A stretch of DNA of 61,017 nt, from assembly GCA_040902615.1 (NCBI GenBank), contig JBBDWZ010000286.1, positions 228 to 61,244 of the forward strand. Reading direction: 5' to 3'. This document shows positions 1-61,017 of this stretch, piece after piece; position 1 is the stretch's first letter; the number at the start of each line of letters is the position of its first letter. The notes under the pieces were generated by a model. The model was not told where the DNA came from and did no database searches. It saw only the letters and a program-made list of their open reading frames with translations. Both the position numbers and the translations under genes were made by a program. This DNA comes from Gemmatimonadota bacterium (GTDB lineage: Bacteria > Gemmatimonadota > Gemmatimonadetes > Longimicrobiales > RSA9).

Positions 1-119
1 AAGCGCCCGCCTCACCAGCAGTATGCGTGTCCAAGAGACGGCGCAGCAACGCGCTCCGCGTCAAAAGCGCCCGCCTCACCAGCAGTATGCGTGTCCAAGA
101 GACGGCGCAGCAACGCGCT
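1..119. repeat. Perfect 55-bp direct repeat in two copies (1-55 and 65-119, 64-bp period), possibly cut by the window edge
   Basis: aagcgcccgcctcaccagcagtatgcgtgtccaagagacggcgcagcaacgcgct occurs identically at 1-55 and 65-119. It lies downstream of the minus-strand gene ending at 170. Confidence 0.9.
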
Positions 120-169
120 TTCGCAGCACCGTACCGCGATCCGCGATCAGCAATCCGCAATCCGCCCAA

Positions 170-703
170 TCAGCCGCTGGGCCGGCGTCGGCCCGGCACG
201 GCGATGCGGACCCACCGTTCCTTTTTGACAAAATAGAGACTGCCGCCGACCACGACTCCGCCAACCAGCGCGCCGATGCCGGCTGACACGCGCTCTGGGC
301 AGTTGCTGAAGCACTGTGACTGCACGATCCCGTTGTACGCAGCGGTGAGACCTGCTCCAGTCAATGCGCCGATGACCAGACCTGCCGGCGTGAGTCGGCG
401 CGTGCCATTGAATACCTCGAGCTCGGCAATCTCTGAAACGGCGACTGCACGGTGCCCGAGACGTGTCCCCGGCACGGTCAGAATGATTGTATCCGGCCGA
501 AGCGTGGCGATCGCACCCGCGAATTGAAAGGCCTGGCGCACCATGCGGACCCGAACGCGAGTGCCTGTATCGAGTGAGCGCACATGAGCTGCGTCCGCAT
601 CGACCGTGCGTGCCTGCGCTGCGCCCGGCGTGACCACGGCCAATCCACTGCATGAAATTAGGAGCGCCGAAACCACCAGGCGCACTCTGCTAGTCTGAGG
701 CAT
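170..703 (-). CDS. Hypothetical lipoprotein with a C-terminal glycine-zipper-like hydrophobic region
   Basis: An internal ATG at 703 gives MPQTSRVRLVVSALLISCSG, a signal peptide with a lipobox-like LISC. The C-terminus is Gly-rich and hydrophobic (GLVIGALTGAGLTAA...GIGALVGGVVVGG). The longer ORF start at 754 would overlap the upstream gene. Confidence 0.55.
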   Translation of the reverse strand: MPQTSRVRLVVSALLISCSGLAVVTPGAAQARTVDADAAHVRSLDTGTRVRVRMVRQAFQFAGAIATLRPDTIILTVPGTRLGHRAVAVSEIAELEVFNGTRRLTPAGLVIGALTGAGLTAAYNGIVQSQCFSNCPERVSAGIGALVGGVVVGGSLYFVKKERWVRIAVPGRRRPSG

Positions 704-740
704 GCGACGATCGCTTGTGAGGTAGCGCCAGTGAACTCGT

Positions 741-2975
741 CTACCGTTTGGCAAACAGATTTTTCACAGCATCCGCGCCGAACCCAAGCAGAAACACGGC
801 CACCAGCCCGGGAACGATGTCGAGCTTCATGAGCTGGTCGCGCGCGCCGGCGAGGAGTGCGAGGACTGCAATCGACAAGGCAACACTGAGCTGCAGAATT
901 TCCACCTTGAACCGTTCGCGCCGCTGGTCTTTCGGTAGCGGCCGCAGCGACAGCGTTTCCGAGACCTCGATGGGCGTTTTGTCGGTCTGTTTGTGCAGTG
1001 CCTTGCCGTCCTGCGTCTGAAACTGGACCTGGTACTTCGCTTCGTCCTGGTTCCGGAAGTAGTGCACGATCTGCCAGCCATGCTCATCGCCAACGCCCTC
1101 CGCGAATTTCCAGACACAGTCAATGTCATACTGCGCCGTGCGTCCGCGCAGGGCACTGTCGCTCAACTCCACGGCCAGGAGCATCGGACTGTTGGCAGAC
1201 ACTGTGATCGGATCCCGCTTGACCCGGAACTGGTTAGCCTCAATCGCCTTGACGATGTCCTCGCTGAATACGTTTTCTTCGATTTGCTTTTGCACACGAT
1301 CTGCAAGCGCGAGCGCGTCGGCGCTCTGCAGACGTAGGTACGTGAGCAACGGATCCTCGCGCAACGCAATGAGCTTCTGCCGGCCCGGGTCCGCGGCGGC
1401 ACCGTCCAGCCGCAGGATGTAATGTTGAAGGATGAATAGTTTTTGTGTACTGATATCGATCCAGAAGTACTTCTTCGCGGTCACGTTGAGCGGGTCTTCA
1501 AGCGCCTGATCGCCAAGAACGTCGAGCAGATCGCCGAGTTTGGGCTGCAGCCTCTGGAACGTCGGCCGGCCAGCCAGCTTGGTAGTGGCGTAATCCTGAC
1601 GCAGCGCCTTTACGCGGTCGGCCAGCACGGTCGCAAATTCCGTATCGTCCGGAATCGTGTCGCCGAGCCGTTCACTGGCAGCGCGGATGGCTGTCTCGGC
1701 CGCCTGCAGGTCCGCGTCCGTTGGTGCGCTTTGACCGAGCAGCCGCGTAACATCCTCGAGCGAGCGCGCGACTTGTTTCAGAATGGTCGGCGGCACGCCG
1801 GAGGTGCGCGTACGCAGCACGGCCAGCGTGCGCGTGCCCTCGTCCAGCTCGTCGGCGACTTTCACACGCTTGGCCAGCGTCTCGATCTGCTTCTCCAGCT
1901 GATTCATTCGGTCCGTGCTGTCCGGGCTCCATGCGTTCAACCCCCGCAGCATTGCCAGTATGCGCATCCGCTCTACCCGCACACTCACGCGCAGCATCGA
2001 ATCCGTGTCAGATGAAATCGCGCGCATCGTGTTTTCCACCTCATCGAGGCGGCCGGCCAGCCGGATACGCATGCGTTTGTTGGGAATCCAGAGTCCAACC
2101 AGAAGGGATGTAGCACCTCCGACCAGAAGGATGATCAGGACGATGCCACTCCCAACAACCCCCATCATGCCCGCGGACCAGTACGACAAGTCCAGGTCGA
2201 CGGGAAACGTCTTCAGCGAGCCGTCGGCCGCGGTGGCAGCTGTGTCCCGGCCCAGCTGAACGCTCAGAAACCCCGGTCGTTGCTCGGTTTTGAAGAACGA
2301 TTCGAACCGTTTTCTGTACCACTCGCGCGGAGCGTCGATCCCAACCACGGCCGCGCTCCTGGCTGGCAACGTGGCAACGCCTTTTTGCACGAGCCGTTCG
2401 TCACCCAGCACGAGACGCCACACGACCGGGTATGCCATCGAGTCGTCATTCCTCAGAAGAACCACGCCGCCTTTGTCGCGGCTCAGCGCGATGCGTGGCT
2501 TGTCCGCCGAAGCCGACTGAACGCTGACCGTGAAGGGCACGTCGTACCGCACCGCACGGACCGTATACCGCAAGCTGTCGAGGAGAAGCGGTGCCTCCGC
2601 GCCTTCCGCCTCCTGATAGTTCGAGAGCTGCAGTTTTACGCGTTGATTTGCACCGGCAGCGAGTGGTCCTTCAAGAAACGCGGCGCCCGTCGTTTCTGTG
2701 CCCTTGAAGAAGCTCGGCCGTGCAGAAAGTACGCGACTCCCGGTTTTGCGCACAAAATTCCCGAGCGTGAGTTGATACTTCGCTTCTTTATCGGTCTGGT
2801 TGCGGAGCAGAATCCATACTTCGCCGCTGCCACTCTGGTCGATGAGGAGAAAGGGAATCTCGCCGACGACCGTGACACCTGGCTTTGGTTGGGCAAAGAC
2901 GGTTGACGTTGGGCCCGCACTTGCGCCAACCAGCAACGCGAGGGCCATGCATCGGCTCCAGGTTACAACGGACAT
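741..2975 (-). CDS. Hypothetical 744-aa membrane protein: signal peptide, extracytoplasmic domain, central TM segment, long helical region, C-terminal TM pair
   Basis: ATG at 2975 is preceded by GAGG. N-terminal signal peptide MALALLVGASAGPTSTVFAQ, a TM segment GVVGSGIVLIILLVGGATSLLVGLWI, and C-terminal TM segments LSVALSIAVLALLAG / VPGLVAVFLLGFGA. I recognise no family. Confidence 0.75.
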   Translation of the reverse strand: MSVVTWSRCMALALLVGASAGPTSTVFAQPKPGVTVVGEIPFLLIDQSGSGEVWILLRNQTDKEAKYQLTLGNFVRKTGSRVLSARPSFFKGTETTGAAFLEGPLAAGANQRVKLQLSNYQEAEGAEAPLLLDSLRYTVRAVRYDVPFTVSVQSASADKPRIALSRDKGGVVLLRNDDSMAYPVVWRLVLGDERLVQKGVATLPARSAAVVGIDAPREWYRKRFESFFKTEQRPGFLSVQLGRDTAATAADGSLKTFPVDLDLSYWSAGMMGVVGSGIVLIILLVGGATSLLVGLWIPNKRMRIRLAGRLDEVENTMRAISSDTDSMLRVSVRVERMRILAMLRGLNAWSPDSTDRMNQLEKQIETLAKRVKVADELDEGTRTLAVLRTRTSGVPPTILKQVARSLEDVTRLLGQSAPTDADLQAAETAIRAASERLGDTIPDDTEFATVLADRVKALRQDYATTKLAGRPTFQRLQPKLGDLLDVLGDQALEDPLNVTAKKYFWIDISTQKLFILQHYILRLDGAAADPGRQKLIALREDPLLTYLRLQSADALALADRVQKQIEENVFSEDIVKAIEANQFRVKRDPITVSANSPMLLAVELSDSALRGRTAQYDIDCVWKFAEGVGDEHGWQIVHYFRNQDEAKYQVQFQTQDGKALHKQTDKTPIEVSETLSLRPLPKDQRRERFKVEILQLSVALSIAVLALLAGARDQLMKLDIVPGLVAVFLLGFGADAVKNLFAKR

Positions 2976-3047
2976 GGTTACCTACCTCAACGGCCTTAGC
3001 AGCCAGCCAGAAATGGTGGGTGTGAATTTGCCAGTTCGCCGCGCGTA

Positions 3048-3908
3048 CTACTTGAGCCGCGCTTTCAGTCCGATCTGCAGGTAGCGCTGATCCGCCAGAC
3101 CCTGGTCCGGGTTCTCACCACTGACAAGAGTGATACCGAAACCAATGCTCCGCGTCACTTCGGTGCGCGCCGGGTTGTAGAAACGAACGAAATAGTAGGT
3201 TACGTCGACTTTCCGAAATGGATGCCAGTCGTCAGCCTCGCTGGTATCGTCGCTCAGATCCTGGCGATAGGCGATGGCCCCTGCAACTTCCAAAACACGG
3301 TCGCTGCTGAACGGGTAGATATTGAGATCGAGCTGATACACTGCCCTCAGGATCGTGCCTTCGGCCTCGGCCAGGTGCGCGCTCACGATGCGGTCCGCGG
3401 CAAGGCCGATGCTCGGGGCGTAGATCATCATGGAATTCAAGGGCAGCCTCACTTGCGTGTTCGGCGGGCCGGATCCGGCAAAGATCGCCGTGGCCATTGC
3501 CGACCCACTGGCCGATTCCGTGTCCTTGACACGGTCCGATTTCAAGCCTGCCTTGCCGAAGAAGATCGGGCTCCAGCCACTGCTCACGAAATTCATTGGC
3601 GTGTAATCATAGAGAATCTCGGCGGACACCGCGTTCTGCTTTTTGTCGATTGCGGTATTGCGCTGAAAGTCCAATCCGGCAGATGCGGTGAGCTTGTTGC
3701 CGCGCTTGAAATCCACGCTTAGACCGATACCAACGGAATAGGTAGCCTCGGCTGAGTCAGGAATCATGGCGGAGGCGAATGCTGGCTGAGCGACTTCCTT
3801 TCGCGTCTGGTTGTTGTGACGCAGGTGCCAGCGGTCCCAGACGCTCTGCGCGTCCGCTGTGCTGGCGATGATGATGATCAACGTCGATGCCAGGAGTGGC
3901 GCCCTCAT
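3048..3908 (-). CDS. Putative outer-membrane beta-barrel protein
   Basis: The internal ATG at 3908 gives MRAPLLASTLIIIIASTADAQ, a signal peptide. The rest shows alternating beta-strand-like patterns and ends in ...YLQIGLKARLK. Its ATG overlaps the TGA of the upstream small ORF (ATGA at 3905-3908). Confidence 0.65.
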   Translation of the reverse strand: MRAPLLASTLIIIIASTADAQSVWDRWHLRHNNQTRKEVAQPAFASAMIPDSAEATYSVGIGLSVDFKRGNKLTASAGLDFQRNTAIDKKQNAVSAEILYDYTPMNFVSSGWSPIFFGKAGLKSDRVKDTESASGSAMATAIFAGSGPPNTQVRLPLNSMMIYAPSIGLAADRIVSAHLAEAEGTILRAVYQLDLNIYPFSSDRVLEVAGAIAYRQDLSDDTSEADDWHPFRKVDVTYYFVRFYNPARTEVTRSIGFGITLVSGENPDQGLADQRYLQIGLKARLK

Positions 3909-4210
3909 ACTACCGTGCCATCGAACTGGGCGGCCTTTGAAACCAGTGCGACCGCAGACTTGAGGTCGGATAGGTTTCTGCATTGGGCCTTCGTGACCTC
4001 TGCTGCCGTCGCACCGGCCGGACAGTGTTTGATCGCAATGTTGCTTAACTCCTGTGCCAGGTTCTCCTGCTGGGCCGGACTCAAACCAATATCGTTGCTC
4101 TGAAGCATCCACTCATCCCGATAGGCGGGTGCTGGATTTCTCCTGGTCGCCTTCGTCAGACAATTGCAAATGTCTGTGCGGAGGCCGGTCGGCGCGGGGT
4201 TCGAAGGCAT
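3905..4210 (-). CDS. Small hypothetical protein (101 aa), apparently translationally coupled to the beta-barrel gene
   Basis: ATG at 4210 (MPSNPAPTGL...). The stop overlaps the next ATG by 4 nt. No family recognised. The upstream part of the ORF looks non-coding. Confidence 0.45.
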   Translation of the reverse strand: MPSNPAPTGLRTDICNCLTKATRRNPAPAYRDEWMLQSNDIGLSPAQQENLAQELSNIAIKHCPAGATAAEVTKAQCRNLSDLKSAVALVSKAAQFDGTVV

Positions 4211-4418
4211 ATTGTCTAGTCTGGAATGGTGAGTAACGGGGCGGTTCGCGGATGTCTGCGCGCGTGCTGTCACCTGCCCTCTGGCCAGCGTGAGAATGCG
4301 ATCAAATCTGGCGGAGTTTACCGCTCTCCAGCAATAGTAACGCATGCAACCCGCGCCTCGCGTTCGAGCGCGGCCGTGCGTAATTTCGTGCTGCAACTGG
4401 CCAAGGAGCCTGCACAAA

Positions 4419-6119
4419 ATGAAAGCGATCGCAGCCGGGCTGACGCTCAACATCATCGTCGCATGCGCACTTGCGGCTCAGGCGCCCGCGCCGCGCCCGC
4501 CGTTCAACGTGGTGGAAGCGGGCATCCCCGAGTTGCAGGCAGCGCTGGCTAGCGGCCGGGTCACTTCGCGCGAGCTGGTGCTTTCGTACCTGGCGCGCAT
4601 CGCGATGTACGATCGGGCGCTGCACGCCGTGATGACGGTGAGCCCGACCGCGCTCGCGGAAGCGGATGTGCTCGATCGCGAGCGCGCGCAGGGGCGGTTG
4701 CGCGGCCCACTGCATGGAATCCCGATTGCCCTCAAGGACAACATCCACACCACCAGCATGCCGACTACGGGCGGCGCGCTCGCGTTCAAGGGACTGGTCC
4801 CGCCGTACGCGGCGACGCTCACCAGGAATCTCGAGGCGGGTGGCGCCATCATTATCGCGAAGACGGTGCTCACCGAGCTTGCGAACTGGGTGGCGGGCGG
4901 GCCCACGCCCATGCCTGGCAACTACAGTGCTCTGGGCGGCTACGGCATGAACCCGTACGATCCGCGTCCCGATCCGCGACCCGGCTTCAATGACGGCCGG
5001 CCCGTCCTCGGCACGGGCGGTTCCAGCTCAGGCATTGGCACGGCGGTGAGCTTCTGGGCGGCCAGCGTGGGCACGGAAACATCGGGATCGGTACTCAGCC
5101 CCTCGAATCAGAACATGCTGGTCGGCATCAAGCCCACCGTCGGTCGCATCAGCCGATGGGGCGTGATTCCGATCACCGCCGATCAGGACACTCCCGGCCC
5201 GATGGCGCGCACGGTCACCGATGCGGCGATCCTGCTGGGTGCGCTCGAGAGCGCAGCCCCGGATCCCAATGACCCCGCGACGCGGACGTGTACACCTCCG
5301 CCCAATCGCGACTACACGTCCAACCTGCAACGCGAAGCGTTGAGAGGCGCACGCATCGGCATTCCGCGCGCGTTTTTCTACGACACCGTGCGGGTGCCGG
5401 GCGCAGCCACGCCGCGCGGCGGCATCGGCAACGCGCAGGCGTCGGTCATGGCGGAAGCCATCGAGGTGCTCAGGAAAGAAGGCGCCATCATCGTCGATCC
5501 TGCCAACATACCGAGCATCATCGCCCGGGACTCGGCACAGAACTACGTGATGTGGGGCATTTGTTCAGGCGTCGACAGTCGCAAGGGCCGCGATGCCGAG
5601 TGCTCGATCGATTTCAAGTATGGCATGAAGCGCGATTTCAACGCGTGGCTGGCATCGCTCGGTGCGGCTACGCCGATCAAGACGCTCACGGATCTGCGCT
5701 ATTTCAATCTGAACAACGCGGGTGCCGGCGCGATCAAGTACGGCCAGTCCCAGCTCGACATCTCCGACGAGATGGATCTGGTTGCCGACCGGGCGCGTTA
5801 TGACGCAGATCGCAGGAAAGACATTGACCTGGCCGGGACGCACGGCATCGCCGAGGTCATGCAGGCGCAACGGCTCGATGCACTCCTGTTCCCGGGAGCG
5901 AGTGGCGCCTCCATAGCCGCGCGGCCAGGATACCCGACCATCATCGTGCCGTTCGCACGCATCCCAAACGCACCATCGCCGGCGTTCCCCGCGGGATTCA
6001 ATGCCAGGCCAGCGCCTTTCGGCGTAAGCTTCACTGGCCTGTCCTGCAGTGAGCCCCGCTTGATCCAGCTGGCGTATGCGTTTGAACAGGCCACCAGGCG
6101 ACGCGTGCCACCGCAATGA
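4419..6119 (+). CDS. Secreted amidase (amidase-signature family)
   Basis: ATG at 4419 follows AAGGAG. Signal peptide MKAIAAGLTLNIIVACALAAQA. Amidase-signature motif GGSSSGIGTAVSFWAASVGTETSGSVLSPS and the upstream IALKDNI lysine motif are present. Confidence 0.9.
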   Translation: MKAIAAGLTLNIIVACALAAQAPAPRPPFNVVEAGIPELQAALASGRVTSRELVLSYLARIAMYDRALHAVMTVSPTALAEADVLDRERAQGRLRGPLHGIPIALKDNIHTTSMPTTGGALAFKGLVPPYAATLTRNLEAGGAIIIAKTVLTELANWVAGGPTPMPGNYSALGGYGMNPYDPRPDPRPGFNDGRPVLGTGGSSSGIGTAVSFWAASVGTETSGSVLSPSNQNMLVGIKPTVGRISRWGVIPITADQDTPGPMARTVTDAAILLGALESAAPDPNDPATRTCTPPPNRDYTSNLQREALRGARIGIPRAFFYDTVRVPGAATPRGGIGNAQASVMAEAIEVLRKEGAIIVDPANIPSIIARDSAQNYVMWGICSGVDSRKGRDAECSIDFKYGMKRDFNAWLASLGAATPIKTLTDLRYFNLNNAGAGAIKYGQSQLDISDEMDLVADRARYDADRRKDIDLAGTHGIAEVMQAQRLDALLFPGASGASIAARPGYPTIIVPFARIPNAPSPAFPAGFNARPAPFGVSFTGLSCSEPRLIQLAYAFEQATRRRVPPQ

Positions 6120-6231
6120 CTCGCGTGCAGCAGCTCATGTCAGAGCGCTTCGTAGTTGACTTAACCAGCCTGATGTTGGCAGCTTAGCTTCTCACTCCGG
6201 AGAAACTTCCACGCGGTCCGAGGGAGAAACC

Positions 6232-7158
6232 ATGCGTGTTCTCCTACTGCGCGCAGCACTCGCGCCTTTCATCCTTGCCGGCTGCGCCGATGATCCCTGG
6301 CCGCGCCCGCCGAGTGTACCGGTCGATCAATTCACCAGCGACTTCAATGCATGGCGCGCGTATCGCCAATCCCGGCTGATCGCGCCAGGCCCAGGTCCGG
6401 TCACCTGGATCGGTCTCTGGCCGCTGCATGATGGGCAGCTTGCGATGGGCTCCGATTCGTCGCTGCCGATTGTACTGCCCGCAGCGCAATCGCCGATGCT
6501 GGCGGGCACATTTCATCGCGCCGGTGCGGACATCCGGTTCGAGCCGGCGAAAGGTGCGCGCATCCTGCTGGCCGACAGCACCCGGGTGACGCAGCCGATC
6601 ACGGTCGTTACCGATCGTGAAAAGAATCCAACCACGCTGGCGCTGGGCACATTTCGGTTGCGCGTGCATGGCGAGCCGGGTACCGATCGTTTCTGGGTGC
6701 GCGGCTGGGATGAGCAGCATCCGGCGCGCGCGGGTTTTCAGCTGCCTGAATCCTATCCACCGGACACGGCCTGGCTCGTCGCAGCGCGCTTCGAGCCATA
6801 CCAGGAGCCCCGGCAGTTTCGCGTCGAAGACATCGTCGAAGGCACGCAGTCGTATCGCTCGACCGGCGACCTGGTGTTCCGGATCGGCAAACGCGAGCAT
6901 CGCCTGGCTGCATTCGCCGAAGCGACCGACACGGCTTTCTTCGTGATGATGTGGGATTCGACCGCGACCTCCACGACCTATCAGGCGGGCCGCTACATGC
7001 GAGTGTCGTTCCCCGATTCCACTGGCTGGACCGTCATCGATTTCAACCGAGCCTACAGTCCGCCCTGCGTGTTCACGCCGTATTCGACCTGCGCGTTTGC
7101 GCCACCCCAGAATCGCCTGGCCGGGTCGATCCTGGCGGGCGAGAAGCGCGTAAAATGA
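6232..7158 (+). CDS. DUF1684-family lipoprotein
   Basis: GAGGGA lies upstream of the ATG. Lipobox ILAGC. The C-terminal motif NRAYSPPCVFTPYSTCAFAPPQNRL is characteristic of DUF1684 as I recall it. Confidence 0.75.
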   Translation: MRVLLLRAALAPFILAGCADDPWPRPPSVPVDQFTSDFNAWRAYRQSRLIAPGPGPVTWIGLWPLHDGQLAMGSDSSLPIVLPAAQSPMLAGTFHRAGADIRFEPAKGARILLADSTRVTQPITVVTDREKNPTTLALGTFRLRVHGEPGTDRFWVRGWDEQHPARAGFQLPESYPPDTAWLVAARFEPYQEPRQFRVEDIVEGTQSYRSTGDLVFRIGKREHRLAAFAEATDTAFFVMMWDSTATSTTYQAGRYMRVSFPDSTGWTVIDFNRAYSPPCVFTPYSTCAFAPPQNRLAGSILAGEKRVK

Positions 7159-7332
7159 TGGCCGGTCGTATCACTCACCACTGACCCGGCACCCAGCCCA
7201 TTCTCCAGCGCCGCTCGAGCTTGCGTTCTGCCCCAAAGGTTTACGCGACCCTGTCATATGAACCCAAGGTTCAGCTCTACTCATCCTTCGAGCACTGCGT
7301 GGAAAACGATTCGCAATGGCGGCCCTGAGCCG

Positions 7333-7860
7333 ATGAGCCCGAAGGAGCTGGAAGCATGGCTCGAACGCCTGCACGAAGAGAGTTTCGGCTGGGCGCTCAA
7401 CTGCTCCGGTGGAGAGGCTGCGCGAGCGGAGGATGTGCTGCAGACTGCTTACATGCGAGTGATCTCGGGGCGCGCAGTGTACGGTCAGCGCTCTTCGTTT
7501 CGGACCTGGCTCTTTGGCGTAATAAGGCGAGTGGCGTTGGAGGAGAACCGTCGTATGCGGACGGAACGGAAACGCACTGTGGTACTGGAAGACGCGAGCA
7601 TGCAGGCCATCGCTGACGATCGCGCCCGTCCCGACGAATTCGAATCCGCGCTTGCATTGCGCACAGCGCTGGCTCAATTGCCGGATCGACAGAGTGAGGT
7701 ACTGCACCTGGTGTTTTACCAGGACATGTCGATCTCCGATGCGGCAGAAGTGATGGAGATATCAGTGGGATCGGCCAGAACGCATTACGAGCGCGGCAAA
7801 GCCCGGTTGCGGGTGGTTCTCGAGGAGCGAAGGAATGAGCGACCAGCATCGGGATTCTGA
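7333..7860 (+). CDS. ECF-type RNA polymerase sigma-70 factor
   Basis: Region-2-like AEDVLQTAYMRV...FRTWLFGVIRRVAL and region-4 LPDRQSEVLHLVFYQDMSISDAAEVMEISVGSARTHYERGKARL. The start is uncertain: ATG at 7333 is preferred, with an alternative ATG at 7258. Confidence 0.85.
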   Translation: MSPKELEAWLERLHEESFGWALNCSGGEAARAEDVLQTAYMRVISGRAVYGQRSSFRTWLFGVIRRVALEENRRMRTERKRTVVLEDASMQAIADDRARPDEFESALALRTALAQLPDRQSEVLHLVFYQDMSISDAAEVMEISVGSARTHYERGKARLRVVLEERRNERPASGF

Positions 7861-8224
7861 GCTGCGCGGCCGGTTCGATGAGCTGAGGCGGCTGGATGCG
7901 AGCCGTGCGCCGTCATTCGCGGATGTCATGGAGCGCGCACAAGCAGGCGCCACGCGTGATGCGGGCTCGACAGCGCGTTACGCATCGCGAGTCACCCTGC
8001 GCCGATTTGGCTGGACCGCCGGCCTCGCCGTGGCAGCAGCGATTGCAGCTGTGATCGTGATCCCGCGCGCGTCGTCCAATGAAGACGCGTTCGAGCAGGC
8101 CGTGCAGTCGTTCCAGAGCGATCCCGCGCTGGGCGCCTGGCGCTCGCCAACCGATGGGCTGCTCAATCTGCCGGGCAGCCGGTTGCTGTCGACGGTTCCC
8201 AGCCTTGGCGCCGGGCAACAGTGA
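7835..8224 (+). CDS. Putative anti-sigma factor / single-pass membrane protein
   Basis: GAAGGA precedes the ATG. The gene overlaps the sigma gene by 26 nt. One TM segment (FGWTAGLAVAAAIAAVIVIP). The assignment is by position only; no zinc-finger motif is present. Confidence 0.5.
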   Translation: MSDQHRDSELRGRFDELRRLDASRAPSFADVMERAQAGATRDAGSTARYASRVTLRRFGWTAGLAVAAAIAAVIVIPRASSNEDAFEQAVQSFQSDPALGAWRSPTDGLLNLPGSRLLSTVPSLGAGQQ

Positions 8225-8249
8225 TTCGAAATAGAGGAACAGGAGAAGG

Positions 8250-8741
8250 ATGACGCGAATGGTTGTGCGGTCGCTGATGTTGGCTGCCTTGTTTGCACTG
8301 GGCGTGCTGCTCGGCGCGCAGGAAGGTGCGGCCCAGGCTGCGCCGAAGCAGGAGGAGGATCGGTTCGCGTCGGTGCTGTTTCCGCCCGAGCTGATCATGC
8401 AGCACGCACGCGCCATCCGGCTGAACGACCAGCAGCGGGTCGCGATCACGAAACTGATCGAGCAGTTGCAGGGAAAGGTGATCGGACTGCAGTGGCAGAT
8501 GGCGGAGCAGGTGCAGGCACTGATGGAGACGCTGGGCAAAACCAGGGTGGATCAGGACCGCGCAACCGACCAGTTGAACCGGGTGCTGGACACGGAGAAG
8601 AGCATCAAGAAAGCGCACCTCGAGATGCTGGTCCGAATCAAGAATGTGCTTCGACCCGAGCAACAGACGGAGCTCACGCGGCTGCGTGCCGCCCCAGTTG
8701 AACGCAAGGATTTGGAACCGCAGAAGGAGCAATTACAATGA
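8250..8741 (+). CDS. Periplasmic Spy/CpxP-family (LTxxQ-type) protein
   Basis: Signal peptide MVVRSLMLAALFALGVLLGAQEGAA. Two LxxxQQ motifs (RLNDQQRVAI and LRPEQQTEL) sit in a helical protein of about 160 aa. Confidence 0.65.
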   Translation: MTRMVVRSLMLAALFALGVLLGAQEGAAQAAPKQEEDRFASVLFPPELIMQHARAIRLNDQQRVAITKLIEQLQGKVIGLQWQMAEQVQALMETLGKTRVDQDRATDQLNRVLDTEKSIKKAHLEMLVRIKNVLRPEQQTELTRLRAAPVERKDLEPQKEQLQ

Positions 8742-9841
8742 CGATCATAAAGAAATTTTTCCGCCCGACACTGCCGCTGGTGTTGATTACGATCGCCGCG
8801 GGTTGCCAGGATACCAGCGGGCCTGGATCACTCAGCAAGCTGAACGCAGCTGCCGCGCTGGCGGACTATAACGCGATGGATGCCGTGCTGCAGTCGACTG
8901 GTTGGAAGAGTTTCCAGATGACGGCTGCGAAAATGGATGTCACGAAGTTTGGTTTCGCGCCGGCGGCAGCGGCGCGCGCAACCGCGGCACTAAGCGAGCT
9001 TGCACCGGGCGGAGACCCGCGCGCATTCGCTTCTGCCATGGCGAGTGTTGCGAATGAGACTGTAGTCGCCGCCGCCGCGCGTATACCGCTCATCTCGGAC
9101 GCAAACCGCGGTAAGACCTTCGTCTTCAGCGCTCAGCTTCATGATTGGGTGGTTGACCCCGCCCGCACGGGCGCGCCGGCCAACGGCGTGCGCTTCATCA
9201 CCTACGAGCCGAAAGGCGCGGAACCGGATCCCACCAGGCCGACCGGGCATGCCGACCTGATCGACCTGGGCAACGCGAGCGCAGGCATCGCGCTGCGCCT
9301 GGTCGTGGTGGAAGGCAGTCTGACGGTTCTGGATTACAAAACGACGCTCGAGGGCACCGATGCCGGCGGCCACGTAACCGTCGATGGCTTCATCCAGAAC
9401 AATCGCGACAAGCTGGATTTCGACATCGACGTCAGCGGAGAGAAATCCGGTGGTGCCGAGCAAGGCGAGATCTCGCTCGACCTTGGCATTGCGGCGCGGG
9501 AGTTCCGCGTCACCGGTGAAGTGCGCTCTGAAAAACAGAATGGCAGCGAGAGCGGTTCGGTCGACCTGAGCGTGCGGCACGGCGCAGCTTCGTTCCGTGT
9601 GGATATCGAAAATGACCTGGGCACGCTCTCAGGCACCATTGATCTCAACAACGCAGCATTTGCGAAGGTCTCCGGCGAGGCTCAGCAACCCGTCTTCAAG
9701 AACCCGTCTGGTGGTGACATCAACGGTGCCGAAGCACTCGTGCTCTGGCGCATATTCGACATTACCGAGGACGTGTTCGATCTGTTCGAGGACCTGGTCG
9801 AGCCCATCGCGGAGCTCGTGATCATCGCGGTGATCCTGTAG
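8738..9841 (+). CDS. Hypothetical lipoprotein
   Basis: The ATG overlaps the upstream TGA (ATGA at 8738-8741). Lipobox LITIAAGC. No family recognised. Confidence 0.7.
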   Translation: MTIIKKFFRPTLPLVLITIAAGCQDTSGPGSLSKLNAAAALADYNAMDAVLQSTGWKSFQMTAAKMDVTKFGFAPAAAARATAALSELAPGGDPRAFASAMASVANETVVAAAARIPLISDANRGKTFVFSAQLHDWVVDPARTGAPANGVRFITYEPKGAEPDPTRPTGHADLIDLGNASAGIALRLVVVEGSLTVLDYKTTLEGTDAGGHVTVDGFIQNNRDKLDFDIDVSGEKSGGAEQGEISLDLGIAAREFRVTGEVRSEKQNGSESGSVDLSVRHGAASFRVDIENDLGTLSGTIDLNNAAFAKVSGEAQQPVFKNPSGGDINGAEALVLWRIFDITEDVFDLFEDLVEPIAELVIIAVIL

Positions 9842-9952
9842 GGGATATCGAGATGCTGGAGATAGGGAGATACCCTGTAGGGGATATCGAGATGTTGGAG
9901 ATAGGGAGATACCGGTAGGGGATATCGAGATGTTGGAGATAGGGAGATACCG
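9841..9952. repeat. Intergenic tandem repeat, 3 copies of a 38-39-bp unit
   Basis: ggggatatcgagatg(c/t)tggagatagggagatacc... occurs at 9841-9879, 9880-9917 and 9918-9952. It begins at the stop codon of the upstream gene and ends 38 nt before the ATG at 9990. It is visibly lower in GC than its surroundings. Confidence 0.9.
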
Positions 9953-9989
9953 TTTGAGCTGTGACAAAAAACGCTTACTCGAGGCTGAC

Positions 9990-10601
9990 ATGCGTTCAAC
10001 GTGGGCCGCTCGGGTCGCCATGCTCGCCTTCCTGGCTGGCGTGGCGGCCTCTCCGGTCGTAGCACAGCGATCGACCACACGCGGTTTCACTGTCGGCGCG
10101 CATCTTCAGGGTGCTTCGCTCGCTGTGGAAAATGGCGATCCCGATGACGGTGGCGGCCTCGGCCTGCGCGTGGGCTACGGCTTCAACCGCCGGTTCACGG
10201 GCTACCTGGAGACCGATGCGATCGTTTTCGATGTCGCCAACCCCGAGTTCGGCGGCTACTGGAGCATGGTGCACGCCGACCTTGGCGTTCGCTTCAACTT
10301 CGCCAATTCGCTGCGCCGGTGGGTCCCCTTCCTCGAAGGCGCCCTGGGCGTGCGCGCAGTTGATGTGGATGACGCCACCGTGAACGGGGATTCGGTCGGG
10401 AAGCTCAACTTCAGCGGTGGTGCGGCGTCGCTGGGTGGCGGCGTTTCCTTCTTTGCGACCGAGAAGCTGGCGATCGAAACACTCGTGAAATTTACCGGCG
10501 GCACCTTCGAGCAGGTCCAATGGGGCAACGTGTCGGTCAACAACCTGGATATCGAGGCGAGCTCGTTCCGGTTCAAGATTGGGCTGGCGTGGTGGCCCTA
10601 A
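9990..10601 (+). CDS. Outer-membrane beta-barrel protein (small porin / OmpW-OmpA-barrel type)
   Basis: The internal ATG at 9990 gives the signal peptide MRSTWAARVAMLAFLAGVAASPVVAQ. The body has Gly/aromatic-rich beta-strand repeats and the terminal motif FRFKIGLAWWP. Confidence 0.75.
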   Translation: MRSTWAARVAMLAFLAGVAASPVVAQRSTTRGFTVGAHLQGASLAVENGDPDDGGGLGLRVGYGFNRRFTGYLETDAIVFDVANPEFGGYWSMVHADLGVRFNFANSLRRWVPFLEGALGVRAVDVDDATVNGDSVGKLNFSGGAASLGGGVSFFATEKLAIETLVKFTGGTFEQVQWGNVSVNNLDIEASSFRFKIGLAWWP

Positions 10602-11188
10602 CGACTGAGTTGAGCCGCGCCCCCGCTGGGCCGAAAGATCTTGCTACCTTCGGCGGGACACTTTACTGCTGGATGGAAATCGGCGAATAGGCCGTTTGGA
10701 TTTTCCTTCCACGCCCAGACGTGGAGATACCAGATTTTCAGGTTGTCTTCGTGCTTCAGCGATTGACCCATCAACAGAGGCGCGACCGAATCTCTTGGCC
10801 ACACGCGATACGGGACGATGAACTCCATGCCATTCAATCGATACTCCCGCTCCGAGATCCGCTCGTAGAGAAGGATCTCGGGCCGGTCGAGGTCCAGCCG
10901 TGCATCCACCACGCTCGCATTGACGTGATGGTAGCCCATCGCCCCGTGATGCTCGTGCACGAGGCAGTCCTTGACCACGCCCGCATACCCGGCGGTGGCC
11001 GCCGCGTCGAGCGTGCGGAATGGCGCGGTAGACAGCCGCAACTGGCGTAAATCCCGAGCGACGCGCGGGTCGTCTTCGCGAGTCGTCGATGGAATCCGGT
11101 TACTGCTGCAGGCACTGGTCCCGACACCCATCGTCAGTGCGGCTAGTATGATCTGCAGCCGGCCGAGTATGCACACATGTTTTCTCAC
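10598..11188 (-). CDS. Hypothetical lipoprotein
   Basis: Signal peptide plus lipobox (LTMGVGTSAC). Its stop overlaps the convergent stop of the previous gene. No family recognised. Confidence 0.6.
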   Translation of the reverse strand: MRKHVCILGRLQIILAALTMGVGTSACSSNRIPSTTREDDPRVARDLRQLRLSTAPFRTLDAAATAGYAGVVKDCLVHEHHGAMGYHHVNASVVDARLDLDRPEILLYERISEREYRLNGMEFIVPYRVWPRDSVAPLLMGQSLKHEDNLKIWYLHVWAWKENPNGLFADFHPAVKCPAEGSKIFRPSGGAAQLSR

Positions 11189-11216
11189 ATTGCTCCTTTG
11201 GACGTCGCTGAGCGAT

Positions 11217-12554
11217 TCAGCGCGGGTTGCGGAGCCTTATCCCGTGCGGGTCAGCGCGTTCGATACCGGCCGCATCGCGGTTGCTGATCGGAACGACGGC
11301 TTTCAGGAAGCCGCGCGTGCCGTTCTGCTGCACCTGCACGACTCCAACGCCTGGTGTGCTCCCGGTCGACACATGCGGATCGCCGCTGAGCGGGACGGGG
11401 CCGCGGAGCGAGACAAAGATGCGGTTACCGGATGGGTGGGTGTCCGCCAGGTCGGGCGTGGGGTCGCTGCTAGAGCTTCCTGCGAGGTTTACCGTGGCAA
11501 CGTGGCTGCCGGTAGCACCGTCGAAGACCTCCGCGACGTTCGCACCGCGATCGAAGATCCACACGTTGCCCTGCACGAGCGTGGTGCCATGGGCATCGCG
11601 CGGCTCGACATCGTCGGAGAACACGAGTAAACGAGCGGGCGTGTTCGGCGGGTTGGACGCGGAATAACCCGTCAGCGGGAAGCGGTAGACGTCGAATTCG
11701 TGCAGGTTGTTGGCAGTCCCGCCGCCCGAGTTGAGCCACATGTAGCCACCGGTTTCGGTACCGCCGCACCCATTCGGATGCACTGTTGCTTTGTCATACT
11801 CTCCAATGATCGCCATTGGCGTTTGGTCTGGATCGACGACCAGCAGCCCACCACCGCGCAATGTGATCCAGCTCACGTTGCCGCTGCCGACGCGCGGGCA
11901 GATCGGGGCGTTGTCCGGACGAAGTATGGGATCCTGGCACGGCTGGCCATTCGGCGTGGTGCAGTTTGCGAGATCGATGGTCGCTGCCGTCGCGTGGACA
12001 TAGCTGTTGGTTGCGTAGTCCGTGTCGATACGCTCGAGCAGCTTCCCATTCTGATTCGCGACCAGGATGTGGCGGTCGTCAGGCGTGAGAAAGGCGGCGT
12101 GCGCCTGGATTGCGCCGCCCGCTCCGGGCGACATTCGGAGGCACGCGCTCGGTTTTCGCGTGGCACCGTCGAAGATCACCACGTGTCCGCTCACCACGAA
12201 CGACAGCACGCCGTGCGAGTGCGTGGAGTTGAAGAAGAGCATGTGCGGCCGGACCGGGTTCGCGCCGGTGCTGGACATGCACAGCGCAGCCGTTGCGCCG
12301 CCAAGATCGATGCTCGATATGGGCTTCGCCTTCGCTGCGGACTCGCCCATGAGATCGGACACGGCGAAGATGTGGATGGCTCCGCCGTACGTGAGCCCAT
12401 TCGTGTTCGACTGGTCGACCACCCAGACCTCGGGCTGAGCACTGCCCGCGAGCGCGGACTGTGCCGGCGTTTCGCTGGGTTCCTGCATCGGGTCGCCAAC
12501 GCAGGAGGCGAGGGCGAGAGAGCAGAAGGCTACAGCCGCGATGCGCTTCAGCAT
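11217..12554 (-). CDS. Hypothetical lipoprotein, probably beta-propeller fold
   Basis: MLKRIAAVAFCSLALASC lipobox. The remainder is a repetitive Gly/Val-rich beta-type sequence. No named family recognised. Confidence 0.65.
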   Translation of the reverse strand: MLKRIAAVAFCSLALASCVGDPMQEPSETPAQSALAGSAQPEVWVVDQSNTNGLTYGGAIHIFAVSDLMGESAAKAKPISSIDLGGATAALCMSSTGANPVRPHMLFFNSTHSHGVLSFVVSGHVVIFDGATRKPSACLRMSPGAGGAIQAHAAFLTPDDRHILVANQNGKLLERIDTDYATNSYVHATAATIDLANCTTPNGQPCQDPILRPDNAPICPRVGSGNVSWITLRGGGLLVVDPDQTPMAIIGEYDKATVHPNGCGGTETGGYMWLNSGGGTANNLHEFDVYRFPLTGYSASNPPNTPARLLVFSDDVEPRDAHGTTLVQGNVWIFDRGANVAEVFDGATGSHVATVNLAGSSSSDPTPDLADTHPSGNRIFVSLRGPVPLSGDPHVSTGSTPGVGVVQVQQNGTRGFLKAVVPISNRDAAGIERADPHGIRLRNPR

Positions 12555-12868
12555 GGGTTACTCCAATTATCGAAAGGGAGATTTGCGAACGAGTTCGGGT
12601 CGTGGACCGATCCGCTCGGGTCCGGCGGCGCGACGCGAGACTCCAAGATAGACTGCTCTGGCGCGACAGCAACGATGAGACCGGCACGACCGTTCGCCTT
12701 TGGGATCGCGCGTACCACACTTAAGACGCAACTTGCTGTAGCCGCGGCACGCGCGACCCGCCGACCTTCCGTTGCTCCAACGACTTAGGCCGCGCGAGCG
12801 ATGCGGCACGATCCCTTCCATTGGTTGGCTGGTTGGCACGCACTCGCTCAGATGCCGGAGAAGCCGCA

Positions 12869-15319
12869 ATGATACTCGGGACATCCTGGCTCGACTGGAC
12901 GCTCGGCGGGCGAATGCTCGTGAAGTACCCGGGCCTATCCGTAATCGGTGGGCTCACGCTCGCGGTGGCGATCGGACTCGGCGCCGGCTGGTTCGAGGTG
13001 ACGCGGCAGCTCACAAACCCGCGAATTCCACTGGCTGAGGGCGATCGCATCGTCCGCATCGACAACCGGGATGCGGCGGAATCCAGGGTGGAGTCGCGCT
13101 CACTGTACGACTTCCAGCTTTGGCGCGAGCAGCTCACCGCCATAAAGGAACTTGGCGTGTACCGCTCGCTCGAGCGGAACCTGATCACGCCTGACGGCAG
13201 CGCGCTTCCCGCAACGCTCGCGGAGATCAGCCCATCCGCCTTTCCGTTGACCCGCGCACCGCCGTTGCTGGGTCGCACACTCATCGAGGCGGATGCCCAG
13301 CCGGGAGCGGCTGATGTCGCGGTGATTGGATACGACATCTGGCAGACCCGGTTCGACAGTGATCCCGGCGTCATCGGTAGCACGGTCAGGATCGGCCGCA
13401 CGCCGGTGACCATCGTCGGTGTCATGCCGGAGGGGTTTCGCTTTCCGGTCAGTCATCAGCTATGGGTGCCACTGCGCGTGACCAGCGCGGCGCCGCGCGA
13501 AGGTTTAGCGATTAGCGTCTTCGGCCGACTCACCGATGGAGCTACGCTCGAGTCTGCGCAGACCGAGCTGACCACGATCGGGCAGCGCATCGCGGCAATG
13601 AATCCAACGACACATGCACAGCTCAGACCGCGCGTCGCATTGTATGCTGCGGCCAGCGGCGATGAGACCACCCTTGCACGCCTGTCCAATCTCATCGGCT
13701 GGTTGATCCTCGCCGCCGCTTGTGCCAACGTCGCCACGCTCCTGTTCGCGCGCACCGCTACTCGTGAGGCAGAGATCGTCGTGCGCAACGCACTCGGTGC
13801 TTCACGCGCTCGCGTCATGATGCAGCTGTTTGTCGAGGCATTCGTTCTGTGTGCGGCAGCCGCGATTGTCGGACTTACAGCGGCGAGCTTCGGGCTCGAC
13901 TTTGCCAATCAGCTGCTGGCCAAGCAAAACGGGATGCCCTTCTGGTTGCAGTTCAGTGTGGGCCCGATGACGGTCGCGTATGCAGCCGTCCTTGCATTCG
14001 GCGGTGCTGTCCTGGTCGGCTTGCTGCCCGCTTTACGGGCAACCGGCCCGCGTGTGCAGAATGCTCTTGCGACCATGGCGAGCGGCAAGACGAGCATTCA
14101 GTTCGGTGGCGTGTGGTCTACGCTGATTGTGCTGCAGGTCGCTTCCGCAGCGTTGTGTCTACCCATGGCCGTGTTTGCCGCGATCTGGACCCTGCATGAC
14201 GAATCAGCCCGACCCGGTTTTCCCACCCATGAATACCTGACATTCAGACCGGAGCTGGATCGTGACGCAACGCTCGCCGCGACCGGTGAATTGCGCGCCG
14301 CGGATTCTCGAGCACAGCTGTTGAACGTGTACAATGCGGTGAAACGTGGCCTGGAGGCCGAACCAATCGTGGCTGCGGTCACCTTCGCCGACGGACTGCC
14401 GGGCGCGTATTACCCATTGCGTATGGTGGAAGCACAGCGCGGCAGCGCTACGCCGTTCCTGGTTGATTCAAACATCGAAGGAGGCAGAGTCAGAACAGCG
14501 TCGGTCGACCCAGGCTACTTCGATTCGTTCCGACTCCCGCTGGTTGCCGGGCGCGCGTTTCACGCCGGTGATGTCGACGCGGGGACTATCGCCATCATCA
14601 ACGAGTCGCTCGCTCGCAACATCGGCGCTAACCCGCTGGGCGTGCGCCTACGCTACACTGCGCGCAATGCCAACGAGCAAAACAGCCCGTGGTACGAGGT
14701 AGTCGGGGTCGTGCGGGACGGCGATATGGAACCGCGGGGCGCGGACTTTGCCTTTTTGCCTGCGTCGGTGGCCAACGTGTCTCCGCTATTCGTCTCCGTT
14801 CAGGTGAGAGGCGACGCGGGCGCCTTCGCGCCACGGCTGCGCACGCTCGTGACGCAGGTCGAGCCCGGACTTCGGCTGTACGATCTGCTGCCGTTGGACG
14901 AAGTGCTGCGGCGCCGGAAACTGCCCGAGATCCAGGGCATGTTCGCCACCATCGCGATCACGCTTCTGATCATGGCGCTGTCTGCCGCCGGATTGTATTC
15001 GCTCATGTCCGTAGCCGTGGCGCGCCGCACGCGCGAAATCGGCATCCGCCTCGCCATCGGAGCGAGCCCGCGAGCCGTGCTCCGTGCACTCTTCGCGCGC
15101 GCGGCCATGCAGGTGGGCATCGGCATCGTCCTGGCCAATGTGCTCTTTCCGCCGCTGATGAAGGCAATCGGCCTCAGCGAATTCCCGGCCTATTTCGTGG
15201 TGATTTCGACACTCGTGGCGTCCGGTGGGATGATGCTGGTAGGACTGGTCGCGTGCGGCGTGCCGGCGCGCAGGGCGCTCCGCATCCAGCCAACCGAAGC
15301 GGTGAAATATGCGGGATGA
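12869..15319 (+). CDS. ABC transporter permease, MacB/FtsX-type duplicated 'ADOP' family (paralog 1)
   Basis: N-terminal TM (KYPGLSVIGGLTLAVAIGLG), large periplasmic MacB-like domains, and two FtsX modules ending in TREIGIRLAIGASPRAV...ACGVPARRALRIQPTEAVKYAG. The ATG at 12869 matches the starts of the paralogs. Confidence 0.9.
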   Translation: MILGTSWLDWTLGGRMLVKYPGLSVIGGLTLAVAIGLGAGWFEVTRQLTNPRIPLAEGDRIVRIDNRDAAESRVESRSLYDFQLWREQLTAIKELGVYRSLERNLITPDGSALPATLAEISPSAFPLTRAPPLLGRTLIEADAQPGAADVAVIGYDIWQTRFDSDPGVIGSTVRIGRTPVTIVGVMPEGFRFPVSHQLWVPLRVTSAAPREGLAISVFGRLTDGATLESAQTELTTIGQRIAAMNPTTHAQLRPRVALYAAASGDETTLARLSNLIGWLILAAACANVATLLFARTATREAEIVVRNALGASRARVMMQLFVEAFVLCAAAAIVGLTAASFGLDFANQLLAKQNGMPFWLQFSVGPMTVAYAAVLAFGGAVLVGLLPALRATGPRVQNALATMASGKTSIQFGGVWSTLIVLQVASAALCLPMAVFAAIWTLHDESARPGFPTHEYLTFRPELDRDATLAATGELRAADSRAQLLNVYNAVKRGLEAEPIVAAVTFADGLPGAYYPLRMVEAQRGSATPFLVDSNIEGGRVRTASVDPGYFDSFRLPLVAGRAFHAGDVDAGTIAIINESLARNIGANPLGVRLRYTARNANEQNSPWYEVVGVVRDGDMEPRGADFAFLPASVANVSPLFVSVQVRGDAGAFAPRLRTLVTQVEPGLRLYDLLPLDEVLRRRKLPEIQGMFATIAITLLIMALSAAGLYSLMSVAVARRTREIGIRLAIGASPRAVLRALFARAAMQVGIGIVLANVLFPPLMKAIGLSEFPAYFVVISTLVASGGMMLVGLVACGVPARRALRIQPTEAVKYAG

Positions 15320-15326
15320 GACCGGA

Positions 15327-17780
15327 ATGACACTCGGGATGTCCTGGCTCGACTGGAAGCTCGGCGGGCGGATGCTCGTGAAGTACCCGGGCCTTTCGGT
15401 TATCGGTGGCCTCGCACTCGCCGCGGCGATCGGACTCGGCGCCGGCTGGTTCGAGGTGACGCGCCAGCTTACCAAGCCGCGGCTGCCGCTGGCAGACGGC
15501 GACCGCATCGTCCGCATCGACAACTGGGATGCGGCGGCATCGAGGGTGGAGTCGCGCTCACTGTACGACTTCCAGCTCTGGCGCGAACAACTCACATCCA
15601 TCGATGAGTTTGGCGCGTATCGCTCGCTCGAGCGGAACCTGATCACGCCTGACGGCAGCGCGTACCCAGTGACGGTCGCGGAGATCAGCGCGTCCGCGTT
15701 TCCACTAACCCGCGTGCCACCGTTGCTGGGTCGTACACTCCTCGAGGCGGATACCGAGCCGGGAGCGACTGATGTCGTGGTGATTGGATACGACGTCTGG
15801 CAACGCCGGTTCGACGCTGATCGCGAGGTGATCGGTCGTACGGTCAGACTCGGTCGCACGCCGGCGACGATCGTCGGTGTCATGCCGGAAGGGTTTCGCT
15901 TTCCGATCAGTCATCAGCTGTGGGTGCCGTTGCGCCTGACCAGCGCGGCGCCGCGCGAAGGTTTGGGCATTAACGTTTTCGGCCGACTCACGGATGGAGC
16001 GACACTGGAGTCTGCGCAGGCCGAGCTGACCGCGATCGGACAGCGCATGGCGGCGACGAATCCGACGACGCACGCGCAACTCCGGCCGCGAGTCTCCCTG
16101 TACGCAGCGCCTGCACTTGGTGATCGACAGATCGCTGGCCTCGTGCGAGTGTCCAATATCCTGGCCTGGCTGATCCTCGCCGCCGCCTGCGCAAATGTCG
16201 CTACGCTGATGTTCGCACGGAACGCGACCCGCGAAGCGGAGATCGTCGTGCGCAACGCACTCGGCGCTGCCCGCGCGCGCGTTCTCATGCAGCTCTTTGT
16301 CGAGGCATTCGTCCTGTGCGCGGTCGCCGCACTGGTTGGCCTGATCGCTATCGATTTCGCACTGAGTTACGGGATTCGCCTTTGGCCGGATCCGAACCTC
16401 CAACTGCCGTTCTGGTGGGAGTTCAGGGTTAGACCGTCGACCGTTGTCTATGGCGCTATCCTCGCCTTCAGCGGTGCGTTGCTGGTCGGCCTGCTCCCGG
16501 CGCTCAAGGCGACCGGCCCGCGCGTGCAGCTGGCACTCACCAGCATGGCGAGCGGAAGCACCAGTATGCAGTTCGGTGGCTTGTGGTCGGTCATGATCGT
16601 GTTGCAGGTCATGTTCGCGTCGTTGTGCCTGCCCATCGCACTGGGCATCGCCTTCGACGTGCTGCGCGAGCGCCCGCCGCCTGCGTACCCCCTGCATGAA
16701 TACCTGACCTTCCGGCCCGAGCTGGATCGCGACGCTACGATCACCGCAGCAGGTGCCTTCCGCATCGAAGAGTATCGAGCGCACCTGTTGAAGGTGTATG
16801 ACGAGCTGAAGCGTCGCCTCGAAAGCGAACCATCTGTGGTTGCGGTCACCTTCGCCGATAACCTGCCGGGCATGGGTTACTTATCGAGCCAGCTGGAGGC
16901 CCAACGCGGCACCAGCGCGCCGTTCGTCGTCGCTGCGGACATCCCTGGGGATAGAGCCTGGACAGCGGATGTCGACATCGCGTTCTTCGATGCGTTCCGC
17001 ATCCCGCTCGTTGCGGGGCGCGCATTCCACGCCGGCGATGCCAATGCGGCGAATGCCGTCATCATCAACGAAACGCTCGCGCGCAACATTGGCGGCAACG
17101 CACTCGGTTCGCGTATACGATACGCGGGGCGTGACGCTGGTGAACAAGCGAATCCGTGGTACGAGGTCGTGGGCATCGTACGCAACCGCGCAATCGAGGA
17201 TGCGGACTTCATGTATGTGCCGGTGTCAGCGGCGGCTGTGTCACCGCTGGTCGTCGGCATTCACGTGCGAGGCGATGCCGCTGCGTTGGCGCCGCGGCTG
17301 CGGGCCCTCGCTACGCAGGTCGAGCCCGGACTCCGGCTGTACGACCTGGTGCCGCTGGACGAATTCGGGCGCCGCGAAGGCCTGGCCGTGACCCGCGCGA
17401 CGATCGCCATTGTCGTGATCACAATGCTGGTCATGGCGCTCTCTGCCGCAGGTCTGTATTCGCTCATGTCCGTCGCCGTGACCCGTCGCACGCGCGAGAT
17501 CGGCATCCGCCTCGCTATCGGCGCCAGTCCACGTGCGGTGCTCGCCGCGGTGTTCGCGCGCGCTGCCGTGCAGGTTGGCATCGGCATCGTGCTAGGCAAT
17601 GCGCTTCTGCCGCCGGTGATGACAGCACTCGGCCAGGCCGAGTTGACTGTCGGTGAGGTGCTGCCGCAGATGCTCGCCGCGTCCGCCGCGATGTTGCTGG
17701 TGGGACTGGTCGCGTGTGGTGTGCCCGCGCGCAGGGCGCTCCGCGTTCAGCCAACCGAAGCGGTGAAATACGCGGGCTGA
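15327..17780 (+). CDS. ABC transporter permease, ADOP family (paralog 2, tandem to paralog 1)
   Basis: Collinear and highly similar to 12869-15319 (MTLGMSWLDWKLGGRMLVKYPGLS...RALRVQPTEAVKYAG). It starts 8 nt after the previous stop. Confidence 0.9.
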   Translation: MTLGMSWLDWKLGGRMLVKYPGLSVIGGLALAAAIGLGAGWFEVTRQLTKPRLPLADGDRIVRIDNWDAAASRVESRSLYDFQLWREQLTSIDEFGAYRSLERNLITPDGSAYPVTVAEISASAFPLTRVPPLLGRTLLEADTEPGATDVVVIGYDVWQRRFDADREVIGRTVRLGRTPATIVGVMPEGFRFPISHQLWVPLRLTSAAPREGLGINVFGRLTDGATLESAQAELTAIGQRMAATNPTTHAQLRPRVSLYAAPALGDRQIAGLVRVSNILAWLILAAACANVATLMFARNATREAEIVVRNALGAARARVLMQLFVEAFVLCAVAALVGLIAIDFALSYGIRLWPDPNLQLPFWWEFRVRPSTVVYGAILAFSGALLVGLLPALKATGPRVQLALTSMASGSTSMQFGGLWSVMIVLQVMFASLCLPIALGIAFDVLRERPPPAYPLHEYLTFRPELDRDATITAAGAFRIEEYRAHLLKVYDELKRRLESEPSVVAVTFADNLPGMGYLSSQLEAQRGTSAPFVVAADIPGDRAWTADVDIAFFDAFRIPLVAGRAFHAGDANAANAVIINETLARNIGGNALGSRIRYAGRDAGEQANPWYEVVGIVRNRAIEDADFMYVPVSAAAVSPLVVGIHVRGDAAALAPRLRALATQVEPGLRLYDLVPLDEFGRREGLAVTRATIAIVVITMLVMALSAAGLYSLMSVAVTRRTREIGIRLAIGASPRAVLAAVFARAAVQVGIGIVLGNALLPPVMTALGQAELTVGEVLPQMLAASAAMLLVGLVACGVPARRALRVQPTEAVKYAG

Positions 17781-17784
17781 GCTA

Positions 17785-18402
17785 TCAATGGCTAGGTCGC
17801 TTCGAGCCCAACTTCAGCATATATGCGCCCAGAACTCCAAAGGCGGCTAGCGGAACCAGCGAAAACAGCGCGTCTGCCGCGATTCTGGGAAGAAATGCCG
17901 CGGCGACGATGCCGATCCCAGCGCCAACCGTGACGCGGCCCGTCACGCGATGCAGTCGAATCCAGGTCAGGCGATTGGTGACTGCCCGCTGAATGCGGAT
18001 CCCAATGACCGAATTCGGGCGCGTGCGCGGCAGCAGATTGCCGATTCCGATCAGGGTGCCACCGACCGCGAGAAACACCAGCCGGTACATCCACGACGCC
18101 GGACCCAGCAAAGCAGTCAAAACAAATCCATGCAGCACGATCATGAACACGACCAGCCGGGAAACGATCCTCTGGCAGGTTTCGACCGATAGCTCGTCAC
18201 CGGGAATGGTCTGGTCACGCTCGAGCAGGTTGCCCAGCAACATGGATACTGCACCCGCAAACGTCGGCAGGCCGAGAAAAAGAAGGCCGATCGGTGCGTC
18301 GCCCAGCCTATCGATCGCTTGCTGACCGAGGAGCTGGAAGTAGACCACCGCGCTGGCTACGTACCCTGCGACTACTACGCCGAGATTCCTTGGCTTCGAC
18401 AT
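17785..18402 (-). CDS. SdpI-like / DUF1648-type integral membrane protein
   Basis: GGAGG lies 7 nt upstream of the ATG at 18402. It has several TM segments, and the motif NLLPRTRPNSVIGIRIQRAVTNRLTW resembles the SdpI GIRT..W motif. It is paired with an ArsR-type regulator. Confidence 0.65.
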   Translation of the reverse strand: MSKPRNLGVVVAGYVASAVVYFQLLGQQAIDRLGDAPIGLLFLGLPTFAGAVSMLLGNLLERDQTIPGDELSVETCQRIVSRLVVFMIVLHGFVLTALLGPASWMYRLVFLAVGGTLIGIGNLLPRTRPNSVIGIRIQRAVTNRLTWIRLHRVTGRVTVGAGIGIVAAAFLPRIAADALFSLVPLAAFGVLGAYMLKLGSKRPSH

Positions 18403-18697
18403 TGCGCGCCTCCGGTTTCAGCCACTCGAGAAAATGCTGCACCAGATCCTCGAACACCGTGGTATTCAGCTCGTACCGGATTTCCTGGCCGTAGCGCTCG
18501 GCCACCACCAGGCCGGCATCCCGCAGCACGGCGAGGTGCCGCGAGATGGTCGGCCAGCTGGAGTCGAACGCCGCCGCGATTTCACCGGACGTCAGCGCAT
18601 CCTCACGCAACAGCCGCAGGATGTCGCGCCGCGTCTGGTCGGCGAGTGCGCGGAAGACCGCGGGCGTGGGTTCGGGGTCGGTCGGTCTGGATTGCAT
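18308..18697 (-). CDS. ArsR/SmtB-family (SdpR-like) transcriptional regulator
   Basis: The wHTH region FRALADQTRRDILRLLREDALTSGEIAAAFDSSWPTISRHLAVLRDAGLV is present. ATG at 18697. The reading frame runs 95 nt into the downstream gene. Confidence 0.85.
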   Translation of the reverse strand: MQSRPTDPEPTPAVFRALADQTRRDILRLLREDALTSGEIAAAFDSSWPTISRHLAVLRDAGLVVAERYGQEIRYELNTTVFEDLVQHFLEWLKPEARNVEAKESRRSSRRVRSQRGGLLPAPRSASDR

Positions 18698-18719
18698 GAT
18701 TAGCAAAGTAACTAATCAT
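18696..18719. promoter_or_regulatory. Candidate ArsR operator: 8-bp inverted repeat overlapping the regulator start codon
   Basis: ATGATTAG-caaagtaa-CTAATCAT at 18696-18719. The regulator's ATG lies at 18695-18697 on the minus strand. Confidence 0.4.
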
Positions 18720-18768
18720 TAAACGACGTCAACCCCGCCCGCTCGGCGCTCCACGGCCGTACCGGTAG

Positions 18769-21414
18769 TTACTGGCCGCGCGGCAAAACTACTGGCGGCT
18801 TCACCTTCGCGATTTGCCGCTCATTGCCGATCGTCACCGTGTAATCGCCGGGCGCAACCATCTGGTTTTGGGTATCGCGCAGGTTCCACACGGCGCGGCG
18901 AAGGCCGGTGCCTGCGGGCTGTTGCAGCGAGCGAACTTCATTGCCGCCGGCATCCGTGATCCGAATCGTCACCGGTGACGCCGCGCGCTGATGGTAGACG
19001 ATGACGATGCCATTCGGTTCATTGGGCGTGACCAGGTTGCGGTCGCCGAAGAGACGATAGTTGCCCCAGCCACTCTCCACCCTCCAGCCCTTCGGCTCGA
19101 TGGCAAACAAATGCAGGGGCTTGGCGAGGACCGTGTCATTCAGCTGGCGCAGTGGCGTGATGTCGGTGACGTACACGCCACGACCGTGCGTGCCGACCAC
19201 GAGATCGCTTTCACGGGGATGCACAATCGCATCGCGCACCGGCAGAATCGGCAGGTTCGCCTGAAACCGGAGCCAGCTCGATCCGCGGTCCATCGAAACG
19301 AACAACCCCCGATCGGTGCCGAGGAATAGCAGGTTCGGGTTGACCGGATCTTCGGCGATCACGTTGACGGGCGCGTTATTCGGCAGTGCCGCCGTGATCG
19401 CCACGAACGTACGGCCATAGTTATCGGTGCGGTACACGAAAGGCCGAAAGTCATCGCGATGGAAGCCGGTGATAGTGACGTACGCGGTCGCGGGCCGGTG
19501 CGCCGAGGGCACGACGCGCGTAACCCAGTAATTGTCCGGTGCGCCCGCCGCGGTCAGCGCGGCGGTAGCATCGGTCCAATGCTCGCCTTCCGTGTTGCGG
19601 TGGTGCACGCGGCCATCATCTGTACCAGCCCAAATTACACCTTGCGTGCGTGGCGATTCGGCCACGGTCGTGATCGTCGTGTACTGAATGTTGCCGCTGC
19701 CGTTCTGCTTCGTGCTGTCATTGGTCGTGAGGTCGGGGCTGATTTCCTGCCAGGTATCACCCCGGTTGGCGGAGCGCAAAACCACCTGCGTGGCGGTATA
19801 CACTACGTCAGGATTGTGCGGCGAAAGCACGATTGGGGTGGTCCAGGTCGCGCGATAACGCGGCTGACCCTGAGGCCGGCGCGGCGCAATTCGCGTCATG
19901 GTCGCGTCCTGCTGATCGACCCGCACGTGACCGCCAAACTGCAGCGTGTTGTAGGCCCAGCGGCCGTCGGGTGACACCGCCTGGTACATGCCGTCACCCG
20001 TGCCAACCGTGTACCAGTTTTCGACACCGACGTAACCGGCGAAGCCATTGATCGGCGCCTTCCACGATTCGTGGTCCTGCAGGCCGATGTAGATGTTGTA
20101 CGGGTCCTGCTGATCGACCGTGAGCGCGTAGACCTCGCCGATCGTGAGGTTGGCGAGGTGGTCGGTGGTCTGGCCGCCATCATGGGTGACGTTGACGCCG
20201 CCATCCGAACCGATCAGCAACCGCTTCGAGTCCTTCGGATCGATCCATATGGTTCGCACGTCGCCGAACATGCGACGGAACAGCGTGCGATTTCCGTACT
20301 CCAGGTCGACCCACGACTTGCCGCCGTCGTACGTGTGCGTCAGCGTCTCGGATGTGACATAGACGCGCTGATCGTTCTGCGGATCGATGCGGATCATGTT
20401 GAACGAATACGGCGCCTTACCGCCGACGTTGATCTCCGGCGGATGCATCATCCTCCAGGTCGCCCCCGCATCATCACTCCGATACACCTCACCGCGCCCG
20501 CCTGCAACTCGCACATTACCCGCATTCGGCCGCGGGTTGATGTTCTCGTAGACGGCGTACACGATGTTTGGATTCGCGCGATAGACATCAATGCCAATAC
20601 GGCCGATCTTACCTGCGGGCAGCCCATTGGTGAGACGATCCCAGGTGCTGCCGCCATTCGTGCTCTTGTAGATGCCGCTGCCCGGCCCGCCGGCCTCGAG
20701 ATGCCACGGGTAACGCACCTTGTCATAGGTCGCCGCATACAGCACATCGGGTTGATTGAATGCGATTGCCAGATCGATCACGCCGATGCGGTCATCGATA
20801 TGGAGCACCTTCTCCCAGGTATTGCCGCCATCGCGGGTCCGATAGACGCCGCGGTCAGGGGTGTCCGTGTGCAGCGGTCCCATCGAAGCCACGAATACAA
20901 CGCCAGGATTGGTCGGATGAATGAGGATGCGCGCAACGTGCTGCGTGCCAGGAAGACCCATGTGCCGCCAGGTCTTGCCCGCATCGGTCGACTTGTAGAC
21001 GCCGCGACCGGAGTACGAGTAGCGCGCAACGTACGATTCGCCGGTCCCGACCCAGACCACATTCGCATCGGAGGGTGCAACTGCGACCGCGCCGATCGAG
21101 AGGTCGCCGGTCGAGTCAAAGATCGGCTCGAAGCTGTGGCCGCCGTTGATCGTCTTCCACACACCACCATTCCGCGTGCCGACGTAGAAGGTGTACTGCT
21201 GGTCGCGCGCGGGCGTTTCCGGCACCGCGAAGTCGGTGATCCAGGCGCCGGTACGCCACGGGCCGAGATTGCGGAACTGGAAATCGTTCAGCAGCGCCGC
21301 GAATCCCTCTTGCGAGCCTGCGTCGGTGAACACGGCCGGCGCCGGCCGCGCGACCTGTGCGGCGGCGGCCTGGGCGGCAAAGGCAAAAGCCAGGCTTGCA
21401 ATTGAGCGATGCAT
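18769..21414 (-). CDS. Secreted BNR/Asp-box repeat protein (sortilin/VPS10-like glycosyl-hydrolase-type beta-propellers)
   Basis: The internal ATG at 21414 gives the signal peptide MHRSIASLAFAFAAQAAAAQ. Repeated Asp-box motifs are present: YKSTDAGKTW, YRTRDGGNTW, YKSTNGGSTW, YRSDDAGATW, YDGGKSW, SANRGDTW and SMDRGSSW. Confidence 0.85.
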   Translation of the reverse strand: MHRSIASLAFAFAAQAAAAQVARPAPAVFTDAGSQEGFAALLNDFQFRNLGPWRTGAWITDFAVPETPARDQQYTFYVGTRNGGVWKTINGGHSFEPIFDSTGDLSIGAVAVAPSDANVVWVGTGESYVARYSYSGRGVYKSTDAGKTWRHMGLPGTQHVARILIHPTNPGVVFVASMGPLHTDTPDRGVYRTRDGGNTWEKVLHIDDRIGVIDLAIAFNQPDVLYAATYDKVRYPWHLEAGGPGSGIYKSTNGGSTWDRLTNGLPAGKIGRIGIDVYRANPNIVYAVYENINPRPNAGNVRVAGGRGEVYRSDDAGATWRMMHPPEINVGGKAPYSFNMIRIDPQNDQRVYVTSETLTHTYDGGKSWVDLEYGNRTLFRRMFGDVRTIWIDPKDSKRLLIGSDGGVNVTHDGGQTTDHLANLTIGEVYALTVDQQDPYNIYIGLQDHESWKAPINGFAGYVGVENWYTVGTGDGMYQAVSPDGRWAYNTLQFGGHVRVDQQDATMTRIAPRRPQGQPRYRATWTTPIVLSPHNPDVVYTATQVVLRSANRGDTWQEISPDLTTNDSTKQNGSGNIQYTTITTVAESPRTQGVIWAGTDDGRVHHRNTEGEHWTDATAALTAAGAPDNYWVTRVVPSAHRPATAYVTITGFHRDDFRPFVYRTDNYGRTFVAITAALPNNAPVNVIAEDPVNPNLLFLGTDRGLFVSMDRGSSWLRFQANLPILPVRDAIVHPRESDLVVGTHGRGVYVTDITPLRQLNDTVLAKPLHLFAIEPKGWRVESGWGNYRLFGDRNLVTPNEPNGIVIVYHQRAASPVTIRITDAGGNEVRSLQQPAGTGLRRAVWNLRDTQNQMVAPGDYTVTIGNERQIAKVKPPVVLPRGQ

Positions 21415-21480
21415 AGGCGGTAAGAGCCTCGGGTTGGGGATCGTATCACATTTGTATGTCAGCGGAATCGTTCTGGCAGA

Positions 21481-21786
21481 CCAGCGGTGAACGGCCGGTA
21501 AGCGCTGTCGAATTCGGCTGGCGAACTGGAAGGGTCCGATCAGAATAGCAGCCAGTCCGCCAATGATGTGCAGAAGCAGCCACGGCCGATTCGGCCAGAA
21601 TCGCCCGAAGCTCCTGGGCATTTGGTCAATCAGGTAGTGAAGTGGATAACGGGCTGGAAACGTTACGGTGAGCCAGGCCAGCGACTGTATTACCAGCGGC
21701 CCGGCCAGCCGACGCACAGTGCGATGGGCCGGCGCAGGCTGAATCATGGTCGAGGCCGAGGGGAGATCCAACCGGCTACTGGTCAT
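21481..21786 (-). pseudogene. Possible N-terminal remnant of a DUF2306-type membrane protein, in frame with the downstream BNR gene
   Basis: WLLLHIIGGLAAILIGPFQFASRIRQRLPAVHRW resembles the first conserved TM/HR motif of DUF2306. No further TM segments follow, and the frame runs straight into the signal peptide of the next gene. Confidence 0.35.
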
Positions 21787-21887
21787 TGGACCGGAAAAGT
21801 ATGGCGCGGCGCCGCGTCAACGCCACCAGAGTGGATGCGCGGCGCTTCCCGCCGCATCATACTCATGAAAAATCACGGGAGCGACGC

Positions 21888-22991
21888 GTGCGAATAACCA
21901 GGATCATTGTACATCAGGTGGACCTGCCTCTGCACGAAGGCAGCTACAAATGGTCGGGCGGCAAAGGCGTCACCGTATTCGATAGCACGGTCGTGCTGGT
22001 CGAAACCAATGACGGTATTACCGGCGTGGGCGAGGTTTGCCCGCTTGGGCCCGTGTACCTGGCAGCCTACGCCAATGGCGTGCGGGCGGGGATCCGTGAG
22101 CTTGGGCCCAAGCTGATTGGCGAGAATCCGCTCGAGCTGATGAAGCTCAATGCGCGTATGGATGCAGTCCTGAAAGGACATCCGTACGTGAAATCCGCGA
22201 TCGACATGGCGTGCTGGGATATTCTCGGTAAAGCAACCGGACAGCCGGTCTGCACACTGTTGGGTGGGCGTTATGACGATGACTTCGTGCTGTACCGCGC
22301 CATCTCGCAGCAATCGCCACGCGAAATGGCGGAGAACGTTCTTGGGTATCGCGAGCAGGGGTACCGCCGCTTCCAGCTCAAGGTTGGTGGTGATCCCGAT
22401 GTCGATATCGAGCGCATACGCGCGGTGCGGGGAGCGCTCCAGCCGACCGATCGCCTGGTGGCCGACGCCAACACCGGCTGGACGCAGCACGAAGCCATGC
22501 GGGTCGTGCGCGCAGTGCGCGATGTCGATGTTTACATCGAGCAGCCGTGTCTTACCTACGAGGAGTGCCTCGCGATCAGGCGCCGCACCGACCATCCGTT
22601 CGTGCTGGACGAAAACATCGACAGCATCGATGTGCTGGTACGTGGCAAAGCCGATGCGGCGATGGACGTCGTGAACCTGAAGATCAGCAAGTTCGGCGGA
22701 CTCACGAAGATGCGGCAGGCGCGTGATCTGTGCGTATCCCTCGGCATCGCGATGACGGTGGAGGACAGCTGGGGTGGCGACATTGTGACCGCAGCTATCG
22801 CACACCTGGCCCACAGCACACCCACCGAGTTCCTGTTCACCAGCACTGACTTCAACAGCTATGTAACAAGGAGCATCGCCGATGGCGCTCCGCAGCGCGT
22901 CAACGGCCGGATGTCAGCTTCGACTGCACCCGGACTCGGAGTTACACCCAGGATGGATGTGCTGGGAGACGCGGTCTTCTCGATCGAGTGA
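21888..22991 (+). CDS. Enolase-superfamily enzyme (mandelate racemase / muconate lactonizing enzyme family)
   Basis: GTG at 21888 with GGGAG about 10 nt upstream. MR/MLE-type sequence: [13 protein letters not shown]..., [50 protein letters not shown]. Confidence 0.85.
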
Positions 22992-23107
22992 GGAGCGGCA
23001 GCATAACCACAGCACATGTTCGCTTCACCTGATTCGATCACTCCGCTCCGCTTCAGTCAAATCTCTGTCGAGAAATCTATGATAAAACGGTGATGTGATT
23101 GGGTTGG

Positions 23108-23278
23108 CTTGCTGCCGCTGATGAAGGCACTCGCTAGGCCGAGTTGACTGTGAGTGAGGTGCTGGTTCATGCTCGTAGCGTGGGCGCCATGTTGCTAACA
23201 GGACTTGTCGCGTCCGGCGGGTTCGGCGCAGCGGACGCTCCGCGTCCAACCGCGCCAAGCGGTGAGAACGCTGGATGA
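23108..23278 (+). pseudogene. Decayed 3'-end remnant of an ADOP permease gene
   Basis: It aligns by eye with the last ~170 nt of the intact paralogs (compare 17610-17780 and 15150-15319): ctgccgctgatgaaggcactcg...gccgagttgactgt.agtgaggtgctg...cgctccgcgtccaacc...gcggtga. The frame is broken by indels and stop codons, and there is no upstream part of the gene. Confidence 0.75.
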
Positions 23279-23343
23279 AGAGGTTTGCGTGCACTTGCCG
23301 CTTTAGCGGAGTGCCTTTTCCATGGATTGCGACGAGTTCCCGC

Positions 23344-23381
23344 TTGCGTACGAAAATGAAGTCATTATGATGTCATCATGA
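23344..23381 (+). promoter_or_regulatory. Candidate promoter and RHH operator: -35 TTGCGT, -10 TATGAT, two palindromic TCATnATGA 9-mers spaced 11 bp apart
   Basis: TTGCGT at 23344-23349, a 16-nt spacer, then TATGAT at 23366-23371. tcattatga at 23362-23370 and tcatcatga at 23373-23381; the central ATGATGTCATCAT (23367-23379) is a perfect palindrome. The RHH ATG at 23378 has no Shine-Dalgarno sequence, so the mRNA may be leaderless. Confidence 0.4.
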
Positions 23382-23590
23382 ATCGCAAGGTCAGCAACGG
23401 CCAGCCAAAGCGCCGCCCAGTGTCTGCCCGGGTGCCAGTAACCGTCCGAATCCCCGAAGAAATCATAGAGCGTATCGACCAGCACCTTGATGACCGCGAG
23501 ATACCGCTGTCCAGAAACAACTGGTTCCTAGAGGCTGCATTGGAGAAGCTGCGGCCTAGTGACGCCGGAGGATCACATGGCAAGAAGTGA
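23378..23590 (+). CDS. Ribbon-helix-helix (CopG/Arc/MetJ-type) DNA-binding protein, 70 aa
   Basis: VTVRIPEEIIERIDQHL...SRNNWFLEAALEKL fits the strand-helix-helix pattern of RHH proteins. It overlaps the next gene by 14 nt. Confidence 0.7.
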   Translation: MNRKVSNGQPKRRPVSARVPVTVRIPEEIIERIDQHLDDREIPLSRNNWFLEAALEKLRPSDAGGSHGKK

Positions 23591-24623
23591 TCTTCTAGTG
23601 TCGCTCGTAAAAGCCGGAACGGCCGGCGATAGGCGTAGCTTTCGGAGTGCGATCGAAGCGATCATTGCTGAGGAGCGCGCCAAGCATCACAACGTTCTTG
23701 CCGACACCCTGACGAGAATCATTCAAACAAACGGATCGGCTCCGCCTCACGGCCCCGTTGCGATGGCATCCGTGCATGGCGATTCGTCGCCTCGGGGCAG
23801 GGAATTCGTGGCGGAGATTGTGCCGCGGCGACGCCTTGATGACCTGATCTTACCGGCGGTTGTACGCCGAGCGGTCGACCAGTTGGTCGAAGAGCAACAG
23901 CGCGCCGACCTCCTCCGCGCACATGGGCTTGAGCCGCGGCACCGCATCCTGATCGTCGGGCCGCCGGGAACGGGGAAGACTACTCTTGCCGAGGCCATTG
24001 CCGAAAGCGCGGGCGTGCCGCTATTTGTCGTGCGCTACGAAGCGATGATCGGTAGCTATCTCGGAGAGACGGCGACGCGCCTTAAGCGTGTGTTCGACTA
24101 CGCGCGCACAACGCCATGCGTTCTATTCTTTGATGAATTCGATGCAATCGGCAAAGAGCGCGGCGACATTCACGAGACGGGCGAGATTAAGCGCGTAGTC
24201 ACATCCCTGCTGATGCAGGTCGATGACCTGCCAAGCTACACGATCATCGCGGCAGCAACGAATCATCCCGAGCTACTGGACAGAGCCTCATGGCGGCGCT
24301 TTCAGATCCGGGTTTCGTTGCCGCTTCCCGATTCACGGGCACTTATCCATTACATTCAAAGATTGACCGAATTGCACCGTGAGCCTCTCGGCCACGCGCC
24401 TGCCGCAATTGCGAAGCGCCTGGGCAGGATTAGCTACGCAGAGGCCGAGCAGTTTTGTCTCGATATCCAAAGGCGCAGCGTACTGTCAATCGGCCAGAAG
24501 CCGGTGAAAGCGATTATCTCCGAGCAGTTAGAGGTTTGGGATGCGCGCGCCCGCGCAGGAAAAGCTGGCAAGGGAGGCATGATAGATGGCGGAACGCCCT
24601 CTACTGATCCTTCCAACCGCTGA
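23577..24623 (+). CDS. Classical-clade AAA+ ATPase (IetA-like), 348 aa
   Basis: GGAGGA lies 4 nt upstream of the ATG at 23577. Walker A GPPGTGKT (23958-23981), Walker B VLFFDEFDAIG, sensor-1 IIAAATN, second region of homology LLDRASWRRF. No signal peptide or TM segment. Confidence 0.9.
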   Translation: MARSDLLVSLVKAGTAGDRRSFRSAIEAIIAEERAKHHNVLADTLTRIIQTNGSAPPHGPVAMASVHGDSSPRGREFVAEIVPRRRLDDLILPAVVRRAVDQLVEEQQRADLLRAHGLEPRHRILIVGPPGTGKTTLAEAIAESAGVPLFVVRYEAMIGSYLGETATRLKRVFDYARTTPCVLFFDEFDAIGKERGDIHETGEIKRVVTSLLMQVDDLPSYTIIAAATNHPELLDRASWRRFQIRVSLPLPDSRALIHYIQRLTELHREPLGHAPAAIAKRLGRISYAEAEQFCLDIQRRSVLSIGQKPVKAIISEQLEVWDARARAGKAGKGGMIDGGTPSTDPSNR

Positions 24624-27180
24624 GACGATCGGTCCGCCGCCGTTGCATGGCGGAGGCTCCAAGCCAATTGTACCGCCGCGCGCAACCCAAGCAAATCGCA
24701 TCGCGCCGTCCCTCGCGAGGCTGAAAGAGGCGCTCAACCGCGGGCCTGAGCATGTCCTCGAACTGCGCGACGATCCCACCGCACTCGCGCCGGACCGCGT
24801 TATCGTCTTCGAGATCGCCGGCTCCGTTGCGGACTTCGCGCGCGCGGCGTCACGCGTACCTGGTCTCGAGCTCATGGTCGAGTATGAGACGGAGAATCCG
24901 CCGGACGATTTTTTTGCCGAGAAGGACACGCGCAAAGGCCGCGAAGGCGAACGCCGCGACGACAAGCTCGTCGACGGACGCCTCTATCTCGCGATGCCTG
25001 ACATCACCGCGCTCGGCGAATTCATCCGCCTTTGGGATCGTTGGGTGGCAGGGCGGGAGTTCGACCAAGGTTTCGCTCCCTTCAAGCATCTCTTCGCGCA
25101 ATTGCGTGAGGTGCGGCCTTGGGGTCCACGGGACCGCATCCCGGAAGAAACGATTGCCTACTGGCAGCAAGAAGCGCGTGACAATCCCGATCGGCCAGTA
25201 AGAACCGAAGTTGAGCTTTGGTTCCGGCGTACAGCTGAGCGCCGCGAACAAGCTTCCCGCGACTTCCGGACAATCGTCGCGGGGGCCGGTGGTGCAATGA
25301 TTCACGAAGCCATGATTCCGGAAATCGCCTATCACGGCGCGCTGATCGACATTCCCGCAGCGGCAATTCCGGGGCTTGTCGCCCGCCAAAACGTTGCCCT
25401 GGCCCTTGCCGACGATGTGATGTTCTTGCGGCCGCAGACCGTTCTGGCCGCATTGCCCGGGTCGGCCGATTCTGATGATGGTCCGCCTTCACAGGATCAG
25501 CCTCCAGCCGTAGGTCAGCCAATTGTGGCGCTGCTAGACGGCGTGCCGCTCCAGGGACATGAACGGTTAGCGGGGAGGCTGGCGCTCGATGACCCTGACG
25601 ATCTGCAAGCTCGTGCGCTTGTAAACCGCCGCTTCCATGGCACTGCCATGGCCTCGTTGATTCTTCACGGCGACCTAAATGCACCTGAGGCTCCGCTTGC
25701 CCGACCGGTCTATGTGCGACCATTGATGATTGCGCCGGCAGATCTCAGCGAGCACACCCCCGGAGATCGGCTGCTTGTCGACACACTCTACAACGCCATC
25801 CTCCGCATCAAGGGTACACCAACGCAGACGGGGGTGGCGCCGAATGTGTTTCTTGTAAATCTATCCCTCGGTGACAGCCGGCGGCCGTTCGCGAATCTAG
25901 TCAGTCCGCTGGCACGTCTCATCGACTATCTCGCGGCCAAAGACAACATTTTGTTCCTTGTCAGTGCCGGCAACATCAGCGAGCAGTTAATGCTGCCGGA
26001 TTTCAACCAGTGGGGCGATTTCGAGGCGGCGACTCCCGAAGCGCGGGAACGCGCCGTGCTGATGGCTATGTTCACCGCTAAGCATGAACGGTCGCTCCTT
26101 TCGCCGGCTGAGGCGGTCAACGCACTGACAATCGGCGCGCAGCATGCCGATAATGTTGCGAACCGCGTCGGCACCAATATGACGGTGGACCCATTTGACG
26201 ATTCGACGTTACCCAATGCGAGCTGCGCGTTAGGCCTTGGATACCGACGGGCGGTCAAGCCTGATCTGTTTCTGCCAGGCGGACGAGAGCATGTGCGAAT
26301 GGCCGCTGGCGGTGGGGGCGTACGCCTGAGATTCGGGCCGCCGCAGCGCTTATTTGGCCTCGGTGCGGCGGCCCCTGATTCGGCAAACATGGGGCGCTTA
26401 AACCAGACTTCATACGCGGACGGGACGAGCGCTGCAACCGCGCTCGCGACTCGTGCGGCGCACAGGATCTTCGATTCAATGATGGACCGGGATGGCGGCT
26501 CCTTACTCGCCGATGTTCCGCCGGACTATTACGCTGTTGTCATCAAATGCCTTCTCGTTCACAGCGCTCGCTGGAACGAGAAAGGAGAGTTCATCAAGGA
26601 ACTTTGCGGTCCGTCCGATCCGAGGCAGCACGTCGAACGCGCCGCGAACGCAACGCGTTTTCTCGGGTTCGGTGTTCCAGACATCTCGCACATGCTTGAT
26701 TGCGCAGAGAACCAAGCGACCCTTGTCGGTTTCGGCACACTGCAACCCGATAACGCACACAATTATCGGATTCCACTGCCGCCCTCGCTTGAGGGCGTCA
26801 CCGATCCACGTCAACTCGCCATCACAGTAGCGTGGTTCACGCCTGTGCGGGCTGGCCATCAGAGCTATCGCACGGTCAAGCTCGTCGCTGCGCCCGACCA
26901 ACCGAAGGAAGCTGTCGGTGTCGTGCGGTTCAGCGACCAGCCTGCAAGTCCTTCTGTAAGGAAAGGCACCGTATTCCACGAAAGGTACTTCGGCCAATGG
27001 GCTGTACCGTTCATCGACGACGGTCACCTCTCCGTGCGGGTCTTGTGCAAGGACGACGCAGGCAACAACGGGAATGCGGTTCGTTACGCTATCGCCGTGA
27101 CCATAGAAGTGGGGACGCCTTTGCGCATCTACGAGGAAGTCAGCGAGCGGCTGCGGGTGCGGCCAAGGGCTCCGGCATGA
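24586..27180 (+). CDS. Cytoplasmic S8-family subtilase-like serine protease (IetS-like), 864 aa, with unassigned N- and C-terminal regions
   Basis: The S8 catalytic residues occur in the correct order: D318 in VALLDGV (25537-25539), H351 in FHGTAMAS (25636-25638), N463 in VSAGN (25972-25974), S615 in ADGTSAATA (26428-26430). No signal peptide. It overlaps the ATPase gene by 38 nt. Confidence 0.9.
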   Translation: MAERPLLILPTAETIGPPPLHGGGSKPIVPPRATQANRIAPSLARLKEALNRGPEHVLELRDDPTALAPDRVIVFEIAGSVADFARAASRVPGLELMVEYETENPPDDFFAEKDTRKGREGERRDDKLVDGRLYLAMPDITALGEFIRLWDRWVAGREFDQGFAPFKHLFAQLREVRPWGPRDRIPEETIAYWQQEARDNPDRPVRTEVELWFRRTAERREQASRDFRTIVAGAGGAMIHEAMIPEIAYHGALIDIPAAAIPGLVARQNVALALADDVMFLRPQTVLAALPGSADSDDGPPSQDQPPAVGQPIVALLDGVPLQGHERLAGRLALDDPDDLQARALVNRRFHGTAMASLILHGDLNAPEAPLARPVYVRPLMIAPADLSEHTPGDRLLVDTLYNAILRIKGTPTQTGVAPNVFLVNLSLGDSRRPFANLVSPLARLIDYLAAKDNILFLVSAGNISEQLMLPDFNQWGDFEAATPEARERAVLMAMFTAKHERSLLSPAEAVNALTIGAQHADNVANRVGTNMTVDPFDDSTLPNASCALGLGYRRAVKPDLFLPGGREHVRMAAGGGGVRLRFGPPQRLFGLGAAAPDSANMGRLNQTSYADGTSAATALATRAAHRIFDSMMDRDGGSLLADVPPDYYAVVIKCLLVHSARWNEKGEFIKELCGPSDPRQHVERAANATRFLGFGVPDISHMLDCAENQATLVGFGTLQPDNAHNYRIPLPPSLEGVTDPRQLAITVAWFTPVRAGHQSYRTVKLVAAPDQPKEAVGVVRFSDQPASPSVRKGTVFHERYFGQWAVPFIDDGHLSVRVLCKDDAGNNGNAVRYAIAVTIEVGTPLRIYEEVSERLRVRPRAPA

Positions 27181-27205
27181 ACACGGCGTCTGATTTCGAG
27201 AGGGT

Positions 27206-27336
27206 TCACAACTTCTTAGGCAGCCAGTCCATCCATCGGCGCACTTCGAGCTTGCGCTTGTGCGGCAAAAGGTCGTCCGCGTGTTCGTGACCGGCGTAGC
27301 CATCCATCTCGAGATGCTCATCTTGAACTCGTAGCG
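27206..27336 (-). pseudogene. Decayed remnant of a TolB-propeller/amidohydrolase paralog: two fragments joined by an internal deletion
   Basis: The reverse complement of 27206-27268 encodes ...PHKRKLEVRRWMDWLPKKL*, compared with PEKRKLERRWWMDWLP at 46800-46860. 27273-27336 matches 47423-47480 (the DFKMSISEMLDGYAGHEHA region) with indels. The ~550 bp between the fragments and the whole 5' part are missing. Confidence 0.75.
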
Positions 27337-27355
27337 CGACGAGCGGGTACGGCGT

Positions 27356-28681
27356 TCATCTGTGATCTTGTCTGGAATCACGTCGCAAGCTGCGAATGAA
27401 CGTGTGAATCTCTCGTAACACGTCTGCCTCGTTCGACAGGAAGAGGAAGTGGGTCGCGCCTGCCACGCGTACGACACGCGCCGATGGGACGCCTTTCTCG
27501 AAAGCGTTGGCCTGAAGCGTCCGCACTGAATCCGCCGCCGCCGCCGCGGCGCGCGCCGAATCCGTCAGCTCGCCAGCCGGCAATCGTCGAGGCAATGCAT
27601 AGATCGCAAGCGCGGTCGCTGAAATCGACGTGTACTTCTGCACGCCAGCCCAGATCGCGTTCACTGCAGGCAAGTAAGCGGGCGCGGGCGGCACGGTTCT
27701 GGGCGCCTGGGTCGACTCGAGTGTCCGCTGGTATTCGCGAAGATTCCGCTCGAGCACCGGCAGTTCGGTCGTTACAAGAGAACGTACCATGGCGATCACG
27801 TTTTGAATGCTGTCCGAGCTGATTGCACTGGCCCGGATCTCGGTGAGGCGATCGAGCTTTCGGCGTACGTCGGCCAGTTCAACCGGCAGGTAACCGAGCG
27901 TCGAATCGTAGTACGCGTAGCCAAAGGCAGCGTCGAGGTAGACCAGGCCGGCCACTCGGCCCGGATGACGCGAGCCGATCGAGCTCAGCTCTTGCCCAGC
28001 AATGGAATGGCCGATCAGCACCGGCCGATCGAGACCGAGTGTGTCCAGCACCGCGATCACATCGTCCGCGAGACGATCCGCGGCATAACCGGACGCTGGC
28101 GTGCTGGAAAAGCCGAAGCCGCGACGAGTCACGCCGTATACGTGATAATCACCAGACAGTTTCGCTGCGAACTGATCGAAAACGTGCGCGGTATTGCCGA
28201 GCCCGGACAAAAGCACAACGGGCAGGCCAGTGCCGCCCCAATCAAGCACCTCGAGTTTTACGTTTCGATCGACCGTGATGAAGCGCGCGTTGTGTGGCGA
28301 AGAATCACGCCATGCCGTGCCACTCGTTGCGCGCTCGAAATCCAGTGGCGTCGCCCGCGTCTGAGTCCATGTACCGATCAGCCTTTTGTCGTCGGCGCCA
28401 AGCTTGGCTCGATAGGTGGCTCCCAGCTGAGCGAACGTGACCGTGAGGACGGAGTCTTTGAGCTGGATCGTACTTGCCGGAAAGGGCTGATCGAAACCGC
28501 CCTGGTCCAGGCTCACGAGCCACGCGTTCATTCCGCTATCGGCCTTTGCGACCCGAAGAAGGAGCCGCAGGGATCGATTACCGCGAAGCGTGGCTTGCCA
28601 ATCGCCGGTCATACCCTGAGCCCCGACTGGGCTCGGGATCAAAGCCACGAAGGCACAAAGGAGGGCAGCGCGCACGCTCAT
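27356..28681 (-). CDS. Secreted alpha/beta-fold hydrolase
   Basis: Signal peptide MSVRAALLCAFVALIPSPVGAQ and nucleophile elbow GHSIAGQ. GAGG lies upstream of the ATG. Confidence 0.85.
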   Translation of the reverse strand: MSVRAALLCAFVALIPSPVGAQGMTGDWQATLRGNRSLRLLLRVAKADSGMNAWLVSLDQGGFDQPFPASTIQLKDSVLTVTFAQLGATYRAKLGADDKRLIGTWTQTRATPLDFERATSGTAWRDSSPHNARFITVDRNVKLEVLDWGGTGLPVVLLSGLGNTAHVFDQFAAKLSGDYHVYGVTRRGFGFSSTPASGYAADRLADDVIAVLDTLGLDRPVLIGHSIAGQELSSIGSRHPGRVAGLVYLDAAFGYAYYDSTLGYLPVELADVRRKLDRLTEIRASAISSDSIQNVIAMVRSLVTTELPVLERNLREYQRTLESTQAPRTVPPAPAYLPAVNAIWAGVQKYTSISATALAIYALPRRLPAGELTDSARAAAAAADSVRTLQANAFEKGVPSARVVRVAGATHFLFLSNEADVLREIHTFIRSLRRDSRQDHR

Positions 28682-28880
28682 GGAACCTCGTAGGTTATGC
28701 GGAATTAACCTATCTGACAGATTATCCGAGAGCGTTGGTTGGAACGGATGCCATACCGCTCACCAATGAGTCGGCAGCGAGTCCTGTTCGCGCGCGCCGC
28801 CGATGCCTCCGCGCCGGCAGGTAGCTTGCGAACAACGCGACGCCAATCAATCGGCTCGTTCGTCAATGTTAATCAATGAC

Positions 28881-29885
28881 TCACAAGCCCGCGGGTGCCT
28901 GCAGAAACTGGATGAGCTTCGCGTGGAAGATCTGCGGCGCTTCCAGGTGCGGGCAGTGCCCGACGTTTTCGATCAGCTCGAGTCGTGCTCCTGGAATCGA
29001 TTCGGCGACGCGTCTGGCTTGTGCCGGATAGGTCGGCGTATCTTGGGCGCCACCGATCACCAAAGCCTTCGATTTGATGTGCTGCCAGTCGTACACAACC
29101 GTCTCGGCTGACAACATCTGCGACAGCGCCGCGCGCACCTTCGAGAAGCGCGGCCAGTCCGGACTCAGCGTCCAGCCCCAGTGCATGCGCACGTACTTCT
29201 CGTACTCGGGCTTCCAGACCACGAAATAACGCGTAATGCCTTGCCGGATCGCCTGGTAGCTGCGCGTAGCCGGCGTGCTCTGGTATGCGTCATCGAGGTA
29301 GCGAGGCGCACGGCCAGGCCGGGAATCGGCAAGTCCGATTTGATTTACCATCACGACATGCGAGGTCGCGGTCGGATAAAGCATGGCGAAACGTGAGGCC
29401 AGCATGCCGCCCATCGAGTGGCCGACAATCGCAGCGCGATCGACACCAAGCTGCTGCAGCAGCTTATGAGTGTTCAGCGCCATGTCGTCGAACCGGTACG
29501 GAATGAACGGCTTCGACGAACGGCCGAATCCGATCTGATCCGGCACGATGACGCGATAGCCCTCTTTTGCGAGTACGTCGATCGTTCCGCCCCATGCTTC
29601 ACCGGAAAAGTTGAAGCCGTGAAAAAGCACGACGGTCCGGCCGTTGGGCGTAGCCGGCTTCACATCCATGTACGCCATGTTCACGTTTTGCCCGTACACC
29701 ACGAGCGGGAAGGTCTGGACTGGGTGCGGGTACGCGATATCGGCAAGGTCGACGCTGACCGGACCCCAATCGGCAGGCGCCTGCGCCTGCACAGGTCGCG
29801 GCGCGAGCAAGCCGATGCCCAGCAAGAGGGGGGCGCCGACTAGACGCCTGGTATTGCACCATGAAAAGCTGGGAGGTTGGCGCAT
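28881..29885 (-). CDS. Secreted alpha/beta-fold hydrolase
   Basis: The internal ATG at 29885 gives MRQPPSFSWCNTRRLVGAPLLLGIGLLAPRPVQAQ. HGFNFSG oxyanion-type motif, nucleophile elbow GHSMGG, and a C-terminal GHCPHLE histidine motif. Confidence 0.85.
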   Translation of the reverse strand: MRQPPSFSWCNTRRLVGAPLLLGIGLLAPRPVQAQAPADWGPVSVDLADIAYPHPVQTFPLVVYGQNVNMAYMDVKPATPNGRTVVLFHGFNFSGEAWGGTIDVLAKEGYRVIVPDQIGFGRSSKPFIPYRFDDMALNTHKLLQQLGVDRAAIVGHSMGGMLASRFAMLYPTATSHVVMVNQIGLADSRPGRAPRYLDDAYQSTPATRSYQAIRQGITRYFVVWKPEYEKYVRMHWGWTLSPDWPRFSKVRAALSQMLSAETVVYDWQHIKSKALVIGGAQDTPTYPAQARRVAESIPGARLELIENVGHCPHLEAPQIFHAKLIQFLQAPAGL

Positions 29886-30352
29886 GGAGAGCCTCGGAGT
29901 TTTTTGGGTCGAGAGGAAGCAATGTACACGATCCGTCCAACACGTGCTGCCCGCCGCTTGGGCAGCCTCGCGCACCGGAAATCGCCCTCGGGCGAGACCG
30001 TTCGCAATGAAAAGCCGAGCCGCATCGTTCACGCTGCACGTTGTTGTTCCTACACGCCGACCCAAAAGGCCGCTATGAACGCAATGCAGGTGCGCCGACT
30101 GGCAGTTCTCCTGGCGATCGCTTGTGCGCCGACCATCAGCGAGCTGTCCGCGCAGTCGCCATTCGACGGATCCAAAAACCGTCCGCGTGTGGGATCGGGC
30201 GTGCCACGGGTGGCACTCGAAAGCCTTTGGCGGGGTGCGCCCGAAACGCCAATCTCTCGTCACGGCAATGACTTTTCACGGCATGTGAGGCGGCACACAC
30301 CTTCCGATTGCACTGCTTCAAAACCACCTCGCATCAACGGCGGAGCAGCGTA

Positions 30353-32827
30353 ATGAAATTCGGAGCGTCCTGGGTCGACTTCAAGCTCGGCGGGCGCATG
30401 CTCGTGAAATACCCGGGCCTGACCCTGATTGGCGGCATCACCCTCGCGGTGGCGATCGGAGTCGGGGCAGCATGGTTCGAGGTGACGCGGCAGATTGTGA
30501 ACCCGCGCATCCCGCTGGCTGACGGCGACCGCATTGTCACCATCGCCAACTGGGATGCTGCGGAATCAGAGATCGAGGCGCGCTCGCTCTACGACTTTCA
30601 GCTCTGGCGCGAGCAGCTAACGTCGATCAGGGAACTGGGCGCGTACCGCGCGTTCGAACGGAATCTGATTACGCCGGACGGCATTGCGCAGCCTACAGAA
30701 GTCGCGGAGATCAGCGCGGCTGCGTTTCCGTTGACTCGTGTGCCGCCCTTGCTGGGTCGCACACTCCAGGAGTCTGATGCCGTGCCGGGCGCTGCTGATG
30801 TCGTCGTGATCGGTTACGACATCTGGCAGAATCGTTTCAAGAGCGATCGCAGCATCATTGGTCAGACGGTCAGAGTCGGTCGCACGCCGGCGACCATCGT
30901 TGGGGTCATGCCGGAGGGGTTTCGTTTTCCGGTCATTCAGCAGCTCTGGCTGCCGTTGCGACTGTCCACGGCGGCGCCGCGGACGGGCGCCGCTGTCAGC
31001 GTCTTCGGCCGGCTCGCGGATGGCGCTTCGCTCGAGTCTGCACAAGCCGAGCTGACCACGATCGGTCAGCGCATTGCCGCCGTGAATGCGACGACGCATG
31101 CGCAGCTACGACCGTTCGTCTCGCGGTATGGCGGGCCCGGACCTATGTTCAACGGGGCGCCTGGTAGAAGCCAGTCGTTGCTGATCCGCATGACCAACAT
31201 CATCGCCTGGCTAATCCTCGCTGGTGCGGGCATGAACGTCGCCACGTTGATGTTTGCGCGCACTGCGACGCGTGAATCCGAGATCATCGTGCGCAATGCA
31301 CTCGGTGCTTCGCGCAAGCGCGTCATGATGCAGCTGCTGGTCGAGGCCTTTGTGCTGTGCACGGCTGCTGCGGTGGTTGGACTCCTCGGGGCCAGCTTCG
31401 CACTCGACTACGCCGTTCGCCTCTTCGCCGTGTCCGCGATAGAGCAGGTGCCGTTCTGGTGGCAATTCAGCATTGGGCCGGTCACTGTGCTTTACGCCCT
31501 TATCCTGGCGATCGGCGCTGCCGTTGTGGTCGGGTTGTTGCCTGCCATCAGAGCGACCGGCCCGCGCGTGCAGAACGCGCTCACGCAGATGTCGACCGGC
31601 GGCACGAGCATCAAATTCGGCGGCGTGTGGAGTGTCATGATCGTGCTGCAGGTCGCGTTTGCGGCGCTGTGCCTGCCCTTCGGTTTTGCCGCCGCGTTTG
31701 CCTCGGTGTTCGAGACCCGATGGTCTGATCGGTTCCCCACAAATGAGTACCTCACGTTTCGGCCGGAGCTGGATCCTGACGCACTCCCTACGACTGGTGT
31801 ATTCGATCCGGCCGCGTATCGCACGCAGCAGTTGACCGTATTTGCCGAGCTGAAGCGCCGACTCGAGAACGAGCCGTCGGTCACGGCCGTAACCTTTGCC
31901 AATGGCCTGCCGGGTACGTCATTTGGCCTGCGCCAGGTGGAAGTGCAACGCGGCAGCGAGCCGCCGGTCCTGGTTGATGCGAGCATCGAAGGCGACCGGG
32001 TCAGAATCGCGAATGTCGACAACGACTACTTCGACGCGTTCCAGTTCCCGTTGGTGGCCGGCCGCGCATTCAACACTTCCGATGTCGGCGCCGAGACCGC
32101 CGTCATCATCAACGAGACGCTGGCGCGCAACCTGGGCGGTAACCCGCTGGGCAAGCGGATCCGCTACGCTGAGGGTGGCCCCTATCGGCCGGTCAGTTCG
32201 TGGTACGAAGTCGTCGGTGTCGTGCGCGATATCCAGGATGCAACACCGGCCGACTTCATCTTCCAGCCCACGTCCGCCGCGGATGTGACTTCCCTCACTT
32301 TCGCGGTCCACACGCGTGGCGATGCCGCCGCAATTGCGCCGCGTCTGCGCGCCATCGCAACCGAAGTCGAGCCCGGACTCCGGCTTTACAACGTCGTTTC
32401 ACTGCACGAACTCCTGCGCCAGCGCGAACGGCCCGCGATCCAGCTGATGATCGTGACGGTCTCGCTCGTGCTCGTGGTGCTGGCACTCTCGGCCGCAGGC
32501 CTGTACTCGCTCATGTCCGTTGCAGTCACCCGTCGCACGCGCGAGATCGGCATCCGCCTCGCCATTGGCGCAAGCCCGCGCGCTGTACTCGGTGCGCTGT
32601 TCGCGCGCGCGGCCATCCAGGTAGGCATCGGCATCGTCCTGGCCAATGCGCTCCTGCCCGCGCTGATGACAGCTCTCGGCATCATGGAGTTGAAACTGAA
32701 CATAGTGCTGGGGGCGATGCTGATCGCATCGCTCGGCATGTTGCTGGTGGGACTGATCGCGTGCGGCGTTCCTGCACGGCGCGCGCTCCGAATCCAGGCA
32801 ACCGAGGCGATGCGATACGCTGGCTGA
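30353..32827 (+). CDS. ABC transporter permease, ADOP family (paralog 3)
   Basis: MKFGASWVDFKLGGRMLVKYPGLTLIGG... is collinear with paralogs 1 and 2 and ends in RALRIQATEAMRYAG. Confidence 0.9.
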   Translation: MKFGASWVDFKLGGRMLVKYPGLTLIGGITLAVAIGVGAAWFEVTRQIVNPRIPLADGDRIVTIANWDAAESEIEARSLYDFQLWREQLTSIRELGAYRAFERNLITPDGIAQPTEVAEISAAAFPLTRVPPLLGRTLQESDAVPGAADVVVIGYDIWQNRFKSDRSIIGQTVRVGRTPATIVGVMPEGFRFPVIQQLWLPLRLSTAAPRTGAAVSVFGRLADGASLESAQAELTTIGQRIAAVNATTHAQLRPFVSRYGGPGPMFNGAPGRSQSLLIRMTNIIAWLILAGAGMNVATLMFARTATRESEIIVRNALGASRKRVMMQLLVEAFVLCTAAAVVGLLGASFALDYAVRLFAVSAIEQVPFWWQFSIGPVTVLYALILAIGAAVVVGLLPAIRATGPRVQNALTQMSTGGTSIKFGGVWSVMIVLQVAFAALCLPFGFAAAFASVFETRWSDRFPTNEYLTFRPELDPDALPTTGVFDPAAYRTQQLTVFAELKRRLENEPSVTAVTFANGLPGTSFGLRQVEVQRGSEPPVLVDASIEGDRVRIANVDNDYFDAFQFPLVAGRAFNTSDVGAETAVIINETLARNLGGNPLGKRIRYAEGGPYRPVSSWYEVVGVVRDIQDATPADFIFQPTSAADVTSLTFAVHTRGDAAAIAPRLRAIATEVEPGLRLYNVVSLHELLRQRERPAIQLMIVTVSLVLVVLALSAAGLYSLMSVAVTRRTREIGIRLAIGASPRAVLGALFARAAIQVGIGIVLANALLPALMTALGIMELKLNIVLGAMLIASLGMLLVGLIACGVPARRALRIQATEAMRYAG

Positions 32828-32857
32828 TCGCGGTTGAGCTTCCGATCGTCGCTCCGA

Positions 32858-35551
32858 TCAAATCGCGCGCAGTGTTTCCGTCGGGCTAACGGCGGTGGCG
32901 CGCCGGGCCGGCAACCACGCGGCGAATAGCGCCACGGCCTCGAGCAGGATCACGACGCTGAGCAAAACGAGTGGATCGCTGGCCGACGTCTCAAACAACA
33001 GCGGTTGCACCAGGGAGCCAAGTGCGAGCGCGAGCGCGAGCCCAGTCGCGATTCCAATCGAGGCAAGCAGCGTTCCCCTTCGTACTACAAGCAATGCGAT
33101 CGATCGCTCGGACGCACCGAGCGCGAGTCGCACGCCGATTTCGTGACGTCCCCAGGCGACTGCGTGCGCCATGATGCTGTAGAGCCCAAGCCCGGCAACC
33201 ACGAGGGCCAGGAACGCGCTGATGCCAAACGCCACGATGCCCAGGCGGAACGGCCGAACTTCGGCCGCCAACCCTTGCGAAAGCAGTCGCACATCGATCG
33301 AGCGAATGTCGCGGTCGGCGTTCTGCAATGCCTCGCGTAACGCCGGCCACGCTGTGGTGGGTCGACCGGTCGGGCGAACGACCAGCCAACTTCCGCTGAA
33401 TCCGCGCTCCTGGCCGATCGGCACGTAGAACTGCATCGACGGCTCCTCCTCGAGACTGTGTCGATGCACGTCTGCGGCGACACCAACAATGCGGGCGCAG
33501 CGCGCGGTGCGGTCCTGGATGCGCACGCATGCTCCCAATGCCGGGCGACCCGGCCAGAGCACGCGAGCCATGGTTTCATTGACGATAACGACCGGCTCGC
33601 TGTCCTCGCGATCGCTTGCCGTGAACGGCCGCCCTTCGCGAACGCGGGTACCCATGGTGGTGAAGTAGGCATCACCGACAGCGCTCACATACGGACCTCC
33701 GCCGGGGAGCGATGGGATCGAGTCGCGCCCAGGTACGAAAAGGCCCACACTCACACTGCCGTGGAAGGGGACACCGACTGAAATCGCCGCGCTTTCAACG
33801 CCCGGCAGCCGTCGAACGGCTTGAAGCAGTGCACGGTGACGTTGCCGTTCGATCAATCCAGTGCGCCGAATCCAATCGCTGAACGTCTCTCCCGGATCCC
33901 GAGCGATGCGCTCATATCTGGCTTCTATGGTCAACACGCGATCGGCATCGAGTCCCAGGTCCACCGCGTTAACTCGCTGCAAGCTGCGCAGGAAGAGACC
34001 CGCGCCCACCAGCAGCATCACCGAAAACATTGCCTGCACCACAGTGAGCGTCGAGCGCAACGGCGATTGCAGCGGTCCGCCGCGGTCGCCGCCGCGCAGC
34101 GCATCGTGGATCTGCGGTCGTCCGGCCTGGATCGTGGGTGCGAGCGAAACCAGAAATCCGGTCACCAGCGCGAAAACGGCAACGGCGCCCAGCACACGCA
34201 CGTCGACGATCGTAAACCGCCACGAACCGTCAGGGAAAAGCGCGCTTTGAATGACCGGCGCAACCAAAGCAGTGACAACCAGGGCCATTGCCGCAGCAGA
34301 AACCGCGAGGACCAGGCCTTCGATCGCCAGCATGCGGATCAGCCGCGTTCGACCGGAGCCCAGCGCCACGCGCACCGCCAGCTCGCGCCGCCGCCGTGCC
34401 AATCGGGCCAAAAGCAGGTTGGCCACGTTGGCGCAACTGATGAACAGGATGATTGCGGAAATAACCGCGAGCCAGCGCGCCATCACGGCCTCGAGTGACT
34501 CCTTTCCATTTTCATCGTGGCCGATCGGAGCCGCGTGGTAACTCGCACCCACCAGCCATTTGGCCCAGCTGGGCAGCTGATCCTCGACGCGTTCACGCAG
34601 CACAGACACTTCGGCCGCCGCGGTCTCGAACGAAACGTCCGGTCGCAGACGTGCGACCAGATGCATGTTCATTGAATTGCGCATGGTCGGGCTGATCGGC
34701 GTCCAGACATCGACGCGGTGCAGCTCGGGCCCGGTAAACCCGGCCGGTGCAATGCCGACGATCGCATGCGGCACGTCATCCACCGCGATCGTCTTCGCCA
34801 GGATGTCCGGATCGGCCGCGAAGCTCGTACGCCAGTAGCCCTCGCTGATCACCGCGACGGTGGCGGCATCTTCATCACGATCGAAAAATCGACCGCGCAA
34901 CGGCCGCACGCCCAGCAACGGAAACAGCTCGCTGCTTACGCGCGATACGCGCCGCATTTCACTGGCCGCGCCACGGCCGACCATGGCTTCGCCTGCGCGA
35001 TAGCCAGCCATTCCTTCGATCGTGCGCAGGCCATCGCGCAACACAATAAACGCGGAGTGCGGCAGCCACGCCGTGGTCTGCAGCCCCAGCGGCGGCTGCT
35101 CCACCCGGCTGTACAGCCGCACCAGCCGGTCAACCTCACGGACGTGTTGCGGTCCTCGCAACAACACACGGTCGGCAATGCTGAATACCGCGACGTTGAT
35201 GCCGATGCCCAGTGCCAGCGTGACCAGGATGAAGAGCGTGGTGCCCGGTTCGTGTGCGAGCCGCCGCGCCCCCAATCTCACATCCTGCCAGAACGAGTCC
35301 CACTGATCGTGCAATCGCATGTGACCATTCCGCTGTATGGCAGCCTGTTTGAGATGATCGATGGTCGTATCGGTGAGAGCGAAGAGCTGTCGTGCCTGTC
35401 TCGCGGCTTCAGCCGGCGACACCCCGTCGCGAATGAGCTGCTCGGTACGCAGGGCGACGTGTAATTCGATTTCTTCATGAAGATCCTCCGCGGCCGCGTC
35501 CCGCCTCCACGTGCCCAGGCGAAAGAGTCGCTTGATCCCCGGACGAATCAT
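32858..35551 (-). CDS. ABC transporter permease, ADOP family (PadR-linked subtype)
   Basis: The ATG at 35551 overlaps the PadR TGA (ATGA). N-terminal cytoplasmic helix MIRPGIKRLFRLGTWRRDAAAEDLHEEIELH..., then two FtsX modules, ending in RRATAVSPTETLRAI. Confidence 0.9.
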   Translation of the reverse strand: MIRPGIKRLFRLGTWRRDAAAEDLHEEIELHVALRTEQLIRDGVSPAEAARQARQLFALTDTTIDHLKQAAIQRNGHMRLHDQWDSFWQDVRLGARRLAHEPGTTLFILVTLALGIGINVAVFSIADRVLLRGPQHVREVDRLVRLYSRVEQPPLGLQTTAWLPHSAFIVLRDGLRTIEGMAGYRAGEAMVGRGAASEMRRVSRVSSELFPLLGVRPLRGRFFDRDEDAATVAVISEGYWRTSFAADPDILAKTIAVDDVPHAIVGIAPAGFTGPELHRVDVWTPISPTMRNSMNMHLVARLRPDVSFETAAAEVSVLRERVEDQLPSWAKWLVGASYHAAPIGHDENGKESLEAVMARWLAVISAIILFISCANVANLLLARLARRRRELAVRVALGSGRTRLIRMLAIEGLVLAVSAAAMALVVTALVAPVIQSALFPDGSWRFTIVDVRVLGAVAVFALVTGFLVSLAPTIQAGRPQIHDALRGGDRGGPLQSPLRSTLTVVQAMFSVMLLVGAGLFLRSLQRVNAVDLGLDADRVLTIEARYERIARDPGETFSDWIRRTGLIERQRHRALLQAVRRLPGVESAAISVGVPFHGSVSVGLFVPGRDSIPSLPGGGPYVSAVGDAYFTTMGTRVREGRPFTASDREDSEPVVIVNETMARVLWPGRPALGACVRIQDRTARCARIVGVAADVHRHSLEEEPSMQFYVPIGQERGFSGSWLVVRPTGRPTTAWPALREALQNADRDIRSIDVRLLSQGLAAEVRPFRLGIVAFGISAFLALVVAGLGLYSIMAHAVAWGRHEIGVRLALGASERSIALLVVRRGTLLASIGIATGLALALALGSLVQPLLFETSASDPLVLLSVVILLEAVALFAAWLPARRATAVSPTETLRAI

Positions 35552-35901
35552 GACGGCGTGCCCTTCGTGGGCGTGGCAAGCAGGAGGTCCGTCATCGTCT
35601 CGGCGAACTGAAACCACTGTGCGGTCTGCTCCTCCAGACTGGCGCGGCCCGCAGCGGTGATGCGGTAGTACCGCGCGCGGCGGTTGCCCTCCGTGACACC
35701 CCACGTGGCCGACACCAGCCTTCGTTTTTCCAGGCGATACAGCGCCTGATACAGTGCCGCGTCCTCCAGCGTCAGCCGCCGGCCCGACTGCCGCTCGAGC
35801 CAGGTCGTCAACTCAAAGCCGTGCATCGGCTGCCAGGTCAATGCCTTGAGCACGAGCACGTCGAGCGTGCCCTTCAGAACGGGAACTGGTTCGGGAGCCA
35901 T
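35548..35901 (-). CDS. PadR-family transcriptional regulator
   Basis: GTLDVLVLKALTWQPMHGFELTTWLE...ALYRLEKRRLV...RRARYYRITAAGR is a typical PadR wHTH. Confidence 0.9.
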   Translation of the reverse strand: MAPEPVPVLKGTLDVLVLKALTWQPMHGFELTTWLERQSGRRLTLEDAALYQALYRLEKRRLVSATWGVTEGNRRARYYRITAAGRASLEEQTAQWFQFAETMTDLLLATPTKGTPS

Positions 35902-35914
35902 GATTTCGGTTGAG

Positions 35915-35929
35915 TCTAAGACACTTAGA
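35915..35929. promoter_or_regulatory. Candidate PadR operator palindrome
   Basis: TCTAAG-aca-CTTAGA lies 14-28 nt upstream of the PadR ATG, between it and the divergent PadR fragment. Confidence 0.3.
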
Positions 35930-35945
35930 TAAGCAGGACGGTTGC

Positions 35946-36384
35946 ATGGCGCGAATTCTTTACCCGGGCGGGCTCGAAATTATGGTGCTGCGCCTCCTGC
36001 ACGAGTCGCGGCACGGTTTAGAACTGGACCCCTTTGACCCCCAAACTGCGAGCTGTCCGTTGGAATGGAGTCGGCGCAGCGAATCGACGCAGAGGTGGTC
36101 GTCAGGAGAGTCGAGCTGGAATCCGACGTCCTGTAGCGTAATCCCGGTTACCCAGCGCAATACGCGCCACCCTGCAGGTCGGCATCGGCATCGTCCTCGC
36201 CAATGCGCTCCTGCCCGCTTTGATTACCGCGCTCGGTATCAGCGAGTTGAAAATGAGTATAGTGCTGCCGGCAATGCTGATCGCATCGGTCGGCATGTTG
36301 CTGGTGGGACTGATTGCGTGCGGTGTTCCCGCCCGCCGCGCGCTCCGCATCCAGGCAACCGAAGCGATAAAATGCGCGGGCTAA
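35946..36384 (+). pseudogene. Collapsed PadR-permease unit: a PadR N-terminal fragment and an ADOP permease C-terminal fragment with most of the operon deleted
   Basis: 35946-36030 encodes MARILYPGGLEIMVLRLLHESRHGLEL, PadR-like as in GTLDVLVLKAL..HGFEL. 36163-36384 encodes QVGIGIVLANALLPALITALGISELKMSIVLPAMLIASVGMLLVGLIACGVPARRALRIQATEAIKCAG*, nearly identical to the last ~70 codons of 30353-32827. The two pieces are in different frames. Confidence 0.65.
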
Positions 36385-36673
36385 ATGGCTGGAGGGTCAT
36401 AGGCCATTGGGCCTTTCGGTCTTCTGGACTGACACCGATCTTGTTCGGTAGCCGACCATCGGTAACCCAGCCGCGTCTACGTACATGACAATGCCATGAC
36501 GATGCCTCGCGCATAGCGCCATTGATCCAACAGTGGGACGAGCAGGACTGCCGTCCGACGGATATGACGAAGGGTTTTGCCGCTGGCATCGGGACGCCAG
36601 CACGCCCGAATGCGCGTTATCGATCGGAGCTCGAAATCCTGCTCGATAATCCACATTTTCGGGAGTAAGCCTG

Positions 36674-37864
36674 ATGTACAACGCCACAAACTCTCGGGTG
36701 TTTGCAGGTCTACTGATCGCGCTGGCCGCATGCTCCCGCGCAGACACGCCCGCGCCGGACGCCCGCGCCAAGGCGAGCGATCAGGTGATCATTGACCTCC
36801 GCTACGATCGCTCGCTGCTGCTCGAGACCACTTCTGAAACATCCGCGAATGTCAGCATCGGCGATGTCGACGGTGACGGCAAACTCGACCTGGTACTGGC
36901 AAAGGGAAGACACTGGCCGCTGGTCGATCGGGTGCAACTGGGCGATGGCCGCGGTGGCATCCGTGCCGCATACGATCTCGGTTCCGCATCCGATCGCTCA
37001 TACTCCGGCCAGCTCGCCGACCTGGACAATGACGGCGACCTGGATGTCGTCATCAGCAATGACACGCCGGATCCGAAGCTGGTCTACCTGAACGACGGCA
37101 AGGGTCGATTCACCGCCTCACCTTTCGGCCGAGCCGAGTGGGCGACGCGCAATGCGCGGATCGCCGACATGAATGGCGATCACCTGCCGGACATCGTGGT
37201 CGCCAATCGCGCGGGCACGAACTCGACGAACTACATCTGCATCAATCGCGGTGCCGGCCGCTTCGATAGTAACTGCAGCGCGTTCTCACACGAGCCGTCT
37301 ACGACCGTCACGCCGGTCGACATCGATCGCGATGGCAGGATGGATATCGTAGTCCCGCATCGCGATGGCGGGCAGAGTTACGTGTACCGGTTCGGCGGTT
37401 CGTCGGACTTCACCGACGCGGAGCGGATTCCGTTTGGTCCGGCGGATGCCGGCTTTCGCATGGCCGAAGTGGCGGATTTCAATGGTGACAGCTTGCTCGA
37501 CATCGTTGCGATCGACGAACGCAGCGGCGCCTGGCTCCATTTTGGCCAGCCCGATCGCAGGTTTGCAGCCGGTGTGCGTATCAACGATCGCCCGAGCGCG
37601 CCCTACGCACTGACACTCAGCGATCTCAACCGTGATGGCAGGATGGATATCATCGTTGGCCACATTGAAGCGCCCTCGATTGCCTACCTGAATGACGGAA
37701 CCGGCCGCGGCTTTACCCGCCTTCCGTTCGGCGACAACAAGGGTGCCGTTTATGGTTTTGCCGTCGGCGATATCGATGCGGATGGCGTGTTGGATATTGC
37801 CGTAGCGAGGTCGGATGCGCCGAACCTGCTCTTCTTCGGTAGCCGTGCGCTCACTCAACGGTAA
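36674..37864 (+). CDS. FG-GAP/VCBS-repeat lipoprotein (seven-bladed integrin-alpha-like propeller)
   Basis: GGGAG lies upstream. Lipobox LIALAAC. Seven Ca-binding-type repeats are present: GDVDGDGKLDLVLA, ADLDNDGDLDVVIS, ADMNGDHLPDIVVA, VDIDRDGRMDIVVP, ADFNGDSLLDIVAI, SDLNRDGRMDIIVG, GDIDADGVLDIAVA. Confidence 0.85.
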   Translation: MYNATNSRVFAGLLIALAACSRADTPAPDARAKASDQVIIDLRYDRSLLLETTSETSANVSIGDVDGDGKLDLVLAKGRHWPLVDRVQLGDGRGGIRAAYDLGSASDRSYSGQLADLDNDGDLDVVISNDTPDPKLVYLNDGKGRFTASPFGRAEWATRNARIADMNGDHLPDIVVANRAGTNSTNYICINRGAGRFDSNCSAFSHEPSTTVTPVDIDRDGRMDIVVPHRDGGQSYVYRFGGSSDFTDAERIPFGPADAGFRMAEVADFNGDSLLDIVAIDERSGAWLHFGQPDRRFAAGVRINDRPSAPYALTLSDLNRDGRMDIIVGHIEAPSIAYLNDGTGRGFTRLPFGDNKGAVYGFAVGDIDADGVLDIAVARSDAPNLLFFGSRALTQR

Positions 37865-37897
37865 ACGGCAGAGCCCGAAGCCAGCTGCGGTTCGGCT

Positions 37898-38671
37898 ATG
37901 AGCGCGGCGCGCGGGCTGCCATGGCTGCGGATCTTCGTCGAAGGCGTAGTGATCGTCGGTTCCATCCTGCTCGCCTTCGCGATCGATGCCTGGTGGGATG
38001 GACGGCAGGATCGGGCTCAGGAGCACACATACCTGCGCCTGCTCGTGACCGACATGCAGCAGACGCTCGACAACAACGCCAGGTTCGGCGGCAGGGCGGA
38101 CAGCGTCGACTGGGCGGGTGCCCGGCTGGTACGTGCGTATTACGAGCCGGAGCTGCCGCCGCGCGACTCGATTCTCAAGTGGTTCGCCTGGGGAACTGGT
38201 CACTGGGTCGTTCAACCGACGCTTGGCACCGTGCAATCTCTGGTGTCTACCGGCGACATCGATTTAATCCGTGATGACTCGGTTCGGGTCGCCGTATCGC
38301 GATACCTCAATGTCATGACTGCATTCGAAGGCTTCGAGCAAAAGGCCGCCGATGACTTCCTCAATGCGCGCGACGAACTCTCGCGTCACGTTGACCTCGA
38401 GCTTCTGCGGCTGAATCAGTTCTCGGTGACAGAGCGCGACTCCCTGGCGTCGACCGACAACCTTTTTCCTTTCCCGGCGGGGCAGCTCCGCCCGCAGCGT
38501 CTGGTCGACGTCCAGGCGTTGGTGCGGAACGAGGAGGTTCACCGCATCCTCGAGCGGATGAATCGGGCAAAGACGACCATGCGGCTGAACCGGCGTCGAA
38601 TGCGGATGTCCTCAGAGCAACTCCTCGAACAGGTCGAACCAGCGCTGGCACGGCGCGGATTTACGCAGTAG
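37898..38671 (+). CDS. Hypothetical N-terminally membrane-anchored protein
   Basis: A single N-terminal TM segment (IFVEGVVIVGSILLAFAIDAWW) is followed by a helical soluble region. No family confidently recognised. Confidence 0.65.
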   Translation: MSAARGLPWLRIFVEGVVIVGSILLAFAIDAWWDGRQDRAQEHTYLRLLVTDMQQTLDNNARFGGRADSVDWAGARLVRAYYEPELPPRDSILKWFAWGTGHWVVQPTLGTVQSLVSTGDIDLIRDDSVRVAVSRYLNVMTAFEGFEQKAADDFLNARDELSRHVDLELLRLNQFSVTERDSLASTDNLFPFPAGQLRPQRLVDVQALVRNEEVHRILERMNRAKTTMRLNRRRMRMSSEQLLEQVEPALARRGFTQ

Positions 38672-38748
38672 CCCTCCTGCAGAGACTGACCCAGCCAGCC
38701 GAGGTTCGCGCCAGGTCAATAAACCTCTCCACGCTGCCATATCGCGGA

Positions 38749-41016
38749 TTACCGTGCCAGCATGTAGTTGAGCTTGACGATGAGCTGACGGTCGGTTGGA
38801 CCAAAGGTGCCGTCGGGTAGACCGCGCGGACGCAGATCGTTGTACACGATGTACAGATCGCTGCCTGGGCGGTACGTGTAGTTGAAGCGAACGCTGTTGG
38901 TGACTTCATGCGACGACGAGTTGAACTGCGTGAGGCTGCGCAGCGTCATTCGTGGCGAGAACGAGTAGTCCACGCGCAGGATCGCCAGGTTGAGCAGGAA
39001 ATCACCGTGCGGCAGCTCGACATCATTGCGCTTGAACTCGAGCTCGGAGGCGAAGCGGCTGCTGGCGCGCAGGCCGGTCGCGACCGTGAAGTTGCGGCTG
39101 GTACCATCGTAGAACTGGTTCGGCTGGTAGCTGAACCGGCCATACACGCGCTTTGCCGGATTCGTGTTGAAGGTGAACTGCCACTCGTTGAAGCCGTAGC
39201 TGCCCACCGGAATGGTCACCTCGCTGTGCACGCGGAACGGCAGGTCCAGCGTTTCATGCAATCGCTGATGGATGACGTTGATGAACGAGCCATCCTGCAG
39301 GTACGTGCCGAGCATATAGTGCTGGTTCCGTGACACCATCCGATTCTCCTGGTCGGTCACATAGGTCAGCACGAACATCGGCTCGAACATCCGGATGCCG
39401 TACTTGCCCGGCCTGGGTGTTGGACTCACGAACAGCTTGGTTGCCTTGATGCCGCGCCGCTGAATGAAGCCGACCTCGGCGTTGAAGTTGTCCTGCACGT
39501 TCTCGTAGTTCAGATAGGCGTTCAGCTTCGGATCGCGATACGCGATGCGGCCGAACCACGACATATCGTTCCCGTCCAGCCCGGGTGTTGCGGTCTTGGC
39601 CAGGAACGACACTATCTGCAGGTTATTCCCGAGCGCCAGGTTGGCATCAATGCCGAACGTACGATTGTAGTGCGCGCTATCCATCGCCTCCTTGTTGACG
39701 ACAATCGCGCCCACGCGTGATCGCTTCAGGATGTCACTGCTGTAGCGCGCAACGAAGAAGTTGTCGCCATTGCGGCCATAGGCATTATCGGTCTGAATGT
39801 CGAGCAGCCCGATGTTGTGGCGGCCGCTCTTTCCGGCCAGGCGTACACCGCCAATGATCGGCACCGGCTGTCCCGTGTCTGACAGACCAATGCGACGCGT
39901 GAAGAACAGATCGGTCTCGAGTGCACCGGTACCGAACGTGCCGCCCGTGCCCATGTTGAACAGGCCGGCGTGCTCGAGGAAAAAGTCGCGTTTCTCGGGA
40001 AAGAACAGGTTGAAGCGCGTCAGGTTGATCTGCTGCTGGTCGGCTTCCGCCTGCGCGAAATCGGTGTTGATGGTGAGGTCGAGGTTGAGTCCGCTGGTCA
40101 CGCCGTAGCGCGCATCGACGCCCAGGTCGCGCACCATATCGGTCGAGCCAATGCTGGCTGAAGACTGGCGATCCCGGACACCCGATACCACGAACGGCTT
40201 GATCTTTAGATCCATGCCGTGGTCGATCGAGTTGAGTCCCGATAGCGATCCAGCCAGGCTCACCTTGGTCAGGCTGTACGCCTTCGGGATCGGCGACCAG
40301 AACACCTGTTCGTTCTTGCGCCGGATGTTGCGCATGATGTTGAGGCCCCAGACCTGCTCGGCATGGTCCGGGAAGCGCAGCGTCGTCAACGGAATCGCAA
40401 TCTCCGCCGTCCAGCCATCGCTCGTGACCCTGGTCGCAACATCCCAGACGCCATCCCAGTTCCGATTGATGTTCGAGTTGTTCCGATTGCCTCGCGTATT
40501 GCCTTCACCCTCCTCCGAGATCTGCTGCTCCAGTTTGGCACCCAGCGGTGTGGTCAGGAACATGTAACCATTCCGCGAGTCATTGAACGTATCGAAGATT
40601 ACCTGGATGTTGTCTTCATCGAGCAGGCGGTCCGAGTCGCGACGCATTTCCGTTGCAGTCAGCCCACCGGCCTGGCTGTCGAACGCGTGCACGCCGATAT
40701 AGAGGGTACGGCTGTCGAAGAGGATACGGACCTCGGTCCGTTCGCTGGCAGGCTGACCTTCCTTCGGTTCCTGCTGTGTGAAGTTGTCGATCACGAGCGC
40801 GCGCTTCCAGGCGGGCTCATCGAGGAGCCCGTCCAGCCTGGGCGCCTGATCGACCCGAAGCGCGGTGGCGGTAAACGCCTCACGCCGGTTGCTTCCGTTG
40901 GGGTGATGCGGCGCACCCTGCGCGTGAGCCTGCTGCACCAGTGCAGTCACGCTGATGGCCAGGCAAAGGGCTGAAGCAATCCAGCGACGCAGGGACGGAA
41001 GACGCTCTTGAGTCAT
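38749..41016 (-). CDS. DUF5916-like protein with an N-terminal CBM9-like carbohydrate-binding domain
   Basis: Signal peptide ASALCLAISVTALVQQAHAQ. DGLLDEPAWKRALVIDNFTQQEPKEGQPASERTEVRILFDSRTLYIGVHAFD resembles the CBM9/DUF5916 N-terminus, followed by a long beta-rich C-terminal region. Confidence 0.75.
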   Translation of the reverse strand: MTQERLPSLRRWIASALCLAISVTALVQQAHAQGAPHHPNGSNRREAFTATALRVDQAPRLDGLLDEPAWKRALVIDNFTQQEPKEGQPASERTEVRILFDSRTLYIGVHAFDSQAGGLTATEMRRDSDRLLDEDNIQVIFDTFNDSRNGYMFLTTPLGAKLEQQISEEGEGNTRGNRNNSNINRNWDGVWDVATRVTSDGWTAEIAIPLTTLRFPDHAEQVWGLNIMRNIRRKNEQVFWSPIPKAYSLTKVSLAGSLSGLNSIDHGMDLKIKPFVVSGVRDRQSSASIGSTDMVRDLGVDARYGVTSGLNLDLTINTDFAQAEADQQQINLTRFNLFFPEKRDFFLEHAGLFNMGTGGTFGTGALETDLFFTRRIGLSDTGQPVPIIGGVRLAGKSGRHNIGLLDIQTDNAYGRNGDNFFVARYSSDILKRSRVGAIVVNKEAMDSAHYNRTFGIDANLALGNNLQIVSFLAKTATPGLDGNDMSWFGRIAYRDPKLNAYLNYENVQDNFNAEVGFIQRRGIKATKLFVSPTPRPGKYGIRMFEPMFVLTYVTDQENRMVSRNQHYMLGTYLQDGSFINVIHQRLHETLDLPFRVHSEVTIPVGSYGFNEWQFTFNTNPAKRVYGRFSYQPNQFYDGTSRNFTVATGLRASSRFASELEFKRNDVELPHGDFLLNLAILRVDYSFSPRMTLRSLTQFNSSSHEVTNSVRFNYTYRPGSDLYIVYNDLRPRGLPDGTFGPTDRQLIVKLNYMLAR

Positions 41017-41058
41017 GATCTGAACCTAAGCTCATCGACTGGATGGCTCAATGACATC

Positions 41059-44000
41059 CTACTTCACCACGCGAATGACGCCCCACATCGTCAACCAATG
41101 GCCCGGCACTGTACAGACAAACGGGTAATCGCCCGGCGCATCCGGTACGGTGAAGGCGACGGTTGCGCTCTGACGTGGGCTCACCATTGGACTCGCAGCC
41201 AGCGTGCGCAGACGCGGGGGGATGAAGTCCCGGCCCGCAGCAGAGGCATCGGCCACGTACGCGTTGAGCAGCGCGCCGACCTGCTGTTGGTTCTGACCGG
41301 CCGCCATCACAACCACGTTGTGCAACGCAGCATCCGTGTTGGTAAATCGAATCGCGACTCTTTGACCGGCGCGCACGCTCAGCGTCGTCTTGTCGAATCG
41401 ATTCTGGCCGGGCACGGTAGATAGCTCGAGGGTCACATCGGCAGGCTGCGCCGCGGTCTGCGCGTCGGTCGTTGCTTCGCGGCGGTGAAACACTCGAACG
41501 AACTGCTGCGCGAAGGGCACACCCGCGGCAAAGTCAGGGGCGCGTCCGCCGGTCCATTCCGCCGCTTTGCGATACTTCCAATTGGCTGCGAGTGGCACCT
41601 TGAAGTTGATCCGAAGCGCCGGGCGCTCCGGATCGACTGCGGCTCGCTGCGCGACCCTTGAGTTCGACCCGATGATGAACACGCTATCGGGCGTGCCGTA
41701 GATCCCGCCGCCGCGGCGCTCATTGGTAACTTCGACTGCAACGACATTGCGTCCCGCGCGCAGCACACCTGCCGGTACAGCGTACGCCCTGCGCTCGCCC
41801 GGCAGGTTGCTCATCGCCCCGACGCGCACGCCATTCAGGTAGCTGACATCCGCGTCCGAGATCGGGCCCAGATGCAGGGTTGCCGTGCGACCAGCCGCAT
41901 GCGCGGGCAGATCGAAGGCGTGCCGGAACCAGACCACGCCGGGGAAATGCGCCAGCTTGGTGGTCGTCCAGTGCGCGGGCACCTGCACCGTGTCCCAGGC
42001 CGCGTCGTCGAGATCGAGCTGCGACCAATCGACGACGTTCTCGAGCTCACCGCGCCTGGCGCGTTCGGTCAGCTGCGCGACCGCGGGCGCGCCAGCCTCG
42101 TTCGAGTAGGCCTCGAGGAAGCCTGCGGAATGGCGTCGCGCCGCCAGGTAGAGCGCAGTCGGGAGCCATTGGTCCTCGAGCACGGTGCGTTCCTTACCCA
42201 ACGCGTAGAGTCTTTGCCCGATGCGGTCGGAGCTGGGCAGCTCGGCCAAGGCGAGGAAGGCGTGCAGTCGAACATTGAGATCGGGATCCGTGAGCACGCG
42301 GGATTTCTCGATGCGCTCGAAAGTCCGCGCATTCTTCGGTAGCACCATCAGTGCGTTCTTGCGTACGGCCGCAGACGGGTGATCGAGTGCAGCGCGGACT
42401 ACGTCTTCCGCACGCCGATTCGAACCGTTCAGCTGGCCAAGGCCGTGTAGCGTCCACAGCGCGTGCACAGCGCCCGCATCGAGGCCGATCTGATCAACGT
42501 TGGGATCGCGAATCAAACCGTATAGATCATCGACTATGTCGGTCTGGCCACGGTCGACCAGCAGCCGCTGCGCGGTCATGCGCCAGAACAGGTTGTTGTT
42601 GCGCAGCGTTTCAATCAGCTGCTCCGGCCGATCTGCACTGAGCTGCAGCGGTTTGTATTGTGGCGCGCCGCGCCACACCAGCCGGTAGATGCGCCCGCGC
42701 TGTTTGTCCCGCAGCGGCGTTTCGTAGGCGCCGCCAGCACCGGTTGTGAAACCGGGTGGCGTTGGATTGTGCTGCTTGATGAAGCTGTACCAATCGGAGA
42801 TCCACACGGCGCCATCCGGTCCGACCTGCGCGTGGACCGGCGCGGCCCACTCGTCGGCACTCGCCAGCAGATTCCAGCCATCGCGCTCGCGAAAACCCGA
42901 ACCGGCGCGCTCGAGGATGGCGTTGTGCACCAGACCACCGATCGCTTCATGCACGAAGGCAATGCGGTTCCAGTATTCACGCGGGAAACTGCGCGCCGTG
43001 TAAAGGCTGTGTCCGCCGGCAGACGTGAACCCGCCGAAATAGTCGACCTGGCGTGTCACAGTGATGGGATGGCGCGCGTAGTGGCCATCCAACCGCACCT
43101 TGCCGCTGCCGCGCAGACCGGTCACACCTTCGTAATAACGATTCGGAATGGCGATGTGTACGCTATGCTCGTTGTTGGCCGAGTTGGCGAACACATCGAA
43201 GGCTTCCGAAAAGCCGAGACTCCAGGTGTTGTTGCTGAAGCGTGTGACCACCTCGAGCTGCGATCCATCCGGCCGCATGCGATAGATCGCGTCCTCGAAT
43301 TGCATCGGCAGGCCGCCGACCGTGCCGTTGAAGCCTGCGTCGCCGACTGCGCCCCAGATCCAGTTGTCGAAGCCGTGTTGCAGGTTCGATGGGCCCGAAT
43401 GCGTATCGGCCGCGCTCCAGCCGGTCATGACCTCGCGGCGAACATCGGCGCGATCGTCACCGTTGGTATCCTGCAGGAACAGGAAGCGAGGAGCATTGGA
43501 AACGATGATCCCCCCTTTGGCGAATACGATGCCGGTCGGGATGCTCAGCTTGTCCGCAAATACGGTGGACTTGTCCGCGCGGCCGTCACCGTTCGTATCC
43601 TCGAGGATGCGGATGACATCGTTGCCCTCGCCGTCGGGCCGGATGTTGTTGGGGTAGTCGATCGTTTCGACTACCCACATTCGGCCGCGTTCATCCCAGC
43701 TCAGCGCGATCGGATTGACGATCTGTGGTTCCGCAGCGAAAAGCTCGAGTTCGAACCCGGGTGGCACCTGCCAATGCTTCAGCGCTTCTTCAGGAGCGAG
43801 CGGCAACTGCAGCCTGGGCGGCTCGGGTCGGTTCTCATAGTTGGGAATCAGGACCGGTGGATCCTGATATTGAAGTGCGGGGATCGCATAGGCCTGGAGT
43901 TGCGCACGCACTCCGTCGCCAACCGCCCAGAGGATCGCCTCACGGAGTTCCTGTTGGAATGTGGTGTCGGCCCACTCGTTTAGGGTCCGGCCTTTTGACG

Positions 44001-44466
44001 TACGAACGATCCGTCCTTCATCGGGCTCCTCGCGTGCGTTCAGCGAGTCAGTATAGAAGACGAGCCCGCGGCCGTCGCCGGCTTTCGCGAACGCCGGCAC
44101 TCGTACGTCGCGTCGTGCAATCGCCGCGTCAAAGAGGCCGTACGCCTGCGTCGAGTCTCCTGTCTCGACGTAATGCACATTGATGCCATGTTTACCCAGC
44201 GCCGCCGCGAGCAACGCACTCGCACTGCGCGCATCGGGTAGCGTGTCCATGTGCCCAATGAACGCGACATCAATGCGCCGCGGACCCGTACTTCTGCTGA
44301 ATCGCTGGGATTGGTCCCGGCCTTCCCCGCTGCAGCCGACCGCCGACACGATGGCGGCTAGCGTCAGTAGGCGGCTCACCACTCGAGAATCAGCTTGCAA
44401 CCCGCGGTTCCTTGGTACCGGGCCGCTCGCGCATGATGCTGGGCCACCAAATCGGCGCGAGGACAA
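41059..44466 (-). CDS. Giant multidomain protein: ThuA-like region, membrane-bound-dehydrogenase-type beta-propeller, HEAT-like repeats, sugar-binding-like domain, C-terminal cupredoxin
   Basis: PGFELELFAAEPQIVNPIALSWDERGRMWVVET...DTNGDGRADK...DTNGDDRAD is dehydrogenase-domain type. The C-terminus has type-1-copper-like ligands (LHNVVV ... YPFVCTVPGHWLTMWG). No CxxCH motif is present. The start is uncertain: TTG at 44466 overlaps the upstream gene by 77 nt, whereas GTG at 44382 or 44379 gives VVSRLLTLAAIVSAVGCSG, a lipoprotein-like signal. Confidence 0.85.
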   Translation of the reverse strand: MSSRRFGGPASCASGPVPRNRGLQADSRVVSRLLTLAAIVSAVGCSGEGRDQSQRFSRSTGPRRIDVAFIGHMDTLPDARSASALLAAALGKHGINVHYVETGDSTQAYGLFDAAIARRDVRVPAFAKAGDGRGLVFYTDSLNAREEPDEGRIVRTSKGRTLNEWADTTFQQELREAILWAVGDGVRAQLQAYAIPALQYQDPPVLIPNYENRPEPPRLQLPLAPEEALKHWQVPPGFELELFAAEPQIVNPIALSWDERGRMWVVETIDYPNNIRPDGEGNDVIRILEDTNGDGRADKSTVFADKLSIPTGIVFAKGGIIVSNAPRFLFLQDTNGDDRADVRREVMTGWSAADTHSGPSNLQHGFDNWIWGAVGDAGFNGTVGGLPMQFEDAIYRMRPDGSQLEVVTRFSNNTWSLGFSEAFDVFANSANNEHSVHIAIPNRYYEGVTGLRGSGKVRLDGHYARHPITVTRQVDYFGGFTSAGGHSLYTARSFPREYWNRIAFVHEAIGGLVHNAILERAGSGFRERDGWNLLASADEWAAPVHAQVGPDGAVWISDWYSFIKQHNPTPPGFTTGAGGAYETPLRDKQRGRIYRLVWRGAPQYKPLQLSADRPEQLIETLRNNNLFWRMTAQRLLVDRGQTDIVDDLYGLIRDPNVDQIGLDAGAVHALWTLHGLGQLNGSNRRAEDVVRAALDHPSAAVRKNALMVLPKNARTFERIEKSRVLTDPDLNVRLHAFLALAELPSSDRIGQRLYALGKERTVLEDQWLPTALYLAARRHSAGFLEAYSNEAGAPAVAQLTERARRGELENVVDWSQLDLDDAAWDTVQVPAHWTTTKLAHFPGVVWFRHAFDLPAHAAGRTATLHLGPISDADVSYLNGVRVGAMSNLPGERRAYAVPAGVLRAGRNVVAVEVTNERRGGGIYGTPDSVFIIGSNSRVAQRAAVDPERPALRINFKVPLAANWKYRKAAEWTGGRAPDFAAGVPFAQQFVRVFHRREATTDAQTAAQPADVTLELSTVPGQNRFDKTTLSVRAGQRVAIRFTNTDAALHNVVVMAAGQNQQQVGALLNAYVADASAAGRDFIPPRLRTLAASPMVSPRQSATVAFTVPDAPGDYPFVCTVPGHWLTMWGVIRVVK

Positions 44467-46273
44467 CGCCGATCACGAGTGCGGCCAGCGGAGGCACGGG
44501 CGAGCCATTCGGCACGGGAATCAGGAGCCGGCCCGCGCCGTAGAGGACGAAAAAAAGAGATGCAGCCGCTGCAGCCGTAGTACTGAGCTGGCTGAGCAAC
44601 GCGCGGCGCGGGGCCCTCGCATCAGCACCCGCCAGTGCAGCGGTGTGACTCCACCAGCCGGACGGTTGTACGCGTCGAAAGAAAGCGACCAGCACGGCAT
44701 CCTCGGTGCGCGGCGTCACCCAGATCACCGCGATGGCTGCGCTGGTCGAAACCAGGGCCATGAGTAACAGGCGCAGCCATTCATCAGTGATGTAAAGCAG
44801 CAAGAGTGGCGCGCAGGCGAGCGAAGCGGCGATCGCTGCGATCTCGGACCAGAGATTGATCCGCTCCCAAAGCCAGCGCAAAACCAGAACGCCGCCCATG
44901 CCGGCGCCGAAGAGAAGGGAGATGAACCAGGCGGTTTGAATCGATCCGAGATTTGCCATGACCAGGATGGACATGGCCAGGATGAGCAGATTGGCCAGCC
45001 GGGCAACCGCAACGGCCTCGCGGCGGCTCGGCTCGCGCTTCAACCAGTGCTCGCAGATCAGACGTTTGTAGATGTCGTTCGACCAGTACGACGCACCCCA
45101 GTTCATGTGGGTGTCCAGGGTTGAGGCGAGCGCCGCAAGCAGGCCGGTGAGCATAAGACCGCGGATGCCGATGGGCAGCAGCTCGTCGATTCCGCGCACA
45201 AACGTCATTTCGCGTTCGGCGGCGAAACCAGGGCCGGTGACGCCGGGTTCGAACGGGTACAGCACGAGCAACCCAATGCCGATGACCAGCCAGATCAAAC
45301 TCCGCAACACGATCTGCAGCCAGGCAAACAGCACGCCGGCCAGGCGCGCATCACGATCGGAACGACAGGCCATGCTGCGTTGTGCCAGGTAGCCGGTGCC
45401 ATCGCTGTTCATTTGAAAGAGCCACTGTAAACCGATGACCACCAGAAACGGACCCAACAATTCACTCGCGGGCGGCGCGAATGAGAGCATGCGGCTGGCC
45501 TGGCTCACTCCGTACAAGTCCGTGAGCCGTGCACTGATGCTGGCCAGGCCCCCCGCTTCACGCAGCACGATCCAGGCGTAGACCGTCGTTCCGATCATAG
45601 CGATTGAAAATTGGCCGACGTCGGTCGTGACCACGCTGCGCAATCCACCGGTCATCGAGTAGAGTGCCGTAAAGCCGAGGATTGCAGCGATTGAGATCAG
45701 GTTGTCGGTGGTGATGGTCCAGGGATCGAGCAGGTTGGGGTTTGAGGCGATCGGTATGCCTATGCGCGTAACAATGGCTCGGATCGGCTGGAACACGGCG
45801 CCGGGCAGCCAGTCGTGCCAGGGCAGAAAGACTTCGGCAATCCGGACGGCTGCCACCAGCACGATGGCCAATACAACGCAGTTGATGACCGTGCCGTAGT
45901 ACAACGCCTTGAGCACACGCAACGGCAGGACGCCGCGCCCGGAATACCGGATCTCGGTCAATTCCGCGTCGGTCAGCACGCGCGCTTCCCGCCACTGCGT
46001 CGCGAATATGAATGCCATCAGCAGAAATGCCAGCCCGTAAATCCAGAGTCGCCAGAGCATGAAGATGCCACCCGTAGCGATCAGCCCGGTCACCAGCAAC
46101 GGCGTGTCGGCAGCAAACTGGGTTGCAGCCATGCTGGTGCCGGCCTGCCAGCCGCGCAGCGTTTTGCCCGCCAGGAAATAGTCTTCGAGGCTGCGCGACG
46201 CCTGCCGCCGCGCGCGCCAGCCGGCACTCAACGCATACGCAACGAAGGCGAGAACGATCAACAGGTCGAGCAC
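44390..46273 (-). CDS. Sodium:solute symporter (SSF) family transporter
   Basis: GTG start at 46273. About 13 TM segments. The N-terminal motif DYFLAGKTLRGWQAGTSMAATQFAADTPLLVTG is typical of the SSF family. Confidence 0.85.
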   Translation of the reverse strand: MLDLLIVLAFVAYALSAGWRARRQASRSLEDYFLAGKTLRGWQAGTSMAATQFAADTPLLVTGLIATGGIFMLWRLWIYGLAFLLMAFIFATQWREARVLTDAELTEIRYSGRGVLPLRVLKALYYGTVINCVVLAIVLVAAVRIAEVFLPWHDWLPGAVFQPIRAIVTRIGIPIASNPNLLDPWTITTDNLISIAAILGFTALYSMTGGLRSVVTTDVGQFSIAMIGTTVYAWIVLREAGGLASISARLTDLYGVSQASRMLSFAPPASELLGPFLVVIGLQWLFQMNSDGTGYLAQRSMACRSDRDARLAGVLFAWLQIVLRSLIWLVIGIGLLVLYPFEPGVTGPGFAAEREMTFVRGIDELLPIGIRGLMLTGLLAALASTLDTHMNWGASYWSNDIYKRLICEHWLKREPSRREAVAVARLANLLILAMSILVMANLGSIQTAWFISLLFGAGMGGVLVLRWLWERINLWSEIAAIAASLACAPLLLLYITDEWLRLLLMALVSTSAAIAVIWVTPRTEDAVLVAFFRRVQPSGWWSHTAALAGADARAPRRALLSQLSTTAAAAASLFFVLYGAGRLLIPVPNGSPVPPLAALVIGVVLAPIWWPSIMRERPGTKEPRVAS

Positions 46274-46285
46274 GTCAACGCCAAC

Positions 46286-46783
46286 CTACCTGCAGCCGAA
46301 GCGATCGCCATGCCGGATTCCAGTGGAGCGCGCACTGCTCCAATACCGATATGGGCCGGTCACCACGCTATAGACGAACACGTTGTCGGCGTTACCATAG
46401 CCGCCAGTTCCCGTAGCACAGCGATACGAAACGTCGGTGGTGATCACTAGTCGCACCGTGTCGCCGGAGACAACCAGGTCCCCAATCTCGAAAACGTGTA
46501 CCGTATCGCCGGGCACCGGTGGACGGGCCCGCAGCATCGTCCGGAAATGGCTCCCGATCAGCGACCATGGAGCGCCCGTCTGCGGAAACTGGAAGCGCCA
46601 CGCCCGCGATGTCGTATCGGTCGCAACGCGCGCTGCGTAAGGCGCCAGCGATTTGATCGCGTACTCGATGATCGGACGCCAAATGGATGTATCGGGGAAA
46701 GCCGCCGGCGCGTTCTGTGCCTGCACGATGCCGGACGGCAGTGCGCAGCACGTCAGCACGATGGCCCACCTCATCGGCCTCAT
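46286..46783 (-). CDS. Small hypothetical secreted protein (165 aa)
   Basis: The ATG at 46783 overlaps the amidohydrolase TGA (ATGA at 46780-46783). Signal peptide MRPMRWAIVLTCCALPSGIVQAQ. The rest of the 271-aa ORF overlaps the upstream gene and is discounted. Confidence 0.6.
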   Translation of the reverse strand: MRPMRWAIVLTCCALPSGIVQAQNAPAAFPDTSIWRPIIEYAIKSLAPYAARVATDTTSRAWRFQFPQTGAPWSLIGSHFRTMLRARPPVPGDTVHVFEIGDLVVSGDTVRLVITTDVSYRCATGTGGYGNADNVFVYSVVTGPYRYWSSARSTGIRHGDRFGCR

Positions 46784-49700
46784 TGCCCGGGACCAGGACC
46801 TTTGTTGACCGGTAGCCAATCCATCCACCAGCGCCGCTCGAGCTTGCGCTTCTCCGGCCAGATCTCGTCCAGCGTTTCCGATTCGAGCAGGAAACCGTTG
46901 CGCATCACATAGCGCGGCTTCAGGATGCTGCGCAGGTCGGTGAGCGGGTTGGCATCGAACACAATGAGATCGGCCAGCTTGCCAATCTCGATCGATCCGA
47001 GATCCCGATCCACACCAATCGACTTCGCGCCGAAGATCGTGCCCACGCGCAAGACATCGTGGTTGGACATACCACCGGATCCGATCAGCAGGAGGTCCCA
47101 CGGCGTGCCGATGCCCTGCACTTCGTGATGCGCGCCGACGCCGACTGCGCCACCGTGCTTCACGATCTTCGCGGCCGCCTCGGAAACGCCCTTGAAGATG
47201 AAGTCATCTTCCGGCGCCCAGATGCCCTGGCGCGTGCGCCGATTCAGATCGGGCTGAAACGTGAAGCGCTTGAGGCGCGGCTCTTCATACGCGTTCTCTC
47301 GCGCGATCATGTAGTACTTGCCCTCCGGCCCACCGTAGGCGACCAGCATGGTCGGCGTGTACGTGATCTCGCTGGCGGCTGACAACAGCGCGAAGTCCTT
47401 GTACACGGGCCAGATCTCGTACGCGTGCTCGTGACCGGCGTAGCCATCCAGCATCTCCGAGATGCTCATCTTGAAGTCGCCGGCACCTTCAGTGGTCGGC
47501 GAGATGCGATTTTCGTAGGTTGCCATTACGATGAGCTGGCGCGTGCGGCGGTTGCCCGCGACGTACTGCTTGATGGTCTGCGTTTCGTAGAACTCGGCGT
47601 AGCGGCGCACGACTTCCCGAGCACGCGTAAGCGTGTTGATCTGCTCACCGCTGAAGATGCCCTGGCCGGTGCCCATGAAACGCGGGCCAAGCATATCGCC
47701 GGCGCGAATGCGGTCGCCGTACGTGATGATCGCGCTCGTGTTGGTCTGCGGATCGCGCATCGTCGTCACACCAAAAGCGAGGTTGGCGTGGAAGGCGGGC
47801 ACGGCGGTCTTGTGCACGTCGGGCGAGGGCCAGGTGTGGGCGTGCACGTCAACCCAGCCGGGCACGATGGTTTTGCCGGTCACGTCGATGGTCTGCGCGT
47901 TGGGCGGGATGACGACGCTGCCGTATGGGCCAACCGCCGTGATGCGATGGTTGGTCACCACGATGTCGCCGCGCTCGATGACCTCGGCGCCCTTCATGCT
48001 GATGATGCGCGCGCCCCTGAGCCCGACCACGCCGCTCGGCTTCTCCGCGGCAACCGCGATCCTGATGTCGTAACGCGCGGGCGAATACACCGGCCGATAC
48101 GGGAGCGTGTCGGCGCCGGGTACCGGCAGCGTGTCGCCGGCCAGCCGCTTCTGCCAGGCTCCGCGCAATGAATCGGCGCGTGCATTCATCGCAGCGGCGA
48201 TGTCGTATAGGAAGAAGGAACGGCCGAGCGAGAAGTACAGGTACCTGCCGTCGTTGCTCCAGCCGGGGAACTCGGCGCCGACTTCGATGGCAGTTTGTGT
48301 GGGAACCAGCGGCCGCTCGGCACGCGCATTCAGCGCAATAGCGCTACCGATTGTTGGTGCGGGGAACACCGAGATGCGCTTGGTCCCGGTATTCATCACG
48401 AAGCCGTACTTCCCATCCGGCGACAGCATCACAGCATCGCCGGTGTAGATCGTGCGCGGGTCCGAGCCATCCCAGCGCACCGATCGCAGTTCAGTCCCGC
48501 TCGTATACAGGATGCGATCGGGATCCGGCCCGAAATGCGCGAGCGGACCCGCCGGCATGGTCGACACGCCGCCAATCTCGATGATCTCCTTCAATGCGCC
48601 GCCATCCGCGTTCATCCAGGCCAGGCTCAACGGGCCTTCGTCCATGGCGCCGCTCAGGCGGTCGACGTAGTTGCGCCGCGGTACCCACGGCCCGGTTGCG
48701 ACCACGATGCGTTTGCCATCCGGCGAATACACGGGACGATAGTAGAACGCGGGCGCAGCGCTAAGCTTGCGCAGGCCCGAGCCATCGGCATTCACGACGT
48801 ACAGCTCGCCACCCGCTTCATCGGTCCAGGTCGCGAACACGACCTGCCTGCCATCCGGTGACCAGGCCGGCGAATGCTCGACCACGTTTTTCACAGTGGT
48901 GATTCGCTTCGGCGCACCTCCGGACAATTCCGTGATGTACAGCTTGTCGAGCGCGCTGAACGCAAGACGCCTGAGGTCGGGTGAGGGCGCGGGATCGCGG
49001 ATCTGTCGGGCAAAAAACGTGTCGGCGATCGGATACTGAAAGCGCGACAGCGGTCCCAGGTACTGCTCGACGTCGGCGCGGAAGGGAATCATGGTCGGCT
49101 TGCCGGTCGCTGCATCGATCTTCCAGATCTTACCGCCATAGGTCGTGAGGATGGCGGATGCGTCGGGCAGCCAGGCCGGGTTCGGCATGACACCTAGGCT
49201 GGCTGCCCGCATGCTGGCGTCGTGCTGCACGTCCATGCGCAGCACTTTCTCATCGCCACTCTCGATATCACGCAGCATGAGTGCAGTACGGCTGTCTTGG
49301 CGCGTGAAGTACGCGAGCTTCCGGCCGTCCGGGCTGACCGATACCTGCATCGCGCCGCCGGGATTGCTCACCAGGGTGTGCGCGCGACCTGTTGTGCGAT
49401 CGTAGACGAGGATCTGGCCCGAGCGGTTCGACGTGTACGCGCGTTTGCCGTCAGGCGAGAAAGAGGTGACGCCGTTGCCAAACGGCACGCGCACACCCTC
49501 ACCGCCGGAGAGGTGGTAGAGGTTCTGCGCGCCCAGGATGTACTCGCCGTCCGGCGTCCACACTGGGAACGACATCGATCCGCCCGGCAACTGCGAGAGC
49601 CGCACCGGATCGGAACCATCCGCGTTCGCGACCCATAACTGGTCACTGCCCGAACGATCCGAGATGAAGGCAATGCGTTTCCCCTCCGGCGAGAACGTCG

Positions 49701-50031
49701 GCTGCACATCCATCGAGTTGCCGCCCAGGATGCGCTTCGCTTTGCCGCCGGTGATGGGAACCGTGTAAACGTCACCGAGCAGATCGAACATCACGGTGCG
49801 TCCATCGGGAGAGACGGCCAGCGACATCCAGGTGCCCTCATCGACGGTGAAGCGCGCGATGCGGGTCGGCTTGAGCGGCAGCGTGTTGGTCGGGTCGCGC
49901 GGCAACGTGCCGGGAACCACCGTGTACTCACGCGCTCCGTTCTGCGCGTTGAGTGCAGGTGTGTACAGCGCGCTCCACAGCAGCACCCCGCAGATCGCGT
50001 GTTGAGCCAGGGTCACGGGTCTGGTATACAT
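46780..50031 (-). CDS. TolB-like beta-propeller / amidohydrolase-superfamily fusion protein (paralog A, metal-site motifs intact)
   Basis: GAGGAG lies 8 nt upstream of the ATG at 50031. The signal peptide is followed by repeated SPDG(R/K) WD40-like blades. The C-terminal amidohydrolase domain has VDVHAHTW, GYAGHEHAYE, GVGAHHEVQG and ADLIVFDANPL. Confidence 0.9.
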   Translation of the reverse strand: MYTRPVTLAQHAICGVLLWSALYTPALNAQNGAREYTVVPGTLPRDPTNTLPLKPTRIARFTVDEGTWMSLAVSPDGRTVMFDLLGDVYTVPITGGKAKRILGGNSMDVQPTFSPEGKRIAFISDRSGSDQLWVANADGSDPVRLSQLPGGSMSFPVWTPDGEYILGAQNLYHLSGGEGVRVPFGNGVTSFSPDGKRAYTSNRSGQILVYDRTTGRAHTLVSNPGGAMQVSVSPDGRKLAYFTRQDSRTALMLRDIESGDEKVLRMDVQHDASMRAASLGVMPNPAWLPDASAILTTYGGKIWKIDAATGKPTMIPFRADVEQYLGPLSRFQYPIADTFFARQIRDPAPSPDLRRLAFSALDKLYITELSGGAPKRITTVKNVVEHSPAWSPDGRQVVFATWTDEAGGELYVVNADGSGLRKLSAAPAFYYRPVYSPDGKRIVVATGPWVPRRNYVDRLSGAMDEGPLSLAWMNADGGALKEIIEIGGVSTMPAGPLAHFGPDPDRILYTSGTELRSVRWDGSDPRTIYTGDAVMLSPDGKYGFVMNTGTKRISVFPAPTIGSAIALNARAERPLVPTQTAIEVGAEFPGWSNDGRYLYFSLGRSFFLYDIAAAMNARADSLRGAWQKRLAGDTLPVPGADTLPYRPVYSPARYDIRIAVAAEKPSGVVGLRGARIISMKGAEVIERGDIVVTNHRITAVGPYGSVVIPPNAQTIDVTGKTIVPGWVDVHAHTWPSPDVHKTAVPAFHANLAFGVTTMRDPQTNTSAIITYGDRIRAGDMLGPRFMGTGQGIFSGEQINTLTRAREVVRRYAEFYETQTIKQYVAGNRRTRQLIVMATYENRISPTTEGAGDFKMSISEMLDGYAGHEHAYEIWPVYKDFALLSAASEITYTPTMLVAYGGPEGKYYMIARENAYEEPRLKRFTFQPDLNRRTRQGIWAPEDDFIFKGVSEAAAKIVKHGGAVGVGAHHEVQGIGTPWDLLLIGSGGMSNHDVLRVGTIFGAKSIGVDRDLGSIEIGKLADLIVFDANPLTDLRSILKPRYVMRNGFLLESETLDEIWPEKRKLERRWWMDWLPVNKGPGPGQ

Positions 50032-50224
50032 CAGTGGTTCTCCTCGCCGTTCAGGCGCGGCGGCCTCGAGCAATCAAGCTGCAGTGAGATGCAGCGTAGC
50101 CGGTCAATGCGCAAGACGACCCGCAGCCCTTCGCCGAGCAGCGTGCCTGATTCGGTCGGCACTATCGCAAGCCGGATCGCGCGTGACACTATATCGCGCG
50201 TCACACTATTCGGAGGCTCGAATC

Positions 50225-50725
50225 GTGATTCGAAGAGCGGAGCCGGCTGATCTGCCGGACGTCGTCGCCATCATTAACAACGCGGCGCAAGCCTATCGCG
50301 GCGTAATTCCCGACGATCGCTGGCATGAGCCCTACATGCCGCTGGCCGACCTGGAGCGCGAGATTGCGCAGGGCGTCGAGTTTTGGATCGCCGAAGACGA
50401 TGGACGCGTCGCCGGTGTCATCGGCATCCAGGACAAAGGCCCGGTTGCGCTGGTGCGCCACGCCTACGTCGCGCCCGGTACCCAGCGTAAGGGCCTCGGT
50501 ACCCGGCTGCTGCGCCACATCGAAAGCCTCAGCGACAAGCCCATCCTGATCGGCACCTGGGCCGCCGCATCGTGGGCCATTGACTTCTATCGGCGCAACG
50601 GCTTCACCGTTGTGCCGGACGACGAACGGAATCGCCTGCTGCGCAGCTTCTGGTCGATCCCCGAGCGGCAAATCGAAACCTCGGTCGTGCTGGCTGACAG
50701 ACGCTGGTTGGCAGCCGGCAGCTGA
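50225..50725 (+). CDS. GNAT-family N-acetyltransferase
   Basis: GTG at 50225 with GGAGG 8 nt upstream. VIRRAEPADLPDVVAIINNA...VAPGTQRKGLGTRLLRHI contains the acetyl-CoA-binding Q/RxxGxG motif. Confidence 0.8.
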   Translation: MIRRAEPADLPDVVAIINNAAQAYRGVIPDDRWHEPYMPLADLEREIAQGVEFWIAEDDGRVAGVIGIQDKGPVALVRHAYVAPGTQRKGLGTRLLRHIESLSDKPILIGTWAAASWAIDFYRRNGFTVVPDDERNRLLRSFWSIPERQIETSVVLADRRWLAAGS

Positions 50726-50858
50726 CCACCGCAATGCATGGTGGCGATGTCGCCCGTGTATTGATTGCGTTTGGCACGCATGACTCCCTGCTTGACCGGT
50801 CGGCAACGCCGTCCTACCTTATATGTCGAAGGTTGATGTAACGAAGCTTGAGGTAACT

Positions 50859-51194
50859 ATGGCAAGCGCGCGGTTTCCGATCCCGCAGGGCACACTCGAT
50901 ATGCTGGTGCTTCAGATTCTCTCGCTGGAGCCAGCCCACGGCTACGCCATCGCGCAGCGACTGCAACAGGTCTCACGCGAGGCAGTCCAGGTCAACCAGG
51001 GATCACTGTACCCGGCGTTGCACCGGCTCGAGCAGAAAGGCTGGCTCAAAGCGGAGTGGCGCCAGTCGGGTACGGGGCGCGAAGCCAAGATCTACTCGCT
51101 CACGCGCGCGGGCGCGAAGCAGCTCGCGGTCGAGAAGGAGAGCTGGGGCCGGCTCACGATGGCCGTGCAGCTGATCTTCAACGAGGGGAGCTAG
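50859..51194 (+). CDS. PadR-family transcriptional regulator
   Basis: GAGGT lies 5 nt upstream of the ATG at 50859. [25 protein letters not shown]...[14 protein letters not shown]...[13 protein letters not shown]. The alternative ATG at 50823 gives an atypically long N-terminus. Confidence 0.9.
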
Positions 51195-51196
51195 CG

Positions 51197-53911
51197 ATGC
51201 CAAGGATCTTCAACCTGTTGCCCTGGCGGCGCAGCCGGCTGGAATATGACCTCGATCGTGAGCTGCGCTACCACATCGACAGCCGGGTCGAGGAGCTGAA
51301 GCGTTCCGGCCTGAGTGAAGCGGCAGCACGGAGACAAACCGGACTCGAGTTCGGCAGTATCGACGATGTGCAGGAGGAAGTGCGCGATACCTGGACCTGG
51401 CATTGGCTCGACCATCTGAGTCGCGACTTCAGATATGCCGGTCGAACGCTGTTGCGCAATCCGGGCTTCGCGGCCGCTGCCGTGCTTTCACTCGCGCTAG
51501 GCATCGGTGCAAACGCAGCCATTTTTTCGCTGGTCGACCAGGTGCTTCTGCGGCCGCTTCCGGTGAACGAACCCGAACGACTCGTGCATCTGGACTGGAA
51601 AGGCTGGTCAGTCTCGTCGTCATGGGGCAGCGGCAATTTGATGTCGTATGCGCATTGCCGGGAGTTGAACGAGCGGGGACAGTTTTTCGACGGCGTTTTC
51701 TGTCGTCATCCCACGCAAGTGAACTTCTCGACCGGGCAACAGCACGAGCCGGTGCGTGCGGAGATCGTGTCAGGTTCGTTCTTTCCAGTACTCGGCGTGC
51801 AGCCGGAGCTGGGCCGACTGATTGGACCGTCGGATGATCGCCAGCCGGGCGCGCATCCGGTTGCCGTGCTCTCGTACGGATTCTGGCAGAACCATTTCGG
51901 CGGCGCGCGCGATGTGATCGGCCGCAAGCTGCTGATCAACAACCATCCGATGACGGTCATCGGCATTGCGCCGGCAAGCTTCAAGGGCGTCGATCCAATA
52001 GAAAATCCCGCTTTGTATCTGCCGGCGATGATGACGCAGCAGGCGGTGCCGGAATTGGGACCACGTGTGCTCGATCGGCGCACGGTGTGGATGCATGTGT
52101 TCGCTCGTCTCGACCCAGATATGACCGCCGTACAGGCGCGTGCCCGCATTCAGCCGTGGTTCAAGTCGATGCTCGATGCGGATATGCGGCTGGAGAGCTT
52201 CCCGAGTGTGACCGGCGAGCAGCGCGCCATTTATCTCGCTTCGAGCCTCGAGCTGTTGCCCGCCGCTCGTGGGTTTTCGATTCAGCGCGCCGCGCTCGAA
52301 CGGCCGCTTTGGGTACTGCTGGGTGGAACGTCGCTCCTGCTTCTGCTGGCGGGTCTGAACGTCGCCGGGCTTCTCCTCGCGCGGGGCGCGGCGCGCAGCC
52401 GGGAAATCACGACGCGCGCGGCGCTGGGGGCCACCCGGTCTCGAATCACCAGCCAGCTGCTGGTCGAGAGTGCTCTCATCGCGCTGGGTGGAGGACTGCT
52501 GGGTTTGATGGTCGCGCCGGCCGTGTCTCGAGCGCTGCTTTCCTTCCGTTCGCAGGTAACCGATCTGAGTTTCCAGTTCGATCGGCGTTTCCTGTTGTTC
52601 GCCGCGCTGGTGAGCCTGGTCACACTCGCAGTGTGCGGGCTGGCGCCGGCGCTGCAGGCTGGGCGCAGGTCGCTCATCTCCTCGTTCAACGATCGATCCG
52701 GTAGTACCACCGGCGGCGCTGTTCGAATTCGAAAGACGATCGTCGTGGCCCAGATGGCCTTCACCCTGATTCTGCTGATTGGAGCGGGTTTGTTTGTGCA
52801 GACGGTGGCGCGACTCTATGCCAAGGACCGTGGCTTTGACAGCGGTCGCCTGGTCATACTCTCAGTCAACGCGCCGGCGATCGGGTATTCGGATTCGGCG
52901 GCCGTGCAACTCATGCGCGACCTGCAGCGAAAGCTGCAAGACCTGCCGGGTATCGAGCGCGCCGCTGTGTCCAATTCGTCACTGCTCAGCGGCGGGAGTT
53001 TCCGTCGGAGCCTGACCATCCAATCCACGGAACGAATCGTCACGGAGCAGACCATCCCAGGTCTACGAGTAAGTCCCGGATTCTTTGCGACGCTGGGCAC
53101 CCGCCTGATTGCCGGCCGCGAGTTCAACCAGAGCGACGTTCCGCGCGCGGAAGAGTCTCGCTATCGCTCGGTCATCGTAAACCAGAGTTTTGCCCGGCGC
53201 TACTTTGGCACGCGCAATCCGGTCGGCCAGCGCATTGGCGTCGGCAATCAACCCGATACGCCGACCACGATCGAGATCGTCGGCGTGATCGAAGACATCA
53301 GCTTTCGCTTGATCCGCGAGGAGGAACCCGAACACGTGTTCTTTCCGTTTGGCCATCCATCAGCGCAGTCGGCGGACGGTTCGTTCGTGCTGCGCGTGCG
53401 AGGCAACCCGGAATCCGTGTTTCCGTCGATTCGCGCGGCAGTCGCGGAAATGAACCCGGCGCTGCCGGTCGGCTCACTGACAACGCTGGACGATCAGGTT
53501 GACCGTTCACTGGGAACGGAGCGGATGCTGGCCACGTTATCGAGCGGGTTCGGCGCGATCGCCCTGCTGCTCTCCGTAGTTGGTCTGTACGGTGTCGTCT
53601 CGTTTGTGGTCATGCAGCGAAGGCAGGAAATCGGTGTCCGCGTCGCACTCGGCGCCACCCGCTCCGCCGCGGTGTGGCTCATTACTCGGGATGCGTTGAT
53701 CATGATCATCGCCGGAATCGGCATTGCCCTCCCCGCTGCCTGGGCGCTTCGGCGGCTGGTCGAGACGCAGCTCTTCGGCGTTGGCGCCTTCGACGGACCG
53801 ACGATCGCCGCCGCGATTTGTCTACTGGCGTTGGTTGCGCTCGGCGCTGCGCTGCGTCCCGCGTGGCGCGCCGCTTCGGTGAGCCCGACCGAGGCGCTGC
53901 GATTTGATTAG
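51197..53911 (+). CDS. ABC transporter permease, ADOP family (PadR-linked subtype)
   Basis: ATG at 51197, 2 nt after the PadR stop. N-terminal helix [30 protein letters not shown]..., two FtsX modules, ending in [12 protein letters not shown]. Confidence 0.9.
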
Positions 53912-53929
53912 CGGTTCTCCTCGGCCACT
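53910..53929. repeat. Left copy of a 20-bp direct repeat (1 mismatch) duplicating the 3' end of the amidohydrolase gene
   Basis: agcggttctcctcggCcact at 53910-53929 versus agcggttctcctcggTcact at 56929-56948. The reverse complement of 53908-53928 reads VAEENR-TAA, compared with VTEENR-TGA at the real gene end. Its TAA overlaps the permease TAG (TTAG). Confidence 0.9.
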
Positions 53930-54142
53930 CGCGCAGAAAGACACTGGCGCGAGGCCAAAACATTTGACGGTCGGGCTGAGAGGAACGGAAACTGCAGCGC
54001 CTTAAAACGCCTTTATCTTTTACCGATCAAGAGATCGTTTGAGCCCTAGCGGGATGATGCTATCGCAGTGGATGGGGCAGACCGGTGAAATGCCCAGGAT
54101 TGGGAATGGCAACATCGGCAACGTCAGAGAAATGCTATTGAG

Positions 54143-55390
54143 GTGGGGATGGGTCTACGATCGCTCGCTGCATCCTGCTGCCTGATTTGCGGTGGTGCCT
54201 TGGTCGCATGTTCACTACACGACCCGCCGGCCGTCAACCGTGCCTCGGAAAGCTGCGCGGATGTGACGTGGAGCAACTGGCAGCACCTCGCGACCTTTCG
54301 CTCCGCGACGTTGTACGATCTCAGCGCCGCCGCCTTCAATGGCAAATTGGTTGTTGTTGCCACTAAGACGGCGGGCCGAGGACTGACCCGAGGCGATTTC
54401 GGTTTGGCTCTCGCTGACTCCAGGAATGACATCTCCGACGTTCCACAGGGTAATTTCCTCTTCCTCGCACCCCGAATCGCATTCGATCGGCAAGGCGCCC
54501 TGCATCTCTTTTGGGGGGAAACCGCGCCTGCCACGCAAATTGCCGGAGCCGTTGGGCTTCTGCCGGTGAGTACGATTTGGCACTCGGTCCACCAGCCCAG
54601 CGGCAATTGGTCACAGCCTCAACAAGTCTATGCCTCTAAGCGTCATCTGTATTGGAATGCAGATTACGCTGAGGTCGTGACTATTGATGGCGTACCTCAT
54701 GCCATTATTGCCGATTTCGATTTTCCATTTGCACTGGTGCATATCACCATGCAGGGAACGAAGGCAACGGTTGAACGCGTGCCGACGTACGTCGCCGCCT
54801 ACACGACGATAACAGAAACAACTAAATCTCCAGGCATTCTAGTTGGCTATATGGCAGCCGATACGGTCAGGCCTGCTGTCGGGAACAGCGTGTTCGCACG
54901 GCGGCGGACAGTTTCCGGGTGGTCTGACGCAACACGCATTCAGCGATCTACGGACGGAGGTGCAACCAGCGTGCACATCCGAAAAGCAGGGAGCGGCGTT
55001 GTGCACGCGATCTGGGCGCAAAGCCATTCTGATGGACTGGCTCCCGATGGTTGGCGAACGGCGTACTCTCGGGACGACGGGCAGACCTGGAGTGCGCCGC
55101 ACACCACCGCAAGAGCAGAGGACGGCCTGTCGAGCTTCCGAGTGCAGTCCTACCCCTCGTCCTGCCTCCGCGTGTTCTACCTGGCCGGCAAATCGATGAT
55201 GCGCCCTTTAATGCATCATTGGATGTTAGCGGATTCTAGCTGGCAAAGCGGGGCAACGCTGCCACTCGCCAATGGTTTGACCATCGTGACTGCTGCGGAT
55301 GATAGTGCGCTCTTTGTCGTCGAGCTTGGTCCCGGACCGCAGGATCCTACAGCGGGCGTGCTCTCGTTCGTCGTCGGTCGTCAACCTTAA
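54143..55390 (+). CDS. Hypothetical lipoprotein with BNR/Asp-box (sialidase-like propeller) motifs
   Basis: Lipobox GALVAC. Asp-box-like motifs QRSTDGGATS and YSRDDGQTWS. GTG at 54143 or ATG at 54149. Confidence 0.65.
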   Translation: MGMGLRSLAASCCLICGGALVACSLHDPPAVNRASESCADVTWSNWQHLATFRSATLYDLSAAAFNGKLVVVATKTAGRGLTRGDFGLALADSRNDISDVPQGNFLFLAPRIAFDRQGALHLFWGETAPATQIAGAVGLLPVSTIWHSVHQPSGNWSQPQQVYASKRHLYWNADYAEVVTIDGVPHAIIADFDFPFALVHITMQGTKATVERVPTYVAAYTTITETTKSPGILVGYMAADTVRPAVGNSVFARRRTVSGWSDATRIQRSTDGGATSVHIRKAGSGVVHAIWAQSHSDGLAPDGWRTAYSRDDGQTWSAPHTTARAEDGLSSFRVQSYPSSCLRVFYLAGKSMMRPLMHHWMLADSSWQSGATLPLANGLTIVTAADDSALFVVELGPGPQDPTAGVLSFVVGRQP

Positions 55391-55405
55391 GATGGGAGAC
55401 ACAGC

Positions 55406-56251
55406 ATGCGACAGACTCTCCTTCGCCTAAGTCTCGTAATTGCAATGGCAGGCGCGTGTGCTCGAGACTCGATTGTCTCGCCGGAAGCGAAACTTCCCGC
55501 GATACCGCCTTCGCCGATTTCAAATGCCAAAACATATGAGAGCACCCTTCGTTCGGAACTCGTGGCAGCGCAAAACCGGGGAGATGAGGATCAAGCTTGG
55601 CACATTCGCGATAAACTCAAGGAACTGATAGAAATGGCCGCGGGCATCAAGATTAATGATGACGCATGCACGTACATCGACATAAAACAGACCACCGTAT
55701 CGACCAGTTCCACCGGTGGCTCCGTATTGGCGCGTACACATGCGATTGGTGCACTCTCGAACTGTCCCGTGCTCGACCCGCAGCAACCCCATCGCCTCGA
55801 AGTCCTTTCAACCACCTCCACCAATATCGGAGGTCAATCCGGGCCGACCATGCCTTACGGCCCGTGTTGGACCACTGACTGTTTTGTCAGCTCACCGATT
55901 ACTTCGGAATGCGAGCAAAATCCAGGTGCGCCGGTCACCGCAAACACCTCGCACTCAGCGCGATTTTTCCTGACGAACACGGAAACCGTGGCTAACGGAT
56001 CCGAGGTAAGTGCTGTTTCGAGTGGTTCCGGGGACTGCGCCCCGCCGGCCTGCCCGCCAGGCGCGACTCCGGTGGGCAGCGGAAACTGTCAGGAGACTGA
56101 GGCGCCACCATATCCTCAATCCAGCGGAAGTGGATCCGGGCCGCCTCCCTATCAGGAGGACTGCACGTGGTGGGCGCACCTTACGTTGCGATACAACTAT
56201 GACGACGGAAATTGGTATGTAATCGCCGTTTATTATACATGCGACGAATAG
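55406..56251 (+). CDS. Hypothetical Cys-rich lipoprotein
   Basis: GGGAG lies upstream. Lipobox AMAGAC. Eleven further Cys residues, Ser/Thr/Gly/Pro-rich segments, C-terminal WYVIAVYYTCDE. No family recognised. Confidence 0.6.
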   Translation: MRQTLLRLSLVIAMAGACARDSIVSPEAKLPAIPPSPISNAKTYESTLRSELVAAQNRGDEDQAWHIRDKLKELIEMAAGIKINDDACTYIDIKQTTVSTSSTGGSVLARTHAIGALSNCPVLDPQQPHRLEVLSTTSTNIGGQSGPTMPYGPCWTTDCFVSSPITSECEQNPGAPVTANTSHSARFFLTNTETVANGSEVSAVSSGSGDCAPPACPPGATPVGSGNCQETEAPPYPQSSGSGSGPPPYQEDCTWWAHLTLRYNYDDGNWYVIAVYYTCDE

Positions 56252-56288
56252 TCCTCATACTGCCCAAAGGCAACAGATTGGAGGCTCT

Positions 56289-56699
56289 ATGTGCTCAATG
56301 TTATTAGTTACGCTGCTTGCGATCCAGATTCAGGGACAGACGGATCGCGTGATGATCGCACTCGCAAATGAGCTTGAGAAGCCGAACGCGGTAGCTGTCG
56401 TAATCAATCATCTCGATTCACATTCCACGGACGTTATTGTGCTTCGAGTTGATGCGACGCCGGAGCATTTAGCAGCGGCACTCGCAAGTTACCGAAAGCT
56501 CAGAAGCGAGCAGCGGGACGGACGCAGTATTATCCACGCGATCTCGGGAGTTCCCTTTCAGACACCGGGGCAGCGCCGCACTGCGGAGATGGTACTGACG
56601 CGTTTGCGCGGTACACCCCTGCGCGATGTTGTTGGTGTAGGACGAGTTCAGGCCGCTGAGGTCCCATTTGTAAACGGAACCATCGTGTACGTTGAGTAA
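56289..56699 (+). CDS. Small hypothetical protein (136 aa) with a hydrophobic N-terminus
   Basis: GGAGG lies upstream of the ATG. N-terminus MCSMLLVTLLAIQIQG. No family recognised. Confidence 0.5.
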   Translation: MCSMLLVTLLAIQIQGQTDRVMIALANELEKPNAVAVVINHLDSHSTDVIVLRVDATPEHLAAALASYRKLRSEQRDGRSIIHAISGVPFQTPGQRRTAEMVLTRLRGTPLRDVVGVGRVQAAEVPFVNGTIVYVE

Positions 56700-56926
56700 G
56701 CGGTATATTCGCGCTTGTAGCAAACCGACATGAGCAATGGGCAGCAGTCCTTCACCGTGGGGCTGCTGCCTCGCCAAAAGCGGTCGTTAGCCAGGCGGTG
56801 TTCTGTCGTGCACGGTGGCCGATGGCGGTTTTGATGGCGTTAACTTTGGTTGCGGATTCGTGGAGATAGCTTCAGAAAGTGTGGAAAACGAGAAAAAGGG
56901 GGTGACAACTTCAGGTCTGGTGCACA

Positions 56927-59900
56927 TCAGCGGTTCTCCTCGGTCACTATATCAGCCAGCCACCAGAGGTTCTCCAGCTTTTTACGAACCGGCGCGATCT
57001 GATCGAGCGTCAGCGCATCGTACAGGCGGCCGTTCTTCATCACGTAGCGCACCGTGTTGGTACTGCGGATGTCGATGAGCGGGTTGGCATCGAGCACCTG
57101 CAGGTCGGCGAACTTGCCGCTTTCAATCGAGCCGAGCTGTGCGCCCAGGCCAATCGATTCCGCGCCAAAGATCGTCGCGGCACGCAGGATGTCGTGGTTC
57201 CGCATGCCCTTCGAGAGCAGCCACATCTCCCAGTGGAAAGCCAGGCCCTGCACACGACCGTTCGATCCGAGCGCAACCTTGCCGCCCTGGGCAAGAACTC
57301 GTGCTGCGCCCAGCGCGATCAAATCGAACGGGTACTCCACCTGATCCGCCCACTGGAAACGCCCGCGTGAGAGCCGATCGATGTCGCGGTGCTGCATGAA
57401 GCGCTGCACCTTCGGATCGGTGTGCGGCGACTGGGTCGCCAGCACGTGCTCCATCCCCTGTCGTGATCCCACCCGGCCGAGCAGCATCGGCGTGTAGGTG
57501 ATACCCGACTCGGCAATCAGCTTCGCAACGTCCTGGTGCAGCGGCATGATCTCGTACGAGCCCAGATGTCCGGCATAGCCATCGAGAATCGCACTCAGGC
57601 TTTTCCGGAAATCCGGCGATCCGTTGGTGACCGCGGTGAGGCCGAGCTCTTTGCTCACTGTGAGGAATCGCTGGCGATCGGCGCGCGTCGCGGTGAGATC
57701 TCCGCGCACGCTGCCGCTGCGATAGCTGTTTGCATACGCAGCCAGGAAGTTGCGTGCATCGGGATTCGTGCGCAGGATCGCCGCAGAGTCCAGCGCGGTC
57801 GGCCCGGTCGCGAATACGCGCGGCCCGAGCAGCTCGCCCATTGCAACGCGATCCGCGTAGGTGAAAATGTCGGTGGTCCGCGATTCGGGATCGCGCGTGG
57901 TGGTCACACCGAACGCGAGGTTGGCCAGGTATTGCGGAATGATCGTGCGATGCACCTGGCTGGGCGCCGCCATCTGCGCGTGCACATCGACGTAGCCGGG
58001 CAGAATGGTCTTCCCCTTCACATCGATCGTGCGTGCCCCACGTGGAATGTCGACCTGACCGCGCGCACCCACGGCAGTGATGCGATTGCCGGTGACGACG
58101 ATGTCGCCGTCTTCAATGATCTCGAGGCCCTTCATGGTCACGATGCGAGCGCCTCGCAGCACCGTGACGCCGGACGGCTTGTCGGCGGCCGCAGTGATGG
58201 TGATCAGGTGACGTATGGCATCGTAGACCGGTGTCCACGGTCCGGCGGGATCCGCTTGCGGCCGTCTGGTTGTATCGGCAGCTGGGCGGCCGGCGGGATC
58301 GGACGCGGGCGCGGACGCGGATCGGGTCAATGCAGCGGCCAGCGAATCCGCGACCATCTTGTCGCCGGTTGCAACATCGTAGACGAATAGGGTTGTACCG
58401 TGACTCCAGACTGCTTTGCTGCCATCGCGCGAGAAAGAAGGGAAGTCGCCGCCAGCGCGCGTGAGCCGGCGCACGGGAACGACTGGCGTCTGCGCGGTGA
58501 CGTCAACGGTTACCGAGTCCGCTACCTGCGGCCGCTCGAACAAAAAGATGTGACGGCGTGGCCCCGCGCGGCCCAGCACGTGCACGCCGTCGGGCGAGAG
58601 CAGAGTCTGCGGTGTTGCGCGAGCGAGCACGACCTTGCGATCGGAACCATCCCACGCAACCGACACGAGTGCAGCGCCATCGTGATAGAACACGCGCATC
58701 GTGTCGGACGTGAAATGCGGATAACCGCCGAGCGGCAGTGCACCGACATCGGCAACCATTGTGATCGGACGTTGAGTGCCGCCTTCTGCAGGCATCCAGC
58801 GCAGCTCGAAGTTGAGCTCGGTGCCCGCGCCGGCCGCGGTGCGTGGCTGCACGAGAGATTCGTTTGCGATTGCGGTGAATGCCTGACGCGGCGCGCGCGC
58901 AAACACGAGACGTGAACCATCGGGCGTGTAGTTGAGGCGCGCGTACATGGCTGGCGCGCGCGTGAGATTGCGCGGCGTGCCACCGGCAGCACTCACCTGC
59001 ATGATGTCGCCGCCAATGCCATCGACCCACGTGGCGTACGTGATCGATTGCCCATCAGGTGTCCAGGTCGGTGCGGTCTCGATCGGGTTGGTTGCGCGCG
59101 TGAGGCGCCGCGGCGTGCCACCGGGAATATCCATCAGCCAGACTTTGCCGAGCGCCGTGAAGGCGACGCGTTTGCCATCGGGTGAAAGCGCGGGTTCGCG
59201 AATTTCACGGGCAACCACGGTATCGCCGATCTGGTGAGAGCCGCGCACCAGCGCGCCCAGCGGCTGCTCGACATCTGCAGTGAACGGGATCTCGGTCTTC
59301 CGGCCCGAGGGAATTTCGATGCGCCACAAGTTGCCACCGAACGATGTGACGATCGCACTCTCATCGGGCAGCCAGGCGGACGAGGGCAGCGGTCCGATCC
59401 CCGGTGGTGGTGGTGGCGGTGGCGGTGTCGCGCCGGGCGCCAGCGGTCCCTGGAAGGGCGGCGGCGGGACGTACGCTTCCGGCTGCGTCTCCATCGCTAA
59501 CCACTTCTCGCTGCCGGTATCCAGATCACGCACGACCAGCGCGGACTTGGCCTCGAATCGAGTGAAGTACACCAGGCGCTTGCCGTCCCTGCTCACCATC
59601 GGCCGCAGTACGCCGCCGGGAAGATTCGTTCGGCTCGAGATCGTGCCTCGCTGGCGATCGTAGCGCGCGGCTTGCGTGCCGCTCTGAAACCAGATGTAGC
59701 GCCCGTCTGCGGTGAGGCTCGCACCGGTGCCGACGCCGGTGAGCGGAATGCCTGCTCCGCCGCGCAGGTCGACTAGCCGGTTGCCGGTCACGATCTGCCG
59801 TCCATCGGGCGTCCACACCGGATACACGCCGCCATTCGTGAGCAAACGCACGCGTCGGCCATCCGCATCGGCGAGCCAGGTGGCATCGGAGCCGTTGCGG

Positions 59901-60238
59901 TCGGAGATGAACACGAGCGATCTGCCGTCAGGCGAGAAGCGCGGCTGCAAGTCGACCGAGTTCCCGCCGATGATGCGCGTCGCTTTGCCGCCGGTCATGG
60001 GGACTGTGTAGATGTCGCCCAGGAGATCGAAGGCGATGGTGGACCCATCCGGCGAGACATCGACCGACATCCAGGTGCCCTGATCGGTCGTGAACCGCGC
60101 CGTGCGGCTGGTCACGAGCGGGAGCGTGTTGGTGGCGTCGCGTCGAGCGGCGGCGGCGGAGTCAGTCCGGTTCTGCGCGGCGGCTGGGACAGCTGCAATG
60201 AGCAGAGCGGACGCGAGCAGAAGGGGGAGAGTACGCAT
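56927..60238 (-). CDS. TolB-like beta-propeller / amidohydrolase-superfamily fusion protein (paralog B, His motifs substituted)
   Basis: Signal peptide MRTLPLLLASALLIAAVPAAAQ. Collinear with 46780-50031, but with VDVHAQMA, GYAGHLGSYE and ALGSNGRVQG at the positions of the His-containing motifs. It contains a run of 8 Pro codons (59402-59425). Confidence 0.9.
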   Translation of the reverse strand: MRTLPLLLASALLIAAVPAAAQNRTDSAAAARRDATNTLPLVTSRTARFTTDQGTWMSVDVSPDGSTIAFDLLGDIYTVPMTGGKATRIIGGNSVDLQPRFSPDGRSLVFISDRNGSDATWLADADGRRVRLLTNGGVYPVWTPDGRQIVTGNRLVDLRGGAGIPLTGVGTGASLTADGRYIWFQSGTQAARYDRQRGTISSRTNLPGGVLRPMVSRDGKRLVYFTRFEAKSALVVRDLDTGSEKWLAMETQPEAYVPPPPFQGPLAPGATPPPPPPPPGIGPLPSSAWLPDESAIVTSFGGNLWRIEIPSGRKTEIPFTADVEQPLGALVRGSHQIGDTVVAREIREPALSPDGKRVAFTALGKVWLMDIPGGTPRRLTRATNPIETAPTWTPDGQSITYATWVDGIGGDIMQVSAAGGTPRNLTRAPAMYARLNYTPDGSRLVFARAPRQAFTAIANESLVQPRTAAGAGTELNFELRWMPAEGGTQRPITMVADVGALPLGGYPHFTSDTMRVFYHDGAALVSVAWDGSDRKVVLARATPQTLLSPDGVHVLGRAGPRRHIFLFERPQVADSVTVDVTAQTPVVPVRRLTRAGGDFPSFSRDGSKAVWSHGTTLFVYDVATGDKMVADSLAAALTRSASAPASDPAGRPAADTTRRPQADPAGPWTPVYDAIRHLITITAAADKPSGVTVLRGARIVTMKGLEIIEDGDIVVTGNRITAVGARGQVDIPRGARTIDVKGKTILPGYVDVHAQMAAPSQVHRTIIPQYLANLAFGVTTTRDPESRTTDIFTYADRVAMGELLGPRVFATGPTALDSAAILRTNPDARNFLAAYANSYRSGSVRGDLTATRADRQRFLTVSKELGLTAVTNGSPDFRKSLSAILDGYAGHLGSYEIMPLHQDVAKLIAESGITYTPMLLGRVGSRQGMEHVLATQSPHTDPKVQRFMQHRDIDRLSRGRFQWADQVEYPFDLIALGAARVLAQGGKVALGSNGRVQGLAFHWEMWLLSKGMRNHDILRAATIFGAESIGLGAQLGSIESGKFADLQVLDANPLIDIRSTNTVRYVMKNGRLYDALTLDQIAPVRKKLENLWWLADIVTEENR
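56929..56948. repeat. Right copy of the 20-bp direct repeat (the genuine 3' end of the amidohydrolase gene)
   Basis: See 53910-53929. Confidence 0.9.
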
Positions 60239-60455
60239 GCGTCAGATGATGGGCGGGGCGAGGGCGCGGTGCAAACCGGGCTGCCTGCGGCCGTTCGTTG
60301 CCTGGGCGCCTTCGGTAGTTACAGCGGCGCGGCGGCGCTGGCAAATAGGGCGCTTTCTGCGCTGGGCCAGACGAGAATGGTCGATCGCGTGTCCTTATCA
60401 ATCGGCGGTCGTCTCCCTACATTTGTGGTCCCCACTTCCATCCGGAGCTGAAGCG

Positions 60456-61016
60456 ATGTCGGCCAAAGTCATGAGTCTCGTCGTGCTCACCATGTTTGGA
60501 ATGCAGGGCACATCGGCCCAGAACCAGCCGGTGGCGGCCGGGCGCGCCAACTGGGCACTGGCCGAAAAGTTCAACCAGCAGTCGGTCAACAACGCAATCT
60601 CCAGCACATCAGTGAACGGCGTCTTCATCCTGAAAACAGATTCGGCGTGGTATAACTGGCGAGATGAGAAGGGCTCACGCTTCATGTTGCTGGTGCCGGC
60701 CACGAAGACCAAGAAGCCGCTTTTCGACCAGGTAAAGCTGGCCGCCGATCTGTCCATGCTGCACCGCCGCAGCTTCGAGTCGAAGAACTTGCCCTTCACC
60801 ACGATCGACTTTGCCGACAGCACCAACGCGAGCGTGTTCCAGTTCCGGGTTGACAGCATGCTCTATGAGTTCGACCTGAAGACGGCAGCCCTGATCAGCA
60901 AGGGCCGCGCGCCGCGTGGCGGCGGCCCGGGCGGACGCGGCGGTCGTGGTGGTGGCGGTGGTGGCCGGGGTGGCGGCGGCCGCGCGGGCGGCCCGGCCGA
61001 CGTCCGCAATTTCTAG
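60456..61016 (+). CDS. Hypothetical secreted protein with a Gly/Arg-rich C-terminal tract; the stop is 1 nt from the window end
   Basis: GGAG lies 8 nt upstream of the ATG at 60456. Signal peptide MSAKVMSLVVLTMFGMQGTSAQ. It ends in RGGGPGGRGGRGGGGGGRGGGGRAGGPADVRNF-TAG. The N-terminal region is reminiscent of S9/DPP-IV-type peptidase N-termini, but I cannot confirm that. Confidence 0.5.
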   Translation: MSAKVMSLVVLTMFGMQGTSAQNQPVAAGRANWALAEKFNQQSVNNAISSTSVNGVFILKTDSAWYNWRDEKGSRFMLLVPATKTKKPLFDQVKLAADLSMLHRRSFESKNLPFTTIDFADSTNASVFQFRVDSMLYEFDLKTAALISKGRAPRGGGPGGRGGRGGGGGGRGGGGRAGGPADVRNF

Positions 61017-61017
61017 C

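Follow-up and report, generated by a model that had tools for sequence, protein, structure and literature searches.

The window analysed here, a stretch of 61,017 nucleotides from a contig of a Gemmatimonadota bacterium, carries three co-directional open reading frames that encode a small basic protein, an AAA+ ATPase and a long S8 serine protease, preceded by a short conserved element (Table 1). In the ORF listing of the window the consecutive frames overlap by 14 nt and then by 38 nt, as the first-pass annotation of this DNA had reported, and both overlaps are seen again in the gene calls of relatives. The longest frame for the ATPase (354 aa) begins at a GTG at 23559; the length given in Table 1 is counted from an ATG with a Shine-Dalgarno sequence, GGAGGA, 5 nt ahead of it. 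The ATG of the protease gene is likewise preceded, at 8 nt, by GGGAGG.

Table 1. Features of the three-gene cassette (coordinates are those of the window).
Feature	Position	Strand	Basis
Conserved promoter/operator-like element	23341..23377	+	alignment, divergence, motif counts
Small, basic protein of 70 aa, RHH-like; putative autoregulator of operon transcription	23378..23590	+	homologues, position, codon divergence, sub-threshold profiles
IetA, classical-clade AAA+ ATPase, 348 aa; putative antitoxin	23577..24623	+	PADLOC, Pfam, motifs
IetS, cytoplasmic S8 serine protease, 864 aa; putative toxin/effector	24586..27180	+	PADLOC, Pfam, catalytic residues
IetS N-terminal region, ~residues 1-285: helical segment, then two ferredoxin-like beta-alpha-beta-beta-alpha-beta modules	24586..25440	+	AF2 model
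IetS S8 catalytic core, ~residues 310-665, with D318/H351/N463/S615	25513..26580	+	Pfam, motifs
IetS C-terminal all-beta domain, ~residues 705-860	26698..27165	+	AF2 model

Profile searches place the two large proteins firmly in the IetA and IetS families. The ATPase matches the PADLOC IetA model PDLC04232 (E=1.6e-143, 476 bits; residues 7-333 of the 354-aa frame aligned to positions 1-322 of the 330 in the profile) and the protease matches the IetS model PDLC04233 (E=6.4e-290, 962 bits; residues 1-862 against positions 1-850 of 855), so that the suggestion of an IetAS-type module is borne out over the full length of both. The genes are adjacent on the same strand in the order ATPase then protease, which agrees with the PADLOC arrangement for IetAS. 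Both proteins also score above the Pfam thresholds, IetA with AAA (PF00004; E=3.2e-31, 108.9 bits, gathering cut-off 21.2) and IetS with Peptidase_S8 (PF00082; E=1.6e-11, 44.5 bits, gathering cut-off 21.8, residues 337-661). The motifs of a complete classical AAA module were all located in IetA (GPPGTGKT at 128-135, LFFDEFD at 183-189, AATN at 226-229 and RRF at 240-242), Walker A and B are intact, and SYLG at 160-163 is pore-loop-like (aromatic-hydrophobic-Gly). The nearest solved sequences are the D2 domains of p97/VCP/Cdc48 (E about 4e-51).

The four S8 catalytic-site residues previously noticed in the protease, D318 (LLDGV), H351 (HGT), N463 (SAGN) and S615 (GTSAA), are present in the canonical D-H-(N)-S order and unchanged in 24/24 homologues, in which GPPGTGKT and LFFDEFD of IetA are also invariant. 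Among the candidates scored there were 2129 IetS homologues at E<=1e-10. A hydropathy scan found neither an N-terminal hydrophobic signal nor a membrane segment (top 19-residue Kyte-Doolittle mean 1.41), in line with the earlier statement that the protease has no signal peptide. Peptidase_S8 was the sole Pfam match, and the regions on either side of the core were without a Pfam family, as had been said of them. Residues 1-300, modelled with AF2 (mean pLDDT 73.7, pTM 0.70), gave weak Foldseek matches to tandem ACT-domain regulatory proteins (best E=5e-4, TM 0.2-0.4). The catalytic core was modelled poorly (pLDDT mostly <50), the best matches of the whole model being to PCSK9 (E=1.3e-5), and the C-terminus, with strands at 710-842 and pLDDT of about 60-86, gave only weak jelly-roll/beta-sandwich matches.

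The small upstream gene had been described as an extra ribbon-helix-helix (RHH) gene; the gene itself is genuine and conserved in the clade, whereas the fold is tentatively suggested by profile matches below threshold. Its codon-position divergence (0.29/0.18/0.55) has the pattern of coding sequence, which argues for a real gene, and the search brought up 50 homologues with a length of about 70 aa. Among the genome loci, 17 of 23 have a homologue that overlaps the start of IetA, as do 12 of 12 context loci; together these are some 30 related loci spread over several phyla. At the same position three loci (L023, L026 and L030) have a different, unrelated RHH-like ORF. The gene is absent from two cassettes (L006 and L025) and from more distant plasmid IetAS (32-39% identity). 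Pfam RHH_1 gave 18.3 bits (E=0.0023) against a curated cut-off of 20.5 bits and reached E<=0.01 in just 9 of 34 family members, while NCBIfam YlcI_YnfO_N, also sub-threshold, did so in 33 of the 34. No RHH chain was matched when the PDB was searched with the family profile, and an hhalign comparison with an approximate sequence of CopG was in register at a probability of only 5%. After a basic tail the sequence continues with RVPVTVRLP and a helix, followed by the helix SRNNW..EAAIEKL, a pattern that is compatible with the strand-helix-helix fold of RHH proteins.

The element ahead of this gene consists of CTTGCG (-35-like), 16 nt, TATGAT (-10-like), 6 nt and the ATG, and it includes two 8-bp palindromes, TGAAGTCA and TGATGTCA, which are spaced 11 bp apart and overlap the -10 box. 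In a 15-locus alignment conservation begins sharply at CTTGCG and continues up to the ATG, with a mean pairwise difference of 0.33 over -40..-1 versus 0.75 over -110..-41. The window contains a single TGANNTCAYTATGATGTCAY motif against 0.02 expected, and the motif is likewise a single copy in the identical place in 20 loci. This stretch of about 40 nt looks like a -35/-10 pair positioned for a leaderless transcript, and it may act as promoter, leaderless start and operator, although its conservation could stem from a promoter alone, without an operator. A sigma-70 scan of the element called no promoter, because the -35-like hexamer fits just 3 of 6 positions.

The ATPase and protease genes were linked in every relative examined, and nucleotide homology with the relatives covers exactly 23342-27180, starting within the upstream element and stopping at the cassette borders. 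Sequence comparison showed that the three genes, both overlaps and the upstream element are kept across phyla. IetS is 55-79% identical to proteins of metagenome-assembled genomes (MAGs) labelled Burkholderiales, Bryobacterales, Acidobacteriota, Gemmatimonadales, 'delta proteobacterium' and Binatia, which points to horizontal transfer. The genomic contexts of the relatives vary and are often defence-related or mobile-element contexts: the flanks differ, and the neighbours include type I R-M, Mrr, PLD and AbiE (AbiEii) genes and transposases or an integrase. In two loci (L016 and L021) IetS is broken by IS insertions, as expected for a gene whose product is toxic. Homologues of IetAS also lie on 74 plasmid records, often amid other toxin-antitoxin (TA) genes. 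On this sequence evidence the cassette is a self-contained, horizontally mobile three-gene unit of a putative small DNA-binding protein, an AAA+ ATPase and a cytoplasmic subtilisin-like protease.

The association with defence genes applies to the relatives but not to the copy in the window, whose neighbours are ordinary metabolic and transport genes; the 10 kb or so around the cassette hold neither defence nor mobile genes. Recent acquisition had been argued from a lower GC content than the surroundings and from flanking pseudogene remnants, and neither argument found support. The GC dip is marginal (0.603, compared with 0.625 for the window on average, sd 0.014 over segments of equal size, 6.5% of which are equally low), and no Pfam match came from the ORFs of the two flanks (350 nt and 175 nt). 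Searches for a tRNA, an Rfam family or repeats flanking the cassette were also negative.

By the accounts given in later papers, IetAS first became known on pTiC58, as a toxin-antitoxin that stabilises the plasmid (Yamamoto et al. 2009, via PMC13069673, PMC5006074). In such systems the protease is the toxin and the ATPase the antitoxin (PMC13069673, PMC5006074), defence requires protease activity (PMC13069673), and abortive infection can be set off by SPbeta YosG (bioRxiv 10.1101/2022.08.27.505566). A 2026 paper presents IetAS as a widespread defence/addiction system whose mechanism is still unsolved (PMC13069673). The toxin-antitoxin origin was missing from the first-pass annotation.

The cassette had also been called a diverged IetAS, a description that we do not retain, as it falls within the HMM-defined subfamily of a Ti-plasmid IetAS pair. 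That pair (L031, on R. rhizogenes pTi NZ_CP118250.1; the comparison is with this locus, not with the pTiC58 sequence) likewise has PDLC04232 and PDLC04233 as its best PADLOC models and has an AAA+ ATPase gene with the gene for a long cytoplasmic S8 protease downstream of it. Its IetS is 37.5% and its IetA 52% identical to those of the window, but it has no RHH-like ORF upstream and a gap, rather than an overlap, between its two genes. SgiAT (S026-S025) of Salmonella Genomic Island 1, compared by description, is likewise a gene pair for an ATPase antitoxin and a subtilisin-like toxin, with toxicity and neutralisation demonstrated by experiment and a role in SGI1 maintenance (PMC5006074). Its genes are described as 20 bp apart, with no RHH gene, whereas those of the window overlap and include an RHH-like gene; expression of SgiAT from its own promoter requires activation (PMC5006074). 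The anti-phage IetAS reported by Gao et al. 2020, a group that takes in the B. cereus m1293 homologue (NCBIfam IteA/IteS), has the same architecture and acts by abortive infection with YosG as trigger and a need for protease activity, but the window proteins are not its equivalogs. They match the corresponding PADLOC models (PDLC02195-02202) much more weakly and score 231.6 bits against the NCBIfam cut-off of 510 for IteA and 46.3 against 900 for IteS, and therefore their behaviour is extrapolated from relatives with IetS only ~23-38% identical. The ietHAS system (Liu-DS4) is also a three-gene IetAS operon, with a recruited third gene in a controlling, antitoxin-like role, but that gene encodes a large SNF2 helicase (PMC13069673) and not a 70-aa RHH-like protein.

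We infer the function of the cassette by analogy with these systems. It seems reasonably likely that 23341-27180 is a three-gene IetAS operon in which a protease toxin is restrained by the ATPase, the RHH-like protein is an autoregulator and the outcome is abortive infection. As in pTiC58 IetAS, SGI1 SgiAT, E. coli ietHAS and B. cereus IetAS, on which the experiments were done, IetS would be a cytoplasmic protease with toxic activity that IetA neutralises in an ATP-dependent manner, and a phage protein would free the protease so that the infected cell dies or arrests. Kinship with p97/Cdc48 D2 domains, the SYLG pore loop and intact arginine fingers suggest that IetA assembles into a hexameric AAA+ machine that threads its substrate, and it probably restrains IetS through engagement or remodelling. 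IetA may dock on the tandem ferredoxin-like region at the N-terminus of IetS, an idea that is speculation because the model is poor in the catalytic core.

The 70-aa protein may be an RHH repressor that binds the two TGAnnTCA palindromes over the -10 box and the leaderless mRNA start. IetA has no recognisable DNA-binding domain, and the RHH protein would therefore provide autoregulation, while translational coupling would set the ratio of the three products. In tripartite TA operons with an RHH repressor of their own, such as omega-epsilon-zeta, the order is regulator, antitoxin, toxin, the antitoxin is without a DNA-binding domain, and the small RHH protein is regarded as the repressor of the promoter, acting at repeated short sites. 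The layout of the cassette would resemble this arrangement in logic alone, since the toxin and antitoxin proteins are unrelated and the window repressor is putative. In a bolder form, which we regard as doubtful, the RHH-like protein of this clade would be an obligatory third component, rather than a regulator that can be dispensed with; it would act on the leaderless promoter, set the IetA:IetS ratio and perhaps be a labile or phage-sensitive switch, the loss of which frees the protease. If so, RHH-IetA-IetS would be a toxin-antitoxin defence system with three genuine components, and it would offer a handle on the unsolved trigger mechanism of IetAS.

The cassette might instead be mainly a selfish addiction or stabilisation module that works by post-segregational killing rather than phage defence and persists in the chromosome because its loss is harmful. 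Plasmid stabilisation is, in the later accounts, the first role reported for pTiC58 IetAS, and SgiAT helps to maintain SGI1; the many plasmid-borne homologues, frequently with TA genes nearby, and the isolation of the window copy amid ordinary genes are in keeping with such a role. We nevertheless consider this unlikely as the main function, since clade relatives directly adjoin type I R-M, Mrr, PLD and AbiE genes and other IetAS systems give phage protection by abortive infection (PMC13069673; bioRxiv 10.1101/2022.08.27.505566). Addiction and phage-defence roles can coexist.

The 70-aa protein might not be a transcription factor, or not solely one, and could instead be an integral protein component of the system, namely a labile co-antitoxin, a protein that the IetA unfoldase uses as adaptor or substrate, or a sensor displaced by the phage trigger. 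The conserved 14-nt overlap with IetA implies coupled translation, the third gene of ietHAS adds antitoxin-like control (PMC13069673), and the RHH fold, hence DNA binding, is putative. However, the replacement of the gene by a different RHH-like ORF in some loci and its absence from distant IetAS and from two cassettes fit an exchangeable regulator more easily than a structural partner, and the palindromes overlap the -10 box, so that a role of this kind appears quite improbable to us. A housekeeping role in which IetA and IetS turn over proteins as a common two-component, ATP-dependent protease, like ClpXP or FtsH, would suit the classical AAA+ core with its intact pore loop beside a protease gene and the metabolic and transport neighbours, but it is barely credible given the IetA/IetS family membership, the patchy cross-phylum distribution at 55-80% identity, the variable flanks with homology ending exactly at the cassette borders, and the ties of relatives to defence genes and to IS elements that disrupt IetS.

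The cassette is thus a known IetAS system in modestly variant form, and the sole new point is the conserved extra regulator gene and promoter of this branch; the understanding of what IetAS is remains unchanged. A large cross-phylum clade travels as a 3.84-kb unit with its own small regulator gene and a sharply conserved putative promoter/operator, which defines a minimal native unit for cloning, predicts that constructs without the small gene would be misregulated or toxic, and makes a simple DNA-protein interaction available for testing. Annotation pipelines overlook this third gene: PADLOC has no model for it, and on the Paracoccus plasmid NZ_CP115777.1 it is left unannotated.

The cassette is most likely a regulator-antitoxin-toxin operon, and its two large genes are those of a genuine IetAS system. 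The original description of IetAS, as cited in two papers (PMC13069673; PMC5006074), was of a toxin-antitoxin system stabilising pTiC58, with the protease as toxin and the ATPase as antitoxin, and SgiAT of SGI1 shows the same behaviour in E. coli (PMC5006074). Gao et al. reported that IetAS has anti-phage activity. According to a 2026 paper, the mechanism is still unknown and protease activity is required; a three-gene variant, in which an SNF2 helicase exerts an antitoxin-like influence, is described there too (PMC13069673). An IetAS of B. cereus causes abortive infection, triggered by expressing the SPbeta protein YosG (bioRxiv 10.1101/2022.08.27.505566).

The IetAS-type identity proposed in the first-pass annotation was borne out by full-length matches to the PADLOC models PDLC04232 (IetA, E=1.6e-143) and PDLC04233 (IetS, E=6.4e-290). 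These are also the best PADLOC models for the IetA and IetS proteins of a Rhizobium rhizogenes Ti plasmid, a Paracoccus plasmid and Aeoliella; the Ti-plasmid pair thereby places the window system in a subfamily that includes Ti-plasmid IetAS. The pTiC58 sequence itself was absent among the 60 plasmid matches listed. Scores against the NCBIfam equivalogs IteA (232 bits versus a cut-off of 510) and IteS (46 bits versus a cut-off of 900) fell far under threshold, and the system is therefore not an equivalog of the curated anti-phage system. The two large genes would receive an IetAS label from existing tools.

The IetA sequence falls in the classical clade of AAA+ proteins (Pfam AAA, E=3e-31), and its closest solved sequences are the D2 domains of p97/VCP/Cdc48 (E about 4e-51). 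Every motif of the complete AAA module claimed for it was located, along with a pore-loop-like SYLG at residues 160-163. The four S8 catalytic-site residues described for IetS, D318, H351, N463 and S615, lie in canonical contexts and are invariant in 24 homologues. As originally noted, IetS lacks a signal peptide, with no hydrophobic segment (top 19-residue hydropathy mean 1.41), and its terminal regions resist assignment, Pfam matching the S8 core at 337-661 only. The IetS family profile matched no solved structure among PDB sequences (E<=0.01), and a literature search found no structural study of the protein. An AF2 model of full-length IetS had a mean pLDDT of 59.5, a pTM of 0.69 and a poor catalytic core, and its top Foldseek matches were to PCSK9 with a low TM-score, making it of limited use; in it, the C-terminal 150 residues are all-beta. 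A model of residues 1-300 was better (pLDDT 73.7); in it, a long helix leads into two beta-alpha-beta-beta-alpha-beta modules. Foldseek returned only weak matches, to tandem ACT-type regulatory or ferredoxin-like domains, too weak for us to claim ACT homology. In this model the tandem ferredoxin-like region could be a candidate regulatory or docking module.

The three co-directional ORFs are present as claimed, and their coordinates are listed together with those of other features.

Features of the cassette, of related loci and of the surrounding window
Feature	Sequence	Position	Strand	Remark
Small RHH-like gene	window	23378-23590	+	70 aa
IetA	window	23577-24623	+	348 aa from ATG 23577; longest ORF 23559-24623 from GTG, 354 aa
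IetS	window	24586-27180	+	864 aa
GPPGTGKT	IetA protein	residues 128-135		
LFFDEFD	IetA protein	residues 183-189		
AATN	IetA protein	residues 226-229		
RRF	IetA protein	residues 240-242		
Type-2 small ORF	L030	2715-3005		NZ_CP115777.1 67664-67954
Type-2 small ORF	L023	4742-5017		
Type-2 small ORF	L026	4703-5020		
MacB-type paralogue	window	12821-15319		
MacB-type paralogue	window	15309-17780		
MacB-type paralogue	window	30308-32827		
MacB-type paralogue	window	32858-35704		
MacB-type paralogue	window	51056-53911		

The ATPase match in relatives starts at MARSDLL, gene calls on other contigs give an IetA of 348 aa, and a Shine-Dalgarno-type GGAGGA lies 5 nt upstream of the ATG at 23577; this ATG is therefore the conserved start, and the overlap with the small gene is 14 nt, as had been claimed. 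The 38-nt overlap claimed between IetA and IetS follows from the ORF coordinates, and GGGAGG is found 8 nt upstream of the IetS ATG. Both overlaps are kept unchanged in the gene calls of relatives.

Scanning a single genome for each species yielded 29 loci encoding IetS relatives, and in 17 of the 23 having DNA upstream of IetA a homologue of the 70-aa gene lies directly upstream, overlapping the IetA start. A protein search returned 50 homologues, none of them named and each about 70 aa long; for three of them (P0144, P0145 and P0159, at eight loci) the AAA gene is always next, with the same 14-nt overlap, and the 70-aa gene precedes the AAA gene at all four loci of the two closest IetS relatives. 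Pairwise divergence of the small gene by codon position (0.29/0.18/0.55) has the signature of coding sequence. Three loci (L023, L026 and L030) carry in its place a different, RHH-like small ORF overlapping the IetA start, with the pattern PIQVMVPExxRRQV...ENIRTVVLRGL. This type-2 ORF has no Pfam match and is unannotated in the record of the Paracoccus plasmid (L030), whose IetS is 44% identical to that of the window; hhalign gave 16% probability for a match between the two kinds of small protein, which are apparently unrelated. The small gene is absent from two metagenome-assembled loci: in L006 a truncated AbiEii gene (4288-5020), preceded by a DUF6088 gene, abuts the IetA start, and in L025 a type I R-M specificity gene, HsdS (3803-5020), does so. 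Both upstream ORFs end at 5020, and the two loci resemble each other over a short distance immediately ahead of IetA, suggesting that recombination took place at a shared point. No such upstream ORF was found in more distant IetAS systems (IetS 32-39% identical) on plasmids of Rhizobium, Gordonia, Sphingobium, Bradyrhizobium, Shewanella, Marinovum, Mycolicibacterium and Klebsiella, or in Aeoliella, and the IetA and IetS genes of these systems do not overlap wherever both are annotated intact. From this distribution, the small gene is a clade-specific, conserved and exchangeable accessory. A variant at L001 (3373-3531) has an internal deletion that takes out helix 1.

The extra gene reported with IetAS is thus real, linked and conserved, but the RHH fold assigned to its product was not confirmed by profile searches, in which RHH_1, CopG_antitoxin and BrnA all matched under threshold. 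NCBIfam YlcI_YnfO_N was matched at E<=0.01 by 33 of 34 family members. The only PDB match of the family profile, to a phasin, was spurious (E=0.49). The residue pattern, a basic tail, RVPVTVRLP, a helix and then SRNNW-LEAAIEKL, is compatible with RHH, and alignment with an approximate CopG sequence was in register at low probability. An RHH fold is therefore best described as probable. No mention of IetAS together with ribbon-helix-helix proteins was found in our literature search.

Conservation among relatives sets in abruptly about 37 nt before the small-gene ATG, the mean pairwise difference being 0.33 at -40 to -1 versus 0.75 further upstream, and the element has the consensus CTTGCG, N16, TATGAT, GTCAYY, ATG. 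A single copy of the 20-mer TGANNTCAYTATGATGTCAY is present in the window, at 23357-23376 (0.02 expected), and 20 loci each have one copy at the same offset. CTTGCG and TATGAT may form a putative -35/-10 pair; with 6 nt between the end of the -10 box and the ATG, transcription would begin at the start codon or directly beside it, and the lack of a Shine-Dalgarno sequence before the small gene fits such a leaderless start. Two 8-bp palindromes, TGAAGTCA and TGATGTCA, lie 11 bp apart, overlap the -10 box and start site, and are a plausible candidate operator for an RHH dimer-of-dimers. A sigma-70 and terminator scan of 22800-27600 gave counts at or below shuffle expectation and did not call the conserved element. 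In L005 (about 4790-4832) and L019 (about 4785-4862) a short aborted ORF comes after the promoter motif, and the RHH frame resumes about 30-60 nt downstream.

Nucleotide similarity to 44 loci spans 23342-27180 with nothing outside, which puts the limits of the unit at the -35-like hexamer and the IetS stop codon. Proteins sharing 55-79% identity with IetS come from MAGs labelled Burkholderiales, Bryobacterales, Acidobacteriota, Vicinamibacterales, Gemmatimonadales, 'delta proteobacterium', Rhodospirillales, Binatia and others, which argues for horizontal spread. Genes beside relatives include those for type I R-M, a PLD nuclease, Mrr, AbiEii, a methyltransferase, an integrase and transposases. 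The window neighbours are ordinary (a sortilin/BNR protein, an enolase-superfamily enzyme, two alpha/beta hydrolases and MacB-type permeases), and the copy is thus a solitary insertion outside any defence island. Two earlier arguments for recent acquisition fared poorly: the cassette's GC content of 0.603 against 0.625 +/- 0.014 in equal-sized windows, 6.5% of which are as low, is a dip of only -1.6 sd and too weak to use, and the supposed pseudogene remnants found no support, the ORFs in both flanks having no Pfam match. Neither a tRNA, an Rfam match nor flanking direct or inverted repeats were found at the cassette.

In the operon that we consider most likely, we infer the repressor, operator and leaderless steps, in which the RHH-like protein would repress its own leaderless promoter; translational coupling would fix the ratio of the three products. 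IetA would be a threading AAA+ hexamer that holds IetS harmless at ATP cost. Once released, by a trigger that the phage encodes or because IetA no longer functions, IetS would cut cellular proteins and the infection would be aborted. Our own results concern family membership, motifs and conservation only, and the toxin-antitoxin and abortive-infection steps are taken from work on relatives. Much of the evidence is compatible with the cassette having an addiction-only role, which we consider unlikely. That the small protein is a structural partner and not a regulator is less probable still; that IetA and IetS, with their full-length IetAS matches, form a housekeeping protease is highly improbable. 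We did not find described a conserved three-gene form of IetAS, seen in one large environmental clade, that has its own RHH-like gene and a putative promoter/operator under sharp conservation. It is a modest variant, in principle unsurprising, and useful for work on the IetAS mechanism.

IS elements encoding DDE transposases interrupt IetS in L016 (8148-9420, DUF772/DDE_Tnp_1) and L021 (4197-6001, DDE_Tnp_1_4), residues 31-197 are missing in L008, and frame breaks in L007 (IetA) and L019 (IetS) may be assembly errors; such repeated disruption, mostly of IetS, fits a toxic or costly product. L035 (6001-9728; ENA ERZ25068966 ctg565402) has an RHH homologue and IetA, but a DUF2339 membrane protein of 777 aa comes next in place of IetS. 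An effector swap was rejected there since IetA matches to residue 334 only, continuing into unrelated sequence, and no IetS remnant is present; deletion or rearrangement is favoured. Elsewhere in the window, 54001-57000 is the lowest-GC stretch (0.56-0.57 versus 0.62) and may be another acquired segment; its ORFs at 54143-55390 and 55406-56251 had no PADLOC match and no significant Pfam match. The 61-kb window also holds five MacB_PCD + FtsX duplicated-permease paralogues of about 820-950 aa, and expansions of such permeases are typical of Acidobacteriota and Gemmatimonadota.

Follow-up and report, generated by a model that had tools for sequence, protein, structure and literature searches.

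A two-part, recombinase-less insertion at the stop/start overlap of a conserved amidohydrolase gene pair in a Gemmatimonadota bacterium

Introduction

Excision and reintegration of the microcin H47 island of Escherichia coli have been shown by experiment (PMC5426353). The locus described here, which lies in a 61,017-nucleotide stretch of Gemmatimonadota DNA that was analysed as a whole (the window), resembles that island in being small, in carrying no recombinase gene and in being flanked by imperfect direct repeats of a few tens of nucleotides; islands of the H47 type are presumed to depend on host functions, or on an unknown RecA-independent process, working at the repeats. Unlike the H47 island, our locus is known from sequence alone, it has three repeats that are copies of a gene-overlap junction, and its cargo falls into two unrelated blocks.

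Integrative elements and cis-mobilizable elements (CIMEs) can accumulate in tandem where they share an att site at a gene 3′ end, as reviewed in PMC5704250. As in CIME accretion, three direct repeats delimit two adjacent integrase-less inserts here, and the repeat overlaps the 3′ end of a gene that stays intact. In contrast, no integrase or partner element is found nearby, the site has no symmetric core and is empty in 17 of 17 relatives, and the cargo consists of ordinary chromosomal-type or orphan genes.

Transposable elements are likewise flanked by direct target duplications. These measure 2-14 bp for IS elements and transposons and about 14-15 bp for casposons, whereas the duplications at this locus are unequal (18 and about 37 nt) and are accompanied by no terminal inverted repeats, transposase gene or Cas1 gene. 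The locus also recalls recombinase-poor hotspots between core genes, in which accessory genes of differing composition have accumulated without mobility genes, but here the site falls within a gene overlap of 4 nt, is filled in a single genome out of 18 and is marked by clear duplications of the junction. Had genes been gained through recombination in the homologous flanks, duplications of this sort would not be left behind.

Results

The insertion splits two amidohydrolase genes on the minus strand. The upstream gene of the pair, amidoh1 (56927-60238), encodes 1103 aa with a PD40 propeller and an amidohydrolase domain (Pfam) and has its true 3′ end at VTEENR-TGA, and the downstream gene, amidoh2 (46780-50031, with the real ATG at 50031-50029), encodes a PD40/TolB-propeller and an amidohydrolase domain (Pfam PD40 and Amidohydro_1). 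We compared the pair with 17 orthologous loci from relatives (64-89% amino-acid identity), including L001 and L035, whose amidoh1 orthologues share about 89-89.6% and 83-84% identity, respectively. An amidoh2 orthologue (68-90%) directly follows amidoh1 in all 17 relatives, and in each of them the two genes overlap at cgcT(G/A)ATG with GAGGAG-type codons upstream. None of the 17 has a gene between amidoh1 and amidoh2, and no gene of either insert, here termed E1 (inner) and E2 (outer), was found at any of these loci. The ancestral state is amidoh1 followed directly by amidoh2, overlapping at T(G/A)ATG. The ancestral junction, …GAGGAGAACCGC-TGATG… (that is, ...GTGACC-GAGGAG-AACCGC-TGATG-TAT...), contains the last codons and the stop of the first gene, the ribosome-binding site of the second (GAGGAG, inside the first gene) and the ATG of the second.

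In a phylogenetic tree, the window amidoh1 was sister to that of L001, then to that of L035, and was nested inside the other relatives. Because the window is nested among relatives that all lack the insert, the whole of 50047-56911 is a derived insertion, one gain being far more parsimonious than repeated precise losses. A 6.9-kb, two-part, lineage-specific insertion has therefore split a conserved, translationally coupled pair exactly at its stop/start overlap. An earlier note on this DNA had recognized a 3-kb block at the right as inserted, and that block is a real foreign insertion, missing from 17 of 17 orthologous loci, foreign in composition and bracketed by duplicated gene-end sequence; however, it is only the outer half of the 6.9-kb insertion. 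The note had also proposed that removal of the 3 kb restores a convergent permease/amidohydrolase junction, the supposed target. This does not describe the ancestral site, because the GNAT-PadR-permease block to the left was inserted there as well, and the target was the tandem amidoh1/amidoh2 stop/start overlap.

Three copies of the junction, all read on the minus strand, delimit the two inserts. The repeat first noticed, AGCGGTTCTCCTCGG(C/T)CACT at 53910-53929 and 56929-56948, is present as claimed (19/20 identical, spacing 3019 bp), can be extended by an upstream ATT/ATC to a 22/24 match and had no counterpart in 100 dinucleotide shuffles; a third, longer copy at 50016-50046 had been missed. 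Within the latter, GGTCTGGTATACATCAGTGGTTCTCCTCG at 50018-50046 matches 56914-56942 at 26 of 29 positions (90%, spacing 6896 bp), and no such match is expected by chance.

Copy A (50016-50046; cgaggagaaccaCTGATGtataccagacccg), through which the blastn alignment to L035 passes, retains as a relic the final 17 nt of amidoh1, which include the Shine-Dalgarno GAGGAG and a pseudo-stop; the functional amidoh2 start comes next. Copy B (53907-53929; agtggccgaggagaaccgcTAAt), identified by repeat comparison, is a relic of the final six amidoh1 codons and the stop. It reads VAEENR-TAA, its TAA has bases in common with the permease TAG (TTAG at 53908-53911), as had been pointed out, and its position is the exact compositional boundary between E1 and E2. 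Copy C (56912-56948; agtgaccgaggagaaccgcTGATGtgcaccagacctg), identified by repeat comparison and by the alignments of relatives, comprises the functional amidoh1 3′ end and stop, correctly taken in the earlier note for the true end of the gene, followed by a 13-nt amidoh2 pseudo-start. The alignments of L001 and L035 run beyond the amidoh1 stop in copy C, to 56920 and 56918, respectively, and of the 13 nt that follow TGATG there, 10 are identical to the real start of amidoh2; by a hand estimate with the per-base match chance taken as about 0.3, the probability of such a match at a fixed position is about 5e-4. When L035 was aligned by blastn with both window genes, the two alignments overlapped by 31 nt in L035 (7212-7242), which gives a direct view of the junction duplication.

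In real related DNA, an isolated 20-24-nt pair of at least 88% identity turns up roughly every 25 kb, and the 20-mer alone would be insufficient evidence; what makes the repeat non-random is that it occurs three times and sits exactly where genes end and composition changes. Nor is the 20-mer a generic repeat, since its 15-nt core has a single occurrence in the 726 kb of related loci, namely at the L035 junction orthologous to this one. We conclude that copies A, B and C all descend from one ancestral stop/start junction. The longest exact run common to the copies is at most 15 nt, which, judging from assembler k-mer sizes, would be too short for a chimeric assembly join.

The inner insert, E1 (50047-53909), carries three plus-strand genes assigned with Pfam and NCBIfam behind a 180-nt leader, in which a 17-nt unit occurs twice in tandem (50176-50209). 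They encode a GNAT acetyltransferase (ORF 50084-50725, probably starting at GTG 50225), a PadR regulator (50823-51194) and an ADOP duplicated permease (51194-53911). The GC3 of E1 (0.73-0.82) is host-like, the host genes having values of 0.72-0.81. The permease finishes at the natural C-terminus of its family, ...EALRFD, and the right end of E1 lies within at most 5 nt of the natural permease stop codon, a position that we estimate to be unlikely (roughly 1-3%) for a random breakpoint.

The outer insert, E2 (53930-56911), differs in composition: as had been observed, its GC content is lower than that of its surroundings (0.567 versus 0.63-0.65 in the flanks), and its GC3 is 0.56-0.61 versus 0.72-0.81 in host genes. 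Its three plus-strand genes encode near-orphan secreted proteins, namely, an Asp-box beta-propeller lipoprotein with the Asp-box SRDDGQTWS (ORF1, 54143-55390), a near-orphan lipoprotein (ORF2, 55406-56251) and a small secreted protein (ORF3, 56289-56699). ORF1 had three homologues among 5.8 billion proteins, a low-confidence structural model whose fold matched propeller/sialidase-like proteins, and a BNR/Asp-box match below threshold (18.9 bits against a cut-off of 27); the E2 ORFs gave no other match in Pfam, NCBIfam, PADLOC or PHROG. Homologue searches with ORF2 returned none at first and then two weak matches. The few ORF1 homologues sit on contigs of about 57% GC with no amidohydrolase nearby, and no relatives of E2 were found in plasmid, phage or viral records. 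No population of E2-type cassettes emerged from these searches.

Profile searches of the sizeable ORFs across the 61-kb window detected no integrase, transposase or recombinase domain, no tRNA was found in the window, and repeat searches revealed no terminal inverted repeats bounding E1 or E2, in agreement with what had been reported for the interior of the 3-kb block. The reconstructed junction showed no dyad symmetry, its best inverted-repeat score being below that of 99.8% of shuffles. We evaluated the known classes of element against these results. Copies A, B and C are direct repeats that overlap the end of the target gene, as in att-flanked islands or CIMEs, but three other results count against an integrase-mediated island or CIME: the 61-kb window has no recombinase, the site has no inverted half-sites and attB is occupied in 0 of 17 relatives. 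An IS element or transposon was rejected for lack of terminal inverted repeats and a transposase, and with duplications of about 37 and 18 nt rather than of a fixed short length. An integron cassette does not fit either: in place of attC sites, which are imperfect palindromes with R′/R″ boxes around single-gene cassettes next to intI/attI, the locus has direct repeats that copy a coding junction and are not palindromic, each insert holds three genes and intI is missing. The absence of dyad symmetry argues against an Xer-dependent element (IMEX/dif module), whose 28-bp dif-like site has two 11-bp inverted arms. The imperfect flanking direct repeats and the lack of a recombinase in the island are those of an H47-type island. 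The locus is a small recombinase-less genomic islet and not a new kind of mobile element.

The earlier suggestion that the junction is a recurrent hotspot shared with a cassette at 23-27 kb was not supported. That cassette has no comparable flanking repeat; it is an IetA/IetS defence pair and sits between decayed gene fragments, not intact genes.

Discussion

Insertion in two parts is supported by the finding that two segments of differing composition are delimited by three copies of a single junction, at one occupied locus among 18 genomes. The explanation that we favour, giving it about an even chance of being correct, is a two-step insertion by a recombinase-independent, illegitimate mechanism. 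In the first step, E2 would have entered the native junction with duplication of about 37 nt, after which copy C would have retained the amidoh1 end and a dead amidoh2 start, and the distal copy the ribosome-binding site and the live amidoh2 start. That E2 came first, into an intact junction, is suggested by the amidoh2 pseudo-start carried by copy C. In the second step, E1 would have entered the distal copy with duplication of about 18 nt, placing relic B beside the permease stop and copy A just ahead of the amidoh2 gene. The duplication of the junction accounts for the survival of both flanking genes. Selection explains this duplication at the first event and not at the second, and duplication therefore appears intrinsic to the insertion process; its unequal lengths argue against an enzyme with a fixed cutting geometry. 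The process would be an illegitimate insertion in which the stretch of target that is duplicated varies in length, and candidate routes are the filling-in and joining of staggered breaks, or a template switch during replication that returns upstream of its departure point. It counts against this two-step explanation that target duplications of 18-37 nt exceed any standard bacterial transposition or end-joining event known to us, that the right end of E1 falls so close to the permease stop, that the base differences among the copies would fit an incoming att-like copy equally well, and that a single locus is occupied.

Att-type site-specific integration with tandem accretion, of the kind that the earlier note had named as one option, seems doubtful. 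According to this proposal, E1 and E2 would be integrase-less (cis-mobilizable or decayed) islands at an amidoh1/amidoh2 attB, each of which brought a copy of attP, and the tyrosine or serine recombinase would be encoded elsewhere or have since been lost. The three direct repeats do stand in an attL-attI-attR layout that overlaps and restores a gene 3′ end, their imperfections fit hybrid att sites, in which bases facing the genes are native and those facing the elements are variant, and both att-flanked elements without a recombinase of their own and tandem accretion are described in the literature (PMC5704250 and PMC7563491). However, no recombinase is encoded in the 61 kb, the site is without dyad symmetry, none of the 17 orthologous junctions is occupied, and E1 and E2 lack common end motifs and share segments of different lengths with the target (about 37 versus 18 nt). 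The foreign composition of E2 and the unrelated contexts of its homologues also argue against earlier residence at a relative's junction, the would-be source of attP.

Recombination between strains at short homologies is likewise unlikely to account for the locus. Here, E1-only and E2-only states would have arisen separately and later been combined or moved, anchored by long amidohydrolase homology on one side and a 20-35-nt junction copy on the other, either by homology-facilitated illegitimate recombination or by RecA-independent short-repeat recombination of the type described for the microcin H47 island. Copy B shares GGCC with the L035 allele, whereas copy C has GACC; this is consistent with a junction copy that came from a foreign allele, and fits an incoming att-like copy of a different allele equally well. 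An E1-only state would yield exactly the overlapping-stop permease/amidohydrolase junction described in the earlier note, and recombinase-less islands with imperfect direct repeats and RecA-independent movement are documented (PMC5426353). Nevertheless, the same junction would still have to receive two primary insertions, each with a duplication, such that this proposal adds steps and removes none, and an E1-only or E2-only locus was seen in 0 of 17 relatives.

A further proposal, which we regard as quite improbable, is an unrecognised trans-acting activity that would insert recombinase-less blocks where the stop and start codons of coupled genes overlap, with duplication of 18-37 nt of target as an inherent part of the process. 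A mechanism with rules of its own, rather than random breakage, is hinted at by the second (E1) duplication, for which there was no selective need, and by the right end of E1 at a stop codon. Finally, an ancestral arrangement from which relatives deleted the genes through the repeats, or an artefact (a chance repeat or an assembly chimera), is highly improbable and already largely refuted: direct repeats do permit precise deletion, GC-rich DNA is not poor in isolated near-matches of 20 nt and the window is apparently from a metagenome-type contig of 61,244 nt, but the nested tree position would require several independent precise losses, the GC3 of E2 is foreign, the positions of the three copies make functional sense and chance predicts no such copies, and the exact identity between them is probably too short for a chimeric assembly.

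A direct repeat that seems to restore a tidy junction can mislead unless the empty site of relatives is known; in this case the true empty site was another junction, and the neighbouring "flank" was itself inserted. The locus provides a clean, datable example of accessory genes entering a translationally coupled operon with both genes kept, the cargo being an acetyltransferase and an orphan permease under PadR regulation, together with three secreted orphan proteins, of which one has a sialidase-like propeller. Both flanking genes survive through the duplication of a few dozen nucleotides that hold a stop, a ribosome-binding site and a start. One locus is too few to show recurrence; if long target duplications at gene overlaps recur in Gemmatimonadota, they would point to an undescribed route of insertion.

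Three copies of one gene junction

The 20-bp direct repeat described in the earlier note is present at 53910-53929 and 56929-56948 (19/20 identical; no such pair in 100 shuffles), and the match becomes 22/24 when three upstream bases are added. The right copy is the end (VTEENR-TGA) of amidoh1 (56927-60238, minus strand), whose 1,103-aa product combines PD40 beta-propeller and amidohydrolase domains. Read on the minus strand, the left copy gives VAEENR-TAA, and its TAA has bases in common with the TAG of the permease gene. A third copy lies 5' of the second amidohydrolase gene, amidoh2 (46780-50031): the minus strand reads ...cgaggagaaccaCTGATGtataccagaccc... there and ...cgaggagaaccgcTGATGtgcaccagacctg... 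immediately past the amidoh1 stop, and 50018-50046 matches 56914-56942 over 29 nt (26/29 identical, 6,896 bp apart; none expected by chance). With this third copy, the minus-strand order is amidoh1, copy C (56912-56948), ORF3, ORF2, ORF1, copy B (53907-53929), the ADOP permease, PadR and GNAT genes, copy A (50016-50046) and amidoh2.

On the minus strand, copy C comprises the amidoh1 end and a dead amidoh2 start, copy A a dead amidoh1 end and the live amidoh2 start, and copy B a dead amidoh1 end alone; the GGCC variant of copy B matches the allele at L035, an orthologous locus of a relative. GAGGAG, the Glu-Glu codons near the amidoh1 end, sits 8 nt ahead of the amidoh2 ATG and, judged from its sequence, would obviously be the ribosome-binding site of amidoh2. 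An insertion into the stop/start overlap must therefore duplicate GAGGAG if both genes are to stay intact.

The unoccupied site in relatives

Scanning of genome and metagenome collections with amidoh1 yielded 17 orthologous loci, all from Gemmatimonadota (64-89% amino-acid identity), the closest being L001 in the Longimicrobiales MAG JBOHRF010000046. At all 17, amidoh1 is directly followed by the amidoh2 orthologue and its stop overlaps the ATG (...gaggag.a.cgcT(G/A)ATG...); at four (L003 and L039-L041), detectable amidoh2 similarity starts ~100 nt farther downstream. GNAT, PadR, ADOP and ORF1-3 were found at none of the 17 loci when the fetched flanks were checked. Looking up proteins of the window by exact match gave no database record. 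In a neighbour-joining tree rooted with amidoh2, the amidoh1 of the window was sister to L001, then to L035, and nested among the other relatives; because these carry the empty site, the occupied state is derived. The 3-kb block, absent at 17/17 loci, is thus an insertion, as the earlier note had proposed, but the convergent permease/amidohydrolase junction that it had placed before the insertion is wrong as the ancestral state, since amidoh1 adjoins amidoh2 in every relative. In addition, when L035 was aligned at the nucleotide level with each of these two genes of the window, the alignments shared 31 nt of L035 (7212-7242), an overlap that shows the junction duplication directly. No comparable junction-duplication insertions occurred among the relatives' loci (726 kb).

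When the window was compared with L001, L035 and other relatives, only the amidoh1-amidoh2 pair (46780-50031 and 56927-60238) was conserved. Nucleotide homology to L001 (~85%) ends within ~30 nt of the outer ends of the pair, and its flanking genes had no tblastx similarity in nine relatives; the two genes behave as one conserved unit within surroundings that otherwise lack synteny. Repeats were seen at two relatives' loci (L045, 11268-12186 and 14209-14276; L048, 4774-6938): a distant relative has an array of ~50-nt repeats close downstream of its amidohydrolase, and a second has several REP-like GC-rich ~52-nt copies upstream of the pair.

Order of the insertions

In copy C, 10 of the 13 nt past TGATG (tgcaccagacctg) agree with the genuine start of amidoh2 (tataccagacccg), the chance of which at a fixed position is ~5e-4 (hand estimate, with a match chance of ~0.3 per base). 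This match indicates that E2, the outer insert, met the junction with amidoh2 still attached. We propose that E2 entered the native junction with duplication of ~37 nt (AGTGRCCGAGGAGAACCGCTGATGTRYACCAGACC), and that the inner insert, E1, subsequently entered the distal junction copy with duplication of ~18 nt (CGAGGAGAACCRCTRAT). The reverse order with simple target duplication was rejected because of the amidoh2 pseudo-start in copy C; E1 could have come first only if E2 imported its own junction copy, as an att-type or inter-strain model would have it. Because copy C already preserved amidoh1, selection had no need of a duplication at the second event; duplicating the target thus seems to be a property of the insertion process itself.

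Contents of the inserts

E1 (50047-53909) consists of a 180-nt leader followed by GNAT acetyltransferase, PadR and ADOP permease genes, with a host-like GC3 of 0.73-0.82. The permease (51194-53911; 905 aa) is an ADOP-family duplicated permease (TIGR03434, E 1.8e-249). Seven homologues terminate in ...ALR(F/L)(D/E), the same natural family C-terminus at which the E1 permease stops, and E1 thus has its right border at the stop codon. Among database homologues, the best shares 74% identity. A mobile PadR-ADOP module with its own flanking repeats was rejected, as repeats were at noise level only around the three homologous loci (66-74% identity), each of which has a different, unrelated context; a recent copy of an in-window paralogue was likewise rejected, the permease sharing only 26-31% identity with the four remaining ADOP genes. 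In the leader, a 17-nt unit, ATCGCGCGT(G/C)ACACTAT, occurs twice in perfect-register tandem (50176-50209, plus strand), just 5' of GGAGG and of the GTG at which the GNAT gene likely starts (50225); it resembles an operator and may serve the PadR regulator encoded downstream.

The four further ADOP-family permease genes (regions 12821-17780, 30308-35704 and 35910-36488) include two in tandem (67-87% nucleotide identity in blocks), one copy at 67-80% in blocks and one in convergent orientation, and a C-terminal ADOP fragment (36163-36382) shares 85% identity with the end of the gene at 30308-32827. The window shows an ADOP family that is actively duplicating and decaying.

E2 (53930-56911) has the lower GC content reported in the earlier note: 0.567, with GC3 of 0.56-0.61 against 0.72-0.81 in seventeen other window genes. 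Also below that range are an ECF sigma gene (0.65), one alpha/beta-hydrolase gene (0.68) and the IetA/IetS genes (0.65-0.66). E2 encodes three proteins whose N-termini, read from the translations, are signal-peptide or lipobox-like. None of ORF1-3 matched a family in NCBIfam, PADLOC or PHROGs, and the sole Pfam match was a sub-threshold BNR/Asp-box in ORF1 (E 0.0013; 18.9 bits, cut-off 27), which carries a classic Asp-box, SRDDGQTWS. The AlphaFold model of ORF1 is all-beta with low confidence (pLDDT 48); its best fold matches are propeller enzymes, sialidases and ulvan lyase among them, and may be taken as a hint only. Among 5.8 billion proteins, ORF1 had no more than three homologues; ORF2 had no match in a word-indexed search and two weak matches among 1.8 billion representatives. 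The two contigs with ORF1 homologues have ~57% GC and no amidohydrolase context. The closest ORF1 homologue (52-56% identity; L030, a 1.9-kb contig, 379-1534) is split between two frames, which reflects either pseudogenization by a frameshift or an error in sequencing. E2 DNA matched no plasmid or phage record, and ORF1 matched no viral contig.

The 23-27 kb cassette (23559-27180, plus strand) is an IetA/IetS anti-phage defence pair (PADLOC; IetA E 1.6e-143, IetS E 6.4e-290) between decayed 3' fragments of one ADOP and one amidohydrolase gene in convergent orientation. Its GC3, under that of the host, indicates that it was probably also horizontally acquired; a hotspot common to the cassette and the 3-kb block, as once suggested, is unsupported, the cassette being without a bracketing repeat. 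Intergenic relics of gene 3' ends lie at 23114-23265 (plus), 7175-7228 (minus) and 27206-27256 (minus): a ~150-nt relic of an ADOP C-terminus, which matches the end of the ADOP gene at 15309-17780 in up to 27/29 positions, and two ~50-nt relics of an amidoh2-type C-terminus (...RKLERRW.M.W.P...*). They could be either deletion scars or old junction duplications. Elsewhere, a 39-nt unit (CCTGTAGGGGATATCGAGATGYTGGAGATAGGGAGATAC) occurs three times in tandem between two ORFs (9835-9950, plus strand; 95-100% identical).

Discussion

The 61-kb window has no recombinase, integrase or transposase domain, and no terminal inverted repeats were detected; the earlier note had likewise seen no integrase, transposase or terminal inverted repeats within the 3-kb block. 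Searches of the window gave no tRNA or tmRNA, no credible Rfam match, and promoter- and terminator-like sites at background frequency only. The 15-mer core of the 20-bp repeat had 79 matches in IMG/VR, none reaching past the core, and these were dismissed as chance matches. The insertion site lacks dyad symmetry, the ends of E1 and E2 have no common sequence motif, the duplications are unequal in length, and the site is empty in the 17 relatives. This absence of typical mobile-element features favours recombinase-independent insertion with variable target duplication, which might proceed through staggered-break fill-in and joining or through replicative template switching. The whole account, comprising two-step insertion and this mechanism, carries middling confidence; its structure and history are well supported, and the molecular mechanism is what we infer.

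Two alternatives would accommodate E1 entering first. Recombination by short homology, or facilitated by homology, might have combined E1-only and E2-only states of different strains, in a way comparable with the microcin H47 island, which is RecA-independent and lacks a recombinase (PMC5426353); with neither insert found at the relatives' loci, we consider this unlikely. Equally doubtful is tandem accretion of the att type by a recombinase acting in trans; the two inserts share no end motif and differ in duplication length. That the arrangement is ancestral, or an artefact, is very improbable.

The locus is a well-resolved yet single case of an already known kind of islet, small, flanked by direct repeats and without a recombinase. 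It is unusual in lying within an overlap of 4 nt between two genes, in having three junction copies, and in duplications that are both unusually long and unequal.
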